DNA of 64,000 nt. Origin: Parcubacteria group bacterium. Lineage in GTDB: Bacteria > Patescibacteriota > Microgenomatia > UBA1400 > PJMF01. This document shows positions 1-64,000 of this stretch, piece by piece (the first letter of the stretch is position 1; each line of letters starts with the position of its first letter). Position numbers and translations under genes: made by a program. The DNA is taken from assembly GCA_943350175.1 (NCBI GenBank), contig CALQZX010000001.1, positions 21,818 to 85,817 on the forward strand. The letters are read 5' to 3'. A model generated the notes under the pieces. It was given only the letters and a program-made list of their open reading frames with translations, was not told the origin of the DNA and did no database searches.

Positions 1-5
1 GGCGA

Positions 6-845
6 GTGATTTGGGAGCCACTTTTTACTTCCAAGTTTGGCCGTTTTAGAGATCGAGTTAATCTGTCTTGGTTCTGGGCGAGAGTGAACCCACGCACTGC
101 AGCGCTTGGTTATTTTAATGGTGGTTTTAAAAGGTTGGCTGATTTAATTGTTCAGAAACTAAAAGACGTAGGAGTTAAAGTTTTCTTTTCAACCAAAGTG
201 CAATCAATTGTTAAGGAAGGAAACCGCTTGGTTTTGACCACGGTTGATAAAAGTGGCAAGCAAAATATTGAGAATTACGATTTGGTAATTTCCACTTTGG
301 CATCACCAATCTTTTCTAAGATAATTGATTTACCAGAGCTAAAGCAAGAGAACTTGGCTGGTCTTGGTGCCATGACTATGTTACTGCGTTTGAAAAAGAA
401 GCTGCTTAAGGATGGAACTTATTGGCTCAATATTAATGAAAAAGGTTGGCCATTTGTAGCGATTGTGGAGCATGATAATTATATTTCTAGTGAACACTAC
501 GGCGGTGAAAGCTTGGTTTATTTGGGTCGCTATTTGGAGGTCTCTGATCCGGCTTACCAGAAGACAACTACAGAATTATTAGCCGACTACAAGCCATTTT
601 TGAAGAAGCTGGATCCTCATTTTGAGCAAAATTTAATTGAGGCTAAGCTTTTTAAAGCTCCTTTTGCGCAGCCAATTAGCTTCGTCAATCAAAGTCGTTT
701 CTTGCCTAAATTTAAAACAAGCGAGAAGAATTTATATTGGGTTTGCATGCAGCACGTCTACCCTTTTGATCGAGGCATTAATCATGCTATCAAAAGCGCT
801 AGGAAGCTGGCGAAGTATGTTAGAATGGAAAATTCTAAGCTATGA
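6..845 (+). CDS. FAD-dependent oxidoreductase (amine oxidase / protoporphyrinogen oxidase-like), 5' partial at window edge
   Basis: ORF runs from the window start. The C-terminal region (YWVCMQHVYPFDRGINHAIKSARKLA) resembles the conserved C-terminal FAD-contact segment of amine-oxidase-fold enzymes. Recognised by eye only. Confidence 0.4.
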   Translation: MIWEPLFTSKFGRFRDRVNLSWFWARVNPRTAALGYFNGGFKRLADLIVQKLKDVGVKVFFSTKVQSIVKEGNRLVLTTVDKSGKQNIENYDLVISTLASPIFSKIIDLPELKQENLAGLGAMTMLLRLKKKLLKDGTYWLNINEKGWPFVAIVEHDNYISSEHYGGESLVYLGRYLEVSDPAYQKTTTELLADYKPFLKKLDPHFEQNLIEAKLFKAPFAQPISFVNQSRFLPKFKTSEKNLYWVCMQHVYPFDRGINHAIKSARKLAKYVRMENSKL

Positions 846-1426
846 CAGAGCAAAAAATCAAAATTGGTTTCGATATGGATGGAGTGATTCTCTACAATCC
901 AAGTCGCATTTTTCGTAGTTTAATTTCTCGTAGTAAAAAAGCTCATCTTTTCCCACGCAAAGAATTGGAGTTTTATCATCCAACTTCAAATTTGGAGAAA
1001 TTTCTATGGTTGATGGTTCATAAGAGTAGTTTTAAGTTAGCTGATGGCTTTGGAGATTTGGAGAAACTAGCTTTGACTGGAGATCTTGAGTTATACGTGG
1101 TTAGTGCACGTTTTGCTTGTTTGCAAAGTGATACTAAAAAATGGCAAAAGATTATTAATCGCAAAAATATTTTTAAAGAAATTTACTTTAATGATCATGA
1201 TGAGCAGCCTCACATGTTCAAAAAAAGAATGATTGAAAAATTACAATTAGATTATTTTGTGGAAGATAATTGGGACGTTGCTTCTTATTTGGCTAAAAAT
1301 CAAAAAAAAGTGCAAGTTTGGTGGTTGAGTAATTTTTTCGATCAAGCGATTAATTACCCACATAAGCTCTTTTTCTTCAAAGACGTGGTTTCAAAGATCA
1401 AAAGTCTTGTCTTCAAAAATGCATAA
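842..1426 (+). CDS. HAD-superfamily hydrolase-like protein
   Basis: N-terminal GFDMDGVI matches HAD motif I (DxDG). VVSAR and DYFVEDN are plausible motifs II and IV. Overlaps the upstream gene by 4 nt (ATGA), suggesting an operon. Confidence 0.45.
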   Translation: MTEQKIKIGFDMDGVILYNPSRIFRSLISRSKKAHLFPRKELEFYHPTSNLEKFLWLMVHKSSFKLADGFGDLEKLALTGDLELYVVSARFACLQSDTKKWQKIINRKNIFKEIYFNDHDEQPHMFKKRMIEKLQLDYFVEDNWDVASYLAKNQKKVQVWWLSNFFDQAINYPHKLFFFKDVVSKIKSLVFKNA

Positions 1427-1447
1427 ATATATGCGAAACTAACAGTC

Positions 1448-3628
1448 ATGTTAGTTCATGATCTCATTTTGTTGGTTTGGACATATTTTATTTTGTTTTT
1501 GTTGCAACTCATGGCTTTGCCAGTGATTTTCTATGTATCCAGAAAATTTGATTATCTAAAAGATGCTGCTTGGGGTTTTGCTAGAATTTTTTCTATTTTG
1601 CTTTTGTCGCTTTTGGTTTGGAATTTGGCTTTTTTCAAAATTCCAGTTAACACTGATCTGGGAGTTAGCATTTTATTTTTCTGTTTATCCTTGCTTTCCT
1701 TGTATCTTTCTTGGACTTTTTTCTTGAGCAAGCAAAATTTTCTCAAAGATTTTTTCAGGAAATTTGGCAAGATTATTTTGATTGAAGAAATTGTTTTTTT
1801 GTTGGCTTTTATTTTTTTATCCATCACTCGTAGTTTCCAACCAGAAATTCTGGGCTTGGAAAAATTCATGGATGCAGGTTTTATTCAGGCTTATCTGAAG
1901 TCGCCAACTTTGCCAGCACAAGATATCTGGTTTGCTGGATCAAGTATTAATTATTATAGCTTTGGCCATTTTTATAATTCAGTTTTGGTTAATTTGTGGC
2001 AGATAGATCTATCTTACGGCTATAATTTATTATTGATCAGTCTGTTTGCAATATTTTGTTTGCAATTATTTTCTTTGGCTTTTAATTTGCGAGCAAATTT
2101 GTTTGCTAATAAAAAAACACTTTTTAATCACTTCGCATATGATTTTAAAGCAGCTGTTTTTGCTGGTATTTTTGCTGTTTTTTTAGTGGCTTTGGGAGCG
2201 AATGGTCATACCCTGTGGTACTTTTTTAGTCACAATGGCTTTGAAGCTTATTGGTATCCAGATGCAACTAGATTTATTGAGAGAACTATTCATGAATTTC
2301 CATCTTATAGCTTTGTAGTTTGTGATTTACATGCTCATGTTTTGTCTCTGCCGGTTAGCTTGTTTTTATTGCTAACAATTTTTATGTGGCTAAAAGAATT
2401 ATTCACGCTTCGTAGCTTTGATAAATTAAAAACTCTGGTCAGAGAAAATTTCTTTTGGCTTTCCGTGCTAATGGGCGCTTTATTTGGTGTTCTGGTAATG
2501 ACTAATACTTGGGATGTTTTGATTTATGGAATTTTGGTGGCTGTCGTTTCTATTTTTTCGCTCCTACAAAACAAGAAACTTTTCTTGCCAATATTTTTGT
2601 CGGCTGCTTGTGTTTTCGTTGGCACAGCCATTTTTTCAGTTTTTTGGTTTTTAAACTTTGAACCTATTTCTAGCGGTTTGACGATTGCTAAAGAACATAC
2701 ACCTTTTTGGCAACTTTTAGCTCTGTATGGCCCACATTTATTTTGGGCAGTTTTGCTCTTATTCGCTACAAAATCTTTGTTATCAGTCAAGAAAAATGAC
2801 TCCGTGGTGCCAATTTTGATCTTCTCTCTTTTTATAATGGTTTCATTTCTAATCATTTTTCCAGAACTCTTTTACTTTAAAGATATTTACACCACATATC
2901 CAAGAGCTAACACGATGTTTAAATTAGTTTTTCAAGGATTTATGCTGCTTGGTTTCTTACTTAGTTTGTTTTTTAGTCTGGTACTCTTTGATAAGGATAA
3001 AGGAATTCGCTTGTTTTCTTGGCGCCTGATTGATTTGAGACACTTATTCTCAAATAGGAAAAAGAAAATCTTCTTGTTTAAGGCTCGTTTGCGTAAGTTT
3101 GTTTTTCTTATTTTGCCAATTGGTTTCTTTCTTTTTATATCCACTCTCATGTACCCATATTTAGCTTACAGAAGCTACTATAATGGCCTAAAAAACTACC
3201 AAGGCCTTGATGGCCTAGCTTGGTTTGCTCGTAAATATCCAGAAGATTTTGTCTTGATGAATTATTTAAAGAGAAATGAACTCGTGCAAGTCAACATAGT
3301 CGAGGCAGTCGGTGAATCTTACACTGAGTTTGCCAGGGTTTCTGCCTTCTCCGGGATGCCAACAATTCTTGGTTGGAGAGTTCATGAGTGGCTGTGGCGC
3401 GCTGGCTGGGATCAACCAGCTATGCGTAGTGGTCAGGTTGAGAAAATCTACAATAACCCGACTAGCCTAGAAGCAGCCTCTTATCTAAAGGAATATCAAA
3501 TTAAATACATAATCATTGGTGATAAAGAACATGAAGCTTATCCAAGCTTAAATGTGAGCGGGCTATTCTCTCTTGGAGAAGTAGTGGCTTCACAAGGAAA
3601 TAATTATTTGGTTAAATTGGATATATAA
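1448..3628 (+). CDS. Polytopic membrane protein, DUF2298 / YYY-domain family (putative glycosyltransferase-related)
   Basis: 726 aa with more than 12 predicted TM helices followed by a soluble C-terminal domain (YYNGLKNYQGLDGLAWF...GWRVHEWLWR). This is typical of Chlor_Arch_YYY/DUF2298 proteins, which are common in CPR genomes. Confidence 0.5.
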   Translation: MLVHDLILLVWTYFILFLLQLMALPVIFYVSRKFDYLKDAAWGFARIFSILLLSLLVWNLAFFKIPVNTDLGVSILFFCLSLLSLYLSWTFFLSKQNFLKDFFRKFGKIILIEEIVFLLAFIFLSITRSFQPEILGLEKFMDAGFIQAYLKSPTLPAQDIWFAGSSINYYSFGHFYNSVLVNLWQIDLSYGYNLLLISLFAIFCLQLFSLAFNLRANLFANKKTLFNHFAYDFKAAVFAGIFAVFLVALGANGHTLWYFFSHNGFEAYWYPDATRFIERTIHEFPSYSFVVCDLHAHVLSLPVSLFLLLTIFMWLKELFTLRSFDKLKTLVRENFFWLSVLMGALFGVLVMTNTWDVLIYGILVAVVSIFSLLQNKKLFLPIFLSAACVFVGTAIFSVFWFLNFEPISSGLTIAKEHTPFWQLLALYGPHLFWAVLLLFATKSLLSVKKNDSVVPILIFSLFIMVSFLIIFPELFYFKDIYTTYPRANTMFKLVFQGFMLLGFLLSLFFSLVLFDKDKGIRLFSWRLIDLRHLFSNRKKKIFLFKARLRKFVFLILPIGFFLFISTLMYPYLAYRSYYNGLKNYQGLDGLAWFARKYPEDFVLMNYLKRNELVQVNIVEAVGESYTEFARVSAFSGMPTILGWRVHEWLWRAGWDQPAMRSGQVEKIYNNPTSLEAASYLKEYQIKYIIIGDKEHEAYPSLNVSGLFSLGEVVASQGNNYLVKLDI

Positions 3629-3661
3629 TATAACCAGCATTTACAAAAATAAGGAAAACAT

Positions 3662-4120
3662 ATGATAGAATTTCCAAAACAAGGAGCTCCTAAAGATAGT
3701 GAGCCTACATTAAAAGTAGAAACTTTGTCTTGCTCAAGTTGTGGTGGAAAAATTGATGGTCCTGGAAAATGTCCATTTTGCGGACAATTTCTCATTGTGG
3801 TTGAAGGTGGAAATTATCTAAGAATTACACCGAAAGATATTGAAGGTATTGAGATAAAGAAACCATCTAATCCTGAAGGAAGTTGGAAATTCAAAATTAC
3901 TGGTAAGTTTCAAGATATTTTGTTATCTGAAGAAGATATTTGGATAATAGGTAATGGTAATATTGAATTTGGTGGATTATTAGTTGCTTTATTCTTCAAA
4001 AATAATTCAGACAAATATGGTATTCCCGGACAACTTAGACCTAAGGTTGAAGATATAAGAGCTTTTGCAATTAGAGCAGCTTTTAGACAATCTGCTGCTA
4101 GAAACAACCCAAGAAAATAA
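3662..4120 (+). CDS. Hypothetical protein with N-terminal zinc ribbon (CSSCGG...CPFCG)
   Basis: A Shine-Dalgarno-like AAGGAAAA sits upstream. There are two CxxC pairs 12 aa apart. No further homology recognised. Confidence 0.4.
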   Translation: MIEFPKQGAPKDSEPTLKVETLSCSSCGGKIDGPGKCPFCGQFLIVVEGGNYLRITPKDIEGIEIKKPSNPEGSWKFKITGKFQDILLSEEDIWIIGNGNIEFGGLLVALFFKNNSDKYGIPGQLRPKVEDIRAFAIRAAFRQSAARNNPRK

Positions 4121-4147
4121 CTGCTTCTGATCAGTACAAAATTTCTT

Positions 4148-5251
4148 TTAAGAAGAAATTGTATATCCGAGTTTCGCTAATTTTTCTCTATCTTGACTCA
4201 TTTTTCTCATATCATTTTCATCTCTAGGTGATAGGTTGCCTCCGCATTTAGAACATTGCTCTTCCCCGCTTTTTCTTTCTTTACCACAAAAAGCACAAAC
4301 AAAGTAACTCGCTACTTCTTTAAATCCTAAGGTGTTTGTTTCATGATTTATTGTAGTTGTTCTGTTCTCTTTGCCCTCGGCATCTTTGGCTACTTTTTCT
4401 ATCACAGACACTAGAGTTTTAGGTAATTTAGCAACATCAAATACTTCTTTTACTTTCGTAGCTCCGAGCATGGCCAGTCTAAGCATTTTTTGTAAATCAC
4501 CTCCTCTGCCAATTGCATCTACAATATCTTTCACTTCAAAAGCTGCTTGACCACCTTCTGCCAATAATTTTTCCATGTTGGAGCCAGTCATGCTTACCAA
4601 ACATCTGCCAACCATTCTGACTTCTGATTCGTTGTAAACGCGTTGTTTAATGTCAGCTTCAACTGCTGAATTAGCAACATTAATTCTCAATAGCTCTTCT
4701 TCAGAGTCACTATCAGTAAAAATAAAAGTACCGCTTTCTCCGTTATCTCTTTCAAGATCTATAGAAATTTTTGCATTTTGTAAAGAAATCTCAAAAGCTG
4801 CATGTAGATCTTCTACTGATAGATTAGCAAAATAAGTCTGCTCTGAACCATTCAGTAATTCTGTTATTCGTTGGGTAACTTCCGCTGCGCCAACAGCTCC
4901 AGCCAAACCAACAGCTCCGGCCGCTCCATCTAGACTACCTAAAAGATCCTCAAGAAAATTCCCCCCACCGCCAGCTGCTCTTTCTGCAGCTTTTCTATTT
5001 TCATAAGCTATTCCACCAAATTTTGCTTTTAAGAACGCAAAATCTGTGAAATTCAATTTCTTTTGCCATTTAAGACTTTCTTCTTCAGGCATTTGGCTAA
5101 GTTTAGCGATCATTCCATCTTCATTATCAACTTCTAATAGCGCATAAAACGCTGCTTTGGTTAATGATAAATCTTTAATTTTAGATAATGCGTCAACTTG
5201 TGTTACTTCAATCATAAAAATATTCCTTTTTGTTATTGTAAACCAAAGCAC
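4148..5251 (-). CDS. Hypothetical protein with Gly/Ala-rich segment and C-terminal zinc ribbon (CAFCG...CSKCGG)
   Basis: 367-aa ORF with acidic N-terminal half, a GGGG/AGAVGLAGAVGAA flexible stretch and a C-terminal CxxC...CxxC. No family recognised. Confidence 0.4.
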   Translation of the reverse strand: MLWFTITKRNIFMIEVTQVDALSKIKDLSLTKAAFYALLEVDNEDGMIAKLSQMPEEESLKWQKKLNFTDFAFLKAKFGGIAYENRKAAERAAGGGGNFLEDLLGSLDGAAGAVGLAGAVGAAEVTQRITELLNGSEQTYFANLSVEDLHAAFEISLQNAKISIDLERDNGESGTFIFTDSDSEEELLRINVANSAVEADIKQRVYNESEVRMVGRCLVSMTGSNMEKLLAEGGQAAFEVKDIVDAIGRGGDLQKMLRLAMLGATKVKEVFDVAKLPKTLVSVIEKVAKDAEGKENRTTTINHETNTLGFKEVASYFVCAFCGKERKSGEEQCSKCGGNLSPRDENDMRKMSQDREKLAKLGYTISS

Positions 5252-5272
5252 ATTAAAAATGATTGTTATTTT

Positions 5273-6850
5273 CTAATAATTATTATTTCCAAACCTTTTT
5301 CTAAAAAACTTTCCAATTCTTCTTTTGAAAGTTGCTACTTTTTTATTTTTGATTAAGTCTAAAAAATCTTTTCTTATTTTTTCATCATCCATTTTGTTTT
5401 CATAATAAATACTGCTGGTACCTTTAGATAATTTAAATATGCTGTTAAAAATAGCTTGTTTATTTAGCTGAACAAGAGTTGTTAAAAGCTCAAAAATGTT
5501 GTGTCCATATGTGTTTAGTTCTAGTTGTTTTGCTTCAAGTAATTTATCAATTAATCCATCTACTATAAGAATTTTTTTATCACTAATTTGATACTCTAAG
5601 TTTGAGTTTATTCTATCTGCAAACTCTTTTTCTTTTTCATTAACCCTCTCCAATGATTGAGGATGTTTTGATAGACAGAGTCTTTGGGTTTCTGCATTTT
5701 GATGCCACTTAATTCCGTTGAATTCTGTAAATAATTTTACAGCTAGAGCTCTATGAAAAGTTGTTTTATCAAGAGAAGAAAACAATGCAAATACTTTTGC
5801 TTCAGTTATGTTCAAATCTTTACCCAAAATTCCAGAGATAAATTCTTTAATATATTCTACGTAGTCATTAAAGTCATTATTATTCTGGCTTTTTTCAAAC
5901 AATCCGGGTTTATCTATTTCTGATAACTGTTCTGCCAAATATTCAATTAGATTTGATTCACTCACTCCACTTTCTAGAATGTTTGATATGAAACACATTT
6001 CAGAACTATCTGCGTGAGACATATTGCCACTGTCAAAAAAATTTTGTGCGTGAAATCCATCGTGGTAATAAATCATTCCTGTTTTTAATAGTTGTCTAAC
6101 GGTTTGAGATATTTGCTTGACTAGTTTTGGATTTAACAATTCATCTTCATTGGTAATTTGTTTTTTATGATCCACATGCAAATGGTTCGAAATTCTATTT
6201 TTTCCAGGTACTAGTAGAGAAATTGTTCCAATTCCACCCGTTTTCTTCCAGCTTAGGTTTTTGTAATTATTTTTGTGTAGGCGACTCTTATTCCACAAGC
6301 TTCTTAACTTTTCTGAAATTTCTTTAAAGGCGACTAAGCCTAAGGGGATGCTAATACCAAATCTAATAGCGGAATCAATATCAGTCCAATTATTCTCTTT
6401 TGCAGATTCAGAAAAAATAATGCAGGAATTTATGTATTCAGTGACATTCTCAACTGTGTCCGAAGCACCCATAATTCTATCGCTAAATTTATGGAAGAAT
6501 TCATTTTCATTTACTGGAAAGCCATTGTTTCCATTTTTGACCAAATCTTCATTTCCAGTTCCTTTGACATATATTGTATTTCCGTTTGAGTCTTCATGAT
6601 ACGTACCTCTTCCCTCTCCAACATGGTTGCCAACCAACATATCTCTTCTTGTCTTTTTTCCAAAAACAAGCCTGCCTAGCGGAGAAACAGTTTCTGAGAG
6701 ATTTTTAATTTCTTTTAGTAACTTATCATTTAATCCAAATCTTTTCCAGATAATTTCGTAAATTTCTTCAGCAATACTTAGTTCTTTTCCGTCAGTTAAC
6801 TCATAAATAGCATCAGATCCTACAGGTGGATTTTCTCTCATGTTAAACAA
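5273..6850 (-). CDS. Large hypothetical protein with possible protein-kinase-like motifs
   Basis: 525 aa. VGEGRGTY (Gly-rich loop-like), IYVKGTG (VAIK-like Lys) and YYHDGFHAQNFFDSGN (HxDxxxxN Brenner-like catalytic motif) occur in order. The spacing is atypical, so this is a weak call. Confidence 0.3.
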   Translation of the reverse strand: MFNMRENPPVGSDAIYELTDGKELSIAEEIYEIIWKRFGLNDKLLKEIKNLSETVSPLGRLVFGKKTRRDMLVGNHVGEGRGTYHEDSNGNTIYVKGTGNEDLVKNGNNGFPVNENEFFHKFSDRIMGASDTVENVTEYINSCIIFSESAKENNWTDIDSAIRFGISIPLGLVAFKEISEKLRSLWNKSRLHKNNYKNLSWKKTGGIGTISLLVPGKNRISNHLHVDHKKQITNEDELLNPKLVKQISQTVRQLLKTGMIYYHDGFHAQNFFDSGNMSHADSSEMCFISNILESGVSESNLIEYLAEQLSEIDKPGLFEKSQNNNDFNDYVEYIKEFISGILGKDLNITEAKVFALFSSLDKTTFHRALAVKLFTEFNGIKWHQNAETQRLCLSKHPQSLERVNEKEKEFADRINSNLEYQISDKKILIVDGLIDKLLEAKQLELNTYGHNIFELLTTLVQLNKQAIFNSIFKLSKGTSSIYYENKMDDEKIRKDFLDLIKNKKVATFKRRIGKFFRKRFGNNNY

Positions 6851-6876
6851 CTATTTAAATTTTATTTTTAGACTAA

Positions 6877-7689
6877 CTAATTCAGCTCAAAAGTCACAGT
6901 CACGCTCTTGCTGGTTTGGCTGGAGCCTGGCTCCAATTCAGCGCTGATGACTGATTTTTCTGCTCCAACTGCCATAGGCATGATGGAATCATAGCCGCGA
7001 TACATTGGGTAGGAACTTCCTCCTTCGGTAACAGAGATAATCTTGCCAACCTTTTGTTTATTGGCGGCAGCGATTTTTTCTGCTTTTTCTCTGGCATTAA
7101 CGACGGCGGCTGAAAGAAGTTCATCGCTTGCAGCATCGCTGTCATCAATACCGAAGTTTGGTCCATAAACATTGTTGGCGCCACTTTCGTTGAGGATGGA
7201 GAGAAGGGTTTTGGCTTTATCAACTTCTCTTAGTTTGATGCTGATGGAATTACTTGCTCTCCACTGACCTTTTTTGGCTTTAGTTGGTGGCTGTGGATAC
7301 ATCATGGTAGAAACACCAGAAGATTCCATTATTTCTGGGCCTTCATTAACATATTCTGTTTCTTGATAAACATTCACCGCTTGGGTTTGAATGTCTTTAT
7401 CATCTATGCCCATCTGTTTAACTTTATCAATTAATTGATTTATGGCCTCATTGGTTTTGTTTAAAGCTTCTTCCTTGGTGGCTTCAATGCTTTCCATTCC
7501 AGCGCCAAAATTGGCAATTTGATTGGCTTGGTCTTTTTTAGCCATGCCACTAACAGTAATAGTAGAGGTAGGACGCATTTCTAAGCTGCCCCAGTGCGGT
7601 TTTATATTGGTGAAGCGAGTGATGGCGATGAGACCAATCACTAGAATAAAAGCGAATAAGATGGTTCCTTCATTTTGTTTTGGGTTCAT
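6877..7689 (-). CDS. SIMPL-domain (DUF541) protein, membrane-anchored
   Basis: N-terminal TM helix. Two-lobed sequence with ITVSGMAKKDQANQIANFGAG...NQLIDKVKQMGIDDKDIQTQAVNVY is typical of SIMPL / 26-kDa periplasmic immunogenic protein family. Confidence 0.55.
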   Translation of the reverse strand: MNPKQNEGTILFAFILVIGLIAITRFTNIKPHWGSLEMRPTSTITVSGMAKKDQANQIANFGAGMESIEATKEEALNKTNEAINQLIDKVKQMGIDDKDIQTQAVNVYQETEYVNEGPEIMESSGVSTMMYPQPPTKAKKGQWRASNSISIKLREVDKAKTLLSILNESGANNVYGPNFGIDDSDAASDELLSAAVVNAREKAEKIAAANKQKVGKIISVTEGGSSYPMYRGYDSIMPMAVGAEKSVISAELEPGSSQTSKSVTVTFELN

Positions 7690-7704
7690 ATGAATACTAT
7701 CTTA

Positions 7705-8625
7705 CTATTTTGGCTCGTTCTCTTCAATGATTTTGGCAAAATCACTACTGATCCAGGCTGTAATTTTGTCTAATTGAATCTTCAGCCATTTGCCATCAGC
7801 ACTTTTTTCTCCAAGATACGGATAAAAAAAGCCAACTTTGGCAAAGCCAACTTCTTTGGCGGCACTATCGGAGGCTTCTCTAGCTTTTAGAACTTCTTGC
7901 TCTGCTTCAAAAAAGTCAGTTTTGAGAATTTGGACTTTTTTGCCCAAGATTCCTGAACTGCCAGATGCTTCTGGTGAGACTTTATTAAATTTGGCTTGAA
8001 TAACGCTAGCAGTAGCCTCATTAACTTTTTTTGGTGAAGCTTCTTCAATTTTAATATTTTTGGCCAGATTGATAGTGATTTTTGTCTCATAGCCATCTAA
8101 GACCAAAAAGCTATGATCTTGAGCTTCATAGGAAGGCAAGCTTACTGAAAAATGGTGTTCTCCAGGAGAAACTGAATCAATAGTGAGAGGAGAAAAAGTC
8201 ACCTCTTTATCATCAAAAGAAATAAAGGCATTTTCTGGGTACGTCTCAAAGCTGACGCTAGAGCTTTTGTCAGTTTTTTTGCGCAACTCAAAAACAGTAC
8301 TAGAGCTATTGCGCGGATTTTCTCCAGGATTATAAACAACAATGGTTAGAGTGCCTTTTTCCAAATAGATGGGCAAATTTAAATTGCTCAATTTATTGTC
8401 ATCTGGGGTAATTTTGAGAATGTACTCACCACTTTGCAATTTTTCTTCAAGCAAAGGTGCCTTGCCGAGGTAATTTTCGCCGAGGAAAACCGAGGCGCTA
8501 CCATTTGGATATTCAATCTGCAAGCCAGCTCGGGAATTTTTTTTGAGAGGATCAAGAAAAATAAAAACGAGAGATCCGCCAAGGAGTAATAAAGAAGCTA
8601 AAACAAGCAAGACTTTCTTCAACAT
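7705..8625 (-). CDS. PEGA-domain secreted protein
   Basis: Signal peptide. PEGA-like segment SASVFLGENYLGKAPLLEEKLQSGEYILKI. C-terminal SH3-like tail. Confidence 0.45.
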   Translation of the reverse strand: MLKKVLLVLASLLLLGGSLVFIFLDPLKKNSRAGLQIEYPNGSASVFLGENYLGKAPLLEEKLQSGEYILKITPDDNKLSNLNLPIYLEKGTLTIVVYNPGENPRNSSSTVFELRKKTDKSSSVSFETYPENAFISFDDKEVTFSPLTIDSVSPGEHHFSVSLPSYEAQDHSFLVLDGYETKITINLAKNIKIEEASPKKVNEATASVIQAKFNKVSPEASGSSGILGKKVQILKTDFFEAEQEVLKAREASDSAAKEVGFAKVGFFYPYLGEKSADGKWLKIQLDKITAWISSDFAKIIEENEPK

Positions 8626-8669
8626 AAGTTAAATCTAGTCTTAGTATAACAGCCATTTTGGCGACTAGC

Positions 8670-11057
8670 CTAGTCTTCTAGAGCAATCTTGATGACTTCG
8701 CTGACGTCACTAACCGGTTTGAAAGTAACCTTATCTTTGACTAGAGGTAGAATTTTTTCTAGATCGCGCTCATTTTCTTTTGGAATAATGATAATTTTGC
8801 TGCCTGCATTGTAGGCGGCAATTGCTTTTTCTTTGAGGCCGCCTATGCGTAGCACTCGACCGCGCAAAGTGACTTCTCCGGTCATGGCAACATCTCGGCG
8901 CACTGGTTTTTTGGTAAAAGCAGAGACCAGGGCTGTAGTAATAGTCACACCAGCAGAAGGACCATCTTTTGGCACTGCTCCCTCTGGAACATGGATGTGA
9001 ACATTGGATTTGTTGATTAGATCGATGTTAATGCCTAATTCTTTATGATGTGAGCTGACGTAAGTTAGAGCGGCTTGAGCTGATTCTTTCATGACTTCGC
9101 CGAGTTTGCCGGTTAGTCTGATCTGGCCTTTGCCGGGTGAAAGAGCAACCTCAATGAATAAAACATCGCCGCCAACGCTGGTCCAGGCTAAGCCAGTGGC
9201 CAAGCCAACCTGACTCTTCTCTTCAGTCAGACTCTCGTCAAAAACTTCAGGACCGAGATATTTCTTGAGTTTTTTCTGATCGATGACAACTTTTTTTTGC
9301 TTGGTTTCTAATAATTCACGAACGACCTTACGCATGATTTTATTGATTTGTCTTTCCAAATCTCTAACTCCAGCCTCTTTAACGTAGTTTTTGATAATTT
9401 TTTGGAGAATTTCATCATCAATTTCAACCTCGCTCTTTTTCAGAGCATTAGCAGTAATTGCCTTGGCCAAAAGATAGCGTTTGGCGATCTGGAATTTTTC
9501 TTGTGCGGTGTATCCGTAATATGGAATGATTTCTAAGCGGTCGAGCAAGGCATCTGGAATAGTCTCCAGAGTATTGGCGGTAGCGATGAACAGAACATTG
9601 GACAAATCAAAAGGAATATCCAAGTAATGATCTTCAAAAGCGTGGTTTTGCTCTGGATCTAGTACTTCCAGAAGAGCTGAGCTTGGATCGCCACGGAAGT
9701 CATTGCCTAATTTATCGATTTCATCGAGCATGAAAACAGGATTAACAGTCTTAGCATTGGAAATGGCTTTGATGATTCTGCCTGGCATAGCGCCGACATA
9801 AGTACGGCGGTGACCTCTGATCTCAGCTTCATCACGCACGCCACCTAGAGAAATCTTGGTGAAGTCGCGACCTAGAGCAGCAGCAATTGAATGGCCAATG
9901 CTAGTCTTACCAACTCCAGGAGGGCCGACGAAACATAAAATAGTGGGAATATTCTGACTTTTTTGTGGCTGAGTTTTGCCAGGAATTAGGGAGGCTTTTT
10001 GTTTTTGCTTGAGTTGCAGGACAGACATGTATTCCAAGACACGGTCTTTGACGTCATCGAGGCCATAATGGTCTTTGTCTAGAATTTCAGCAGCTTTTTT
10101 AATATCAATCTTTTTATTTTTGAATTTGCCAAAAGGTAATTCCAAAATTAAGTCCAGCCAATTGCGAATGTATGAACCCTCTGGATTATTGGGCGACATT
10201 TGTTCGAGTTTTTTGATTTCTTTCTTGACGCGTTTGGCAGTTTCGAGAGGTAACTTGGCTTTTTTTAGTTTGCCTTCATATTCGCTGATAATCTCTTCTT
10301 CGTCATCTAATTCACCAAGTTCTTTTTGGATGGTTTGCATGCGCTCGCGCAAAATGCTCTCGCGCATATGTTTGTCAAATTTGGCTTGGGTTTTTTTGGA
10401 GACGTCTTTTTCAATCTCCAAGACGTTAATTTCTTTGGATAAATAGAAAATGATTTTACTGATTCTTTTTTTGACTTCCGTCATTTCTAGAATTTCTTGT
10501 TTTTCTTTGGTGGAGAGAGTCAGGGTGCTGGCGACCTGGTCGGCCATTTCGCCTTCGTTAACGCCACTTAGGAGTTTGATGAAATTCAAAAATTCAATTT
10601 GTTTACCCATTTGGACGGTTTGCTTGAATAATTTTTGCAATTGATTACTAAGGGCGGTCAACTCAGCATCTTTTTTAAAAAGATCGTAGATTTTTTCTAC
10701 ACTAGCCATAATAAATGGTTTTTCTTGGACAAAGTTTTGCACTATTACTCTACCGACACCGCGCACTAAGGCACTAACGCTGTCACCAGTGGTGAGAGTT
10801 TTTTCGATGATAGCCAAGGTGCCAATTTGGTAAAGGTCGCTACTTTTGGGACGTTCTAGATTGGATTTCTTTTGAGTGAGAAGAACGACGTATTTGCCAT
10901 CGCCTTTGCCTTCATTAATTGCTGCTAGAGAAAGCTTGCGGCCGAAAGTAAGAACTGACTCCGTGGAAGGAAAAAGAACGCCTTCGCGAATGGGAATAAC
11001 TGGCAAAGTAAGTTGGCTGGTGGGTAGGGATTTAGGAGTTAAGATATCTTTTGACAT
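8670..11057 (-). CDS. lon: ATP-dependent protease La (Lon)
   Basis: N-terminal LON substrate-binding domain, AAA+ Walker A (GPPGVGKTS) and Walker B (MLDEIDK), C-terminal protease domain with DGPSAG catalytic serine motif. 795 aa. Confidence 0.92.
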
Positions 11058-11068
11058 GTTTCACTCTG

Positions 11069-11145
11069 TGGTGGGTGTGCTTGGAATCGAACCAAGGACC
11101 TCAGTCTTATCAGGACTGCGCTCTAACCATCTGAGCTACACACCC
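11069..11145 (-). tRNA. tRNA-Ile (anticodon GAT), CCA encoded
   Basis: Reverse complement GGGTGTGTAGCTCAGATGGTTAGAGCGCAGTCCTGATAAGACTGAGGTCCTTGGTTCGATTCCAAGCACACCCACCA folds as a canonical cloverleaf. Near-identical to bacterial tRNA-Ile(GAU). Confidence 0.85.
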
Positions 11146-11344
11146 TATTTATCGACAAGGGTATATTTTAGCACACCTGATATATTTTTTAAGACTTATT
11201 TTCTAGTTTTTTAATAAGTGTTTCTGTTGCTGAAATTTTAGCACTGTTTTTGAAAATTAGCAATCATGTGATTACTCTGCTAATTTGGTCTTGAAAATAG
11301 AAAAATTGATATATCAGGATATATTTTGATATGTTTTGATATAT

Positions 11345-12682
11345 TTAATTTATGATTTGCCAATCACTGTAATAAGAAGTACCTCCCTGAAGTGGCCAGT
11401 TAGCTAGCTCATTGACGGTGTTGTTGATCAAATCAACAAAAACTAAGTATCGTTTTAAATCTTCTTCTTTCCTATCCACTTTGGTTGTTGAAAAGTGATC
11501 TCTACAAACTGTAACAAAGTGATTCTCATCTAGCCACTGGGTTCCAAGTAAATATTCTCCGCAATCCCCTGAAAAAACAATTTGTTTATGTTTTGCCGAT
11601 CGGAAATTAAAAACAAATAAAGTATTTGGACCATCATTTATTGGCCTTCTTGAATAGAGAAATTTTGATTCATTTGGAGAAATAGAAAAGATCGAATCAA
11701 TCTCAAACTTCAGTGGTTTAATGAAATCAGGATCATTGCTATGATAAAGAATTTTTGTAATTCTGGTGTCAAGATCATATAAAAACAATGGCTCATCGAT
11801 CTTGGTATATCTGCTCATGATTATGGCATTGGATTTTGTCAAATAACTTCCGTAAACCCCATATTCAATGTTGTTTTGAATAACATTGTTAATAGTAGAG
11901 ATTTGTTTTGTATCCAAATTTAACATTTTAATTTTGTAGGTTAATGTTGGATTAAAACCTTGGTCATGAGTGACAAAATACAATTTATTAGTACTTGAGT
12001 TATATGTTGGATAAAATGACAGATCAGTTAGATAGGTATTGCTTCCATCATCTAAATCATACAGATAATATCCACTTCTAATGCCTTCTTCCTTGATTAC
12101 AGCGCAATTACCATAGGGACAATCACTGTAAAAACTAGCATAATAAATTATTTGAGAATCATCTGGAGAAATCCATGGATGTAGATCGAATCTTATATCT
12201 AAATTTATATCTGACTTGAGTTCTATGTTTATCATGTATTCTGCGACCAAGTTGTCGCTTAAGTTTTTGACAAAAAACCTTCTATCATCTGTGAGCTTAT
12301 TAGTAAAAAAAACCCTTTGACTGTATGGGCGTTTAGCCATTGATCCAAAATTGGAAAAAGACCCAGATGTAGTCAACTCAGTTATTGTTCCATCCAAAGA
12401 AACTAGATGCGCTTTTAGCACTTGGCCGTCAGATTCAAAATTGGTGATCAGAATTTGAGCTTCACCTAAATGTTTTTGATTGATTTTATTAGAAAAGATG
12501 AAAAAACATGCAACTATTATTACTAACAACAAAAACGAGAGTAAAATTACAAATTGCTTTTTCATAATGGTTTCAAGTTTACGATATTTATTAAAACATA
12601 AACCTAAAAAAGTCGCCATGATCGATGTGTTTTCTTGAGCAATAAAAAAACCGCTCAAAAAAGCGGCTTCACAGAAATTCAA
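11345..12682 (-). CDS. Membrane-anchored beta-propeller-like protein (TolB/PD40-like repeats), hypothetical
   Basis: Likely true start at internal MKKQFVILLSFLLLVIIV (about 12565). Single N-terminal TM, then repeated motifs (DDSQIIYYASF, ESKFLYSRR, NKLYFVT) reminiscent of PD40/WD40-like blades. Sits between the 16S gene and tRNA-Ile. Confidence 0.4.
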   Translation of the reverse strand: MNFCEAAFLSGFFIAQENTSIMATFLGLCFNKYRKLETIMKKQFVILLSFLLLVIIVACFFIFSNKINQKHLGEAQILITNFESDGQVLKAHLVSLDGTITELTTSGSFSNFGSMAKRPYSQRVFFTNKLTDDRRFFVKNLSDNLVAEYMINIELKSDINLDIRFDLHPWISPDDSQIIYYASFYSDCPYGNCAVIKEEGIRSGYYLYDLDDGSNTYLTDLSFYPTYNSSTNKLYFVTHDQGFNPTLTYKIKMLNLDTKQISTINNVIQNNIEYGVYGSYLTKSNAIIMSRYTKIDEPLFLYDLDTRITKILYHSNDPDFIKPLKFEIDSIFSISPNESKFLYSRRPINDGPNTLFVFNFRSAKHKQIVFSGDCGEYLLGTQWLDENHFVTVCRDHFSTTKVDRKEEDLKRYLVFVDLINNTVNELANWPLQGGTSYYSDWQIIN

Positions 12683-13012
12683 AAAAATCTCAAGAATAAA
12701 GATCGAAAGTAAACAGTAGACTTGTAACGAAATAAAATCATTGTTCCTTAACTTATCTTTTAGTTGTTTTATGATCTTTTCTTCTTCCTCAAGTAGACCA
12801 AGCTACTATCGTCATCAGAAAAAGACCAAAACATCCTAAAATCTAAGCTAATTAATCAATTATTTTATTTCGTTACAAGTCTTCAATTAGATATAAATAC
12901 GGTGACAGAAAGTGAGACCTAGACACAGGGTCATAGGATTTGTTTTTTATTTCATCTAGGTCACCCTAGATGGGAGAAGGAGGTCGTGAAAAAACCCCTA
13001 CCCATTCTCCTT

Positions 13013-14492
<1,480 letters not shown>

Positions 14493-14895
14493 AAGTTTGA
14501 TTAGCTCTAAAAAACTTTTAACTACTCATTAAATCCGAAGATCTTTTTGATAAGCAAAAGCAAAATTTACTAAAAAATTGACGGACTTTTCCCTTGCGAG
14601 AAAAATCCTTGCACACTTTCTATCACTATAATTATTTCCAATTGACTGTTTACTTTTTAAAGATCTTTTGACTCAACTTAGTTTGGCCGCAAACAAAAAA
14701 AAGGAGAGAAAAACTTGTTAGCTTTCCTTTTTTATCTAAGCGCTGAGTAATTTTATTCTTAGTCAGAACAAAATCGTTGAGTGGGAGTTATTCTAAGGGC
14801 AAGTTTATGAAAAGACAATAGTCAATCTAGGGCAATTTACAGATTGCTTTGCAAGCAGTTATTCTTATTTTGCTGCAACTCTATTATACTTTTGT

Positions 14896-15621
14896 TTGAG
14901 ACCTATGCCTGCCATTAAACATGCAGTTCTATTGACGATGAGTGTTCTTGGAGCGTACTTGTATCTGCAAGTGCCTTTTTTGAGATACTACTCTCTGCAG
15001 GTTTTTGCCCTGATTAGCATTTTTTATTTAATATTACAAAAAAAACAAAGAGGCAGTGTTCATTTGATTCTTCCTGAAAACTCTTCTGCCAATCTGGCTT
15101 TGATTAATTTTGCCTTTTTACTATTAACTGGTTCCAGCGGCTCGCTTGCCTCACCTTTTTTTGCCATCACTTTTATCGAGCTTTTTTTCTTGGCTTTGGC
15201 TGCTCCCACTAAGACTTCTCTATTAGTTGCTTTGGAAATTATGGTTTTTCATTTTAGTTTAAGTATTGCCGTGAGTAGTAATTTTGCTTTATCTACTGCT
15301 GAATTATCTAATTTATTGGCTTTACCACTAGTAATGATCTTTTATCTTTTTGCCAAAGACCAATATCAGAAGGCTTATCATAATTCCCTATTGATTGACG
15401 CTGAGGAGAGAGAATTGAATAGGGCTCAAAGTGATGATCAAGCAGTGGCAGAATTTATTTCTTCTCTCATTAACAGACGCTTGCCGATGCTGGAATTTTT
15501 ACTAAGTTTTCCAGACAAGAACAAGACAGCAATTGAAGGTGAAGTCAAAATTCTTAAAAGAGACTTGAGCACTTTGACTCGTCGTATTGATAAAAAAAAT
15601 CAAGAAGAAGATGAAATCTAA
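14896..15621 (+). CDS. Hypothetical polytopic membrane protein with C-terminal coiled-coil tail
   Basis: Six or so hydrophobic helices, then a charged C-terminus (AEERELNRAQSDD...EVKILKRDLSTLTRRIDKKNQEEDEI). Confidence 0.35.
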   Translation: MRPMPAIKHAVLLTMSVLGAYLYLQVPFLRYYSLQVFALISIFYLILQKKQRGSVHLILPENSSANLALINFAFLLLTGSSGSLASPFFAITFIELFFLALAAPTKTSLLVALEIMVFHFSLSIAVSSNFALSTAELSNLLALPLVMIFYLFAKDQYQKAYHNSLLIDAEERELNRAQSDDQAVAEFISSLINRRLPMLEFLLSFPDKNKTAIEGEVKILKRDLSTLTRRIDKKNQEEDEI

Positions 15622-16336
15622 AATTATATTTTTTCTATTTTTCTGCTTCATATTTTCTCCTCAAGTTTCGGCTGAAAATATGGAATCCAACTCCTATAAA
15701 ATTCAATTTGGAAATTTCAACATGTCTTCTGGTAAAAAAACCAGCGGAACTTATGCTCTATCCGATACCATGGGTGGCCTGGCAGTTGGGCCTTATGGTC
15801 AATATGGGAGCACTAATTATTTTATTGGTAGCGGTTTTCAATATGTTTACCAAATAGATTATTTCAATTTTAGTATTTCAAAACTCAATATTGAGCTGGG
15901 AGAGCTTTTTACAGGTAGTTTTGGAACAGACTCCCACACCATTTCCATCACAACAACAGGAGCTAGTGGCTATAACGTTTATGCCTTTGAGAATCATCCT
16001 CTAAAATTAAGCACCGGCACTGAAACTATTAATGACACCACTTGCGATTCTAATGACTGTGATGAAACCATCGCTGCTTCCTGGACAAATCCAGCGCAAG
16101 CTGGTTTTGGCTTTAATGTTAGTGGGACTGGAGCGGCCACTGATTTTATTAATGCTAATTATTTCCGTCAGTTTGCTAATAATGAAGCGAGTGAAAGTAT
16201 GCAGCAAATTATGGGTTCAGCCAATGTAGCTTTAAATAGTACGGCGACAGTTAATTACAAGGCCTCTATGCCAGGCAATCAAGCTAGTGGCAATTATCAA
16301 ACTAGCATCGTTTTTGTGGCGGTACCTGGGTATTAA
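15611..16336 (+). CDS. Small secreted protein (signal peptide), first gene of surface-protein cluster
   Basis: ORF track starts at 15587; the likely start is MKSKIIFFLFFCFIFSPQVSA at 15611. Gly/Ser/Asn/Tyr-rich beta-type sequence. Position and size are analogous to small WxL/CscB-like proteins, but no WxL motif was seen. Confidence 0.4.
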   Translation: MKSKIIFFLFFCFIFSPQVSAENMESNSYKIQFGNFNMSSGKKTSGTYALSDTMGGLAVGPYGQYGSTNYFIGSGFQYVYQIDYFNFSISKLNIELGELFTGSFGTDSHTISITTTGASGYNVYAFENHPLKLSTGTETINDTTCDSNDCDETIAASWTNPAQAGFGFNVSGTGAATDFINANYFRQFANNEASESMQQIMGSANVALNSTATVNYKASMPGNQASGNYQTSIVFVAVPGY

Positions 16337-16347
16337 AATAAATAATT

Positions 16348-17403
16348 ATGTTTTTAGAATTTTCAAATCAAGTCAAGCCTAGTAAATACCTTTTATTTGC
16401 TTTGTTTTTTTTGGCCATCAGCTCCAAGTTTGTCGCTGCCGCCTCAGCTCTTGATCTGAAAATTTATCCACCCACTGCCTATTTATCAGTTAAGCCTGGA
16501 GCCGGCATCAATCATCAAGTAAAATTGAAGAATGATGGTTTATACACATTGGAGATTACACCTGCCTTGGTAGACTTCCATAGTGACGACAAGTTTGGCC
16601 GAGTTGTTTTGGAGCAAAAAAGTGATTTCACTTCCCTAAATTTAGAGGGAGATAAGGATAACTGGGGCAAAAATTTTATTCTAAAGCCTGGTGAAGAAAG
16701 AATTCTTAATTTCGTTATTGCTCTGCCTTCTGATGCTAAATATGAAGAGCGCTATTTATCAATTTTATTTCAAGCCAAGCAGCTTTCTTTTGCCAGTGCC
16801 TCTTCAAAAGACACCTTGATCTCAGCTATTTTGGTCAGCAATGTGGTTGTTCTCATTGGTGGAGATGAGCAGAATCGAGGGGAACTCACAATTGAACAGT
16901 TCTATTTGCCAAAAATTGTGGACAGTTTTATCGGTTTTAGCTTTTCTGCTTTGGTTAAAAATATTGGCATTAACTCAACTCCGATCGATGGCTATATTAA
17001 AATTAGTCATTGGCCAGATCAGAACTCTGAGGTTTATGAGCTCTATCCAGATATGGTTTTGGCTGACAATACGAGATTAATCAGAGCAATGTCGGAAGAT
17101 GATCTTAAGACTCTTGAAAAGATGGAAGAAGGAAAGGGTGCTCAAATTGCTGCTGGGAATGATTATGCCAGTGTAAAAGAAAAGTTTATTAATGAAAAAT
17201 TGCGTTCTAAATTTTTTTATAAAAAGAGTTTTTTGATTGGTGCATACGATCTAGAATTGAAAGTTGGCGATGATGTTTTGCAAAAAAGAGTGATTGCTCT
17301 GCCTTTCTCTATTTTGTTAATCGTAATTCTTTTGCCGATCTTGTATTGGATTTTTGCAATGTTTGGCAGGTTTTTCAAAAAACTAGTTGACTTGAAGAGT
17401 TAA
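16348..17403 (+). CDS. Cell-surface protein, DUF916/DUF3324-like architecture (signal peptide ... C-terminal TM)
   Basis: Signal peptide; DLKIYPPTAYLSVKPGAGINHQVKLKNDGLYTLEI and FILKPGEERILNFVIALPSDAKYEERYLSILF resemble the DUF916 core pattern; C-terminal TM helix (LPFSILLIVILLPILYWIFAMF) plus basic tail. Confidence 0.4.
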   Translation: MFLEFSNQVKPSKYLLFALFFLAISSKFVAAASALDLKIYPPTAYLSVKPGAGINHQVKLKNDGLYTLEITPALVDFHSDDKFGRVVLEQKSDFTSLNLEGDKDNWGKNFILKPGEERILNFVIALPSDAKYEERYLSILFQAKQLSFASASSKDTLISAILVSNVVVLIGGDEQNRGELTIEQFYLPKIVDSFIGFSFSALVKNIGINSTPIDGYIKISHWPDQNSEVYELYPDMVLADNTRLIRAMSEDDLKTLEKMEEGKGAQIAAGNDYASVKEKFINEKLRSKFFYKKSFLIGAYDLELKVGDDVLQKRVIALPFSILLIVILLPILYWIFAMFGRFFKKLVDLKS

Positions 17404-18875
17404 TGAGGATTATTATTAAGACATATATGAATCTCAAAAAGTATTTCTTTGTCTTTTTTTTCCTTTTAGCTGGCTCTCTCGTAGCTAAAAAATATTTGAT
17501 TTCTGCTGGAGAATTTACAAGTACTTCTGCAACGCTCAATAATGCTCGTCTTTCTTTTCGAAGTGGGCTCCAGGGCACTCAGGTGACGGGTTCTTCTCTT
17601 GTGATAATCGATACCGCTAGCTATCCATCTGAATCAGTTTTGCAATTACAAAACCGCGACACGGTTTTGATTAATGATAGTGTTTACACCGTGGCAACAA
17701 CAATCGATGATGCCTCTGATGACACCTTCAATCTAACTACTGGCCTGGATGCTAGTGATGTAACCGATGATATGGGTATTTCTGCTAGTCAGTCTGCTTC
17801 GTTAACTGTCCGTCTAACCACGATTAGTGCTCTTACTGCTGGTTCGTTTCGTATCCTGGTTCCCGCTATTGGAGCCACAGCGGCTTCTCATGATGGTATT
17901 CCAGATTCTGGCGGTTTCGAGTTTGGAAATACAGATGGTACGCCAGCTTCTATTGCCTGTCCGGTGACCGCAAGTTATGGTACTTTTACCCCAACTTCCA
18001 CCAATGCTGAGTCTGCCTCCGTAACTATCGATGGAGTCAGCTATCACTCTTTTGTTTGTGCCTATAGCGGAGCGGGTGCCATTGGCACCCCATTTGATGG
18101 CAGTACGGAAGAAGCATTCATCATTTCAAATTTAATTAATCCATCGCCAAAAGTTGGCGCCTCCAATCACACCCTAGGCCAGGCTGACACTTATACTGTT
18201 ATTATTCAACAGAGAGATTCTTCTGATGCGATAATCGATCAAACAGTGACTAAAATTGGGGTAGTTGATGCGGTTAAGGTTTCTGCCTCCATTGCGCCAC
18301 AACTCACTTTTACTATTGCTGGGTTGGCTGCTAGTTCCACAGCTTGTGGAGTTTCCACTGATGTGACAACCACTGCTTTAACCGTGCCTTTTGGAGCTTT
18401 GACCATTGGCTCTTTTGTTGACGCTGCTCAAAGATTGACAGTGACAACCAATGCTATTGGTGGCTATTCAGTGACAGCAGCTGAAAATGATCAAGTAGGG
18501 CGCGAGGCGAATGCTTGTGCCACTGATGGATCTGCCAGCATTACTTGTATTATTGATAACAGTATGACTGGAGCTAGTCACACCACTTCAGCCGATTGGG
18601 TTGATGGGGCAACTTATCCTGGATTTGGTTACAGCTTGGATGCAGTTAGTGGAGGTCCTACTGTTGCCTTTTCTTTTGATGAGAGTAGTCGTGCTTTTTC
18701 AGCCAAGCAATTTGCTGATTTAGCGGCTGCAGAAGCTGTGCAAACCATTTTTACCAGAGCAACAGTGACGGCTAGTGACGTCGTAGATGTTTGCTATCGT
18801 ATCGCTCCAGCTGCCACCAACACTGCTGGAGATTATGAAAACTATCTGGTCTATACGGCCTCAGCTACTTTTTAG
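17403..18875 (+). CDS. Secreted Thr/Ser/Ala/Gly-rich beta-rich surface protein (possible WxL/CscC-like partner)
   Basis: Signal peptide, 490 aa, no TM anchor. Segments such as QLTFTIAGLAASS...LTVPFGALTIGSFVDAAQRLTVTTNAIGGYSVTAAEN resemble WxL-family N-terminal regions. Weak. Confidence 0.35.
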   Translation: MRIIIKTYMNLKKYFFVFFFLLAGSLVAKKYLISAGEFTSTSATLNNARLSFRSGLQGTQVTGSSLVIIDTASYPSESVLQLQNRDTVLINDSVYTVATTIDDASDDTFNLTTGLDASDVTDDMGISASQSASLTVRLTTISALTAGSFRILVPAIGATAASHDGIPDSGGFEFGNTDGTPASIACPVTASYGTFTPTSTNAESASVTIDGVSYHSFVCAYSGAGAIGTPFDGSTEEAFIISNLINPSPKVGASNHTLGQADTYTVIIQQRDSSDAIIDQTVTKIGVVDAVKVSASIAPQLTFTIAGLAASSTACGVSTDVTTTALTVPFGALTIGSFVDAAQRLTVTTNAIGGYSVTAAENDQVGREANACATDGSASITCIIDNSMTGASHTTSADWVDGATYPGFGYSLDAVSGGPTVAFSFDESSRAFSAKQFADLAAAEAVQTIFTRATVTASDVVDVCYRIAPAATNTAGDYENYLVYTASATF

Positions 18876-18886
18876 GTACAAAAAAT

Positions 18887-19924
18887 ATGATTAAAAACTG
18901 CCCAACCAAAAACAACAATCCAACCAAAAAAAGTAATTATTTATTTTTTATTCTTTTTTTCGCAATATCTTTTTTAAATAAGACTTTTGCCGCTGATACC
19001 ATGTCGCTCACTGCAACTCCAGTGCGCTTGGGAGATGATTTCAGCATTAGTCTTTCTCCTGGTGAAAAAAAACAAGTTCAAGTTAAAGTTCGCAATGGTT
19101 CTAGTGACACCGTGGTTTTGGAGAGTGCAGCTCTAGATTTTGTCGTGGCGAGTGATGGAGCTACTCCAGTAGTGGTTGATAAGTTGCAAGCTGACAACCG
19201 TTGGAGCTTGGCCTCTTGGTTAACTTTGGCTCCAGCAGAACATAAGTTGGCAAGTGAAGAAATCGCTGTCGTAAATGTTTTAATAGAGGTGCCAAAAGAT
19301 GCTTTGCCAGGTGGGCACTACGCAATGATTTTTCACAGACCGGTCAATTCGGCTTCTGAAGATGGTTCTGGCTCAGGAATTTCTCAGCGCGTGGGCACTT
19401 TACTTTACGTGATGGTTAAGGGAAATGTCATTGAAGAAGCTGCGATCAGCTCTTTTAATTGGCCTAAATTTCTTGAAAATGGTCCAGTCGATTTTTCTCT
19501 AAATATTGACAATCAATCGGACATTCACATTAATACGAAGCCTGTTCTCAAGGTTTACAACATCTTTGGCAAAGAAGTTGTAAATATCGAGACAGAAGCA
19601 AAAAATATTTTTCCAAAGAGTGAAAGAGCTTTTTCTGGAACCTGGAATAAAGTTTGGGGACTTGGTTATTACAAAGCTATAGTTGAAGCAACCTACGGCA
19701 ATCAGGGCAAAGTCATGACAGCTCAAGCAGGCATGTTCTTAATACCAGTCAAAATGATTTTATTAGTCCTAATCATTATCTTAATCAGCACTATTTTGTT
19801 TCTTTCGCTCAAAAAGCGTAAAGAGTCTGGGTTATTAGCTTCTACTTCTAATTCTGACTCAGATTTAGAAAAAAATCCTGAAACAAATAATGAAGAATCT
19901 GATCATCCAGAAAAAAACAATTAA
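18887..19924 (+). CDS. Cell-surface protein, DUF916/DUF3324-like (CscA-like) with C-terminal membrane anchor
   Basis: Signal peptide; SLSPGEKKQVQVKVRNGSSDTVVL and IEVPKDALPGGHYAMIFH match my memory of the DUF916 consensus (kPGqkqtlkvkv.N...; ...P..afdG...G..f); distal half fits DUF3324-like pattern; C-terminal TM MILLVLIIILISTILFLSL followed by KKRKESG charged tail. Confidence 0.45.
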   Translation: MIKNCPTKNNNPTKKSNYLFFILFFAISFLNKTFAADTMSLTATPVRLGDDFSISLSPGEKKQVQVKVRNGSSDTVVLESAALDFVVASDGATPVVVDKLQADNRWSLASWLTLAPAEHKLASEEIAVVNVLIEVPKDALPGGHYAMIFHRPVNSASEDGSGSGISQRVGTLLYVMVKGNVIEEAAISSFNWPKFLENGPVDFSLNIDNQSDIHINTKPVLKVYNIFGKEVVNIETEAKNIFPKSERAFSGTWNKVWGLGYYKAIVEATYGNQGKVMTAQAGMFLIPVKMILLVLIIILISTILFLSLKKRKESGLLASTSNSDSDLEKNPETNNEESDHPEKNN

Positions 19925-21929
19925 GTTCTTTTTAGTTTTTTTCTTTATATTTTTTACCTTTGCTTTTAACCAGCGATCTGCTTTTGCTGCTGACGTTAGC
20001 GTAAGTGCTACTGTTCCAGATTCAGTTCCTCCTTCAGTGCCAATTCTTATTGAACCTGCTGATGAATCTTCATTAGCGGACAACACCCCAACCTTTAGGT
20101 GGTATGAAGCGACTGACAATCTAGCTCTTTCAAATTATGTTTTTTATTTGAATGAGGCTGTTCTGTACGCTGGAATTCCTCTGATAAACACTGACAACAG
20201 CTATTACACTCTTGAGTATGACAGTTTAAATGGAATTTATTCTTTGACTCCCAAAGCCATTCTTGTTGATGCTTCCTATTCTTGGAAAATAGCCGCAGTT
20301 GACTATGCCAATCTAAGCTCCTCTTCAGACATTTGGAATTTTAGAATTGATACTTTGACGCCTAGCTTTGTGCTCAAAAAAATAGGTGACATTGATGTAA
20401 ATATATCTGCTGCTGATGTTGGGAGCGTTTCAACAAGTCCGATTATTATTTTTGGAAGTGATGCTACAGCGAATGAGCCAACTTTAGTGGCTCTTGGAGA
20501 AGCTAATAGTAGCGTTAAATTAACAGTAACTATTCCCGATGATCTGTCGCAAACTTTTACAACATCCATTGATGGCAATGGCAATTATTCTCTGAAACTA
20601 GGAATTCTTCCCAGAGACACTGACATCAGATTGGATTTTATCATTACTGATGGAGTTGGTCATGTTAGCGTCTTGGAAAAAGTATACATTCGCATTGCGC
20701 TCCAATATTGGCCGACAGCCACTTCCACAATTACTTTGACGCCTACCAGCATCTTGAGTCCATCTGTTAGCTCATCGCCGATTTTAACTAAGACTATTTC
20801 TCCGAGTTTAACGACCAAGCCAAGTCTAACTTCAACGCTTTCTCCCACTTTTACTCCTACAGCAACTCCCACATCAACTGGAATTATTCCCATCATTCCT
20901 CCAAGAGAAATTATTCATGAGGTAGGCGATGAATTAGTTGAAGCGATGCCTGAGGCAACAGCGAGCTATATTAGAGATTTTTTATCTTCTAAATTATGGC
21001 AGAATTTATCTTTGTTGTTTGCTCTTTTGCTAATCATTGCTTTTTATTTGTTGTCATTTTTGATTTTACTTAGTAAGTTTTTTTACATGATTTCTTGGCC
21101 GTTGATAAAAAAAATCGCAATTTTATTGTTTCCGTCCTTTTCTAAAGCTAGTAAAAATTTAGTTTTTGAATATAGAGATACTCTGGCTAGTCCTTTGACC
21201 AAAGTTGTCTTGTTGGGACAGGATGATCAGGTTATAGATTTTGCGATTACCAATTTGAATGGTAATTTTGACGATCTCTCCTACCCAGTTGATAAAAAAT
21301 GGAGATTGAAAGTTGAAGATGACAACTTCTATTATCCAATTGGTGATGAAAAACCAAGTCAACTAGAGTACTGGCAATTTTATCAGAACCAGTTGATTGG
21401 CGACGACTATTATGGTCAGGCTATCTTGATTCCGACTCTGAGAGCTGCTGGTCAGGATAAATTGCCATTTTTCGAACGCCTACGCATTTCTGTTCTCTAT
21501 TTGCTAGATTATCCTTTTTGGTTTTTGCTTATTTTTTGGCTATTTTCCTTAATTTTTGCCTTAAGATACCCAAGTATTTACAATGACATTGCTCTAATAT
21601 TTCATTCTTTCATGTTACTGTTTAAAATTTATCTTTTTCTTAAAAAGAAACTAAAATTAGTCTTAGTTGCTAATTTATTAGATGGACAGCAATTGTCCGA
21701 AAACTTAGTATTGTCTTTTTTTGATCAAGATAGTCAGCTGTCTCGTTCTATGGTCATTCCTTTTGATTTTTCAAAATCCAAGCAAATAGAACATTCTTTC
21801 AAAAAAATTACTCTCACCGCTTTCTCTAAAAATTTTGCTTTAGAAAAGGACAATCTTGTTGTCGGAAGTCAAGAAATTGTTCTCAATGAAAAAGAAGAAG
21901 TTCCTATACAAATAAAAAGAGCTTTGTAA
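19890..21929 (+). CDS. Large surface/membrane protein with Ig/FN3-like ectodomains and Thr/Pro/Ser-rich linker
   Basis: Signal peptide; PTFRWYEATD...YSWKIAAVD FN3-like strand pattern; TPTSILSPSVSSSPILTKTISPSLTTKPSLTSTLSPTFTPTATPTSTG linker; several TM helices in the C-terminal 300 aa. Confidence 0.4.
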   Translation: MKNLIIQKKTIKFFLVFFFIFFTFAFNQRSAFAADVSVSATVPDSVPPSVPILIEPADESSLADNTPTFRWYEATDNLALSNYVFYLNEAVLYAGIPLINTDNSYYTLEYDSLNGIYSLTPKAILVDASYSWKIAAVDYANLSSSSDIWNFRIDTLTPSFVLKKIGDIDVNISAADVGSVSTSPIIIFGSDATANEPTLVALGEANSSVKLTVTIPDDLSQTFTTSIDGNGNYSLKLGILPRDTDIRLDFIITDGVGHVSVLEKVYIRIALQYWPTATSTITLTPTSILSPSVSSSPILTKTISPSLTTKPSLTSTLSPTFTPTATPTSTGIIPIIPPREIIHEVGDELVEAMPEATASYIRDFLSSKLWQNLSLLFALLLIIAFYLLSFLILLSKFFYMISWPLIKKIAILLFPSFSKASKNLVFEYRDTLASPLTKVVLLGQDDQVIDFAITNLNGNFDDLSYPVDKKWRLKVEDDNFYYPIGDEKPSQLEYWQFYQNQLIGDDYYGQAILIPTLRAAGQDKLPFFERLRISVLYLLDYPFWFLLIFWLFSLIFALRYPSIYNDIALIFHSFMLLFKIYLFLKKKLKLVLVANLLDGQQLSENLVLSFFDQDSQLSRSMVIPFDFSKSKQIEHSFKKITLTAFSKNFALEKDNLVVGSQEIVLNEKEEVPIQIKRAL

Positions 21930-21968
21930 TAAAATATCTTTCCTAATATAAAAAAATAAAGTAAAAAT

Positions 21969-23222
21969 ATGAGTTTCCACTTTCTCACGATTGGTTTTTC
22001 TACAAAAAAAATGCATGTGCAGGCAGCCTTAAACGCAGGGTTTAAGGTTAGCTTGCTCACCACCTTCGATAAGTACGAAGATGAATTTAAAAATATTTTT
22101 CATAAAGTTTTGTTAGTTGAAAATATTTACAATTGGCAGCAAATAAAAGATGTTATCGATAAAACAGAAAAAATTGATGCTGTCGTAACAAGATATGAGG
22201 GTTATGTCAGTGTTATGGGGGCCATTAATCAATACCTGGGATTAAATGGCATTAATTATCAGACTGCTAGAAATTTTTGCAATAAATATTCAATGAAACA
22301 AAAGTGGTTGAAATCCGGAGTTCCTTGCGCGGACGGCGTTTGTCTGGACAATCTAGACAAACTTGATTCATTTTTAGAAAAACATTCTTTTCCAATGATT
22401 CTGAAAAAAACCTCAGCAGTTCATTCAAATTTTGTGATAAAAGTTGATTCAAAAAAAGATTTGTTTGAAAAATTAGAATTTTTTAAAACTCAGGTTAATG
22501 GTTATGTCGTTTCCAGGCCTGTTGACGGATATGGTGATAAGCTAAATGAATGCCATTTTTTACTAGAAGAAATGCTTAAAGGAAGAGAATTAACAGTTGA
22601 CACCTTTGTTTTAGATTCAAAATTCGTTCACACTCCAATTTGTGAGTACGTGTTGGCTCATGATTTAGGAATAAATGATTCATATTTGCCAATTAGAACA
22701 ATGCCAATTTCTCTAGATTCCGATCAAGAAAAGATGGTTATTGAAACGGTTGAAAAGGCTTTGGTTGCTCTCTCTGCCAAGAATTGCGTTTGTCACACGG
22801 AGTTGTTTTTTGATGAAAAAAATAATAGCTGCAGAATAATAGAGTCTACCCCCAGAAGTGGAGGAAATCGTGCTGAAATGACCAGGATGACAACGGAATA
22901 TGATTATAATCTGGCAGTCTTTAAAGCGGCTGCAAATCTAGATCTGCAGCCGCTTAAAAAACCAATCAAAGCTGTTTGCGTGGTTGAATATTTTGCTGAA
23001 AAAAGCGGGATGATTGATAAAATTGATTTAAAGTTTTTAAGTAAAAACAAAGCAGTAAGTTTGGTAAAGCTTAGGTATGGAGTTGGTGATTTAGTCAAGC
23101 AAGCCAAATTCGGTGGAAAAACAATTGCAAGCTTTTTTGTTGAGGCGGAAAATTCTTTTGAAAGTAAAAAAATCGCCATCGATTTATTTGAAAAAGTTAG
23201 GAAGTCAATTAAATTAAATTAA
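21969..23222 (+). CDS. ATP-grasp domain protein (carboxylate-amine/peptide ligase-like)
   Basis: pre-ATP-grasp Rossmann-like N-terminus, FPMILKKTSAVHSNFVIKVDSKKDL (ATP-binding lysine strand), GRELTVDTFV and HTELFF motifs typical of the ATP-grasp fold. Confidence 0.5.
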   Translation: MSFHFLTIGFSTKKMHVQAALNAGFKVSLLTTFDKYEDEFKNIFHKVLLVENIYNWQQIKDVIDKTEKIDAVVTRYEGYVSVMGAINQYLGLNGINYQTARNFCNKYSMKQKWLKSGVPCADGVCLDNLDKLDSFLEKHSFPMILKKTSAVHSNFVIKVDSKKDLFEKLEFFKTQVNGYVVSRPVDGYGDKLNECHFLLEEMLKGRELTVDTFVLDSKFVHTPICEYVLAHDLGINDSYLPIRTMPISLDSDQEKMVIETVEKALVALSAKNCVCHTELFFDEKNNSCRIIESTPRSGGNRAEMTRMTTEYDYNLAVFKAAANLDLQPLKKPIKAVCVVEYFAEKSGMIDKIDLKFLSKNKAVSLVKLRYGVGDLVKQAKFGGKTIASFFVEAENSFESKKIAIDLFEKVRKSIKLN

Positions 23223-24179
23223 ATTATTTCTAATGATTTCATTGACTGCTTTTTTATAACCACTTTGGTCTTCAGTAAAAACTTTGGGTAGAATTAAATT
23301 CTTGCTGATCCCAATTTTTTTAGCCTTATCGATGTCTTTCAAGTCTATTTTTCCATAATAAAGCTCGCTCGGATCATAATTGTTTTTTTTAAGATAGTTT
23401 AAGACTTCGACAAAGCCCTCAAAATAAACCAAATCTTTAGTGAAAGCGCCTTTTTTGCTAGTGTCGCAAATACCCCTCTTTTTTTTAAGGGTCCAAGTCC
23501 AAGCTCTTTCTGGATCTTGCCAAGTTTCATAAAAAAAGTTGAAAACGGTGGCAAAATCTTTTTTGAGGGCTAAGTTGACAGCTAAATAATTAGCCGCTGA
23601 TTTGTAGGCCAGCTTATGCTCGCTAATGATTAGTTCATTAATGGCAGCAAGACCCTCGTCTGTGCGCAGATATGGTCCAAAATCGTTCTCTTTTTTCTTT
23701 TTAAACCAAGACTGTGTTTCATAGTTTAGATGTCTAACAATGTGAGTATCAATCTCGTGATTAAGAATGGCTTCTATTTCACTTTTATCAATTGCCACTG
23801 GAAGTCGAACTTTTATAATTTTTTCGTTGTTGTTGACAGCAATACGACTGATAAAATTACTAGAAAAAACAATTCCATAATCGTTCTCCAAATTATAATA
23901 TTTTAATCTTTTTTCAATTAAGCTTTTAATCTCGTCTTGATTTAGAAAAACTTTACTTCTTTGGATTTGCTCTACCAGATTTTTTTCTTTTAGGTGTTTT
24001 TTCAGAATTCTCTTGGCTAGAAATAAATACCAAAATTTTGGCTTGCCGTGTTTACCGAGTTCGCTTTGTGGAGTATTTTTTTTGTAAATAAACTGCGGAT
24101 TGTATTTGAATGAGGAGGCAAAAAATTTTTCTTTTTCACTTTCCAAATTAAGGGGAATTAGGTCGCTTAGTTTAAGCAT
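23214..24179 (-). CDS. DUF1704 / QEGLA-motif protein (MATCAP-like metallocarboxypeptidase fold)
   Basis: TDEGLAAINE matches the QEGLA signature. HEIDTH matches the atypical HExxxH zinc motif of DUF1704/MATCAP tyrosine carboxypeptidases. In other genomes, members of this family sit next to RimK-like ligases. Confidence 0.55.
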   Translation of the reverse strand: MLKLSDLIPLNLESEKEKFFASSFKYNPQFIYKKNTPQSELGKHGKPKFWYLFLAKRILKKHLKEKNLVEQIQRSKVFLNQDEIKSLIEKRLKYYNLENDYGIVFSSNFISRIAVNNNEKIIKVRLPVAIDKSEIEAILNHEIDTHIVRHLNYETQSWFKKKKENDFGPYLRTDEGLAAINELIISEHKLAYKSAANYLAVNLALKKDFATVFNFFYETWQDPERAWTWTLKKKRGICDTSKKGAFTKDLVYFEGFVEVLNYLKKNNYDPSELYYGKIDLKDIDKAKKIGISKNLILPKVFTEDQSGYKKAVNEIIRNNLI

Positions 24180-24196
24180 AAAAACTTTCTGATCTT

Positions 24197-25483
24197 TTAT
24201 TCATCAAATCTAATGATGAAATTTTTAAGATCTTTGCGGCCAATTTCTATTTTATTTTGTTTGCTATTTAGTTTATTGCTGACGATCATGGTGGTTTTGA
24301 CAACTTGATCTTTAATTTTAAATTTGACCTCTACTACTGGCACTTTACCTTCTTCTTGCTCTGATTGGAACCAAAGCAGATCGTCGACATCAATTAAGCC
24401 AAGTTCTTGAGCTAATTTTTTGGAAATGGCACTGCTGAAGCGACCGGTATTTAAAAAGGCGCTGGTTTCAATTTTTTGCTTATGATCTCCCCAGACAATG
24501 ATGTCTTCGTAAAGTGAAACAACTGGAAATTCTGCCTTGTTTTTGATTTTGGCTGCAAAATCACTGGCAAAAAGAGCCTGAGCTACTTTGACGCCATGTT
24601 TGGGACCTTGAATGTTGAGATCCTCCACTCGTTCTAGTCTTCTGCGAAGTCCGGCGCGATTTGCAGCCTGTATGGAAAGTCCTGGAGCAGCATTGATTTC
24701 CACCACCATTGGACCCTTGTCTTTGTGAATAAAAAGATCGATGCCAGTGAATTGTAATCCGGCGACATTACTGGCTATAACTGCTGTTTCTAGAAGCTTC
24801 TCCCATTCAGGGATGATGATGCCATTGAGCTTTTTCTTGGTTCCTGGAAGATATCGAATTGGTTCGCTTTTATGAGCCAGAGCGAAGGTGGTAATGCCTG
24901 TGGCCAAATCAATGCCGACTGCCAAAGCTCCTTGAGCCAAATTGGCACGACCGCCAGATTCTTCCGTTGGCAAGCGCAGCATAGCCATAACAGGAACACT
25001 GTTGAAAACAATCACTCTAATGTCTGGAGTGCCTTTGTAAGAATACTTTAATAATTTTGGATGAATCGGAATTCTTTCCTCAATAATGACGTTGTGATTG
25101 GTGCCGTGGATGCTGTACTGTCCAGAAAGAATGTCACTGCAATGTAATTTGATGTCGTCTAGACCCCATTTGTTGCCAAGCATGTCTGTCCAGGAATCTT
25201 CTGAGGTTTTGCTTCGAAACGGAATAACTCCAGTTCCAGCATAACCATTAGTTGGTTTAATCACGAAATCTTTTTCCAAGTTTTGCCAGTCAAAATCAGC
25301 GATGTCTTCTTCGGTGGCAAGAATGCCGTAAATCTCTGCTGTAGCGATGTTGTTGTCACGCAAGAGGATTTTTGTGGCGTATTTGGAATGAACAATTGCC
25401 TTGGATTTATTTGAACTACGGCTCAAATAAATTGCATTGCGAGCATTGATTCCCAAAAGATCTTTGGCTTTGTGAATAAACAT
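24197..25483 (-). CDS. Alpha-L-glutamate ligase-related (RimK-like ATP-grasp) protein with C-terminal extension
   Basis: LLGINARNAIYL, KYATKILLRDNNIATAEIYG and DFVIKPTNGYAGTGV align with my recollection of the rimK_rel_E_lig consensus. About 120 extra C-terminal residues could be a degenerate retropepsin-like (DUF785-type) domain with NTG in place of DTG. Confidence 0.6.
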   Translation of the reverse strand: MFIHKAKDLLGINARNAIYLSRSSNKSKAIVHSKYATKILLRDNNIATAEIYGILATEEDIADFDWQNLEKDFVIKPTNGYAGTGVIPFRSKTSEDSWTDMLGNKWGLDDIKLHCSDILSGQYSIHGTNHNVIIEERIPIHPKLLKYSYKGTPDIRVIVFNSVPVMAMLRLPTEESGGRANLAQGALAVGIDLATGITTFALAHKSEPIRYLPGTKKKLNGIIIPEWEKLLETAVIASNVAGLQFTGIDLFIHKDKGPMVVEINAAPGLSIQAANRAGLRRRLERVEDLNIQGPKHGVKVAQALFASDFAAKIKNKAEFPVVSLYEDIIVWGDHKQKIETSAFLNTGRFSSAISKKLAQELGLIDVDDLLWFQSEQEEGKVPVVEVKFKIKDQVVKTTMIVSNKLNSKQNKIEIGRKDLKNFIIRFDE

Positions 25484-25485
25484 TT

Positions 25486-26502
25486 TTATTCCTCTTCTTG
25501 TGAGTCGCTTCCATTTGAGTTGTCTTTAAAACTGCTGAATTTGCCATTGCGATTAAACAGATCCTTAAATCTTAAGTACTCAAGAAGGCGTAAGCCAGTA
25601 TATTTACCAATGGCTAAATTAATGATAGCTACACCAATTAAAGTCATTTCCGGTCTTAAAATGACAAATTTTTGTAGTGCTTCTGAGCCAATAATCAGTG
25701 AACATAAAACGGCGATGAGCAGTGTTTCAAAAGTGATTTGTAAGGCTTCTTTTTGACTACTAAAAAGCTGAGTTTCCATAAAATTTTCAGTTAAAAGAAT
25801 AATGATTAATAAAGGAAAGATGCTGATGTTGATAATCAGATTGACGTTGTAGACAGAACCAATTAGTAATAAGGCTAGGATGGCTATGGAAACACTCATT
25901 AGCAGCATGGCCGTTCTTGGTAGCATTGGTAGCTTAAGTTTTTTTAAAACAGGCCTGGTCATTAGGGCGGTGAATAGGACAGCCGCAAAAACAACCACTC
26001 CAGTAGCAATGCCAGTGGAAACAAAAGCTACAGATAGAACCGCTGGGATGTAAATGCCGAAGCCTTTTAATCCGATGACGTGTCTAGAGAAAGCAACTAA
26101 AGAGGCAATGATTGGAAAAATTAATAAAATAACAATAATATTAGCAGGCATACCGCTGCCGATGGCTTTACGAATTGCCTTTTGAACGATGTTGTTCCAA
26201 CTTAGAGCACCGATGGGATGTTCATCAAGAAAAGCAGCAAGAACGCTTTTTTTCTGACCACTAGTCTCGGTAATGTCTTGGTCAGTTTTTTGTTGCAATT
26301 TTTCTACCACCTCAGCTGATGGTGAGGAAAGCTTGGCGCTGTCCGTTGTTATGGCAGTTGCGCTGGCATCTTGTGTAGGTGAGAGAAACACAGTTTCACC
26401 AGCTGGTTTGACTTGAGCCTCAGCAAGACTTGATCTAACCAAAGTAATAATAGAAATGTGAAACAGAAAAAATAGTATTAAAGCGAGTTTATAAATTTTC
26501 AT
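25486..26502 (-). CDS. Polytopic membrane protein (about 7 TM) partner of the RimK-like ligase
   Basis: N-terminal signal/anchor and Ser/Thr/Ala-rich linker, then 6-7 hydrophobic helices, acidic C-terminal tail. Immediately upstream of, and nearly abutting, the ligase gene (3-nt gap). Confidence 0.4.
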   Translation of the reverse strand: MKIYKLALILFFLFHISIITLVRSSLAEAQVKPAGETVFLSPTQDASATAITTDSAKLSSPSAEVVEKLQQKTDQDITETSGQKKSVLAAFLDEHPIGALSWNNIVQKAIRKAIGSGMPANIIVILLIFPIIASLVAFSRHVIGLKGFGIYIPAVLSVAFVSTGIATGVVVFAAVLFTALMTRPVLKKLKLPMLPRTAMLLMSVSIAILALLLIGSVYNVNLIINISIFPLLIIILLTENFMETQLFSSQKEALQITFETLLIAVLCSLIIGSEALQKFVILRPEMTLIGVAIINLAIGKYTGLRLLEYLRFKDLFNRNGKFSSFKDNSNGSDSQEEE

Positions 26503-26522
26503 TGTTTTTTATTATAACAATT

Positions 26523-26885
26523 TTACAAAATCAAAGCAAAAGCCCCTTGTAAAAAGCCGATCATGGCAGAGGCTAAAAGTAAGGAGAAAAATTGATTGAG
26601 GTGTATGCCAAGAACAATTACGTTGTTAATGACAAAACCTGGCACGAAATAAGTAGCGAGGTAAAGAATGAAAACATTTATAACTAAAGAGAAGAGGCCA
26701 AGAGTGACAACATTGATTGGCAAAAATAAAATTTTTAAGACTGGTCTCAGCAGTTTTTCCAGCAAGGTGAGAACGATTCCGGCAATAATCAAAGTAAGGG
26801 AATTGCTGTAATCAATATTTGGGAAAAACCAGGCTAAGATAGCGATGGTTAGAATTGAACTAAGGACGGCTTTGATAAATTTCAT
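26523..26885 (-). CDS. Small 4-TM membrane protein, phage-holin-4-like (DUF360-type)
   Basis: LLRPVLKILFLPINVVTLGLFSLVINVFILYLATYFVPGFVINN resembles the superfamily-IV holin/DUF360 pattern. Four hydrophobic segments. Confidence 0.4.
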   Translation of the reverse strand: MKFIKAVLSSILTIAILAWFFPNIDYSNSLTLIIAGIVLTLLEKLLRPVLKILFLPINVVTLGLFSLVINVFILYLATYFVPGFVINNVIVLGIHLNQFFSLLLASAMIGFLQGAFALIL

Positions 26886-27100
26886 ATTTTTTAATCTCCA
26901 AACCTAAAAAAAGTCACGTTCGATGAAAATTTGTGATTTGTTTTAGTTGACAATCTTCTTCTCACTCGGTGAAGTCGCTGTCTATTTGCACTTTGCTAAT
27001 TTAAGATTTTTAGTCAGCTTCTTCAACGCACTTATTTTAAGTTTGGAGATTGAATTGTCTAAATGTAAGTGTAGCACTTAAATTAAATTTAATGAATTAT

Positions 27101-28477
27101 TTAGTCAATTTTCAAGAATTCTCCAGACCTCAATCTCGTGTGGTGTTTTTTGGCGAAGCGATGCGCTTCATCGCGCAATCTTTGCAACATTTTAAGGGTT
27201 GGATGGTCTGCTTGCAGTGGGATTATTTTTGTTTCGATTCCATCTTTCTTGTTTTCATCTTTTATAGAGACAACGAGTCTGTCTGGATTTTTTACCAAGC
27301 CAATGATAGGAATTTCCAAATCCCAAACTTTGGCAACCGCTCTAACTTGGCCTCTTCCTCCGTCAATCATAATTAAATCAGCACTTCCCCATTCTGGGTG
27401 TTTTTGCCTGCGCGTAAGGGCTTCCTGAAGCATTCCATAGTCATTGGGAGTGTCTAGGGATTTAATTTTAAAAAATTTATATTCGTTATTATCAATTTCG
27501 CCATCAGCCAGCACCACCATCGAGACCGTAGCCTGCTGTCCCATGGTATTACTGACATCGTAACCTTCAATGCGTTCAAATTTTTGTTGGCTTCCAACAA
27601 TGCCTTCTTGATGAAGGATATGTCGCAAGTGAACTAAAGCTTCTTTGGCTTCTTCTTGCCTGAAATTTGGCAAAATAATGTCTGATTTTAGTTTATATTG
27701 ACTGCTAGTGATTTCTTTTATAAGAGTGATTTTGTTTTTATTGATAAGGGCTTTTTCATAGGCTTCTACTTTTGAAAAAACTAACATTTCTTTTTCTAGT
27801 TCTTTTAGTAAACTATTTTTTTGGCCTTTGAGAAAAGCTATTAGCTGCTTGATGTCTTTTTGATATTCTTCTTTGCTAATTTTTTGGCAGCAAGCTCCGG
27901 AGCAAAGATCTAGATGGTGATAGAGGCAGGCTTTGCTTTTGCTGTCATTTTTTTGATTGCACCATTTAAAAATTGGTCGAATAATTTTAAGTACTTCATT
28001 TAATCGGTTGGAACTGGAAAATGGGCCAAAGAGAGCGAGTTTTTCTTGATAGATTTTTTTGCTTAGATCAGTTTTTCTTACACGCAGTATTTTTGGAAAA
28101 TCTTCTTTGCTAATCAAAATATAGATGTTGGATTTATCATCTTTTAAACGGCTGTTGAAATATGGTTGGTGAGCTTTGATGAGCTCGGCCTCGATTAATA
28201 AGGCTTCAATTTCGCTATCAAGTACCTGATGCTCCACTCTGTGGGCCAGCTCCGTCATTTTCTTGATTTTCCTTGAGAGCAGTGGAGATCTCTTGTAGTT
28301 GGCGACTCTCTTCTTCAAGTTTTTGGCCTTTCCTACGTAGAGAATTTGCGAGTTTTCGTCCAAGAAGGAATAAACTCCCGGCAACGAGGGTAACGACAAT
28401 AAATCCGCCTCCCAAGAAAATGATTTTATTGGGGTCGGCGATTTTGACTTTGATGCTGGGGCTGACTTCGAATTCAT
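27101..28477 (-). CDS. uvrC: Excinuclease ABC subunit C (short form lacking C-terminal HhH)
   Basis: GIY-YIG motif (PGVYSFLDENSQILYVGKAKNLKKRVANY), Cys-rich UvrB-interaction region, C-terminal endonuclease motif LQRLRDEAHRFA. The N-terminal 30 aa of the ORF are probably not translated (overlap with the upstream gene). Confidence 0.75.
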   Translation of the reverse strand: MNSKSAPASKSKSPTPIKSFSWEADLLSLPSLPGVYSFLDENSQILYVGKAKNLKKRVANYKRSPLLSRKIKKMTELAHRVEHQVLDSEIEALLIEAELIKAHQPYFNSRLKDDKSNIYILISKEDFPKILRVRKTDLSKKIYQEKLALFGPFSSSNRLNEVLKIIRPIFKWCNQKNDSKSKACLYHHLDLCSGACCQKISKEEYQKDIKQLIAFLKGQKNSLLKELEKEMLVFSKVEAYEKALINKNKITLIKEITSSQYKLKSDIILPNFRQEEAKEALVHLRHILHQEGIVGSQQKFERIEGYDVSNTMGQQATVSMVVLADGEIDNNEYKFFKIKSLDTPNDYGMLQEALTRRQKHPEWGSADLIMIDGGRGQVRAVAKVWDLEIPIIGLVKNPDRLVVSIKDENKKDGIETKIIPLQADHPTLKMLQRLRDEAHRFAKKHHTRLRSGEFLKID

Positions 28478-30266
28478 TACTTACTGATTGGCCTTCTTTA
28501 AGAATACTAGTGACTTTGATTTTCAATTTTTGGCCAATACTTCCGCTATTATTATAAACGGTGATTGGTAAAACAATTTTGGAAAAAGGTAATATCTTCT
28601 GAATTTTGCTATTTCGATCGAATGAAATTTCACCCTCTTCGCTAGTTATTTGAATGTCCGAAAAATACCAAACTCGGCCAGTTTTATTGAAAATTTGCAG
28701 GTCATAATTGCCTGGAATTTCCAAGCCATAAACCTTTTTACTAATCAGGGTAATTTCTAAATCTGGATTAATTTGAGCGAAGTCCTCTTTTGAGAATTCC
28801 AAATAAACTTTTTTATTTTTTTCATCTTCTTTGCCGATATAAGATCCAGCTGGATAAGGTAGGGTGCTGGAAATTCCATTAGTGGCAAAAGCGATGTGAT
28901 TGAGGTCAAAATTGTTAAAATAATCTATACCACCAGTAGTATCTTCCCAGGTAGGATCTACTTGGGTCCAAGCTTTCTTTTCATCATCATAATACTCTGG
29001 CCAAGTATGCAAAATATCTGCAGCTAAATTACTTGGACGCAATTCTTCATTGTTGGAATAAGCCATGCCAACCACTCTACGAGCTGGTATGTTTTTTTCT
29101 CTAGCCAAGGCGATAAATAGGTCTGTAAATTCTTGACAGGTGGCATCATTTTTGTTTGTTTCTTTGAGTGCTTCTACTGCACCCAAGCGCTCAAAGTTTT
29201 GATTGAGCGGTTTCTTGGTGTAATTTAGTTCTTTGACTGTGAAGTCATAAATACTTTTGATACTGTTTAAGTTTTTTGCTGCGTTGGCGATTTCTGGACT
29301 TTTGCTTTCCCAGAATTTTTGCTCATTAAGTTGCTCAGGCAAAACTTGACTTGAAGGAATCAGCGGATCTGCTGAAAGAGTCAGCATGACTTGTGCCAAA
29401 AGCTCCACGTTAAATGAATTATTGGCGGGGATTTCATAGGTGGCAATAAAATTGCCATCTTTGTCCTCCTTAATATTATTTGGCATTGGATCTAGGTTGA
29501 TGTAATAAATTTTTTGATGAGGTGTTTCTGGAGGCAAAGTGATTTGAGTTAGAGCATTTTGGCTAGTTGGGTTGTCTAGGTAGTAATTGAGTTTGAGGTC
29601 AAAAACTTGCTTGTTTCCAAAAATTGCTGAGATTGATTGATCCTTGAGATCACTGTAGGTAATGACGTTGTAATCGCCATCTTGTTTGAGGGAGAAATTG
29701 CTTGGATTGATGCGACTAGGAGTATCAAAAATGCTTGGAATTCTTAGCTCCAATTGGTAGCTTTGATACTGATAATGATCGGAGAGTTTTGGAATATTTA
29801 CTTCCAGAACTTTGCCACTGATGAGAGCGATGTCTGAATCGGTATAGCGAATAATCAGCTCATTGGTTTTGCCTTCTCCGACAACTTTTTCATCAAAAGT
29901 GACGCCGATGCTGGTTTGCCCCTTTTGTTTGCTAATTAAGCTTTCAATAGTTTTGCCGTTATTGCTGACTTCAACATTAGTGATATTGGTTGAGCTAATT
30001 ACAATTCCATATTTACTAATAAATAATTCTGGATTTTTATTTTTGATGATAAATTTTTGTTCGACGATGGTTTTGCCATTGGCAGTTACGGTGTAGGTGC
30101 TATGCAGAGAAATAGAGAAATTTTTGGAGCCGTCTGTAGTTGTAACTTCAGTTGTGTTTGAAGATTGGGCAAAGATTGTTTTTGGAGAAAAAACTAAAAA
30201 CAGAAATAAAGACAAAAATGCTTGGAAAAAAAATAATGCTTTTTTGATTCTATTTGAAAACATCAA
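28218..30266 (-). CDS. Transglutaminase-like domain surface protein (signal peptide, C-terminal TM anchor)
   Basis: Signal peptide; ATCQEFTDLFIALAREKNIPARRVVGMAYS is the transglutaminase-like Cys-core motif; C-terminal hydrophobic helix IIFLGGGFIVVTLVAGSLFLLG plus basic tail. Confidence 0.6.
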   Translation of the reverse strand: MMFSNRIKKALFFFQAFLSLFLFLVFSPKTIFAQSSNTTEVTTTDGSKNFSISLHSTYTVTANGKTIVEQKFIIKNKNPELFISKYGIVISSTNITNVEVSNNGKTIESLISKQKGQTSIGVTFDEKVVGEGKTNELIIRYTDSDIALISGKVLEVNIPKLSDHYQYQSYQLELRIPSIFDTPSRINPSNFSLKQDGDYNVITYSDLKDQSISAIFGNKQVFDLKLNYYLDNPTSQNALTQITLPPETPHQKIYYINLDPMPNNIKEDKDGNFIATYEIPANNSFNVELLAQVMLTLSADPLIPSSQVLPEQLNEQKFWESKSPEIANAAKNLNSIKSIYDFTVKELNYTKKPLNQNFERLGAVEALKETNKNDATCQEFTDLFIALAREKNIPARRVVGMAYSNNEELRPSNLAADILHTWPEYYDDEKKAWTQVDPTWEDTTGGIDYFNNFDLNHIAFATNGISSTLPYPAGSYIGKEDEKNKKVYLEFSKEDFAQINPDLEITLISKKVYGLEIPGNYDLQIFNKTGRVWYFSDIQITSEEGEISFDRNSKIQKILPFSKIVLPITVYNNSGSIGQKLKIKVTSILKEGQSVSNEFEVSPSIKVKIADPNKIIFLGGGFIVVTLVAGSLFLLGRKLANSLRRKGQKLEEESRQLQEISTALKENQENDGAGPQSGASGT

Positions 30267-30274
30267 AATCTATT

Positions 30275-33259
30275 TTACACGGTTTTTTGATTCAATTCTT
30301 CCTTCAAATAACTCCCCGTAAACGACTTCTCATTTTCCGCCACTTCAGCTGGAGTGCCGTAGGCGACGACTTCGCCACCATATTCTCCACCCTCTGGACC
30401 TAGATCAATAATCCAGTCGGCGTTTTTGATTACATCGAGATTATGTTCAATCAGAATAACGGTGTTGTCTTGTTCTACTAGCTGATTGAGAACGTTGAGT
30501 AGCTTTTGAATGTCGGCAAAATGTAATCCAGTGGTTGGTTCATCTAGTAAATAAACGACATGATCGTGAGATCTAGCACTGAGCTCTTTGGCCAATTTAA
30601 CTCTTTGAGCCTCGCCTCCGCTAAGAGTTGGAGCGGGTTGACCAAGCTTTAAGTAACCAAGACCAACTTCTTTGAGGGTGGCCATTTTTTGGCGAATGTT
30701 ACTGTGATTTTTGAAAAATTCATGAGCCTCATCGATACTCATCTCCAAAACTTGGGCAATATTTTTATCTTGGTATAAAACTTGCAAAGTTTCTTCGTTG
30801 TAACGTTGACCGTGACAGACGTCACATTGGACGTATACATCTGGTAAAAATTGCATCTCAATCTTAATCTGACCTTCACCCTGACAAACTTCACAACGAC
30901 CGCCTTTAACGTTAAAACTAAAGCGACCAATTTTGTAACCGCGCATGGCAGCATCTTTACTGCGCGCAAAAATTTGACGGATGTAGTCAAAAGCTTTGGT
31001 ATAAGTGGCTGGATTGGAGCGTGGAGTTTTGCCGATTGGGCTTTGATCAATCATGCTCAATCTTTTGACTTGCGGCGGAATAGAAATGCTTTCAAGCTCA
31101 GCCAGTTTGCTGTCGTAGGAATAGCCGAGTTGTTTGGCTAAGTGATTGTGTAGAACATTGTGCAAGAGGGTTGATTTTCCAGAGCCAGAAATTCCGGTGA
31201 TGCAAGTAAGAGCGTTGAGGGGAATTTCTACATCAATGTTTTTGAGGTTGTTATGATGGGCGCCGTGGACGGCAATTTTGGCTTTTTTCTTAACGTCTTT
31301 TTCTTTGATGCTTTCTCTAGTTATATCTTTTTTTCTGGCTAAATAGCGGCCAGTCAGAGAATTTTTGGCTTGCAAAATTTCCGCATAAGAACCTTCGAAA
31401 ACTACTTCTCCACCAGCTTCACCTGCTTTGGGACCAAAGTCGACGATGTGATCAGCGGCCATCATTAGGTCGCGATCATGCTCGACGACGATGACAGTAT
31501 TGCCTTTTTTCTTGAGTTCTTGGAGGGTTTCAATCAGACGACGATTGTCCCTTTGATGAAGACCAATGGTTGGTTCATCAAGAATATAAAGCACACCCGT
31601 CAGACCAGTACCAATTTGTGAGGCCAGGCGAATTCTTTGAGCTTCTCCACCTGCTAGAGTGGCTGCTTCGCGGGCAATAGTTAGATAATTAAGTCCAACA
31701 GCGGAGAGAAATTGCAGGCGGGTTTTAATCTCTTTAAGAATTGAGGCGGCGATTTGAACTTCTTTGGCAGATAGAACACCCTGCTTTGGATCGGCAATTT
31801 TTTCTGCCCATTTCAAAGCACGATCAATGGTTAGTTTGCTAAATTGGGCGATGTTTAATTTATCAACAGTGACGGATAGAATTTCTGCTTTGAGACGATC
31901 GCCATTGCAAATTGGACAAGTTTCTTTGTGCATGAACTGGCCAATTTCACGACGAATAAATTCACTGTCAGTTTCAGAATAACGACGTTCTAAATTTTTA
32001 ATAAAACCTTCAAATTTACTTTGATAACTAGTCATATTGCCGAAGCGGTTTTCACCGACGACGTCATAAATTTTTTCACTGCCAAATAGCAAAACATCTT
32101 GTAACTCTTTAGACATGTCTTCCCATTTGGTAAGACGAAAATCACTGCCAAAATCTTCCAAAACAATTTTGACTAAACGGGCGAACCAGCCTTCATTGGT
32201 CATCATTCTGGCAAATGGGATCATAGCGCCCTCGCTCATGGTTAGAGTTGGCGCGATAATTTTGTCAGCATTAATTTTTAGAATTGAACCGAGACCATTA
32301 CAAGCGGCACAAGCCCCCTCAGGTGAGTTAAAAGAAAAAGAGCGTGGCTCTAATTCTTTGAGTGAAATTCCACAATCACTGCAGGCGAGATTTTCACTAA
32401 AGAGGAAATCTTCTATATCTTGAGGATTCTCTGGAAAAGTAAAGCTAGAATCATTAACCCAGGTGACAATAGCTAGGCCATTAGCAAGTTTGAGAGCTTC
32501 TTCAAGAGATTGGTTGAGACGACTTTTGAGTCTAGTTAATTCAGTTTGATCATCAATCTGTACTTTGCTGATGACCAGACGGTCAATGACGGCATCAATG
32601 CTATGTTTATTGGTTTTGATGAGATTCAATTCTTGATCTAGGTTGTAGATTTGGCCGTCAATTCTGGCTTTGCTATAGCCTTTTTTGACTAAGTTTTCCA
32701 ATAGTTTGTCAAATTCGCCTTTTTTTTCTTTGACGACTGGTGACATGATCATTATTTTTTGTGGTTCTTTTTTGGAGATGACAAATTTATCTTCAATCTG
32801 CTTAAAAATTTGGCTAATGATTTGATCAATGCTCTGGGTGCTAATTTCTTTGCCACAATTATGACAATGAGGGTGGCCTACTCTAGCAAAAAGCAAACGG
32901 CAGTAATCATAAATTTCTGTAATCGTGCCCACGGTAGAGCGTGGATTATGAGAAGTGGTTTTTTGATCAATGGAAATAGCTGGCGACAAGCCGTCGATTT
33001 GATCGACGTCTGGTTTGTTCATTACTCCAAGAAATTGGCGAGCATAAGAGCTAAGAGATTCGACGTAGCGACGTTGACCTTCGGCATATAAAGTATCGAA
33101 GGCTAGAGAGCTTTTACCACTACCAGAGAGACCAGTAAAAACAATTAATTTATTCTTTTCTAATTCTAAATTAATGTTTTTAAGATTGTGCTCGCGGGCA
33201 CCAGTGATTTTGATAATATTTCCCATTGACATGAGGGGAATATTATAGCCTAAAACCAA
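30275..33259 (-). CDS. uvrA: Excinuclease ABC subunit A
   Basis: Two ABC ATPase modules (GLSGSGKSS; GISGSGKST), LSGGE signatures, zinc-finger Cys clusters; typical UvrA N-terminus IKITGAREHNLKNI. Confidence 0.92.
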   Translation of the reverse strand: MVLGYNIPLMSMGNIIKITGAREHNLKNINLELEKNKLIVFTGLSGSGKSSLAFDTLYAEGQRRYVESLSSYARQFLGVMNKPDVDQIDGLSPAISIDQKTTSHNPRSTVGTITEIYDYCRLLFARVGHPHCHNCGKEISTQSIDQIISQIFKQIEDKFVISKKEPQKIMIMSPVVKEKKGEFDKLLENLVKKGYSKARIDGQIYNLDQELNLIKTNKHSIDAVIDRLVISKVQIDDQTELTRLKSRLNQSLEEALKLANGLAIVTWVNDSSFTFPENPQDIEDFLFSENLACSDCGISLKELEPRSFSFNSPEGACAACNGLGSILKINADKIIAPTLTMSEGAMIPFARMMTNEGWFARLVKIVLEDFGSDFRLTKWEDMSKELQDVLLFGSEKIYDVVGENRFGNMTSYQSKFEGFIKNLERRYSETDSEFIRREIGQFMHKETCPICNGDRLKAEILSVTVDKLNIAQFSKLTIDRALKWAEKIADPKQGVLSAKEVQIAASILKEIKTRLQFLSAVGLNYLTIAREAATLAGGEAQRIRLASQIGTGLTGVLYILDEPTIGLHQRDNRRLIETLQELKKKGNTVIVVEHDRDLMMAADHIVDFGPKAGEAGGEVVFEGSYAEILQAKNSLTGRYLARKKDITRESIKEKDVKKKAKIAVHGAHHNNLKNIDVEIPLNALTCITGISGSGKSTLLHNVLHNHLAKQLGYSYDSKLAELESISIPPQVKRLSMIDQSPIGKTPRSNPATYTKAFDYIRQIFARSKDAAMRGYKIGRFSFNVKGGRCEVCQGEGQIKIEMQFLPDVYVQCDVCHGQRYNEETLQVLYQDKNIAQVLEMSIDEAHEFFKNHSNIRQKMATLKEVGLGYLKLGQPAPTLSGGEAQRVKLAKELSARSHDHVVYLLDEPTTGLHFADIQKLLNVLNQLVEQDNTVILIEHNLDVIKNADWIIDLGPEGGEYGGEVVAYGTPAEVAENEKSFTGSYLKEELNQKTV

Positions 33260-33267
33260 GCAAATTT

Positions 33268-33981
33268 CTAGTTAAGAGGAAGCTTCGGTTCTGTTGGCTT
33301 GTCTTTCTTTTGATTTTTGAGAATATAGATCAAAAATAAAAGCGCAGCAACAAAAGAGCCAATCATTAAGCCAATTAATAAGTTATTATTTATTTTTTTA
33401 GGAACAGCTGCTTCCTCAACTTCTGCAGGGACTTGACTAATACTTGGAGTGGCTTCTTCCTCTGTTTGTTCTGTTATAGCTTCGACTGGAATGATTGTCC
33501 CGATTTTAACCATCAGGCTTTCTCCTATGGTTAATACATTTTGGTCGCTGTCGACTGATCCAGCCAGAGTTTCTTTTTTATCAAAACTCAACTTAACTTC
33601 GCCATCTCCAGCATGCTTGAAAGAAACCTTGAGCAATTCGATGTTTTCTTTGGTACTCCAGCCCTTGCCAAGCTCTAGGCTAGTTAGAGAAATAAAGATA
33701 CTGTTGCCCTCGACTTTTTTGGAAATTTCCTGAACTGGCATTTTGGAGCTAATTGCTACGCTGAGATCTTTTATTTCTCCAGTCACATCAATTTTAAGCT
33801 GTAACGAGTTGACTTCCAAGCCTTGAGTGTTTAAATAAACCGGTACAGCAACCAAGCTATCTTTTGGTAGTTGCTCTACTTTTTCAAAGTTTAGCATTGC
33901 TGCTGGCTCTGCCGCCATGATTGGGCTTTTCAGAGAAGTAAGACATAGTAAAGTAAATAGACCAATGAGAAGTTTTTTCAT
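33268..33981 (-). CDS. Membrane-anchored cohesin-like domain protein
   Basis: Signal peptide; AVPVYLNTQGLEVNSLQLKIDVTGEIKDL fits the cohesin beta-sandwich start pattern; C-terminal NNNLLIGLMIGSFVAALLFLIYIL TM plus KNQKKDK tail. Paralogue of 36251..37003. Confidence 0.45.
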   Translation of the reverse strand: MKKLLIGLFTLLCLTSLKSPIMAAEPAAMLNFEKVEQLPKDSLVAVPVYLNTQGLEVNSLQLKIDVTGEIKDLSVAISSKMPVQEISKKVEGNSIFISLTSLELGKGWSTKENIELLKVSFKHAGDGEVKLSFDKKETLAGSVDSDQNVLTIGESLMVKIGTIIPVEAITEQTEEEATPSISQVPAEVEEAAVPKKINNNLLIGLMIGSFVAALLFLIYILKNQKKDKPTEPKLPLN

Positions 33982-33988
33982 TTTTTCC

Positions 33989-36211
33989 TTAATATGCTCT
34001 AAATTCTATATTAATAAGGCTCTTAAGTACTAACGAATAGTCAGCGATATCAACTGTTTTGTCTTTGTTAACATCGGCTTTCGCATTGTTAGTGAAGAGA
34101 TTTTTAATAACAACTGATAGATCTAATACGTTAATAAATCCGTCTTCATTTAAGTCATAAGCCAATGGAGTTGTTTTGACGCTACAATAACCCAGGCTTA
34201 TGATTTTGACTCCTTCTTGGGCTGTTGTTTGAGGAGCTTGTTTTTTAATACAAACTTCTCCTGCAGAACAATTACTATCTGAAGAACATGGCTTGTCACA
34301 TGTTTGTTTAAGGATTGGAGCAGAGCAGCCAAGTTTGTCTGGGTTGGAAATACTTCTCGATTGAACTCCATAATTACATTCTGACCAGATTGAATAATCA
34401 TATTGGCAAGAAGTAATTTGTTCACAGACATAGGTTGGACAAAAAGTTTTGGAATTAGGGTCTGTTTTAACTGATTGAATTGTCCTTATAGTGCCATTTT
34501 TACAATCGGGCACTGCGCAACTGATTGGAGTTGGGGTTTTGGTAGGTACGCTTGGTGTTGGTGTAGGAGTTTTGGTTGGAGTTGTAGTGGCAATTTGGCA
34601 AGCACTCATGTTACTAGTCCAGGTGCCACCGGCTTTTGGACAGCAATAGGTAACGTCTCCGCAAGCCTCTACTCTTCCAGCTAGGTTACACAAGCTTTCT
34701 TGAGCGCTTCCGTTAGCTTCTGGAGGATTGCAGCTACGCAACACACCATCGGTTCCAGGACACTGTTCCTTACAGACGACAGGTGTTGGAGTTGATGAAA
34801 TTGGGGCAGCTTTGCAATATTTTGCCGGCATTACCTGAGGACAAAATTTTCCTTCAGGGCACGCTTTCATAGGAGGTTGATAACAGCTGTAGCCACTAAA
34901 ACAATCTGCATTTGTTGAACAATTGATGCCCTCAGCCTGTCTACAAAAAGGAGCTGATGCACAGGCCATCGGACGTCCATTGGCGTCTTTAGAACATCCT
35001 CCTGCTGGAGTGCTAGAGCAAACATAACCACTTTGACAGTTGGAGTTTGTTTTACAACTGGTTGCTGTTGGAGTGACATTATCGATTGGAGTTGGAGTAG
35101 CTGTAATTGGTTTTTCTTTACAATATTTAGCTGGTGCTTGTGCGGACATTTTGCACATTGCTCCCTCTGGGCAAGTTGGCATTGGAGGTTGATAACAGTA
35201 TTGACCAGTTGGACAAACATCGTCAGACTTGCATCCAAGTATTTCAGTCACAGCTTCCATCTTAATGGCGATAATTAGAGGTGAAGGGGTGTTTAGGCTA
35301 TCTTGACCAGTTTTGTATAAAGTAGCTTTTGAAAAAGATGGATCTAAGTTTACAACGACATTACCCGCTGGTTCTCCAGATTTAGAAGTTTGTTTAGCCA
35401 CAAATTCAATTTTACCGAGAAGATAATCACTATTGTTACTATTAAAAGGAACACTCGTGTTCGTTAGAGTCCAAGCGAGTAAAACCTCTTTACTTAGAGA
35501 TACTTCATTTTTTACCAAAGAAAGTATCGGTTTTGTTGCCATTCTGCTATTTTCCATTTTTTGGTTTTCTTCAAAGCTGATTCCACTGTTACCAGTCACA
35601 GAAACTGCAGTAGGAATATCCTTAGCATTGCTATTCGCGCAATATTTGGCAGGCATTACTTGAGAGCACATTGCTCCCTTTGGACAAGCGGGCATAGGAG
35701 GTTGGTAACAAATTTGGCCGTTAGTACAGTTGGTATTACTCTGGCAAGTTTTTCCAGTTGGAGTTGGTGTCGAAGGCGGTGTCGAAGTTGGGGTCGAAGT
35801 TGGGGTCGAAGTTGGAGGTGTTTGAGCATCTTGCGCTGGTTTAAAACTAATGCTGTCAACTGAACTAAGACTATTTTGATCAAAAACAATTTTAGCTTGC
35901 AAGGCGTCGATATTGCTAGAGCCGGTGTTAACCAAAACATCAACGTAACAAGTTTGGCCAGCCATACAGTCAATATTTTTTTGTAATCTGATGTTGATTA
36001 GTCCGTTGGCTACCGAAGCTTGATTGCGAGTATCTTGTTTTTGACCAAGCAATATAAAAGAACTAATTGCTCCAACAGCGAGAAGCATGATGAGCGCCAC
36101 AGCAGCTAAGATCTTATTCTTATTTTTTTTGCTTCTAAAGGTTGGAACTTGAGGTGAGCTGTTTTGTTCTAAGGTGTATTGATTAATTTGATTTTCTATG
36201 GAATCTGACAT
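33989..36211 (-). CDS. Cys-rich repeat surface protein with C-terminal type-I-like dockerin
   Basis: N-terminal TM; cohesin-like N-terminal segment; TPTS linker; 3-4 copies of about 40-aa Cys module (C..G..CYQPPMP.CP.GAMC....PAKYC); C-terminal DLNEDGFINVLDLSVVIKNL + DVNKDKTVDIADYSLVLKSL, i.e. two canonical dockerin Ca-binding segments. Confidence 0.6.
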   Translation of the reverse strand: MSDSIENQINQYTLEQNSSPQVPTFRSKKNKNKILAAVALIMLLAVGAISSFILLGQKQDTRNQASVANGLINIRLQKNIDCMAGQTCYVDVLVNTGSSNIDALQAKIVFDQNSLSSVDSISFKPAQDAQTPPTSTPTSTPTSTPPSTPTPTGKTCQSNTNCTNGQICYQPPMPACPKGAMCSQVMPAKYCANSNAKDIPTAVSVTGNSGISFEENQKMENSRMATKPILSLVKNEVSLSKEVLLAWTLTNTSVPFNSNNSDYLLGKIEFVAKQTSKSGEPAGNVVVNLDPSFSKATLYKTGQDSLNTPSPLIIAIKMEAVTEILGCKSDDVCPTGQYCYQPPMPTCPEGAMCKMSAQAPAKYCKEKPITATPTPIDNVTPTATSCKTNSNCQSGYVCSSTPAGGCSKDANGRPMACASAPFCRQAEGINCSTNADCFSGYSCYQPPMKACPEGKFCPQVMPAKYCKAAPISSTPTPVVCKEQCPGTDGVLRSCNPPEANGSAQESLCNLAGRVEACGDVTYCCPKAGGTWTSNMSACQIATTTPTKTPTPTPSVPTKTPTPISCAVPDCKNGTIRTIQSVKTDPNSKTFCPTYVCEQITSCQYDYSIWSECNYGVQSRSISNPDKLGCSAPILKQTCDKPCSSDSNCSAGEVCIKKQAPQTTAQEGVKIISLGYCSVKTTPLAYDLNEDGFINVLDLSVVIKNLFTNNAKADVNKDKTVDIADYSLVLKSLINIEFRAY

Positions 36212-36250
36212 TCTTTCATTTAATCATGAAAATAAGCTGAGAATCAAGGG

Positions 36251-37003
36251 TTAGTATGCGAGAGGTAACTCTTTCTTTTTTTTGCCTTTTAAAATATAAA
36301 GCATGGTCATAGCAACAGCGATAAATGAGCTAGTAATCGTGCCAACTAATAGGTTGTTATTTACTCTGTCAATTTTTTTATCATCATTAGCTATTATTTC
36401 TTTTTGAATTTGCTTTACTTCTGTTGGAACGATGGTTCCAACTTTTATTGAAACATCATCTCCGATAGTTATGACGTTTTCATCTGTTGCACTTGACTGC
36501 GCTGAAGTTTCTTTTTGATCGAAACTCAACCAAACTTCACCATCTTTTTCTTTGGTAAAAGTAACAGTTGCAAGTTCTGTATTCTGAGAGGTGCTCCATC
36601 CTGTATTTGCTTGCGAACTTGATAGAGATAGTAAAATATTTTTGTCGTCAATTTTCTCTGCTATTTTTTTAACTGGCATTTTTTGATTAATTTTTATGCC
36701 AAGATTACTGACTTCGCCAGTGACATTGATTTTTAAGTCTAGTGAATCTATCTCTATTTCTTGAGTATTTAAATAGATTGGCACAGAAACGAGGGTGTTT
36801 TTTGGGGCAGGAGCTATTTTTTTAAAACTAATGATGGCTCCACCGTTAAATGCTGCTTGCTGGCGATTGTCTTGTTTTTGATTGATTAAAATAAGAGAGC
36901 TGATTATTCCTAGGAGTAAAAAAAAGACCAGAATTACTCCAGCCAAAGCATTGTTTTTGTTTTTTCTATTTTTACTTTTCATAATGATTAAGTGTGTTAA
37001 CAT
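36251..37003 (-). CDS. Membrane-anchored cohesin-like domain protein (paralogue of 33268..33981)
   Basis: N-terminal TM; VSVPIYLNTQEIEIDSLDLKINVTGEVSNL; same overall layout and C-terminal NNNLLVGTITSSFIAVAMTMLYIL TM plus KGKKKKELPLAY tail. Confidence 0.45.
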   Translation of the reverse strand: MLTHLIIMKSKNRKNKNNALAGVILVFFLLLGIISSLILINQKQDNRQQAAFNGGAIISFKKIAPAPKNTLVSVPIYLNTQEIEIDSLDLKINVTGEVSNLGIKINQKMPVKKIAEKIDDKNILLSLSSSQANTGWSTSQNTELATVTFTKEKDGEVWLSFDQKETSAQSSATDENVITIGDDVSIKVGTIVPTEVKQIQKEIIANDDKKIDRVNNNLLVGTITSSFIAVAMTMLYILKGKKKKELPLAY

Positions 37004-37022
37004 TTAATCATATAAGAGGTTT

Positions 37023-39137
37023 CTAGACATCCTCAATCTCTTTAATTTTGTCTCTAATGATGACAGCTAGTTCAAAATCTTGATCGTTGGCAGCTTTTTT
37101 CATTTGTGTATTTAGTTTTTTAATCAAACCTTGCTTTTCACCTGGAGTCAACTCTTCTGGATTGATAGCCATGAGATTGAGTTGTTCTTTATTGGAGATT
37201 TTAAGAAGAATTCCTTTTCTATTTTCCTTATCTTGCTCGTCTTTGGTTTTGCGTTGCATTAATTTTTCACGAATTGGTTTGTTGATGCCAATTGGAGTAA
37301 TGCCGTTCTGCGAATTAAATTTTTCTTGAGTTTGACGGCGGCGCGTAGTTTCATTAATGGCAAAATCCATTGATTTCGTTATTCTGTCTGCATAAAGAAT
37401 GGCTAGACCTTCGACATGGCGCGCCGCTCTACCCATGGTCTGCACTAGAGAAGTTTTGGAGCGCAGAAAGCCTTCTTTATCAGCGTCAAGGATGGCAACT
37501 AAGCTAACTTCAGGTAGATCGAGACCTTCACGCAGCAAGTTAATGCCAACAAGAACATCATATTTACCATTACGGAGATCATCCAAAATGTCGCTACGAT
37601 CCAGAGTTTCCACATCTGAATGCAGATAAGCAACTGATGGATAACTCACTTCCTCTTTACTGAGAAATTTTTTGGCCAATTTCTCAATTTTTTCGCGATC
37701 ATTTAGATAGTCGCTCAGCGCCTCGGCCATTTTTTTGGTCAGTGTGGTGACCAAAACTCTTTGGCCGAGTTTTTTTCTTTTGATAATTTCTAGAGTAAGA
37801 TCTTCTACTTGGTTGCCGGTTGGACGAATTTCAATTTTTGGATCAAGTAGTCCAGTTGGACGAATTAGCTGCTCGACGACTCTATTTTTGCTTCTCTCCA
37901 ATTCCCATTCATTCGGAGTAGCGCTGACATATATAGATTGTTGCTTTCTTTGTAAAAACTCATGAAGTTGCAGTGGTCTGTTATCGATGGCACTTGGCAA
38001 ACGGAAACCATAATTGATCAAAGTTTCTTTGCGGGAGCGATCGCCAAAATACATACCTTTTATTTGAGGCAAACTGATGTGACTTTCATCAATGATGGTC
38101 AAAAATGAGTCGGCGCCGAATTTTTCTTGGTTATATTTGAAGTAGTCAAGCAAAGTATAAGGAGCTTCGCCTTCTTGGCGGCCATCGAAATAACGTGAAT
38201 AGTTTTCAATGCCATTAGTTGAGCCGAACTCTTCAATCATTTCCAGATCGTAATTAACTTTGTGTTCTAGACGATAGGCTTCAACGCTTTTGCCGGCCTT
38301 TTTGAGCTCTTCTACTCTCTCTGCCATGTCTTTGCGAATAGTGAGAATAGTATCTTTTTGACTTTTGGTTTCTACTACATAGTGTTTGGCTGGATAGATC
38401 AGGGCCATTTTATTCTTGTAGAATTTATTTTTTTCTTTTTCAACAACGGCACCTGAAACAGGATCAATATCTTTAATACTGATGATTTTATCTTCCAGAG
38501 TTTCAATACGAATCGCAGTATCCTGATAAGCTGGCCAGAGCTGTATAACATCGCCGCGCAGACGGTAGCTGCCGCGAAGCAGATCGGTATTACTTCTTTC
38601 GTACTGCAGATTACTAAGTTGTAGTAATAAGCTTTCGCGTTTAATTAGTTCACCCTCGACGATTTCTAGAACGAAACGGCTGTAATCAACCGGAGAACCG
38701 AGTGAATAGATACAGGAAACTGAGGCAACGATAATAACATCTTGGCGAGTCATCAGATGAGTGGTGGCGGCCAAACGCAACTTATCAATTTCTTCATTAA
38801 TAGTGGCTTCTTTTTCAATATAAGTGTCACTGCTTGGCAAATATGCTTCTGGCTGATAGTAATCGTAGTAAGAAACGAAGTAAGAAACAGCGTTTTCTGG
38901 AAAGAAATCGCGTAATTCTTGATAAAGTTGAGCGGCTAGGGTTTTGTTGTGAGCAATGACTAAAGTTGGTTTTTGAGTTCTTTCAATGACATTGGCGATA
39001 GTGAACGTTTTTCCAGAGCCGGTCACACCAAGCAAAACCTGATCTTCGACTTTTTCATTCAAGCCACTCACCAAAGCCTCAATGGCTTGAGGTTGGTCTC
39101 CGGTTGGCTGGTATTCTGAATGGAGTTTAAATTGCAT
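37023..39137 (-). CDS. uvrB: Excinuclease ABC subunit B
   Basis: Helicase motifs (GVTGSGKTFT; DESH), beta-hairpin region, C-terminal UVR domain (ELAVIIRDKIKEIE). Confidence 0.92.
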   Translation of the reverse strand: MQFKLHSEYQPTGDQPQAIEALVSGLNEKVEDQVLLGVTGSGKTFTIANVIERTQKPTLVIAHNKTLAAQLYQELRDFFPENAVSYFVSYYDYYQPEAYLPSSDTYIEKEATINEEIDKLRLAATTHLMTRQDVIIVASVSCIYSLGSPVDYSRFVLEIVEGELIKRESLLLQLSNLQYERSNTDLLRGSYRLRGDVIQLWPAYQDTAIRIETLEDKIISIKDIDPVSGAVVEKEKNKFYKNKMALIYPAKHYVVETKSQKDTILTIRKDMAERVEELKKAGKSVEAYRLEHKVNYDLEMIEEFGSTNGIENYSRYFDGRQEGEAPYTLLDYFKYNQEKFGADSFLTIIDESHISLPQIKGMYFGDRSRKETLINYGFRLPSAIDNRPLQLHEFLQRKQQSIYVSATPNEWELERSKNRVVEQLIRPTGLLDPKIEIRPTGNQVEDLTLEIIKRKKLGQRVLVTTLTKKMAEALSDYLNDREKIEKLAKKFLSKEEVSYPSVAYLHSDVETLDRSDILDDLRNGKYDVLVGINLLREGLDLPEVSLVAILDADKEGFLRSKTSLVQTMGRAARHVEGLAILYADRITKSMDFAINETTRRRQTQEKFNSQNGITPIGINKPIREKLMQRKTKDEQDKENRKGILLKISNKEQLNLMAINPEELTPGEKQGLIKKLNTQMKKAANDQDFELAVIIRDKIKEIEDV

Positions 39138-39257
39138 TTTGATGTTTTTAGTCTTTTTTGGACTACTTATTATACCTTGTTTTTACTCCTGTGCGCCCTA
39201 TATACACAAAGCCTGGACTTTTGGTCAAGATTTACATATAATTCGCGGTAGTTTCAA

Positions 39258-39331
39258 GTGCTGGTAGCTCAGCTGGATAGAGCAACTGCCTTCTAAGCAG
39301 TAGGTCGTGGGTCCGAGTCCCACCCAGCATA
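39258..39331 (+). tRNA. tRNA-Arg (anticodon TCT)
   Basis: GTGCTGGTAGCTCAGCTGGATAGAGCAACTGCCTTCTAAGCAGTAGGTCGTGGGTCCGAGTCCCACCCAGCATA; anticodon loop CTTCTAA. Confidence 0.8.
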
Positions 39332-39383
39332 CTTTTGATTGGAATGCCTGAGTCGATTCGATTGATGGGCAATTAAAAAAAAT

Positions 39384-39460
39384 GGTGGCCATAGCTCAGT
39401 TGGTTTAGAGCGCTGCTCTGTGAAAGCAGAGGTCGCGGGTCCGAGTCCCGTTGGCCACCC
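39384..39460 (+). tRNA. tRNA-His (anticodon GTG) with extra 5' G(-1)
   Basis: GGTGGCCATAGCTCAGTTGGTTTAGAGCGCTGCTCTGTGAAAGCAGAGGTCGCGGGTCCGAGTCCCGTTGGCCACCC; very similar to E. coli tRNA-His. Confidence 0.8.
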
Positions 39461-39494
39461 AAAAAGATTGATTTATCGATTAAAATAAGATTTT

Positions 39495-39890
39495 ATGGCA
39501 AGAATGGAAACTGCAGAAGAGATTAGTTCTAAGTTAGCTAAAGAAGCAGAGATTGCTGTAGCCACTGCAAATCAAAGAGCTTCTGATATTGAAAGAGAAG
39601 CTATATCTAAAAACCCAAGAGCTAATGAAGTTGGTCGTTACTATGCACAAATTCATAAACTTGTTTATAGTCTTTTAGCTCCAGATCCAAGGCATTTGGC
39701 CGTGATTTATGGAAAAGAATATACACCAACAGCAGAAGAAGTTGCGAAATATGAAAGAAACTACGTCGCTAATTTAGAAGCGGCTGTTGCTGAAGCTTTT
39801 CGCAGAATTCCTCCTCCAAATGATCTCGTAAATGAAGCACGCGTTGTAGAACTCCTGTTAGATGGAAATCATAGAATTATTGCTGAATAG
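39495..39890 (+). CDS. Hypothetical protein
   Basis: 131-aa ORF immediately downstream of the tRNA pair. No motif recognised. Confidence 0.3.
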   Translation: MARMETAEEISSKLAKEAEIAVATANQRASDIEREAISKNPRANEVGRYYAQIHKLVYSLLAPDPRHLAVIYGKEYTPTAEEVAKYERNYVANLEAAVAEAFRRIPPPNDLVNEARVVELLLDGNHRIIAE

Positions 39891-40344
39891 TTTTTATATG
39901 TCAGAAAATAAAAATTCTCATGAAGATGCAGAAAGAAGTCGGCTTGAACATTGGGCTAGGGAAAATAGACCATTTCATGAGGAAAAACAAAAGAATGTGA
40001 CTAGTTCGTTGAGAAATTGGTTCGCTTTTGACACCGGCGACGGAGTGATCACTCATGGTGTAAATACTTGCGTTGCCATTGTTGGAACAGAACCTGGTTT
40101 TATCGGTCACATTGCTGCTGATCGTAAGATTCCTGATGCAGAATTTCGTAGTGTTGTATTTGAGCTAATTAAATCAGGTGTTAAGACAGTTTATATTTTT
40201 GGTATGAATGATGACTTGTTTGCTGACGTCCATGATTATTTGAAAAAAAATGGCTTCATCATTGAAAGTCATCGTAATTATGATCAAAGTTCATCTTTCA
40301 CGGTTCAAGTCAAAAATGGCAAAATTAATTATTTTAATAAATAA
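39862..40344 (+). CDS. Hypothetical protein
   Basis: 160-aa ORF (probable start MSENKNSHE at about 39898). No motif recognised. Confidence 0.3.
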   Translation: MEIIELLLNSFYMSENKNSHEDAERSRLEHWARENRPFHEEKQKNVTSSLRNWFAFDTGDGVITHGVNTCVAIVGTEPGFIGHIAADRKIPDAEFRSVVFELIKSGVKTVYIFGMNDDLFADVHDYLKKNGFIIESHRNYDQSSSFTVQVKNGKINYFNK

Positions 40345-40356
40345 GATCCTGTTTAT

Positions 40357-41004
40357 ATGAAAAAATCCTACGATTATATTTTTTTTGATTGGGATGGTTG
40401 TTTAGCTAGAACATTAGATGTCATTCTTGAAATTTACCGCGATCTTTTTATAGACTTTGGTTTGCCAAAAACAGATCGAGAATTAATTTCAATCTGGGGT
40501 GATTGGCGCGGCCCACTTAAGCTTGGTATTTCTGAGGAAAATTTACCCAAATGGATAGAAAAATATAAGTTTAAGCTTAATCTAAAATCCCCTCAAGTTG
40601 ATATGTATGAGGGCGTGCGAGAAATGCTTTCACAGCTCAAAGAAAGTGGTAAAAAGCTAGCTTTGTTGTCAAGTTCAGAAAGATTTTCAATTGAGCCGGC
40701 ACTCGAGCGCAATAATTTAAGAGAGTTTTTTGAAGTTTTTCTTTATGCTGGCGATATAAAGGAACATAAGCCTGCTCCGGAAATTATTGAGAAAGCCCTG
40801 TCTTTAATTGGCGGGAACAAAGAAAAAGCCATTATCATCGGAGATTCCAAAAGTGATGTTGGTGCAGCTCATAATGCCGGCATTAACTGCATTCTTTTTT
40901 ATCCACAACATAACGAGCAATTCTATGACAGGGAATCACTAACTAAATTGAATCCAACCTACATTGTTGGTGATTTTAGTGAAGTTTTTAAAATTGTTGA
41001 GTAG
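40357..41004 (+). CDS. HAD-IA family hydrolase (phosphatase / beta-phosphoglucomutase-like)
   Basis: YIFFDWDGCLARTLD (motif I DxDG), LLSSSER (motif II), K...GDSKSDVGAAHNAG (motifs III/IV). Confidence 0.6.
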   Translation: MKKSYDYIFFDWDGCLARTLDVILEIYRDLFIDFGLPKTDRELISIWGDWRGPLKLGISEENLPKWIEKYKFKLNLKSPQVDMYEGVREMLSQLKESGKKLALLSSSERFSIEPALERNNLREFFEVFLYAGDIKEHKPAPEIIEKALSLIGGNKEKAIIIGDSKSDVGAAHNAGINCILFYPQHNEQFYDRESLTKLNPTYIVGDFSEVFKIVE

Positions 41005-41049
41005 CTGAGCAGAACAAGCTAATTTTACAGCAAATTTGACTGCTCTTCC

Positions 41050-42183
41050 TTAAAAAACTTTTAATTCTAGCAAAATATAATTTAGCAAATCTTTGCCTTT
41101 TTTGCTTAATTTTATTGAGTAATTATCTTGTTCAATCAGATTTTCCGTAACCAGCTTTTTTAGCTCAGCTCTTCTCTCTTTTTCCAGATCAAAAGCTAGT
41201 TTTTCCAGCAAATCATTTAAATTTAGCCCAGCATTGGTGCGCAGTGCCAGAGAAATATAGCCGGCAATCTGCTCTTCTCTGCTAAGTGTTTCTAGCTGAT
41301 CAGCGATCAGTTCTCCTTCATTAATTTTTTTGGTGTAAGCTTTGATGCTTTTTTTATTTTGCCAAGTTTTGTCTCCCATTCGCGACTCAGCGCCTGTGCC
41401 AATTCCCAAGTAATCTCTGTAGTGCCAAAAATCTGAGTTATGCTGACATTTAAATGAACCGCCGCGAGAAAAATTAGAAATTTCATATTGCTTGTAATCA
41501 GCTTTCTCCAACTCTTCACAGGCCATGGCGTACATTTCGCGATCTAGCTCATCAGTGCTGGCTTTAATTTTGCCACTGCGCAGATGATTGCCAAAAATTG
41601 AATTGTTATCCCATTCCAAACTGTAACAAGAAATATGCTCAGGTTGCAGTTTAATAACTTCGATTAGGCTTTCTAACCATTGTTTTTTATTTTGGTTTGG
41701 TAGGGCAAACATCAGATCCAAGCTAATGTTTTTAAAGCCAGCTTCTCTGGCTAATTTGTAGGATTTTTGAACGGTTTCTATCTGGTAGGTGCGGCCAATG
41801 AGTTCTAGTAAATCATTCTGCCAAGCCTGCACTCCCATACTCAGGCGATTAATGCCGATTTTCAGATAGCCTTTTAGCTTTTCTTTATCAATGGAATCTG
41901 GGTTGCTTTCAATACTAATTTCTGCACCGCTTTTTATCTGAAATGATTTTCGAATCGACTCAAAAACTTTGGTTAAATTTTCAAGATCAACTACCGAAGG
42001 AGTGCCTCCACCCAGGTAAATTGTTTCGATTGTTGGGTGACCTAATTTTTGGCCATAGAGCAAGATTTCTTTGGCCATGGTGTCGCAGTATTCGCCAATC
42101 AAATGCTCTTGGTTGTTGAGGGTGAAAAAATCACAATAAAAGCATCTCTGTTGGCAAAATGGAAAATGCAAGTAAAGATTCAT
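41050..42183 (-). CDS. hemW: Radical SAM heme chaperone HemW / oxygen-independent coproporphyrinogen-III oxidase-like protein
   Basis: N-terminal LYLHFPFCQQRCFYCDF radical-SAM CxxxCxxC cluster; HemN-like length and C-terminal HemN_C-type region. Confidence 0.7.
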   Translation of the reverse strand: MNLYLHFPFCQQRCFYCDFFTLNNQEHLIGEYCDTMAKEILLYGQKLGHPTIETIYLGGGTPSVVDLENLTKVFESIRKSFQIKSGAEISIESNPDSIDKEKLKGYLKIGINRLSMGVQAWQNDLLELIGRTYQIETVQKSYKLAREAGFKNISLDLMFALPNQNKKQWLESLIEVIKLQPEHISCYSLEWDNNSIFGNHLRSGKIKASTDELDREMYAMACEELEKADYKQYEISNFSRGGSFKCQHNSDFWHYRDYLGIGTGAESRMGDKTWQNKKSIKAYTKKINEGELIADQLETLSREEQIAGYISLALRTNAGLNLNDLLEKLAFDLEKERRAELKKLVTENLIEQDNYSIKLSKKGKDLLNYILLELKVF

Positions 42184-42273
42184 ATTTAATGACTGCGGAT
42201 AGTCTAGTATTATATCTCCTCAATCTTCAAATGCTTCTTTACAATGCTTTTCTCTTTAAAGTATGCTTAAGCC

Positions 42274-43095
42274 ATGTCAGAATTGCCAGGATTTAGTCCT
42301 TCTGGTGCTGCAAATCAAGCGGTTGGACCTGCTGTCTCAAATGAGAAGATAGTAAAGCTCCCTTCAGAAAAAGAAGACAATAAAAACAAAACCTACAAGA
42401 TTGCGGGCATTATTTTGGCAGTTCTAATTATTGGAGTCATTGCGACTTTAATTTTTTTCGAGAATAGCCAAGATACTAGAAAATCAGCAGCTGCTTGTGT
42501 TGAACAGTGTCCAGCTAGTGGCGGAAAGCTTTTACGTGATTGTAGTTCTCCAGAATCTCCAGGAAATTCATCCGACAGTCTTTGCAATGCTGTTGGCAGA
42601 ATAGAATCATGTGGAGGGGTAAATTTTTGCTGTCCAAAAGTTGGAGGTGTATGGACTAAAACTATGACTGCCTGTGCAATTGCTACACCAACAGCTACTC
42701 CTTCTGCATCTTTGAGCCCTTCAGTGACAGCCACTCCTTCTGCCACAATTACCCTTTCGCCAACAGCCACTCCTTCTGCCACAATTACCCTTTCGCCAAC
42801 AGCCACGGTTTCTCCAGTGGCAACCTCGACTCCTGCTCCGACCAACTGCAATAATGATTTGGATTGTGATGGGATTCCAAATGTGGAAGATCCTGATGAT
42901 GATAACGATGGAACTCTTGATGTAAACGAATCTACTCCTACTCCAACTAAAACTCCAACGCCAACCAAAACTCCTACCCCGACTATCTCAAGTAATACCC
43001 TGCCTGCATCTGGGTCAGTGGAAACAACCTTTGTGCTGATGATTGCCTCACTTTTTTCGATAACTCTCGGAGTGGCGATTAAATATAAAAATTAA
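42274..43095 (+). CDS. Surface protein with Cys-rich module shared with the 740-aa dockerin protein, TSP3-like Ca-binding motif and C-terminal anchor
   Basis: N-terminal TM; CVEQCPASGGKLLRDCSSPESPGNSSDSLCNAVGRIESCGGVNFCCPKVGGVWTKTMTACAIAT parallels CKEQCPGTDGVLRSCNPPEANGSAQESLCNLAGRVEACGDVTYCCPKAGGTWTSNMSACQIAT in 33989..36211. DCDGIPNVEDPDDDNDGTLD; C-terminal LPASG + hydrophobic helix + KYKN. Confidence 0.5.
   Translation: MSELPGFSPSGAANQAVGPAVSNEKIVKLPSEKEDNKNKTYKIAGIILAVLIIGVIATLIFFENSQDTRKSAAACVEQCPASGGKLLRDCSSPESPGNSSDSLCNAVGRIESCGGVNFCCPKVGGVWTKTMTACAIATPTATPSASLSPSVTATPSATITLSPTATPSATITLSPTATVSPVATSTPAPTNCNNDLDCDGIPNVEDPDDDNDGTLDVNESTPTPTKTPTPTKTPTPTISSNTLPASGSVETTFVLMIASLFSITLGVAIKYKN
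42728..42799 (+). repeat. Perfect 36-bp tandem duplication (x2) inside the surface-protein gene
   Basis: cagccactccttctgccacaattaccctttcgccaa occurs twice back-to-back (encodes ATPSATITLSPT x2). A third diverged unit follows. Confidence 0.85.
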
Positions 43096-44351
43096 TCTTT
43101 TTTGAATAGTTCTTTTGCTTTGACGCTGCGATCAATGATTGATCCTGGCATGGCGTTGGCTTTTTCGCCAATGGTGATGCCTGGCAAAATAGAACAATTG
43201 ATGCCAAGGAAAACACCTTTGGCCATAATAGCGCCAAGCTTTTCCTTACCTGTTTCGATTAATTGATCTTTTTCGCCATCTTTTGAAGATAGGCGCATTT
43301 TGACTTTGCTGCCGTCAAAACGCAGATTGGCAGTGCAGGTTCCGTAGCTTGGATTAACTTCTGCTTCGAGTACGCTATCGCCAATGAAGTTGTGGTGAAG
43401 ACTACAGTCTGGACCAACGTAACTGCGAGCTATTTCTGAGCCGAAACCAATGATGCAATCAGATTCAATGATCGAATCTCTAACTAGACAATGATTTCCA
43501 ATAATGGTGCTAGCACCGATGTAAGCTGGTCCCTTAATAACTGCTCCGGCTAAAATTTTTGCCCCCGCTTCAATTTGAACTAAGCCTTCAATTTTGACAC
43601 TTCTATCTATTTTGGCTGTTCTATCGATTTTATTTTTGATTTTATGTTTTAGGAATAGTTGCGTCATGTCTAAAACATGATGAGCTTGTTTGAGTTTCTG
43701 CCAATAGCCTTCATAAACCATAAAGCTTACTTGATTTTTTTGAATCAATTCATCAAGGGCTTTTTCATAAGCATCGTCTTCGCCATTTTGTCCAGCTATG
43801 AGCTCAAAAATTTCTCCAGGTTTGGAGAAATAATGGAAAAATAAATTGGCTATATTGCTTGGCTCTTCGCCCTTTTTTGGTTTTTCTATAATTCCTAGTA
43901 ATTTTTCACCATCTACTTTTAGGTAGCCGCCTAGAAAATATTCATTAACTTTCATACCAAGAATCGCAGCATAACTGCCAATAGCTTTTTTGACAAAACC
44001 CCGGAGTGCTAGCGGATCAATTAGATCAACTGCATTCATAATAATAATTGATTGATCGTCTTTAACGATCTTGGAAACTAGATTTAGTGCATTTGCTTGA
44101 CCAAGGGCTTCATCTTGGACAATGGTTTTAATCTTTAGCTTTTTATTACTCAGATTCTGAATAATTTGTTCATTTTCGCTATTACAAACAACAATCGCTT
44201 CTCTAGCTCCTGCAGCCTCGATCATTTCTAAAGTGTGAGCGATGAATGGTTTGCCTAAAAAAGGAAAAAGAGTTTTACTGGTAACTAGAGGAGCAAAATT
44301 TTTACCTATTCCTCCTGCTAGAACAACGAAAATTGGATTTTTCATGGTCAT
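43092..44351 (-). CDS. Sugar-phosphate nucleotidyltransferase with C-terminal left-handed beta-helix (GlmU/GMPP-like)
   Basis: FVVLAGGIGKNFAPL nucleotidyltransferase G-rich loop; C-terminal hexapeptide repeats (IGNHCLVRDSIIESDCIIGFGSEI...). Confidence 0.6.
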   Translation of the reverse strand: MTMKNPIFVVLAGGIGKNFAPLVTSKTLFPFLGKPFIAHTLEMIEAAGAREAIVVCNSENEQIIQNLSNKKLKIKTIVQDEALGQANALNLVSKIVKDDQSIIIMNAVDLIDPLALRGFVKKAIGSYAAILGMKVNEYFLGGYLKVDGEKLLGIIEKPKKGEEPSNIANLFFHYFSKPGEIFELIAGQNGEDDAYEKALDELIQKNQVSFMVYEGYWQKLKQAHHVLDMTQLFLKHKIKNKIDRTAKIDRSVKIEGLVQIEAGAKILAGAVIKGPAYIGASTIIGNHCLVRDSIIESDCIIGFGSEIARSYVGPDCSLHHNFIGDSVLEAEVNPSYGTCTANLRFDGSKVKMRLSSKDGEKDQLIETGKEKLGAIMAKGVFLGINCSILPGITIGEKANAMPGSIIDRSVKAKELFKKD

Positions 44352-44386
44352 ATATTTCCATTATAGCTATAATAATTAGCAAATTA

Positions 44387-45019
44387 CTAGCCAAGATGCG
44401 AATAGTCATTGATGCAAACAATTTGCCATTTTTGTTTTTCGCTGTCGTATGTAGCTTCACTAATGCCAGTGTTGGTTAGATCGAAATTATCATAGATGTC
44501 ATACAAATTCTGTAAATCACCATTGGGATTGAGAATCTTGGTAAAAATCATTCTCAGAATCAGGGCGTGGCAAACCACAACTAAATTTTCTTCTGGTCTT
44601 TGCTTTAAAAAATCAAGAGCATCTTCTGCTCTCTGTGCAAATTCTTTGGCATTTTCTTCATTACTATATCTCCATGTTCCATCTTGATCTAAGATGTGAG
44701 TATGGAGTTCGCCTCTGATTTGTTTTGATTGCTCACTTAATTGAGAAATGCCAATTAATTCACTCGGTCCTCTTCTTTCGGCAAAAAGCTCGTTAGTTTC
44801 AACTTCTAAATTATTTCGATCAGCAATGGCCTGGGCGGTTTGTTTGGCTCTTAAATAAGTGCTGGCGATAATTTTTGAGACTTGGATCTTAGAAAAACGC
44901 AGGGCAACTATTTTAGCCTGGGATTGTCCAACCTCTGAAAGTGGGGTATCTTTGGACTGATGGGTTCTTGCAGCGTTGCCTTCGCTTTCACCGTGGCGAA
45001 CAAAATAGATCTTATTCAT
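44387..45019 (-). CDS. Histidine phosphatase family protein (phosphoglycerate mutase-like)
   Basis: IYFVRHGESEGN RHG catalytic motif; about 210 aa. Confidence 0.65.
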   Translation of the reverse strand: MNKIYFVRHGESEGNAARTHQSKDTPLSEVGQSQAKIVALRFSKIQVSKIIASTYLRAKQTAQAIADRNNLEVETNELFAERRGPSELIGISQLSEQSKQIRGELHTHILDQDGTWRYSNEENAKEFAQRAEDALDFLKQRPEENLVVVCHALILRMIFTKILNPNGDLQNLYDIYDNFDLTNTGISEATYDSEKQKWQIVCINDYSHLG

Positions 45020-45111
45020 AATACTCTTGATTATAACTCACTGTTGTTGGATAATAAAATCTTCGAATTGGAATTATTTAAAAGAAATTTAAAAGAAAAA
45101 GGGAAAGAATT

Positions 45112-46515
45112 ATGCAAAAATTAACCAAAATCGTCGCCACGCTAGGTCCAGCCACAGAAACCGCAGAAGTTATGGAAGCTTTGATTAATGCTGGTATGAA
45201 CGTTGCTCGTTTTAATACCAAACATGGCACACCTGAATGGCATTTAGAGCGTATTCATCGCGTAAAAGCAGTTGCTAAGAAATTAGGAAAGTCTGTTGGT
45301 GTTTTGTTAGATTTGCAGGGTCCAGAAATTCGTATCAATACCAAAGATGGTGTTGCTTTTGAGCTCAAAGTTGGCGAACAGGCTAAATTCGTTTCTACAC
45401 CTCCAGGTGAAAGAGAAATGAACATTCCAGCTAATGTGATCGAAGCTCTACAAATTGGCGATACAGTTTCTACTGATGATGGTGCTTGTGAATATAAAGT
45501 TGTCAAAAAAGATGAAACCAGTGCTACTGTCGAATCTCCAACTGATGTCACTGTTAAACATCGTAAAACCATGAATACCCCAGGTATTTCTATCGACATG
45601 CCTTCTTTGATTGAAAACGACTTAATTCAATTGGACAATATGACTGATGCCGACATTGATTTTGTTGGTTTGTCTTTTGTCCGCGACACCAAAGATATCG
45701 CTATTTTAAGAGAAGAACTCAAGAAAAGAGGTCTCCACACTGATGTCGTTGCTAAGATTGAAAATCAATCTTCAATCGATAACTTAGATGAAATCATCGA
45801 GGCTTCTGACGCAGTCATGGTTGCTCGTGGTGATTTGGCTGTTGAAGTGCCTTTTGAACGCTTGGCTTATTACCAAAAAATGATCATTGAGAAATGTCGT
45901 ACTGCTGGCAAACCAGTTATTACTGCTACTCAAATGTTGAAGAGTATGACCTTTGAACCTCGTCCAACCAGAGCTGAGGTCAGTGATGTTGCCAATGCTA
46001 TCTATGATGGTACTGATGCTGTTATGCTTTCTGAAGAAACCACCATTGGTAAGTATCCTGTTCAATGTATTGAAACTCAGGCTAAAATTGCTGCTTTCAA
46101 TGAACCTTTAACCGAGAATTCTCTTTGGGATTTTGATGATTTAGGCGACACTTCGGCTATTACTTACGCTGCTTCCTCTCTACTCGATTTTAGTCAAGAA
46201 GAAATCGATTTGATAGTCTGCTTTAGTGCCAGTGGTGCTACTGCTCGTCAACTTTCTCGCTTTAGACCAAATGTCAAAATTAAGGCTGTAACCTGCGATA
46301 GCTCTGCCTACAACAAATTAGCAGTGGTTTATGGTGTTGAGCCAGTTTTAGTTGATGAATCAGTCTTTAAATATTCAAGTGAAGCAGACATTATTGACAA
46401 CCTTAAAGCTAGTAAGATCGTTGAAGTTGGCCAAAAAGTTCTAATCACCATAGGTCTTAGTGAAAAGATTGCTGGTCGTAAAACTGATAGCTTAATGTTA
46501 GTAGACATTAAATAG
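45112..46515 (+). CDS. pyk: Pyruvate kinase
   Basis: TKIVATLGPAT, MNVARFNTKHG, K+-binding and catalytic segments MVARGDLAVE, C-terminal regulatory domain; 467 aa. SD-like GGGAAAGAA upstream. Confidence 0.88.
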   Translation: MQKLTKIVATLGPATETAEVMEALINAGMNVARFNTKHGTPEWHLERIHRVKAVAKKLGKSVGVLLDLQGPEIRINTKDGVAFELKVGEQAKFVSTPPGEREMNIPANVIEALQIGDTVSTDDGACEYKVVKKDETSATVESPTDVTVKHRKTMNTPGISIDMPSLIENDLIQLDNMTDADIDFVGLSFVRDTKDIAILREELKKRGLHTDVVAKIENQSSIDNLDEIIEASDAVMVARGDLAVEVPFERLAYYQKMIIEKCRTAGKPVITATQMLKSMTFEPRPTRAEVSDVANAIYDGTDAVMLSEETTIGKYPVQCIETQAKIAAFNEPLTENSLWDFDDLGDTSAITYAASSLLDFSQEEIDLIVCFSASGATARQLSRFRPNVKIKAVTCDSSAYNKLAVVYGVEPVLVDESVFKYSSEADIIDNLKASKIVEVGQKVLITIGLSEKIAGRKTDSLMLVDIK

Positions 46516-46569
46516 ACTCGTCTTAGACCTAAACTATCTTTTTGTTTAGTTTTTTGCTATTCTTGAAGC

Positions 46570-46824
46570 ATGTCCAATAAAAAAGCTGGTCTTTTTCCAA
46601 TGTTAGTAGGTGTAGTTGCTGGTGCAGCAGCTGTCTTTTTCTCTGATAAGAAAAATCAAGAAAAAGCCAAGAAAGCTCTTGTCAAAGGCAAGGCCTCACT
46701 CAAGAAGCTTTCTGCTGAAGTCAAGAAAAATCCAGAGGCTTTCGCCAAGAAAATGGTCAAAAGAGTCTCTTCAGAGGTTAAGAAAATTGATAAAAAGATT
46801 GTTGCTAAGTCAAAAAAATCCTAA
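46570..46824 (+). CDS. Small Lys-rich membrane-anchored hypothetical protein
   Basis: 84 aa; one N-terminal hydrophobic helix then a KKxxK-rich tail. Confidence 0.25.
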   Translation: MSNKKAGLFPMLVGVVAGAAAVFFSDKKNQEKAKKALVKGKASLKKLSAEVKKNPEAFAKKMVKRVSSEVKKIDKKIVAKSKKS

Positions 46825-46839
46825 GCTTTTTTTGTAATT

Positions 46840-47298
46840 TTAGTCGATCAGCTCAGCTAATTTTTCTACCCAGTTCTTGATGATTGCTTGATTTTCTTCC
46901 ATGTCTGGATAGCCATCAATGTGTAGGGTTTCGATGATTTTTGCTCCGTTCATCTCAGTCACAAAAGTTTTTTCCATGATTGTTGTTGCGCCGCAGAAAT
47001 GGACGTAGTTGCTGTCTCCAAGGCCAAAGATGGCGATTTTTTTGCCAGCTAGATTCGGTTTGGCAGTATTAATTCTTTCAATAAAATCATTAAAATCTGA
47101 AGCTGGTAGACCATCGTCCCAAGTGGAACAGCCAAAAATAAAGCCACTATAAGATCCAGTCAAGTCGCTCAAATCTGCATCAATGGCATTTTTGACGTCG
47201 ATTTCTTTACTTTTGCTACGTAGAAGCTCTTGAATTTTATATGCAACTCCTTCGGTATTACCTGTTAAGCTGCCGTAGATGAGTAAAGTGTTCGCCAT
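46840..47298 (-). CDS. Flavodoxin
   Basis: Probable start MANTLLIYGSLTGNTEG (FMN-binding T/SxTGxT loop); ORF track extends to 47337 via an upstream Met. Confidence 0.7.
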   Translation of the reverse strand: MANTLLIYGSLTGNTEGVAYKIQELLRSKSKEIDVKNAIDADLSDLTGSYSGFIFGCSTWDDGLPASDFNDFIERINTAKPNLAGKKIAIFGLGDSNYVHFCGATTIMEKTFVTEMNGAKIIETLHIDGYPDMEENQAIIKNWVEKLAELID

Positions 47299-47374
47299 AA
47301 TAAATTGATTGTAACAAAGACATAGGTAATTGACCATTCGTAAGTCAGGATCATCATTAGTAAAAGACTAAAAT

Positions 47375-49162
47375 ATGCTAAAATCTATATCTATGGACTT
47401 GGAATCACTCAACTGGAAAATTGCAGCAAAGGCTGGTGAAGGCGTAATGTCGAGTGCCAAGCTTTTTGCTAAAGCTTGTAAGAGACAAGGTTTATCAGTT
47501 TTTAATTATTACGAATATCCTTCTTTGATTAAGGGTGGTTTGCAAAGCGGTTTGGTTAGCGCTGCATTGCAGGGTGCCACTTGTCAGCGCAGACATTTAG
47601 ATCTGTTAATTATTTTTCATGAAAAATTTATCAATGACCATCTGGCAGAATTAGATGAGAATTCTTTGGTAATTATTAATGCCAATGCTTTTGATGCCAG
47701 TAAATATCCAGAGCTTAAAACTAAAGTTGTGGCGATAAATTTAACCAAAATTGCTAGAGATCAAGGTGCTAATCCTCTAGCTTCTAATATTGCAGCCATA
47801 GGTTTGAGTGCTTGCTTGTTTGGCATGGATTTGGGAATCATGGGCAGAGTGGCTGTTGAGGAGTTTGCCAAGAATAAAGAAGCTGCAGAAAAAAATCTTT
47901 TAGTCTTGCAAGCCGCTTTTAAATTGGCTCAACAGATGGTTGATGACAGTTCTCTGACGCCTTTTGGAAATTTGATAAATACCGGAGTTGATGAGCAGAT
48001 TCTCGTAAGTGGTAACGAGGCAATTGGCCTGGGAGCTTTGGCAGCAGGACTACAGTTCTACTCTGCTTACCCAATGACCCCAGCCACTGGTTTGCTCCAC
48101 TTTTTAGCGGAGCAGCAAAATGATTATCCAATTGTAGTCAAACATGCTGAAGATGAAATTGCTGCCATTAACCATGCTCTTGGCGCTTCTTTTGCTGGAG
48201 TGCGTGCCATGACTGGTAGTTCTGGCGGTGGCTTTGCCTTGATGGTAGAAGCTTTGTCTTTTGCTGGAGTGGCGGAGATACCACTGGTCGTTCTAGAAGC
48301 AGTTCGTCAGGGTCCGGCAACTGGCTTACCAACCTGGACTTCCCAGGGAGATCTGAATTTTATTCTAGGAGCTGGTCACGGAGACTTTCTAAGAGTGATT
48401 TTGACTCCAGGAGACGTGCAGGAGCATTTTGTTTTGTCCAAATTAGCAGTTGAGTTGGCAGAAAAATATCAATTGCCAGTTCTGATTATGTCTGACAAAT
48501 ATATTTTAGAGACCAATCAAACCATGCCTAAAATGCTTTTGAAACAAGAAAATAAGCGCTTCTCAATGCTCAATGATGGACAATTGGGAGAAACAGGTTT
48601 GACTGAAGGTGAATATTTGCGTTATAAATACAGTGAAAATGGCATTTCTCCCCGCTCTATTCCAGGTCAGGTCAATGCTTTGCAATTGAGTAATTCCTAT
48701 GAACATGACGAATATGGTTTCGCTATTGAAGATGCCATTACCACTAAAAAAATGGTAGATAAAAGAGCAGCTAAGCTAGAGGCTCTGCAAAAAGATTTGC
48801 CAAAACCTCTCTACTTAGGCTCCAAAAATCCAGAAAAAATCCTGATTTCTTTTGGTTCGACCATTAATGTCCTGAGAGACTTGTTGTTAGATGAGGCTGC
48901 CGCTAAGACAGCCGTCATTCATTTGCCTTGTGTCTGTCCTTTTCCAGCTCTCGAGTTAGAAGGACTACTTGAAGGCAAAAACGCTGAGGTTTTTGTTTTG
49001 GAAGGCAATGCGACTGGTCAGCTAGCAGCCTTGATTAAGCGAGAGACCAATTTGCCAAAATTACGTTCGATCTTACGTTATGATGGCAGACCTTTTTACA
49101 GTGAAGAATTGGTGGAATTTTTGAAAAATCAACAATTAAATGAACAATATCGATTAATATGA
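47375..49162 (+). CDS. 2-oxoacid:ferredoxin/flavodoxin oxidoreductase, fused gamma-alpha subunit
   Basis: N-terminal gamma-type domain then alpha core (GNEAIGLGALAAG..., YPITPAT-like YPMTPATG); 595 aa. Confidence 0.8.
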   Translation: MLKSISMDLESLNWKIAAKAGEGVMSSAKLFAKACKRQGLSVFNYYEYPSLIKGGLQSGLVSAALQGATCQRRHLDLLIIFHEKFINDHLAELDENSLVIINANAFDASKYPELKTKVVAINLTKIARDQGANPLASNIAAIGLSACLFGMDLGIMGRVAVEEFAKNKEAAEKNLLVLQAAFKLAQQMVDDSSLTPFGNLINTGVDEQILVSGNEAIGLGALAAGLQFYSAYPMTPATGLLHFLAEQQNDYPIVVKHAEDEIAAINHALGASFAGVRAMTGSSGGGFALMVEALSFAGVAEIPLVVLEAVRQGPATGLPTWTSQGDLNFILGAGHGDFLRVILTPGDVQEHFVLSKLAVELAEKYQLPVLIMSDKYILETNQTMPKMLLKQENKRFSMLNDGQLGETGLTEGEYLRYKYSENGISPRSIPGQVNALQLSNSYEHDEYGFAIEDAITTKKMVDKRAAKLEALQKDLPKPLYLGSKNPEKILISFGSTINVLRDLLLDEAAAKTAVIHLPCVCPFPALELEGLLEGKNAEVFVLEGNATGQLAALIKRETNLPKLRSILRYDGRPFYSEELVEFLKNQQLNEQYRLI

Positions 49163-50019
49163 CAGAAATTAATTTAGCCAACCTTATGTCGCCAGTTGCT
49201 CCAACGTGGTGCCCTGGTTGTGGCAATTTTAGTATCCTGACTGCCTTAAAACAGGCTTTGATTGAGCTCAAGCTAAACATGGAAGATGTGGTCATTGTTT
49301 TTGGAATTGGTTGTAGTGGAAATACTGCTGATTTCATCAAGTGTTATGGCTTGCATGGTCTGCACGGCCGAGGTATGGCTAATGCCATTGGAATTAAATT
49401 AGCCAATCACCGTCAAAAAGTAATTATGATTGGTGGCGATGGCGATGTTTATGGAGAGGGCCTCAATCATTTGGTGGCTGCTTGTAGAGGTAATCACGAT
49501 GTCACTGCCGTTGTTTTTAATAATCATCGTTATAGTTTAACCACTGGACAGTCTTCCCCAACTTCAAATAAGGGCACAATTAGCAAATCGACACCTCAGG
49601 GATTAATTGAAGATCCAATTGGAGTTTTAAGTATTGCCGTTAGTAATGGTGCTGGTTTTGTAGCCAGAGCTTACGCTGGTAAACTTAAGCAAATGGTTGA
49701 AATGATCAAGGCAGGCATTCTTTATGAAGGATTTTCTCTGATTGATGTGCAGCAGCCTTGTCCAACCTTTAATAAAGAACAAGATTACGCCTGGTATCAA
49801 CAAAATGTCTTTGACTTGCCAGTCGATTATGACCCCAGCAATCAAGGGCAAGCTTTAATGACACTTTTGGATAAAGACAAGCTTGGCCTGGGTATTTTAT
49901 ATCAAAACAATGCTCGCAAAGCATATCATGACGAAATTCCACAACTAAGTGAAAAGACTTTGATCGAGCAATTTCCAAAAGAAATCAATCTGAGCAAGGC
50001 AATCTCAGAGTTTATTTAG
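49159..50019 (+). CDS. 2-oxoacid:ferredoxin oxidoreductase beta subunit (TPP-binding)
   Basis: WCPGCGNFSIL, GIGCSG, GGDGD TPP/Mg motif. Start overlaps the alpha gene stop (ATGA). Confidence 0.8.
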   Translation: MTEINLANLMSPVAPTWCPGCGNFSILTALKQALIELKLNMEDVVIVFGIGCSGNTADFIKCYGLHGLHGRGMANAIGIKLANHRQKVIMIGGDGDVYGEGLNHLVAACRGNHDVTAVVFNNHRYSLTTGQSSPTSNKGTISKSTPQGLIEDPIGVLSIAVSNGAGFVARAYAGKLKQMVEMIKAGILYEGFSLIDVQQPCPTFNKEQDYAWYQQNVFDLPVDYDPSNQGQALMTLLDKDKLGLGILYQNNARKAYHDEIPQLSEKTLIEQFPKEINLSKAISEFI

Positions 50020-50047
50020 CCTCAAGCTTCTATTTAGCTCTAATCTT

Positions 50048-50740
50048 CTATTTAGCTTCGACTGTTATCGACTTGATGGAAACCGGATTAGCTGGTTTGG
50101 ACATTTCACCACTGAAACTGCTTGTGACCTTGGCGGTGGCGATTTTATCAACAACTTCAATGCCGGAAATAACTTTACCGAAAATAACGTAGTTTGGTTG
50201 TAAGCCATAGTCTTTATGCATGATAAAGAATTGACTCCCGTTGGTATTTGGACCGGCGTTGGCCATGGCGACTGTGCCACGAGAATACTCTCCTTGAAAT
50301 TCCTCATCATCAAATTGATAGCCAGGTCCGCCTGTGCCATCACCGCGAGGATCTCCGCCTTGAATCATAAAACCATCAATAGCTCTATGAAAGATAGTGT
50401 TGTCATAAAAGTTACTTTGAGCCAAGGAAATAAAGTTGTTGGCGGTGATTGGGGTTTCCTTGGTGTTCAAACTGATGATGATGTCGCCTTCACTGGTGTG
50501 TAAGGTGGCTTCATATTTTTTGTTTTGGTCGACGATCATTTCTGGTTTGTTCATTTTTTTGTTAGCTGACAGGGTGGCTGGCATGCTTTTATCCTCTTTG
50601 TTATTGTATTTGATATTAATGTTTTCTTGACCGATGGCTTCAAGGTTTTTATTGTTTTTGCTCATTTTTTTAATACTCAAGACGCTAACTAGTAAGAGAA
50701 AAATAACCAAAACAACCAATAAAATATTTTCTTTTGTCAT
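50048..50740 (-). CDS. Cyclophilin-type peptidyl-prolyl cis-trans isomerase, membrane-anchored
   Basis: FHRAIDGFMIQGGDP...GTVAMANAGPNTNGSQFFI; N-terminal TM. Confidence 0.85.
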   Translation of the reverse strand: MTKENILLVVLVIFLLLVSVLSIKKMSKNNKNLEAIGQENINIKYNNKEDKSMPATLSANKKMNKPEMIVDQNKKYEATLHTSEGDIIISLNTKETPITANNFISLAQSNFYDNTIFHRAIDGFMIQGGDPRGDGTGGPGYQFDDEEFQGEYSRGTVAMANAGPNTNGSQFFIMHKDYGLQPNYVIFGKVISGIEVVDKIATAKVTSSFSGEMSKPANPVSIKSITVEAK

Positions 50741-50752
50741 AAATATTTTTAA

Positions 50753-51412
50753 TTAATTTTTTAGAATATATTCGAGAATATCAGTAAATTTGTCTGCATA
50801 AAAGTCCACGTCAATGTTGACATTGGTGAAGGCTTGTTTGCTGATTAATTCACTTTCAAGAACAGCTACGAAATAAAGATTGGCTCCCTTAGCAGCGAAA
50901 CCATCTTTGAGGGCATTGCCAACGTAGACTGTCTCGGCAGGGGTAACGTCAAATTCATAGAGAGCTTTGTTAAAAACTCTTGGATCTGGCTTGAGGTGCT
51001 CAGAGTTGTCTCTGTGATAAAAAGCATCGATTCTGGTGCCAAGTGGATGATCTAGAGATATCATTGGCTTGACCTCGACATATGATCTGGAAGTGACGAA
51101 AGCAAGTTTTTTGCCTGCTTTTTTAAGCTCATCTAAAACAGCAAGATTTCTCTCAGGAATTGTATCCATTCTGCCATCTTTAATGGCCTCTGGGAACATT
51201 TTATCGAAACGTCTCATGAATTCACCAGCATTGATGCCTGGAATTCTCTCTTTGATGGCTTCCTTGAGGTTTTGACCCCAAGTTATGCGGTGAATGCTTC
51301 TGTCCATTGGCTTAAGGCCCATGGAAACGGCAATTTCGTTTTCGAAATTGAAGCAAGACTCTTCTGAAAGGCAAATGGTATCGTCAAAATCTAGTAAAAC
51401 TAATTTGATCAT
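50753..51412 (-). CDS. HAD-like hydrolase
   Basis: LVLLDFDDTI motif I; FVTSRS motif II. Confidence 0.5.
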   Translation of the reverse strand: MIKLVLLDFDDTICLSEESCFNFENEIAVSMGLKPMDRSIHRITWGQNLKEAIKERIPGINAGEFMRRFDKMFPEAIKDGRMDTIPERNLAVLDELKKAGKKLAFVTSRSYVEVKPMISLDHPLGTRIDAFYHRDNSEHLKPDPRVFNKALYEFDVTPAETVYVGNALKDGFAAKGANLYFVAVLESELISKQAFTNVNIDVDFYADKFTDILEYILKN

Positions 51413-51485
51413 GTTTATATTCTACCAAAAAATATGGAAAATGTTACGGAAAATTCTATTCACCAATAATAGCTTTGATCTTGGG

Positions 51486-52340
51486 TTAGATTTTCAGTTT
51501 TTCAGCAGCTATTCCAGCCGAGATAATTAGCACCCCACCCAGCATTTGGATTGGAGTAATCATGGCTTCACCCAAAAGAGAAACGGCCATAATAGAAACA
51601 AAAACTGGTGTGAATGAATAGACCATGGTGATGTAGGTGGCAGAGGCATTTTGATAAGCTTTAAATCTAGTAATTGTTCCAAGCAGATAGCTTAAAGTCA
51701 AAAGCATGATGAAAAAAAATGATTGTGGAATGACGATGGCTTGATTCATTAAGGCGATAATAATAATTGGAATGACTCCGATCAGAAAACTGCCGGAAGA
51801 ACTAAGACTGGTGCTCATTCTATTTGTAGCCATTTTGCCTAGAACGTTGTTGCCAAAAGCGACTAAGGCGGCTTCAGCTAAAGTAAAAAGATCTCCAGCT
51901 CCCAAAGAAATAGCTTGCCCCTTGGTAGTTAGCAAGTAAGCGCCGGCTAAAATTAGGGCTGCCAAAACAATCTTTTTTAAAGTTAATTTTTCACCCAAAA
52001 AAAGATAAGCAAAAACTATAGTAAAAAGAATCACGCTGCGCATCAAAAATGCATAATTTATCGCTGGACTGTATTTGATGGCAAAAGCTTCGAGGATGGT
52101 GGTGCCGACAGTACTGATGAGACCCATGCCCAGCAGAATGAGATAGTCTTTTTTGGTGGCTTGTTTAATTTCTGTTTTCCTTTTGGACAGAACAAAGATC
52201 CAATATGGAGTGGCTAGAATGGTTGTCCAAAAAGCAATGTTGTAAGCATTCTCCCCTGCTTTCAGTACAAATCTGGCGATAATAATGCTGATGGCCCAGA
52301 AAATAGAAGCTAAGAAAGTGAAGATGAAACCTTTACTCAT
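51486..52340 (-). CDS. DMT-superfamily (EamA-like) transporter
   Basis: 10 TM helices in two 5-TM halves; 284 aa. Confidence 0.6.
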   Translation of the reverse strand: MSKGFIFTFLASIFWAISIIIARFVLKAGENAYNIAFWTTILATPYWIFVLSKRKTEIKQATKKDYLILLGMGLISTVGTTILEAFAIKYSPAINYAFLMRSVILFTIVFAYLFLGEKLTLKKIVLAALILAGAYLLTTKGQAISLGAGDLFTLAEAALVAFGNNVLGKMATNRMSTSLSSSGSFLIGVIPIIIIALMNQAIVIPQSFFFIMLLTLSYLLGTITRFKAYQNASATYITMVYSFTPVFVSIMAVSLLGEAMITPIQMLGGVLIISAGIAAEKLKI

Positions 52341-52341
52341 A

Positions 52342-52659
52342 TTATTTCTTTGAATTTTTTATTTTTACGCCTTTTAAGCCAATGACGATCATTAATAATA
52401 AAGCTGTTTTTATTAAATAGTTACCTGGGCGGAGCAGCATTTCATTTAGGGCTGTTTGCTGTCCCACTAATAAATGTGTTAGCACTCCAATTGGCAGGGT
52501 TAGCCATAGCCACTGTGTTCTGCCAATATTTAAGCCAATTTTTCTTGTCATTTTTGACAAAAGTGGTGCGAGTAAATATATGCCGATGTAAGAAACAGCC
52601 AGATCAAAAATTGCTATTCCGCCAAATCTAAATTGTCTGAGATATGTGATCAAGTTCAT
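52342..52659 (-). CDS. Small membrane protein, hypothetical
   Basis: 105 aa, 3 hydrophobic helices; 1-nt gap to the downstream DMT gene. Confidence 0.3.
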   Translation of the reverse strand: MNLITYLRQFRFGGIAIFDLAVSYIGIYLLAPLLSKMTRKIGLNIGRTQWLWLTLPIGVLTHLLVGQQTALNEMLLRPGNYLIKTALLLMIVIGLKGVKIKNSKK

Positions 52660-52775
52660 TTTTTAGGTGCTCTATTGTCTAGCAAGTGTATTCCAAATCC
52701 TTTAATAAAGATAAATCATATCAGAGCAAACAGAGCTTTGCTATCTGCTCATAGCCTATATGAAAACTTTTTTTC

Positions 52776-53927
52776 TTGCTAATATATATGCATATGGAAA
52801 ATGAAATAAATATTGAATCTCAGAATCAATCAGATAGCAGTAATTTAATAAATCATGACTTATCAGTAAATTTTTCAAAAAAGAGTCGGTCTTTAAATAC
52901 TGTCTTCTTTGCTGTTCTGCTAATTATTACTGGCGTGGCTGTATTTTTTGGGTACAAATATTATCAGCTGCTCAATCAAACAAAAACTCTTAAAGAATTT
53001 AAAGACGCAGCTTTGAAAGTGAATGAAGTAATCACTTCGACTTTGACCCCAGCTGTGACTTCTGTTTTAGATTCTAGCTCGATTGCAGATTGGGAGACAT
53101 ATGAAAATTCATCACTTGGTTTTAAGATAAAATATCCGCCATCGATTGAAGTAGAAAAAGAATTTGACGATGCGAATAATAGAGCAACTTCTTTTTCTGG
53201 AGAAAATCTTAAATTTGAAGTAATGCTGCGTTCAAAAAACAGTGGCATTTCTTTGGACAGCTACTTCTACATGGATTCTCCAGTGTCTAGAAAAATTAAT
53301 TTATTGGGAAAATCAGCCAGTGTCTATGAGTTGGCTGATGGATATTGCGATGGTCCTGGATGTAGTGAACCATCAATAACTGTGGTTACAGAAAACGACT
53401 TAGAATTGTTTCACATTAGTTTTTTTGGAGATGCGGAGCTATCAAAATTAGAACAACAAGTGTTGGGAACTTTTGAATTTATTGATAAAACAAGTATGAC
53501 TATTGATAAGCAACCAAATCCACCAGCTGGCTGGATTGCCCATAATTTTCCTCTTAAAAGTTTAATAATTTATACTCCAGCAAAGTGGCAATCTAGTGCT
53601 GAAAATTTTGCAGACATTCCATCGACTTTACTTCGTTTCTGGGAAGCTGGCGATGAGAAAAATTCCACCATACAACTGAACATTACAAATAACTGGGATA
53701 ATATGGGAATTGGATCAAATTACACCTATTTCACTGTTGCTGGTGACATTCAAGCTTATAGAATTGACCCTCCTAAAATGGAAGAAAAAACTCTAGATAG
53801 ATACCAGACCAACTTTTATTTTGAAAGAAAAGGGCAAGTCTATTCACTACTTTGCGTGCACAATTGGATGAAAGCAAATATTGAGACTTGTGAAAAGATG
53901 CTGCAAACAATGAAGTTCACTGATTAA
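52776..53927 (+). CDS. Hypothetical membrane-anchored protein
   Basis: N-terminal TM (VFFAVLLIITGVAVFFGY), large extracytoplasmic region, no motif recognised. Confidence 0.3.
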   Translation: MLIYMHMENEINIESQNQSDSSNLINHDLSVNFSKKSRSLNTVFFAVLLIITGVAVFFGYKYYQLLNQTKTLKEFKDAALKVNEVITSTLTPAVTSVLDSSSIADWETYENSSLGFKIKYPPSIEVEKEFDDANNRATSFSGENLKFEVMLRSKNSGISLDSYFYMDSPVSRKINLLGKSASVYELADGYCDGPGCSEPSITVVTENDLELFHISFFGDAELSKLEQQVLGTFEFIDKTSMTIDKQPNPPAGWIAHNFPLKSLIIYTPAKWQSSAENFADIPSTLLRFWEAGDEKNSTIQLNITNNWDNMGIGSNYTYFTVAGDIQAYRIDPPKMEEKTLDRYQTNFYFERKGQVYSLLCVHNWMKANIETCEKMLQTMKFTD

Positions 53928-54000
53928 AAGTGATGGCACAAGTGGACTATGTGAGAACTTTCTATCAAATATCTATAATTCAAAATGATGTTAAAATTAA

Positions 54001-54717
54001 TTGTGTATGACTTCAGAATTACCAGGAAAAGAAAAAGAATTGCAGGGTTATAAATTGTCGGAGATTTTTGATATCTCAAAAATGGTCAGCTTTTATAATG
54101 AAAAAATATGGCCAATAATTTCATTTTCATATCTCAAAAAGATTAATTATTGGGTGCTTGGAAGAAAATTGCAAATAAAAGAAGGCGAAAAAATTTTAGA
54201 GGTTGGATCTGGTAGCGAAATAAATTACAGTGCTGTAGCTAAAAAGGTGGGAAAAGATGGTTTGTACGTTGCTCTCGATGTAGACGAAAAAGTTCAAGCA
54301 CGTGCAAAAAAATCATATTTATTTTTTCTTAAAGGAAACAAAGGTGAAGAAAAAGGAAAAGCAGAGCATGCGGTTGGAGATGGCGTAAATTCTTTGCCAT
54401 TTGCTGCCGACACTTTTGATAGCATTGTTGCGAGTAATTTTACTGGAATGAATAAAAATGAAAATATTTTTTCTACAAAAGGGTGGGATTTATTTTTGAA
54501 AGAAGCTTTGAGAGTGCTGAAACCAGGGGGAAAAATTGCTTCTTCTTATTTTGAGTTCCAAATTCCACTCGCATCTATTCTTTATTTTCATAAGTTCAAA
54601 AAAGCTGGATTTGAGAATGTTTCCCTTAGTCCAGGAAACCCATCTTTTATGTTAATAGGTATGCATTGGATAATTAGTGGTGTAAAACCAAACCAAGATT
54701 CAGGACAAGAATCATAA
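54001..54717 (+). CDS. Class I SAM-dependent methyltransferase
   Basis: ILEVGSGSE motif I, VALDVDE acidic motif II, LKPGGKI motif post-II. Confidence 0.55.
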   Translation: MCMTSELPGKEKELQGYKLSEIFDISKMVSFYNEKIWPIISFSYLKKINYWVLGRKLQIKEGEKILEVGSGSEINYSAVAKKVGKDGLYVALDVDEKVQARAKKSYLFFLKGNKGEEKGKAEHAVGDGVNSLPFAADTFDSIVASNFTGMNKNENIFSTKGWDLFLKEALRVLKPGGKIASSYFEFQIPLASILYFHKFKKAGFENVSLSPGNPSFMLIGMHWIISGVKPNQDSGQES

Positions 54718-54776
54718 AAAATTAACTTAATGCATATTGAAGATAACATTTAATTTATCTAAAAATTCTTTGCCAG

Positions 54777-54839
54777 TTCGAATCCAACTGTGGGTAACGC
54801 TGTTATAGTGACGCTGTCTTGAGGAGAAAAAATGGATGG
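54777..54839. repeat. 63-bp direct repeat copy A (tRNA-Gln downstream flank-like)
   Basis: ttcgaatccaactgtgggtaacgctgttatagtgacgctgtcttgaggagaaaaaatggatgg is about 95% identical to 55272..55334. Followed by a degenerate tRNA-3'-end-like 30 bp that is also present at 53927..53963. Confidence 0.8.
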
Positions 54840-54876
54840 CACAAGTGGACTATGTCAGAACTTTTTTTATGAATTC

Positions 54877-55236
54877 TTACTCTCGTTTAAATTTCTCATA
54901 AGCATTTTGTACAGATCTTCTATTTTGCTCATGAAAGTCTTTGAAAATATTAGATATTGGAACTCCACTGGTTAATCTTCTCATAAATGAATCAGCTATC
55001 TCTTGCAAATCTTCCAAATTTCCATCTATTGCTAAACTATCCTTAATTCTAGAAAAATCTGGTTTGCCATTATTGTTTTCAGTAAAAAAGACATGAAATC
55101 CAGTCCCTCCATGTGGAGTTGGGATAATGACTAAGTGAGTTTCATTATAAAACCCATGCGCTTGAGATCCCTTAAATTGAATTTCTCCATTTTTAATTTC
55201 TCCAGTATCCACAGCGCTTTCAGATGATTGAATCAT
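54877..55236 (-). CDS. Hypothetical protein (between the direct repeats)
   Basis: 119-aa ORF, no motif recognised. Confidence 0.3.
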   Translation of the reverse strand: MIQSSESAVDTGEIKNGEIQFKGSQAHGFYNETHLVIIPTPHGGTGFHVFFTENNNGKPDFSRIKDSLAIDGNLEDLQEIADSFMRRLTSGVPISNIFKDFHEQNRRSVQNAYEKFKRE

Positions 55237-55271
55237 ATTAAGTCTAAATTATATAAGAAAAAGGTATTTCG

Positions 55272-55334
55272 TTCTAATCCAACTGTGGGTACTGCTGTTA
55301 TAGTGACGCTGTCTTGAGGAGAAAAAATGGATGC
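55272..55334. repeat. 63-bp direct repeat copy B abutting the tRNA-Gln 3' end
   Basis: ttctaatccaactgtgggtactgctgttatagtgacgctgtcttgaggagaaaaaatggatgc. Its last 7 nt are the CCA/discriminator/acceptor of tRNA-Gln on the minus strand. Confidence 0.8.
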
Positions 55335-55401
55335 CCGACGTGGATTCGAACCACGATTGAAGGCTTCAAAGGCCTCTGTCCTGCCATTAGACGATCGGGC
55401 A
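55328..55401 (-). tRNA. tRNA-Gln (anticodon TTG), CCA encoded
   Basis: Reverse complement TGCCCGATCGTCTAATGGCAGGACAGAGGCCTTTGAAGCCTTCAATCGTGGTTCGAATCCACGTCGGGCATCCA. 3-bp D stem, anticodon loop CTTTGAA, T loop TTCGAAT. Confidence 0.8.
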
Positions 55402-55434
55402 ATCTGTTAAGAGGGCTCTATTATATTTCGGACC

Positions 55435-55471
55435 CTGTCTTTTTGCAATGCAACGTATTGCAAAAAGACAG
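55435..55471. other. Perfect 15-bp-stem hairpin (ctgtctttttgcaat-gcaacgt-attgcaaaaagacag) flanked by a 12-bp direct repeat
   Basis: Stem arms are exact reverse complements. atttcggaccct occurs at 55425 and again at 55496, the latter followed by a T9 run. Confidence 0.7.
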
Positions 55472-55519
55472 CAGGTACGAAAGATACCTTGCGTGAATTT
55501 CGGACCCTCCCTTTTTTTT

Positions 55520-56308
55520 TCAAAGGGCAGCAAGGACAAAATATTGATTTAGTCTATTTGACTTGCCATCAGCAAAAAAGCTATCAACTACTTTTAAACC
55601 ACTTCCTTTTGCGATTTCGATCATTTCTTCTTCATTGATTTGATGACAATAGCGAAATACTTGATTGGCTTTTTCGCCTTTTCGCCAATCCAGTAAAAAA
55701 TCATTTTTTTCTAAATTTATTGAGAGGAAAATCAACTTAATTTTTTGCCAAATATTTATTTTTGAATTTTTCAGAATTTTTTTTAAGTTTAAAATATTTT
55801 TTTCAAAGCGATCTTGCTCTTTAGCAAATTGCCAATTGCTTACTATTATCAAGCCTCCTTTACTCAAACTACTTTTCACACTTTCAAAAAGCGACCTTCT
55901 CAATTTAAAAGAAGCTAAATGATGAGTGAGTCCAAAAATCGTGATTAAGTTAAATTTTTCCTTAGTTTCTAAAATTATTTTTTGATTTTTCAAGTAATTA
56001 TCTACCAGATCAAAATATTTGAATTCTTGCTTCACATGCTTGTTTTTGGCAATTCTCAATAATTCTTTTGAATTATCTAAGCCCAAATAAGTGAAATCGC
56101 CGCATATATTTTTTTCTAGAAACTCAGAGAACCTACCGTTACCGCAAGCAATATCTAAAACATTTAAATTTTGTTTTTTTGGTGAAACTTCTAAGATCTT
56201 TTCCCATCCAGACCAAAAAAAGTTGCGACTGTCGCTAAAGTCTTCACTAATTTGTGCGTAGAAATCCTGATTAAGCTGATTAAAAGCTTTGATTAAATAA
56301 TTCTTCAT
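55520..56308 (-). CDS. Class I SAM-dependent methyltransferase
   Basis: VLDIACGNGRFS motif I, YLGLDNS motif II; 262 aa. Confidence 0.6.
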   Translation of the reverse strand: MKNYLIKAFNQLNQDFYAQISEDFSDSRNFFWSGWEKILEVSPKKQNLNVLDIACGNGRFSEFLEKNICGDFTYLGLDNSKELLRIAKNKHVKQEFKYFDLVDNYLKNQKIILETKEKFNLITIFGLTHHLASFKLRRSLFESVKSSLSKGGLIIVSNWQFAKEQDRFEKNILNLKKILKNSKINIWQKIKLIFLSINLEKNDFLLDWRKGEKANQVFRYCHQINEEEMIEIAKGSGLKVVDSFFADGKSNRLNQYFVLAAL

Positions 56309-56348
56309 CAGGGCTATTTTATGTCAGATCTGCGATATAATAAACACC

Positions 56349-58163
56349 TTGATGCCAAACGACATGATTTCGCTACTGCTAGATTTGGAGAGTAACCTCG
56401 ATAAGCCAATCGAGGATATTTTGCGTTTGATTAAGAAATATCAAAAAGCTGACGGTTCGCATTGGAATTACGCGAGCATTATCGAGCAATATAAAAATCT
56501 GGCAGGCACGCAGGGTCTAAAAGAATTCAATCCAAAACTCGTTGAAAAAATTTTAATGAAACCGGTGCGCACTCTCTCAGGTGTTGCTCCGGTGACTGTT
56601 TTGACCAAACCTTATCCATGTCCAGGCAAATGTATTTTTTGTCCAAATGATTTGCGCATGCCAAAAAGTTATTTGGCAGATGAGCCAGGAGCGCAAAGAG
56701 CTGAGAAAAACTATTTCGATCCATATTTACAAACTACAAACCGTTTGGAAGCCCTCCACTCTATGGGGCATCAGGTGGATAAAGTAGAGTTAATCATTCT
56801 AGGTGGGACTTGGACTGCTTATCCTGAGTCATATCAAATCTGGTTTGTCAAAGAATGCTTTAGAGCGATGAATGATTTTCAAAGCAAAAATGACACAGAA
56901 AAAATTACCAAAAAATACCAAGATTTTCAAAAAAAATTCCAGGAAACTGAAAAAAAATGGCAGACCAATACTTTTTTAAATACCAATCCGCTGGAAAATA
57001 AAGAAAATTTTTCTAAGCTACAAATCAAAGGTGAAGATATTTCTGAAACCTACAATCAATTGGTGAAGAAATATTATTTAGAACCAGAAAATGCTTTGGG
57101 AGTGGTGCAATACCAAAAAGCAACTTGGACGGAGCTGGAAAAAGAACAAGTTAAAAACGAAACAGCCTTGCAGCGTTGTGTTGGATTGGTGATCGAGACT
57201 AGACCAGATGAAATTACCCCTGCAAGTGTCAAGAAAATCCGCCATTTAGGAGCAACTAAAGTTCAGTTGGGAATTCAATCTCTGGATGATGAGATTTTGC
57301 GTAAAAATAAAAGAGGCCACGATGTGAAGACGATCAGAACAGCTTTTTCTTTACTTAGACAAGCTGGTTTTAAATTGCACATTCATTTTATGGCCAATCT
57401 CTATGGCGGCAGTGTGGCCAAAGATAAAAGAGACTTTGCCAAACTTTTTAGAGATCGGGATTTTCGTCCAGATGAATTGAAAATTTATCCTTGCTCGCTA
57501 ATTGAAACAGCGGAATTAATGAGATATTACAAGAAAGGCTTATGGAAGCCGTATTCTCATGAAGAACTATTGGAAATTACTTCTTTTACCCTAACTCACA
57601 CTCCAGCCTATTGTCGCATCACCAGAATGATCCGCGATATTCCTTCTCAAGATATCGTGGTCGGCAATACTAAGAGTAATTTTAGACAAATTGCTGAGCA
57701 ACATGCCATAAAAACTAATCAAAAAATGCAGGATATTCGTTCAAGAGAAATTCGTTCATCTAACTTTGAGATAGATGGAGTGCAATTAAAGATTAAAAAT
57801 TACCAAACCAGTATTAGTAATGAAAAATTCTTGCAATTTGTTTATCAGGACAAGATTCTAGCCTTCTTGCGTTTGAGTTTGCCTCTGTCACCAACTAATG
57901 AAGTCAGCGATGAATTAAACGGAGCCGCCATGATCAGGGAAATTCATGTTTATGGCCGTAGTTTGGCAATTGGTCAAAAAGATCATGATGACAAGGCTCA
58001 ACATTTCGGTTTTGGCAAAAAATTGATTGCCAAAGCAGCCGCAATAAGCAAAAAAGCCGGCTTTTCTAAATTAGCGGTAATTTCAGCAATCGGAACGAAA
58101 GAATATTACAGAAAAAGAGGTTTTAGCGATGGCGAACTCTATCAGTTTCTCCATCTTAGTTAA
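56349..58163 (+). CDS. Elp3-family radical SAM / GNAT acetyltransferase (tRNA U34 carboxymethyl-uridine synthase homologue)
   Basis: Radical SAM cluster PYPCPGKCIFCPN, Elp3 central region, C-terminal GNAT (REIHVYGRSLAIGQ...FGFGKKLIAKAAAISKKAGFSKLAVISAIGTKEYYRKRGF). Confidence 0.75.
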   Translation: MMPNDMISLLLDLESNLDKPIEDILRLIKKYQKADGSHWNYASIIEQYKNLAGTQGLKEFNPKLVEKILMKPVRTLSGVAPVTVLTKPYPCPGKCIFCPNDLRMPKSYLADEPGAQRAEKNYFDPYLQTTNRLEALHSMGHQVDKVELIILGGTWTAYPESYQIWFVKECFRAMNDFQSKNDTEKITKKYQDFQKKFQETEKKWQTNTFLNTNPLENKENFSKLQIKGEDISETYNQLVKKYYLEPENALGVVQYQKATWTELEKEQVKNETALQRCVGLVIETRPDEITPASVKKIRHLGATKVQLGIQSLDDEILRKNKRGHDVKTIRTAFSLLRQAGFKLHIHFMANLYGGSVAKDKRDFAKLFRDRDFRPDELKIYPCSLIETAELMRYYKKGLWKPYSHEELLEITSFTLTHTPAYCRITRMIRDIPSQDIVVGNTKSNFRQIAEQHAIKTNQKMQDIRSREIRSSNFEIDGVQLKIKNYQTSISNEKFLQFVYQDKILAFLRLSLPLSPTNEVSDELNGAAMIREIHVYGRSLAIGQKDHDDKAQHFGFGKKLIAKAAAISKKAGFSKLAVISAIGTKEYYRKRGFSDGELYQFLHLS

Positions 58164-58441
58164 ATAAAATCAATTTTCAATTTTTTATCCATGGCTTCTG
58201 CCAACATCATGAGACTACCGATTGTGGCGTTTCTGGTGCCAGATTCAATTTTGGCGATAATGCTGCGATCAATATTTGCTTTCTTAGCAATTGCTTCTTG
58301 AGTTAAACCAAGTTCCTTGCGAGTTTTTTTGAATTCAGCAATTACCTCATAGTAATCATTGCTTTTTTTTGCAAGAGATTTCTGAGTTTGATCAAATTGC
58401 TCTCCCCACTCTTTTAGTGATAAGTCTTTATTTTTTTTCAT
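58160..58441 (-). CDS. XRE-family HTH antitoxin (HigA-like)
   Basis: LGLTQEAIAKKANIDRSIIAKIESGTRNATIGSLMMLAEAM is a Cro/C1-type HTH; 93 aa. Overlaps the upstream toxin-like gene by 14 nt. Confidence 0.6.
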   Translation of the reverse strand: MKKNKDLSLKEWGEQFDQTQKSLAKKSNDYYEVIAEFKKTRKELGLTQEAIAKKANIDRSIIAKIESGTRNATIGSLMMLAEAMDKKLKIDFI

Positions 58442-58772
58442 AGTTTTTTAACCTTTTCAAAGCTTTAGTTAATTCTTTTTTTGGTGTTTTCTGTGTTTTT
58501 TTAAGAAAGGCAGATAGCACAACTATCTCATTTTTTAGTACGTAAGCGTAAATTGCTCGCCATTGTCCATTTTGTTTTATTCTTATTTCAAATAAAACAG
58601 AGTCTATTTTTTTGGCAAAAGGCATTTCTAGTTTGCCTTTCTCTTCTAGTATTTGAAACAAGTCGTTAAATCTGGCTCTAATTTTTAGTGGGAAAGAATC
58701 AAGCTCTTTTATTGCGGAATAATTGATTGCTACTTGTTTCTTCACTGAGCTAAATTGTGACATAAAAGTCAC
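58428..58772 (-). CDS. RelE/ParE-superfamily toxin (phage gp49/HigB-like)
   Basis: 114 aa, basic C-terminus. Pattern KIRARFNDLFQILEEKG...AKKIDSVLFEIRIKQNGQWRAIYAYV..EIVVLSAF resembles gp49-like HigB toxins. Toxin-first gene order with an XRE partner. Confidence 0.5.
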   Translation of the reverse strand: MTFMSQFSSVKKQVAINYSAIKELDSFPLKIRARFNDLFQILEEKGKLEMPFAKKIDSVLFEIRIKQNGQWRAIYAYVLKNEIVVLSAFLKKTQKTPKKELTKALKRLKNYEKK

Positions 58773-58788
58773 ATATTGTCAATGTTGA

Positions 58789-59124
58789 TTAGTTCTTTTT
58801 ATCCATCTCAAAACGTTCTCTAGTAAACTTGATTTTTCTAGAGATAACTTTTTCTACATCAATGTCTAATTCGCAGCTAAGTAATATTAGTGATCCTAAA
58901 ACGTCTGCAAATTCGTCTTCCAAGTTTTCTCTGGAGAATTTGGCAATTTTTGAATCGCGCTGTAAGTTCATGCTGGTTAGAATCTCATCTGAGAGTTCGC
59001 CTAGTTCTTCCACCACCTTCATGGTACGGGCGAAGATTCTTTGATTTTTATCTTTAAGCGGCCAATGATTATTGAGAAAATCTCCAATTTCTTTATATTT
59101 AGCTACTAACTGTTTGATTTGCAT
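58789..59124 (-). CDS. MazG-like nucleotide pyrophosphohydrolase domain protein
   Basis: VVEELGELSDEIL and EDEFADVLGSLILLSCELDIDVE are the two EExxE/D metal-binding helices of the MazG/all-alpha NTP-PPase fold. Confidence 0.6.
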   Translation of the reverse strand: MQIKQLVAKYKEIGDFLNNHWPLKDKNQRIFARTMKVVEELGELSDEILTSMNLQRDSKIAKFSRENLEDEFADVLGSLILLSCELDIDVEKVISRKIKFTRERFEMDKKN

Positions 59125-60574
59125 AGAAGGATATTATATCACTGCCAATTCCTGGAATTTTCTGCAAATCACTAAGGGTTCTTGGTTTTAAGATAGCCAT
59201 CAGCTCCATTTGCTTAATAGTAAAAAGATTTGGGATTTGTTTGTAGTCAATTTTTTCTAAATACTGTTGATTAATTTTTTCTAATTTTTGAATAAAGTTA
59301 CGCTCTTCATCACTCAATTCAATTTTTATTTTTAGACAGCTGTAACAATTTTTACAAGTATTTTGATTATTTTTTTGGCCAAAATATTTAATTATTTTTT
59401 CTTGCAAACAGCTTTTGCTAGTGGCATATTTTTTGATTGTTTCTAATTTCTCAATTTCGATTATTCGCCTTTGGTTTTCAAAATCTTGATAGCTGCTATT
59501 AATCATCTGAGCTTGGATTAACAGATCTTTTTCAGAGTAAAGTAGATAGACATAACTTTCTTGGCCATCGCGCCCGGCTCTGCCTGCTTCTTGATAATAA
59601 TTTTCTAAATTGGCAGAAATTTGATAATGAATAACCACTCTGACGTCGCTTTTATCAACGCCCATGCCAAAGGCATTGGTCGCAATCATGATTTTTATTT
59701 TGCCAAGTAAAAAATCATTTTGGCTTTGTTCTCTTTTGGTTTTTTCTAAGCCACCATGATAAATTCCAATAGAATAATTATTTCTAAAATCATAATATTT
59801 AATTAAATCCAAAAGTCGCTCACATTCAATTCTAGTACAACAATAAATAATGATATTTTCACTGCTGTGAATTTTGAGTAGCTTAAATAAATAGACATTT
59901 TTAGTCCAATTGTCTTCACAAATTAAATTATGGAAAATGAGGTTTTTACGTAAAAAACCACCACTAAAAACAACGGGTTCCGCTAAAGCCAAAAATTTCT
60001 TAATTTCTTCGCTAACTAAATTTGTAGCTGTGGCGGTGAAAGCGGCTATGGCAATTTTTTTATTGTTTCTTTGAATTTTTTCAATGAATTCTGGAATTTT
60101 TTGATAACTAGGACGGAACTGGTGTCCCCACAAACTAATGCAGTGCGCCTCGTCTATAACTAGATAAGAAATTTTAATTTGTCGACAAACTTCAATGATT
60201 CTTTTATTTTCTAAGCGCTCAGGAGCGAGATAAAATAATTTGTATTTTCCGGCTAATAAATTTGATAGGCGTTTGTTGATTTCTGCTTGCTCCAAATTGC
60301 TGCTTAAATAAGTCGCAGCAATGCCTGCTTTTTCCAGATGATCGACCTGATCTTTCATCAGTGAAATTAAAGGGGAAATAACCAAAGTGGTACCAGGAAA
60401 AATTAAAGCTGGAACCTGAAAACATAGAGACTTACCTCCACCAGTTGGTAAGATTGCCAAGACATCTTTTTGTTCCAAAATAGCTAGGACAATTTCTAAC
60501 TGTCCAGGTCTAAACTCTGCAAAACCAAAAAAATTTTGTAAAGTTTGAATAGCTAATTCTTGATTATTTGCCAC
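59099..60574 (-). CDS. recQ: ATP-dependent DNA helicase RecQ (short form)
   Basis: FRPGQLEIV, LPTGGGKSLCFQ, DEAHCISLWGHQFRPSY, helicase C motifs, Zn-binding Cys cluster (CKNCYSC); no obvious HRDC. Confidence 0.85.
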   Translation of the reverse strand: MANNQELAIQTLQNFFGFAEFRPGQLEIVLAILEQKDVLAILPTGGGKSLCFQVPALIFPGTTLVISPLISLMKDQVDHLEKAGIAATYLSSNLEQAEINKRLSNLLAGKYKLFYLAPERLENKRIIEVCRQIKISYLVIDEAHCISLWGHQFRPSYQKIPEFIEKIQRNNKKIAIAAFTATATNLVSEEIKKFLALAEPVVFSGGFLRKNLIFHNLICEDNWTKNVYLFKLLKIHSSENIIIYCCTRIECERLLDLIKYYDFRNNYSIGIYHGGLEKTKREQSQNDFLLGKIKIMIATNAFGMGVDKSDVRVVIHYQISANLENYYQEAGRAGRDGQESYVYLLYSEKDLLIQAQMINSSYQDFENQRRIIEIEKLETIKKYATSKSCLQEKIIKYFGQKNNQNTCKNCYSCLKIKIELSDEERNFIQKLEKINQQYLEKIDYKQIPNLFTIKQMELMAILKPRTLSDLQKIPGIGSDIISFYANQTVSS

Positions 60575-60609
60575 TGCTCTTTTATAGCAGAGCTAGGTTG
60601 CAAGAAAGC

Positions 60610-61392
60610 TTACTTTACCAGTTTGGCGAACATTTTTTCCATAAATTTTGGAAAAAGGCGGAAAGCTTCGGCGGCCACTGATAAAGAAGGTGGGCAAAAA
60701 ATTCTTTTTTTATCAGTGTAAGCGATTCCATAAATTGCTGCTGAAACATCGCCGACAGGAATAGCTGGCATGCTTTTTTCTGAAGCGCTTAGATCAACAT
60801 TGGCTTTGTTGCTATCAAAAAATTCAGTTTTAACTGGACCTGGGTGAACGGTGGTGACTTTGACCCCAAACTTCAGCACTTCTTGGCGCAAAACATTGGC
60901 AAAAGCGGTGATTCCCCATTTGCTAGCGCAGTAAACCGACCACTTTGGCAAAAGCACGTAACCAGCTAAGGAAGAGGTGAAAATGATATGACCATGGCCT
61001 TGCTTGACCATTATTGCGGCGGCTTTCTTTCCAACGAGAATCATGCCTTTGACGTTGACATCAATGATTTGTTCAACTTCATCGTCGCCTAGCATGTAAG
61101 ACTCTTTGACAAAGCCAAGGCCGGCATTATTGAAAACCAAATCTAAGGTTGGAAAGTTTTTTTCCAAAGCTGTAAAAACTTTGGCGATTTCAGCAGTTTT
61201 ACCAAGATCGGCAGTCAAAGTAGTGACTTCAGCGCCCAACTTTCTGGCTTCTTCTGCCACAAGTTCGAGCTTGGTTTGATTGCGAGCCACCAAAATTAAA
61301 TGATTTTTGGAACCATCGCGTTTGGCAAATTCCAAAGCGACGGCTTTACCGATGCCACTTGAGGCGCCGGTGATGAGGAGATTTTTAGACAT
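60610..61392 (-). CDS. SDR-family oxidoreductase
   Basis: ITGASSGIGKA cofactor motif, NNAG, catalytic YxxxK (YCASK). Confidence 0.75.
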   Translation of the reverse strand: MSKNLLITGASSGIGKAVALEFAKRDGSKNHLILVARNQTKLELVAEEARKLGAEVTTLTADLGKTAEIAKVFTALEKNFPTLDLVFNNAGLGFVKESYMLGDDEVEQIIDVNVKGMILVGKKAAAIMVKQGHGHIIFTSSLAGYVLLPKWSVYCASKWGITAFANVLRQEVLKFGVKVTTVHPGPVKTEFFDSNKANVDLSASEKSMPAIPVGDVSAAIYGIAYTDKKRIFCPPSLSVAAEAFRLFPKFMEKMFAKLVK

Positions 61393-61522
61393 AATTCGTC
61401 GCGGATTCTATTTTTCTCCCCAGAGGCCATTTGAAAGTTATTCCTTCTTGCAGCCTAATGCGTCGAAAAATGAATTCGCTCCTTTCTATAAATAATATAC
61501 GTATCTTTTACTATAACTTAAT

Positions 61523-63286
61523 TTAGTTTTCCTCGCTCTCGCCATCCCCAATAAATCCATTTCTCTGTAATGACCAGAGTCTTTGGTAGATGCCGTCGTC
61601 TTTTTCAATCAATTCTTCATGAGTGCCAATTTCGGCGATGCTGCCTTCATTCATAACTACGATGCGATCAGCCTGCATAATCGTTGAGAGGCGGTGAGCA
61701 ATGATGATACTAGTTCGAGGGTTTTTTTGGTCTCTAACTAGATTCCAGAAGGCTTGTTGAATGATTTGCTCGGAAGCACTGTCCAGAGAGCTAGTAGCTT
61801 CATCCATGATGATAATTTTTGGTTTTTCTAGGAGCATGCGGGCAATGGCTAAACGCTGTCTTTGGCCACCAGATAATTTAATACCGCGCTCGCCGACTAC
61901 AGTTTCGTAACCATTTGGTAAGTCCTTAATAAAAACATCGACCTGAGCTGCCTTAGCTGCCTCCAGAACATCTTCTTTACTAGCTTTTTGGTTGGCATAG
62001 GCAATGTTGAAATAGACGGTGTTATTAAAGAGTAATGGGTCTTGTGGTACGACACCAACCATTTTACGCAAATCTGATTTGAGTATTTCATTGATTGGCA
62101 CGCCATCGATCAAAACTTTACCCTTTGTCGGGTCATACATGCGCATTAGCAATTTGGCGACGGTAGTTTTGCCAGCTCCAGAAAAACCAACTAGAGCAAT
62201 GGCTTCTCCACTCTCAATTTTGAGAGAAAAATCTTTCAAAACAGTTTGCTTATTTTCATAGGCAAAACTAACTTCGTCAAAAACGATTTCACCTTGAGGA
62301 TTTTTTATTTTTTGTGGCGCAGTTGGGTCTTGGACGGTGATTTTTTCATCGAGTAGATCAAGATAAGTGCTAATATCTGTATTTTTCTTGGCTAGCTCGC
62401 GCAAGCTAAAAAGCAGCTGCATCATTTTTGGAAACAGAGTCATGGAAAAAGTGGTGACGAGTAAAAAATCTGCCAGAACAATTTGGCCATTTTGCAAATC
62501 TCTGACGGCTAAAAACATAATACCAACGAGAGCGAAATTAATGAGATTGCCGACAATGCCATCGAAATAACGGAAAGTGAAGAAATAGGCTTGGAGGCGT
62601 TGATTCCAGATTTTTAAAAGTCCAGCAAAACGAGATTGCTCAAACTTTTCATTGGCGAAATATTTAACGGTGTCGAAGTTAACTAAATTGTCTACTCTAG
62701 CTCCTGAGACATCATCATCGGCGTCGTTAAAAGCCTTGCGTCTTTTGATATTAAATTTGATCAAGAAATAGGCCACAAAAACGGTGATGGCGATGAGCAG
62801 TAAGACAAAAAATAAATAGTCCATGCGGAGGCGAGCAAAAGCAAGGAACATGACAGCGAAGCTTATGGTGAGGTTTAAAAATTGGCGGTTAATAATGTCG
62901 TAGTAAGCAAAGAAGGCGTCGTCGCCTCTTTTCATTAGACTGATTAATTTGCCGGAACTTTTGTTGGTGTGATAAGCGAAGTCTAGGTTGTGGATGTGAG
63001 TCAGGACTGCTTTGGCAATGTCGTTGGAGGTGCCGACCATGTTTTTATCGGTAATGTAGTAGCCGATGTTTTCTAAGATGTTGCTGATGAAAAGGATTAG
63101 GCCAAAAATGAGAACTAATTGGAAGGCATGCTCCATGAGGCCGTCTTGGACGGATTGGGTGAGCCATTTGACAAAAAATGGGGCGAGGTTGTTAAGACAC
63201 ATGGCTAGAGCCATCGGGATGGTGCCGATGATGAAAGGCCATTTACGTTGCCAGATGAAATGGTAGAGGCGGAGAAAGACGGACAT
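61523..63286 (-). CDS. ABC transporter, fused permease/ATP-binding (MsbA-like exporter)
   Basis: 6-TM domain then NBD with GFSGAGKTT, LSGGQRQRLAIAR, IIIMDEATSSLD, H-loop IIIAHRLST. Confidence 0.85.
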   Translation of the reverse strand: MSVFLRLYHFIWQRKWPFIIGTIPMALAMCLNNLAPFFVKWLTQSVQDGLMEHAFQLVLIFGLILFISNILENIGYYITDKNMVGTSNDIAKAVLTHIHNLDFAYHTNKSSGKLISLMKRGDDAFFAYYDIINRQFLNLTISFAVMFLAFARLRMDYLFFVLLLIAITVFVAYFLIKFNIKRRKAFNDADDDVSGARVDNLVNFDTVKYFANEKFEQSRFAGLLKIWNQRLQAYFFTFRYFDGIVGNLINFALVGIMFLAVRDLQNGQIVLADFLLVTTFSMTLFPKMMQLLFSLRELAKKNTDISTYLDLLDEKITVQDPTAPQKIKNPQGEIVFDEVSFAYENKQTVLKDFSLKIESGEAIALVGFSGAGKTTVAKLLMRMYDPTKGKVLIDGVPINEILKSDLRKMVGVVPQDPLLFNNTVYFNIAYANQKASKEDVLEAAKAAQVDVFIKDLPNGYETVVGERGIKLSGGQRQRLAIARMLLEKPKIIIMDEATSSLDSASEQIIQQAFWNLVRDQKNPRTSIIIAHRLSTIMQADRIVVMNEGSIAEIGTHEELIEKDDGIYQRLWSLQRNGFIGDGESEEN

Positions 63287-63313
63287 AATTTAATAACAAC
63301 ATTCTAGCATTTT

Positions 63314-63757
63314 ATGAATTGGCATTGTGTGTCATTTATGTTGTATAAAAGACAGAAAAGCATGACTAAGAAAAGTGAGCCAAATAAAAAACCAATTTCG
63401 CAAAAACAAAAAGACAAAATTAAAAATGGCAAGAAATTATATGATTCGATAAAGGGTAAATCTATCTTTTGTCCACTTCTAAACGCTGAGGTCAGATTTA
63501 CTAATCAGGGTTGGCGACACCTCAATAACAACAAGCGAAATATTTACGATATTTTAAGGAGAATCGATTTGTTTCCTTTTGTGGATAGCGTAATTAAAAA
63601 GCCAACAGGTATGAACCCAAGCAAGACATTAGATGGCTGTTTCATTCTTTATGGCCAAAGAAAAGTTTTTAAAAATGGCAAAAACACAAGGGTTTTAATT
63701 AAGGTAAATGTCATTAAAGATAGGGCTGGAAATTATTTTTTTCTTTCGATTTGTTAA
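63314..63757 (+). CDS. Hypothetical basic protein
   Basis: 147-aa ORF; no motif recognised. Confidence 0.25.
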   Translation: MNWHCVSFMLYKRQKSMTKKSEPNKKPISQKQKDKIKNGKKLYDSIKGKSIFCPLLNAEVRFTNQGWRHLNNNKRNIYDILRRIDLFPFVDSVIKKPTGMNPSKTLDGCFILYGQRKVFKNGKNTRVLIKVNVIKDRAGNYFFLSIC

Positions 63758-64000
63758 TAAAAAACCCCAAGAATGGGGATTTTTATTAGTACAGAGAGTC
63801 TCACATCTAATCTAGCTCGATGTCATCGATGGTGAAAACCATCTCTCTCTATACTAAGGATTTATTATACACTTTGTGTCAAATTTGGAGAAATTGGGAT
63901 TTGATCGTATGTTTTAGCCAATCGAGACAGAATAACCAAAGCTTTTTACTAATTTAGTGACAGTACTGAGTTTGGGATCACCTTGTTCAGTTAGAGAGTC

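Follow-up and report, generated by a model that had tools for sequence, protein, structure and literature searches.

A small genomic island at the 3' end of tRNA-Gln(UUG) in a CPR genome, probably built by repeated integration of a large serine recombinase family

One question raised by the 64-kb stretch of DNA analysed here, hereafter the window, is how short repeats came to alternate with single genes directly beyond the 3' end of an intact tRNA-Gln gene. An earlier note took the repeats for scars of integrase-mediated insertion at the tRNA gene, with a local tandem duplication as the alternative. We consider it probable that a small genomic island occupies 52748-55333 and was formed by repeated integration of a large serine recombinase (LSR) family at the extreme 3' end of tRNA-Gln(UUG), an enzyme of this kind being the most likely agent to have inserted the small foreign pieces. 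The features on which the argument turns are listed below, where F63 denotes the 63-bp repeat, a' a recurring fragment of 29-36 nt, and cargo 1 to 3 the sole genes of the three units in the window, none of which carries a recombinase.

52748-52770, plus strand: site 0, a decayed a', the oldest and distal junction, followed by the conserved upstream region of cargo 1
52794-53927, plus strand: cargo 1, a 377-aa protein (383 aa as an alternative length of the gene; start MENEIN) that has no match in Pfam and a membrane anchor at its N-terminus
53929-53961, plus strand: site A, an attL-type junction consisting of GTGATG and a' (ATGGCACAAGTGGACTATGTGAGAACTTT)
54007-54717, plus strand: cargo 2, a 236-aa class I SAM-dependent methyltransferase (Pfam Methyltransf_11/25)
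54776-54864, plus strand: site B, an internal attP-type junction between two units, consisting of F63 (54776-54835), core ATG and a' (54836-54864)
54877-55236, minus strand: cargo 3, a 119-aa protein with no Pfam match
55271-55333, plus strand: site C, an attR-type junction at which F63 is joined to tRNA-Gln at core ATG (55331-55333)
55328-55401, minus strand: tRNA-Gln(UUG), intact (ARAGORN; Rfam 60.3 bits) and kept in all relatives

The repeats are directly observable, and both they and the gene order had been described correctly. The two copies of F63 (54776-54838 and 55271-55333) differ at 3 of 63 positions, the second extending into the CCA, discriminator and A72 of tRNA-Gln, such that the encoded CCA and the T-run following the tRNA come from F63 at site C. 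The fragment likewise recurs, 33 of 36 positions being identical between 53926-53961 and 54829-54864, with a single mismatch in its 29-nt core (53933-53961 against 54836-54864). To these is added a third, decayed a' directly upstream of the cargo 1 gene (site 0), which aligns to an intact a' and its downstream sequence in L014 (4096-4150) and in L020. The start of F63 (GTTCGAATCCAACTGTGGGTA) is an inverted, tRNA-T-arm-like version of a'. With up to 3 mismatches allowed, neither F63 nor a' is found elsewhere in the 64-kb window, dinucleotide shuffles giving an expectation of 0. To the left of site A stands non-element sequence: it is the 3' end of cargo 1, conserved in L036 and followed there by different DNA. 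To the right is a P' half-site. The F63|a' architecture of site B is found again at L003:1882-1970 and in L021, and orthologous F63|tRNA junctions are present in L004, L035, L036, L003 and L010, being split by an IS in the last two.

A second, plus-strand tRNA target was considered and rejected, since no intact donor tRNA in the window ends like the start of F63 (TTCGAATCCAACTGTGGGTA); tRNA-Arg and tRNA-His at 39.3 kb do not match that start. At sites A, B and C the search for structured RNA or attC-like hairpins on both strands gave folding no better than that of shuffles (z from -1.45 to +0.75), and in the Rfam scan the tRNA was the sole match. Promoter and terminator counts in the island did not exceed those in shuffles, the scan being notable only for a promoter-like match upstream of tRNA-Gln and for the tRNA stem with the F63 T-run behind it.

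The comparison with other genomes places the repeats firmly at this locus. With up to 3 mismatches, a' occurs in at least 34 copies representing 24 distinct sequences on more than 20 contigs, both of relatives and from metagenomes, belonging to related CPR bacteria. These copies lie invariably on the 3' side of tRNA-Gln(UUG), in a single orientation and in arrays of 1-5. The concern that the repeats might belong to a dispersed motif unrelated to the tRNA is met by their absence from the rest of the window and by a 610-kb contig of a relative, where matches are again confined to the tRNA-Gln locus; viral contigs yielded 0 matches to a'. Across 11 species-level relatives the tRNA-Gln, a 262-aa methyltransferase and an Elp3-like gene are kept, and the inter-repeat segments are absent from 11 of 11, as expected of the variable segments that the earlier note supposed. 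An empty site in L005 (attB) corresponds to the left flank of L014 plus TGATG plus the tRNA side of L014, and between these two sides L014 itself holds 4.1 kb in 5 units, which proves that the arrays are inserted DNA. The junction TGATG comprises tRNA positions 71-74, and TGATG (with a following C) is all that empty and occupied sites have in common, a short core of the LSR kind. The notion of a site-specific integration hotspot at the tRNA-Gln 3' end is thus borne out by the relatives and the empty site. Unit sizes are bimodal, 0.4-2.8 kb for units without an LSR and 7.7-10.3 kb for those with one. The most decayed site in the window is the distal one, site 0, as would be expected if new units enter beside the tRNA.

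These observations leave little room for a local tandem duplication of a fragment-gene-63 bp unit with later divergence or replacement of the gene. Each end does exist in two near-identical copies, at spacings of 495 and 903 bp. Yet the two cargo genes bear no relation to each other, and a repeat search found no homology left between the segments that separate the repeats; F63 and a' surround at least 6 unrelated cargo genes (in the window, L003, L004, L010 and L021), and the empty site shows insertion at a fixed core. We regard duplication as extremely improbable.

What, then, is a'? On the main reading of the earlier note, the fragments would be att scars, decayed pieces of the tRNA 3' end displaced by integration, for which in the classical case tyrosine integrases of phage or ICE type would be responsible; direct repeats beside the 3' end of a tRNA agree with such scars. 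The likeness of a' to the tRNA 3' end is indeed real, but weak: identity extends over ATG and 7 of the next 11 nucleotides, and a 5-nt gap is needed to align the two. Beyond scattered positions TGATG alone is common to tRNA and repeats, which are therefore not displaced tRNA 3'-end copies. The fragments are moreover conserved across genomes as a distinct sequence, and because this conservation exceeds that of any neutral relic, a' is better described as a conserved attP-type half-site than as a degenerate tRNA fragment. Nor do the proteins offer a tyrosine integrase. Pfam detected no integrase among the three cargo and flanking proteins of the island, none was found among the scanned cargo proteins of relatives, a tblastn search of the 64-kb window with one CPR tyrosine recombinase (from L031) found no homologue, and none is annotated in those LSR-bearing units that have Pfam annotation. 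The enzyme found at the tRNA junction, in relatives, is instead a large serine recombinase, such that the tyrosine integrase implied by the "usual signature" gives way to a different enzyme and the att-scar reading, already contradicted, is hardly tenable.

The serine recombinase is most clearly seen in L006, where the gene at 7491-9011 encodes an LSR with Resolvase, Recombinase and Zn_ribbon_recom domains (PF00239, PF07508, PF13408). Its last 10 codons run antisense to tRNA-Gln and a' lies 7.7 kb away at the opposite end, so that the element is directly seen to be bounded by a' and the tRNA. The same layout is repeated in L027 (10.3 kb), L029 (7.7 kb) and L030 (8.2 kb), making 4 relatives in all, two of which (L027 and L029) also have small units beyond the LSR unit as seen from the tRNA. 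The three-domain set is found also in L027, L028, L029 and L030, and L031 carries tandem elements of the LSR family. An LSR gene at the edge of an element was found in relatives only, and the 64-kb window contains no LSR.

When the 3' end of the LSR gene is rejoined to a', it reads ...EYRSSVMALVDEVRTFF..., a tail which matches those of family members that are not fused to a tRNA (P0028, ...EYRTNVLALINFVRTYY; P0022, ...VLRLMSELRTYF). Among the best 120 of 2504 LSR homologues, 57 end in the antisense T-loop peptide. The LSR family involved is common in CPR/Patescibacteria. In recombinase-carrying elements a' doubles as code for the C-terminal tail of the recombinase, because attP sits within the 3' end of the recombinase gene. 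Variation in a' falls above all on third codon positions (39 against 23 and 11). The candidate of an independent conserved micropeptide, for which a' would be an ORF start reading MA(Q/L)VD(Y/E)VRTF(F/Y), was rejected, since 11 codons only are conserved and the ORFs stop after 16-25 aa; the micropeptide-like pattern arises because a' is the recombinase tail-coding region. At site A the stop codon of the mini-ORF overlaps the ATG of the methyltransferase (cargo 2).

The geometry of the half-sites points to the same class of enzyme. Counted from the centre T|G, the motif of the tRNA half-site, TTCGAAC, spans positions 13-19 and that of a', TCAGAAC, positions 18-24, such that the outer motif of a' lies 5 bp further out, an offset read directly from the right half-sites, to which it applies. 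In known LSRs the motif contacted by the zinc-ribbon domain (ZD) is found at 16-24 in attP and at 11-19 in attB, again a shift of 5 bp (Rutherford 2013, PMC3783163). The shift between a' and the tRNA is the attP/attB geometry known for LSRs, with the 3' part of tRNA-Gln (plus strand, ATG CCCGACGTGGA TTCGAAC) as a putative B' half-site. The two sides of the reconstituted L006 attP have an inner CAC..TG.A motif in common. As for the small units, their outer a'-like motif, which is inverted, is 6, 12 or 42 nt too far out (42 nt in F63), and their left arms (F) lack canonical attP symmetry and consistent spacing.

Inverted motifs could in principle also be the subterminal inverted repeats of a DDE transposon or MITE-like element, formed by a' and the inverted F motif, with TGATG at the tRNA end duplicated as a target site duplication. 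Units are bordered by inverted a'-like motifs with (G)TGATG on both sides, and the inverted ends co-vary (AAGTTC...GAACTT against AGGTTC...GAACCT in L040). Against this, a matching transposase was found in none of the units, the spacing between the right inverted motif and the end varies from 12 to 42 nt, and neither the reading-frame link between a' and the LSR nor the 5-bp half-site shift finds an explanation, which makes a transposon very unlikely; one IS transposase query found no homologue in the 64-kb window.

For the preferred reading, LSR-family integration, the following scheme can be proposed. The attB site would consist of any sequence downstream of the tRNA, the core TGATG (tRNA C71-A72-U73-C74), and then the acceptor stem and T-arm, and the attP site of arm F, the core and a'. 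Integration would leave an x|a' junction distal to the tRNA and an F|tRNA junction at the tRNA itself; a following element entering beside the tRNA would convert the second of these into an internal F|a' junction. Repeated, this could generate the order seen in the window, decayed a' - cargo 1 - a' - methyltransferase - F63|a' - 119-aa gene - F63|tRNA-Gln. Since a' would imitate the tRNA half-site but place the outer motif 5 bp more distant from the crossover, the LSR could distinguish attP from attB. Canonical LSRs recombine attP with attB only (PMC3783163), so repeated entry at F|tRNA would require a tolerant left half-site, and such tolerance seems plausible because the left flank of empty sites is not conserved. 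The three units in the window, flanked by a'/F sites and devoid of recombination genes, would on this scheme have been placed by an LSR and now be either cis-mobilizable or fixed relics, as we infer by analogy with CIMEs. Set against the island model are the lack of an LSR in the window, left arms that do not have canonical attP symmetry, and the occurrence in L036 of a homologue of the 119-aa gene without a neighbouring a'.

The cargo genes have histories of their own. Cargo 1 shows homology, in its N-terminus and upstream region, to the unit nearest the tRNA in L014 and L020. A homologue of cargo 2, 53% identical, forms in L040 again a one-gene unit right after an a' variant beside tRNA-Gln. 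Homologues of cargo 3 number only 3 in 5.8 billion proteins, an 82% homologue lying in L035 and L036 within a differently composed unit that adjoins F63|tRNA-Gln. F63 itself is 94% identical between this genome and L036, as against 85% for the adjacent coding sequence, a degree of conservation which pure relic status does not explain.

Such facts bear on another possibility, namely that the locus is an active cassette platform, integron-like, in which one-gene units with conserved a'/F ends are captured, excised and shuffled at tRNA-Gln by an LSR encoded elsewhere; the tRNA would be a fixed dock, reshuffling would occur in trans and a' would be kept by selection as the site of recombination rather than as a relic. 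The sharing of the same ends by unrelated cargo genes in several genomes speaks for this, as do the near-invariance of a' in units with no recombinase gene to constrain it, the superior conservation of F63, the recurrence of the unit of a' and methyltransferase at another rank in another lineage, and the related strains L014 and L020, which have the terminal unit in common and differ in the internal units. The cargo, moreover, consists of metabolic enzymes rather than phage debris. On the other hand, circular forms were not found, nor was any cassette found in identical form in two genomic backgrounds, the irregular left arms, the decay of distal sites and the presence of the 119-aa gene without a' do not suit functional cassettes, and the recombinase is absent from the window. 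An active platform is therefore unlikely, and LSR-family integration remains our preferred explanation.

Taken by itself the result for the window is modest, a 2.6-kb island with three accessory genes. The locus would be a case of accretion in tandem beside a tRNA gene. Genomic islands of this kind are known; unusual here are an LSR as the probable enzyme, a crossover at the extreme tRNA 3' end and small one-gene units. Programs that find tRNA islands seek a displaced tRNA fragment and a tyrosine integrase, and since this locus has neither, such islands go unseen in CPR genomes. The 2504 matches point to a large CPR-wide LSR family, and these elements supply naturally paired attP and attB sites for many new serine integrases, of use as genome-engineering tools. 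As attP lies inside the LSR's own 3' end, integration would exchange the C-terminal tail of the enzyme. For very small genomes, the locus offers a route by which single metabolic genes may be acquired and lost. We found no literature on this LSR family or on tRNA-Gln arrays in CPR, which, given incomplete coverage, is weak evidence of novelty.

Among known systems, the composite SCCmec/SCC islands at rlmH (orfX) in staphylococci (discussed in PMC3146451) also owe their structure to LSRs that insert DNA repeatedly beside a conserved gene, at its 3' end; between their repeated att sites lie pseudo-SCC units that lack recombinase genes. The enzymes there are the CcrAB pair or CcrC, the target is protein-coding, the units are larger and the att repeats copy target sequence. 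Our locus resembles SCC in its LSR insertion at a conserved gene 3' end and in the recombinase-less units between att sites, and differs in its tRNA target, its smaller units and att repeats that are not target copies. With integron cassette arrays and CALINs it has in common mostly single, unrelated and often metabolic genes, cassettes without a recombinase, and conserved imperfect-palindrome sites of 50-90 bp separating genes. Unlike integrons, it has no attC-type hairpin, its gene orientation is mixed, the crossover lies within the site and not at an outer core, and the linked recombinase is a serine and not a tyrosine enzyme; Pfam annotation of about 10 kb to the left and to the right revealed no IntI, nor did tblastn in the window.

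Tandem arrays at a tRNA 3' end with gene content varying between relatives are likewise a property of tRNA islands that carry the Islander signature (PMC4383910), which are associated with tyrosine integrases; here both the displaced tDNA fragment and the tyrosine integrase are absent. The CIME/accretion model, exemplified by ICESt1-ICESt3 and IMEs (Pavlovic 2004; Bellanger 2011; reviewed in PMC5704250), describes the same evolutionary route as is proposed for the tRNA-Gln island, but most of its examples are conjugative elements of tens of kb that use tyrosine integrases, and no conjugation genes are seen here. A further parallel is provided by the ssrA islands of Dehalococcoides, which have the CcrB-like LSR DsiB at the island edge (McMurdie et al. 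2011, PMC3146451). There too tandem islands lie downstream of one small-RNA gene with conserved junction surroundings, and some units are without recombinase and proposed to be cis-mobilizable. The ssrA islands target tmRNA, the crossover falling in the T-loop and 20 bp of the gene 3' end being directly repeated, and span 10-30 kb with a six-gene integration module (PMC3146451), whereas the island described here has a tRNA as target, a crossover at positions 71-74 that duplicates practically no tRNA sequence, an attP within the recombinase gene, and units most of which are 0.4-2.8 kb long and hold one gene.

The repeat and tRNA-Gln layout described in the earlier note was borne out. The 63-bp repeat (F63) and a shorter fragment (a') each occur twice beside tRNA-Gln, and a third, decayed a' lies further out:

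52748-52770: third a', decayed, directly upstream of a 377-aa gene (52794-53927)
53933-53961 and 54836-54864: a', 29-nt core ATGGCACAAGTGGACTATGTSAGAACTTT, 1 mismatch (33/36 identical over a longer span)
54007-54717, plus strand: SAM methyltransferase, 236 aa, between a' (site A) and F63-a' (site B)
54776-54838 and 55271-55333: F63, two copies, 3 mismatches
54877-55236, minus strand: 119-aa ORF, between site B and the F63-tRNA-Gln fusion (site C)
55328-55401, minus strand: tRNA-Gln(UUG), intact

The array thus runs from a' (A) through the 236-aa methyltransferase, F63-a' (B) and the 119-aa ORF to F63 fused to tRNA-Gln (C). The decayed a', together with the upstream region and start of the 377-aa gene, aligns to an intact a'-plus-gene unit of a relative. 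At up to 3 mismatches the 64-kb window holds no further F63 or a', and shuffles expect none. Site A opens a 25-codon mini-ORF (MAQVDYVRTFYQISIIQNDVKINCV, 53933-54010), the stop of which overlaps the methyltransferase start (ATGA, 54007-54010), and the a' end overlaps with a promoter-like match, GTGAGA-17-TATAAT (53951-53979), such that this site may supply expression signals for plus-strand cargo. On the other side of tRNA-Gln, the gap between its 5' end and the stop of a 262-aa methyltransferase gene (55402-55520) contains a perfect 15-bp inverted repeat (55435-55449/55457-55471), ATTTCGGACCCTnnCTTTTT twice, 72 nt apart, as well as a minus-strand promoter-like match, TTGCAA-17-TATAAT (55448-55420), positioned to drive tRNA-Gln.

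The window belongs to a metagenome contig of 168 kb (ENA ERZ27280308 k141_215323), and 11 species-level relatives were retrieved via the neighbouring Elp3-like protein, the closest bearing CPR-type labels (e.g. Microgenomates, Pacebacteria). In every relative reaching that far, tRNA-Gln (minus), the 262-aa methyltransferase (minus) and Elp3 (plus) are syntenic and conserved, while on the tRNA-Gln 3' side everything differs. None of these relatives contains a homologue of the window's three inter-repeat genes, and the inter-repeat segments are accordingly variable, contrary to one of the refuting conditions named in the earlier note (segments present in all relatives). Relatives lacking an array (L007:8940-9057, L008:8795-8910, L011:8770-8886, L017, L024) show on this side a terminator-like hairpin followed by a conserved block of ~60 nt (...ACTTTAGTTCGCG...GCGAAG...), which has no Rfam match. 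Between the Elp3-like and MazG-like genes of the window lies a Gp49-like/HTH gene pair (58160-58772), probably a toxin-antitoxin; among the relatives it occurs in L007 only, making it a second variable insertion, likewise small, close to the locus. Elsewhere in the window, a 16S rRNA gene (13015-14493, minus) is followed by tRNA-Ile (11069-11145, minus), and since no 23S match was found in the 64 kb, the rRNA genes appear unlinked.

An empty site proves that the array DNA was inserted. The relative L005 has a flank joined straight to the tRNA-Gln 3' end; the same flank stands left of the first a' in L014, where five units (4.1 kb) separate that a' from tRNA-Gln. In three-way alignment L005 equals the L014 left flank, TGATG and the L014 tRNA side, which places the crossover within TGATG, that is, tRNA C71-A72-U73-C74, with practically no tRNA sequence duplicated by the insertion. 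Of the earlier proposal that the repeats are scars of integrase-mediated insertion at a tRNA, the site-specific insertion therefore stands, but the associated enzyme is a serine recombinase and there is no displaced tRNA fragment.

By fuzzy search, a' turned up in L003 (three copies), L006 and L010, and a pattern scan of metagenome contigs gave a further 13 loci, several of which have 2-5 copies; with those added from follow-up loci, 34 copies at up to 3 mismatches represent 24 distinct sequences. Where a contig carries both a' and a tRNA, the latter is always tRNA-Gln(UUG), on the same side, in the same relative orientation and 0.4-10 kb off. In the 610-kb contig L018 all matches are confined to the tRNA-Gln locus, and none was found in viral contigs. 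The repeats are thus locus-specific rather than a dispersed motif. So conserved a site is not the degenerate tRNA fragment previously supposed, and a decayed tRNA piece is rejected. The arm left of a', F, falls into several families, F63 being shared with L003, L004, L010, L021, L035 and L036; the start of F is usually an inverted copy of the a' end (AGTTCTAAC...GTTAGAACT), and both ends co-vary in a diverged lineage.

The resemblance of a' to the tRNA 3' end is nevertheless real, if weak and gapped. Numbered from the T/G step of the core, the right-hand half-sites read:

tRNA-Gln half-site (B'): G CCCGACGTGGA TTCGAAC, outer motif at 13-19
a' half-site (P'): G GCACAAGTGGA CTATG TCAGAAC, outer motif at 18-24

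In serine integrases the zinc-ribbon-domain motif lies at 16-24 in attP and at 11-19 in attB, a 5-bp outward shift (Rutherford et al., PMC3783163). The outer motif of a' is displaced by the same 5 bp, which explains the gapped resemblance.

The gene abutting tRNA-Gln in L006 encodes a 506-aa large serine recombinase (LSR; domains Resolvase, Recombinase, Zn_ribbon_recom), its final ten codons (VMPDLDSNQD) being antisense to the tRNA 3' end and an a' marking the opposite end of the unit, 7.7 kb off. The same layout recurs in L027, L029 and L030 (10.3, 7.7 and 8.2 kb), with small recombinase-less units distal to the LSR unit, farther from the tRNA, in L027 and L029; in L028 the LSR adjoins the methyltransferase/Elp3/RecQ backbone that the window also has. 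When the LSR 3' end is joined to a', as in an excised circle, it reads ...EYRSSVMALVDEVRTFF..., a tail shared by homologues without tRNA fusion (P0028, ...EYRTNVLALINFVRTYY; P0022, ...VLRLMSELRTYF); another homologue, P0072, is followed in tandem by a second LSR element. The attP thus lies inside the 3' end of the recombinase gene, with a' as its P' arm, which also accounts for the concentration of a' variation at codon third positions (39 vs 23 and 11). The family is a large one (2504 matches at E<=1e-10), and in 57 of the best 120 (P0001-P0120) the antisense T-loop peptide forms the C-terminal end (e.g. ...LPDLDSNQD, ...RDSNPD), which makes integrated copies and their target tRNA simple to recognise. 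Gene callers run most recombinases of this family on into the adjoining tRNA gene. In L031, two tandem recombinase-bearing elements of the family (8001-17521) lie 4 kb downstream of a tyrosine-recombinase gene (2882-3811).

Site spacings show a bimodal distribution: about 34 units measure 0.4-2.8 kb, each with one or two genes and no LSR, and the LSR-bearing units (n=4, 7.7-10.3 kb) invariably adjoin tRNA-Gln. The window lacks an LSR as well as homologues of the queries tried for tyrosine recombinases and IS transposases, and its three units are thus non-autonomous. Most likely, the window array arose by accretion, as known for integrative elements (PMC5704250) and exemplified by the LSR-bearing Dehalococcoides ssrA islands (PMC3146451). 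An element would integrate at the tRNA-Gln 3' end and then decay, or be non-autonomous from the outset, whereupon the next would enter the junction still holding the target gene's end. Empty attB sites show no conservation in their left half, such that the F-tRNA junction may remain usable as a target, and within the window decay is strongest at the distal site, as accretion order predicts. Six points are not accounted for by this scheme and could favour a more novel reading, in which the small units are cassettes mobilised in trans. Recombination of attP with attR is not carried out by canonical LSRs (PMC3783163). The left arms of the small units lack canonical spacing (in F63 a distance of 42 nt separates the inverted motif from the core), F63 has 94% identity between the window and L036 where adjacent coding DNA has only 85%, and the same a'/F63 ends flank six or more cargo genes that are unrelated to one another. 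The a'-plus-methyltransferase unit recurs in L040 at a different array rank (53% protein identity), and the cargo consists of ordinary enzymes (HD hydrolase, cupin, 2-hydroxyacid dehydrogenase, inositol-monophosphatase-like, alpha/beta hydrolase, NUDIX, epimerase, methyltransferases). We nonetheless consider such cassettes improbable, as the homologue of the 119-aa gene in L036 lies within a five-gene unit without a', and neither circular nor transposed copies came to light. In two species, L003 (approximately 2657-3806) and L010 (approximately 2073-3228), an IS occupies the exact boundary of F63 and tRNA-Gln. It has terminal inverted repeats of ~35 bp (GACACCGTTCaAAAACGGTCACC...) and a transposase of the Mutator/IS256 family (342 aa) that bears a zinc finger at its N-terminus; a related ORF lies at L026:2132-3280. 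Since the positions (~2 nt apart) and target duplications (AATGGATG vs AAAAATGGA) differ, the same att junction was entered twice, independently.

Among known systems, an integron is rejected (neither attC hairpin nor IntI), as is a tyrosine-integrase tRNA island (neither displaced tRNA fragment nor integrase). According to a 2015 reference, tRNA genes were not among the known targets of serine integrases (PMC4383910), and an incomplete literature coverage yielded no paper on the L006-type family, which is of wider interest than the window's own, moderately interesting content. The general kind is already known: the tRNA-Gln array works in the manner of the Dehalococcoides ssrA islands and SCC composite islands, both LSR-driven tandem islands, and of the accretion of cis-mobilizable elements (CIMEs). 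It departs from these known cases in four features, namely a serine recombinase that specifies a tRNA gene, a crossover at the extreme tRNA 3' end, an attP embedded in the recombinase gene, and very small units.
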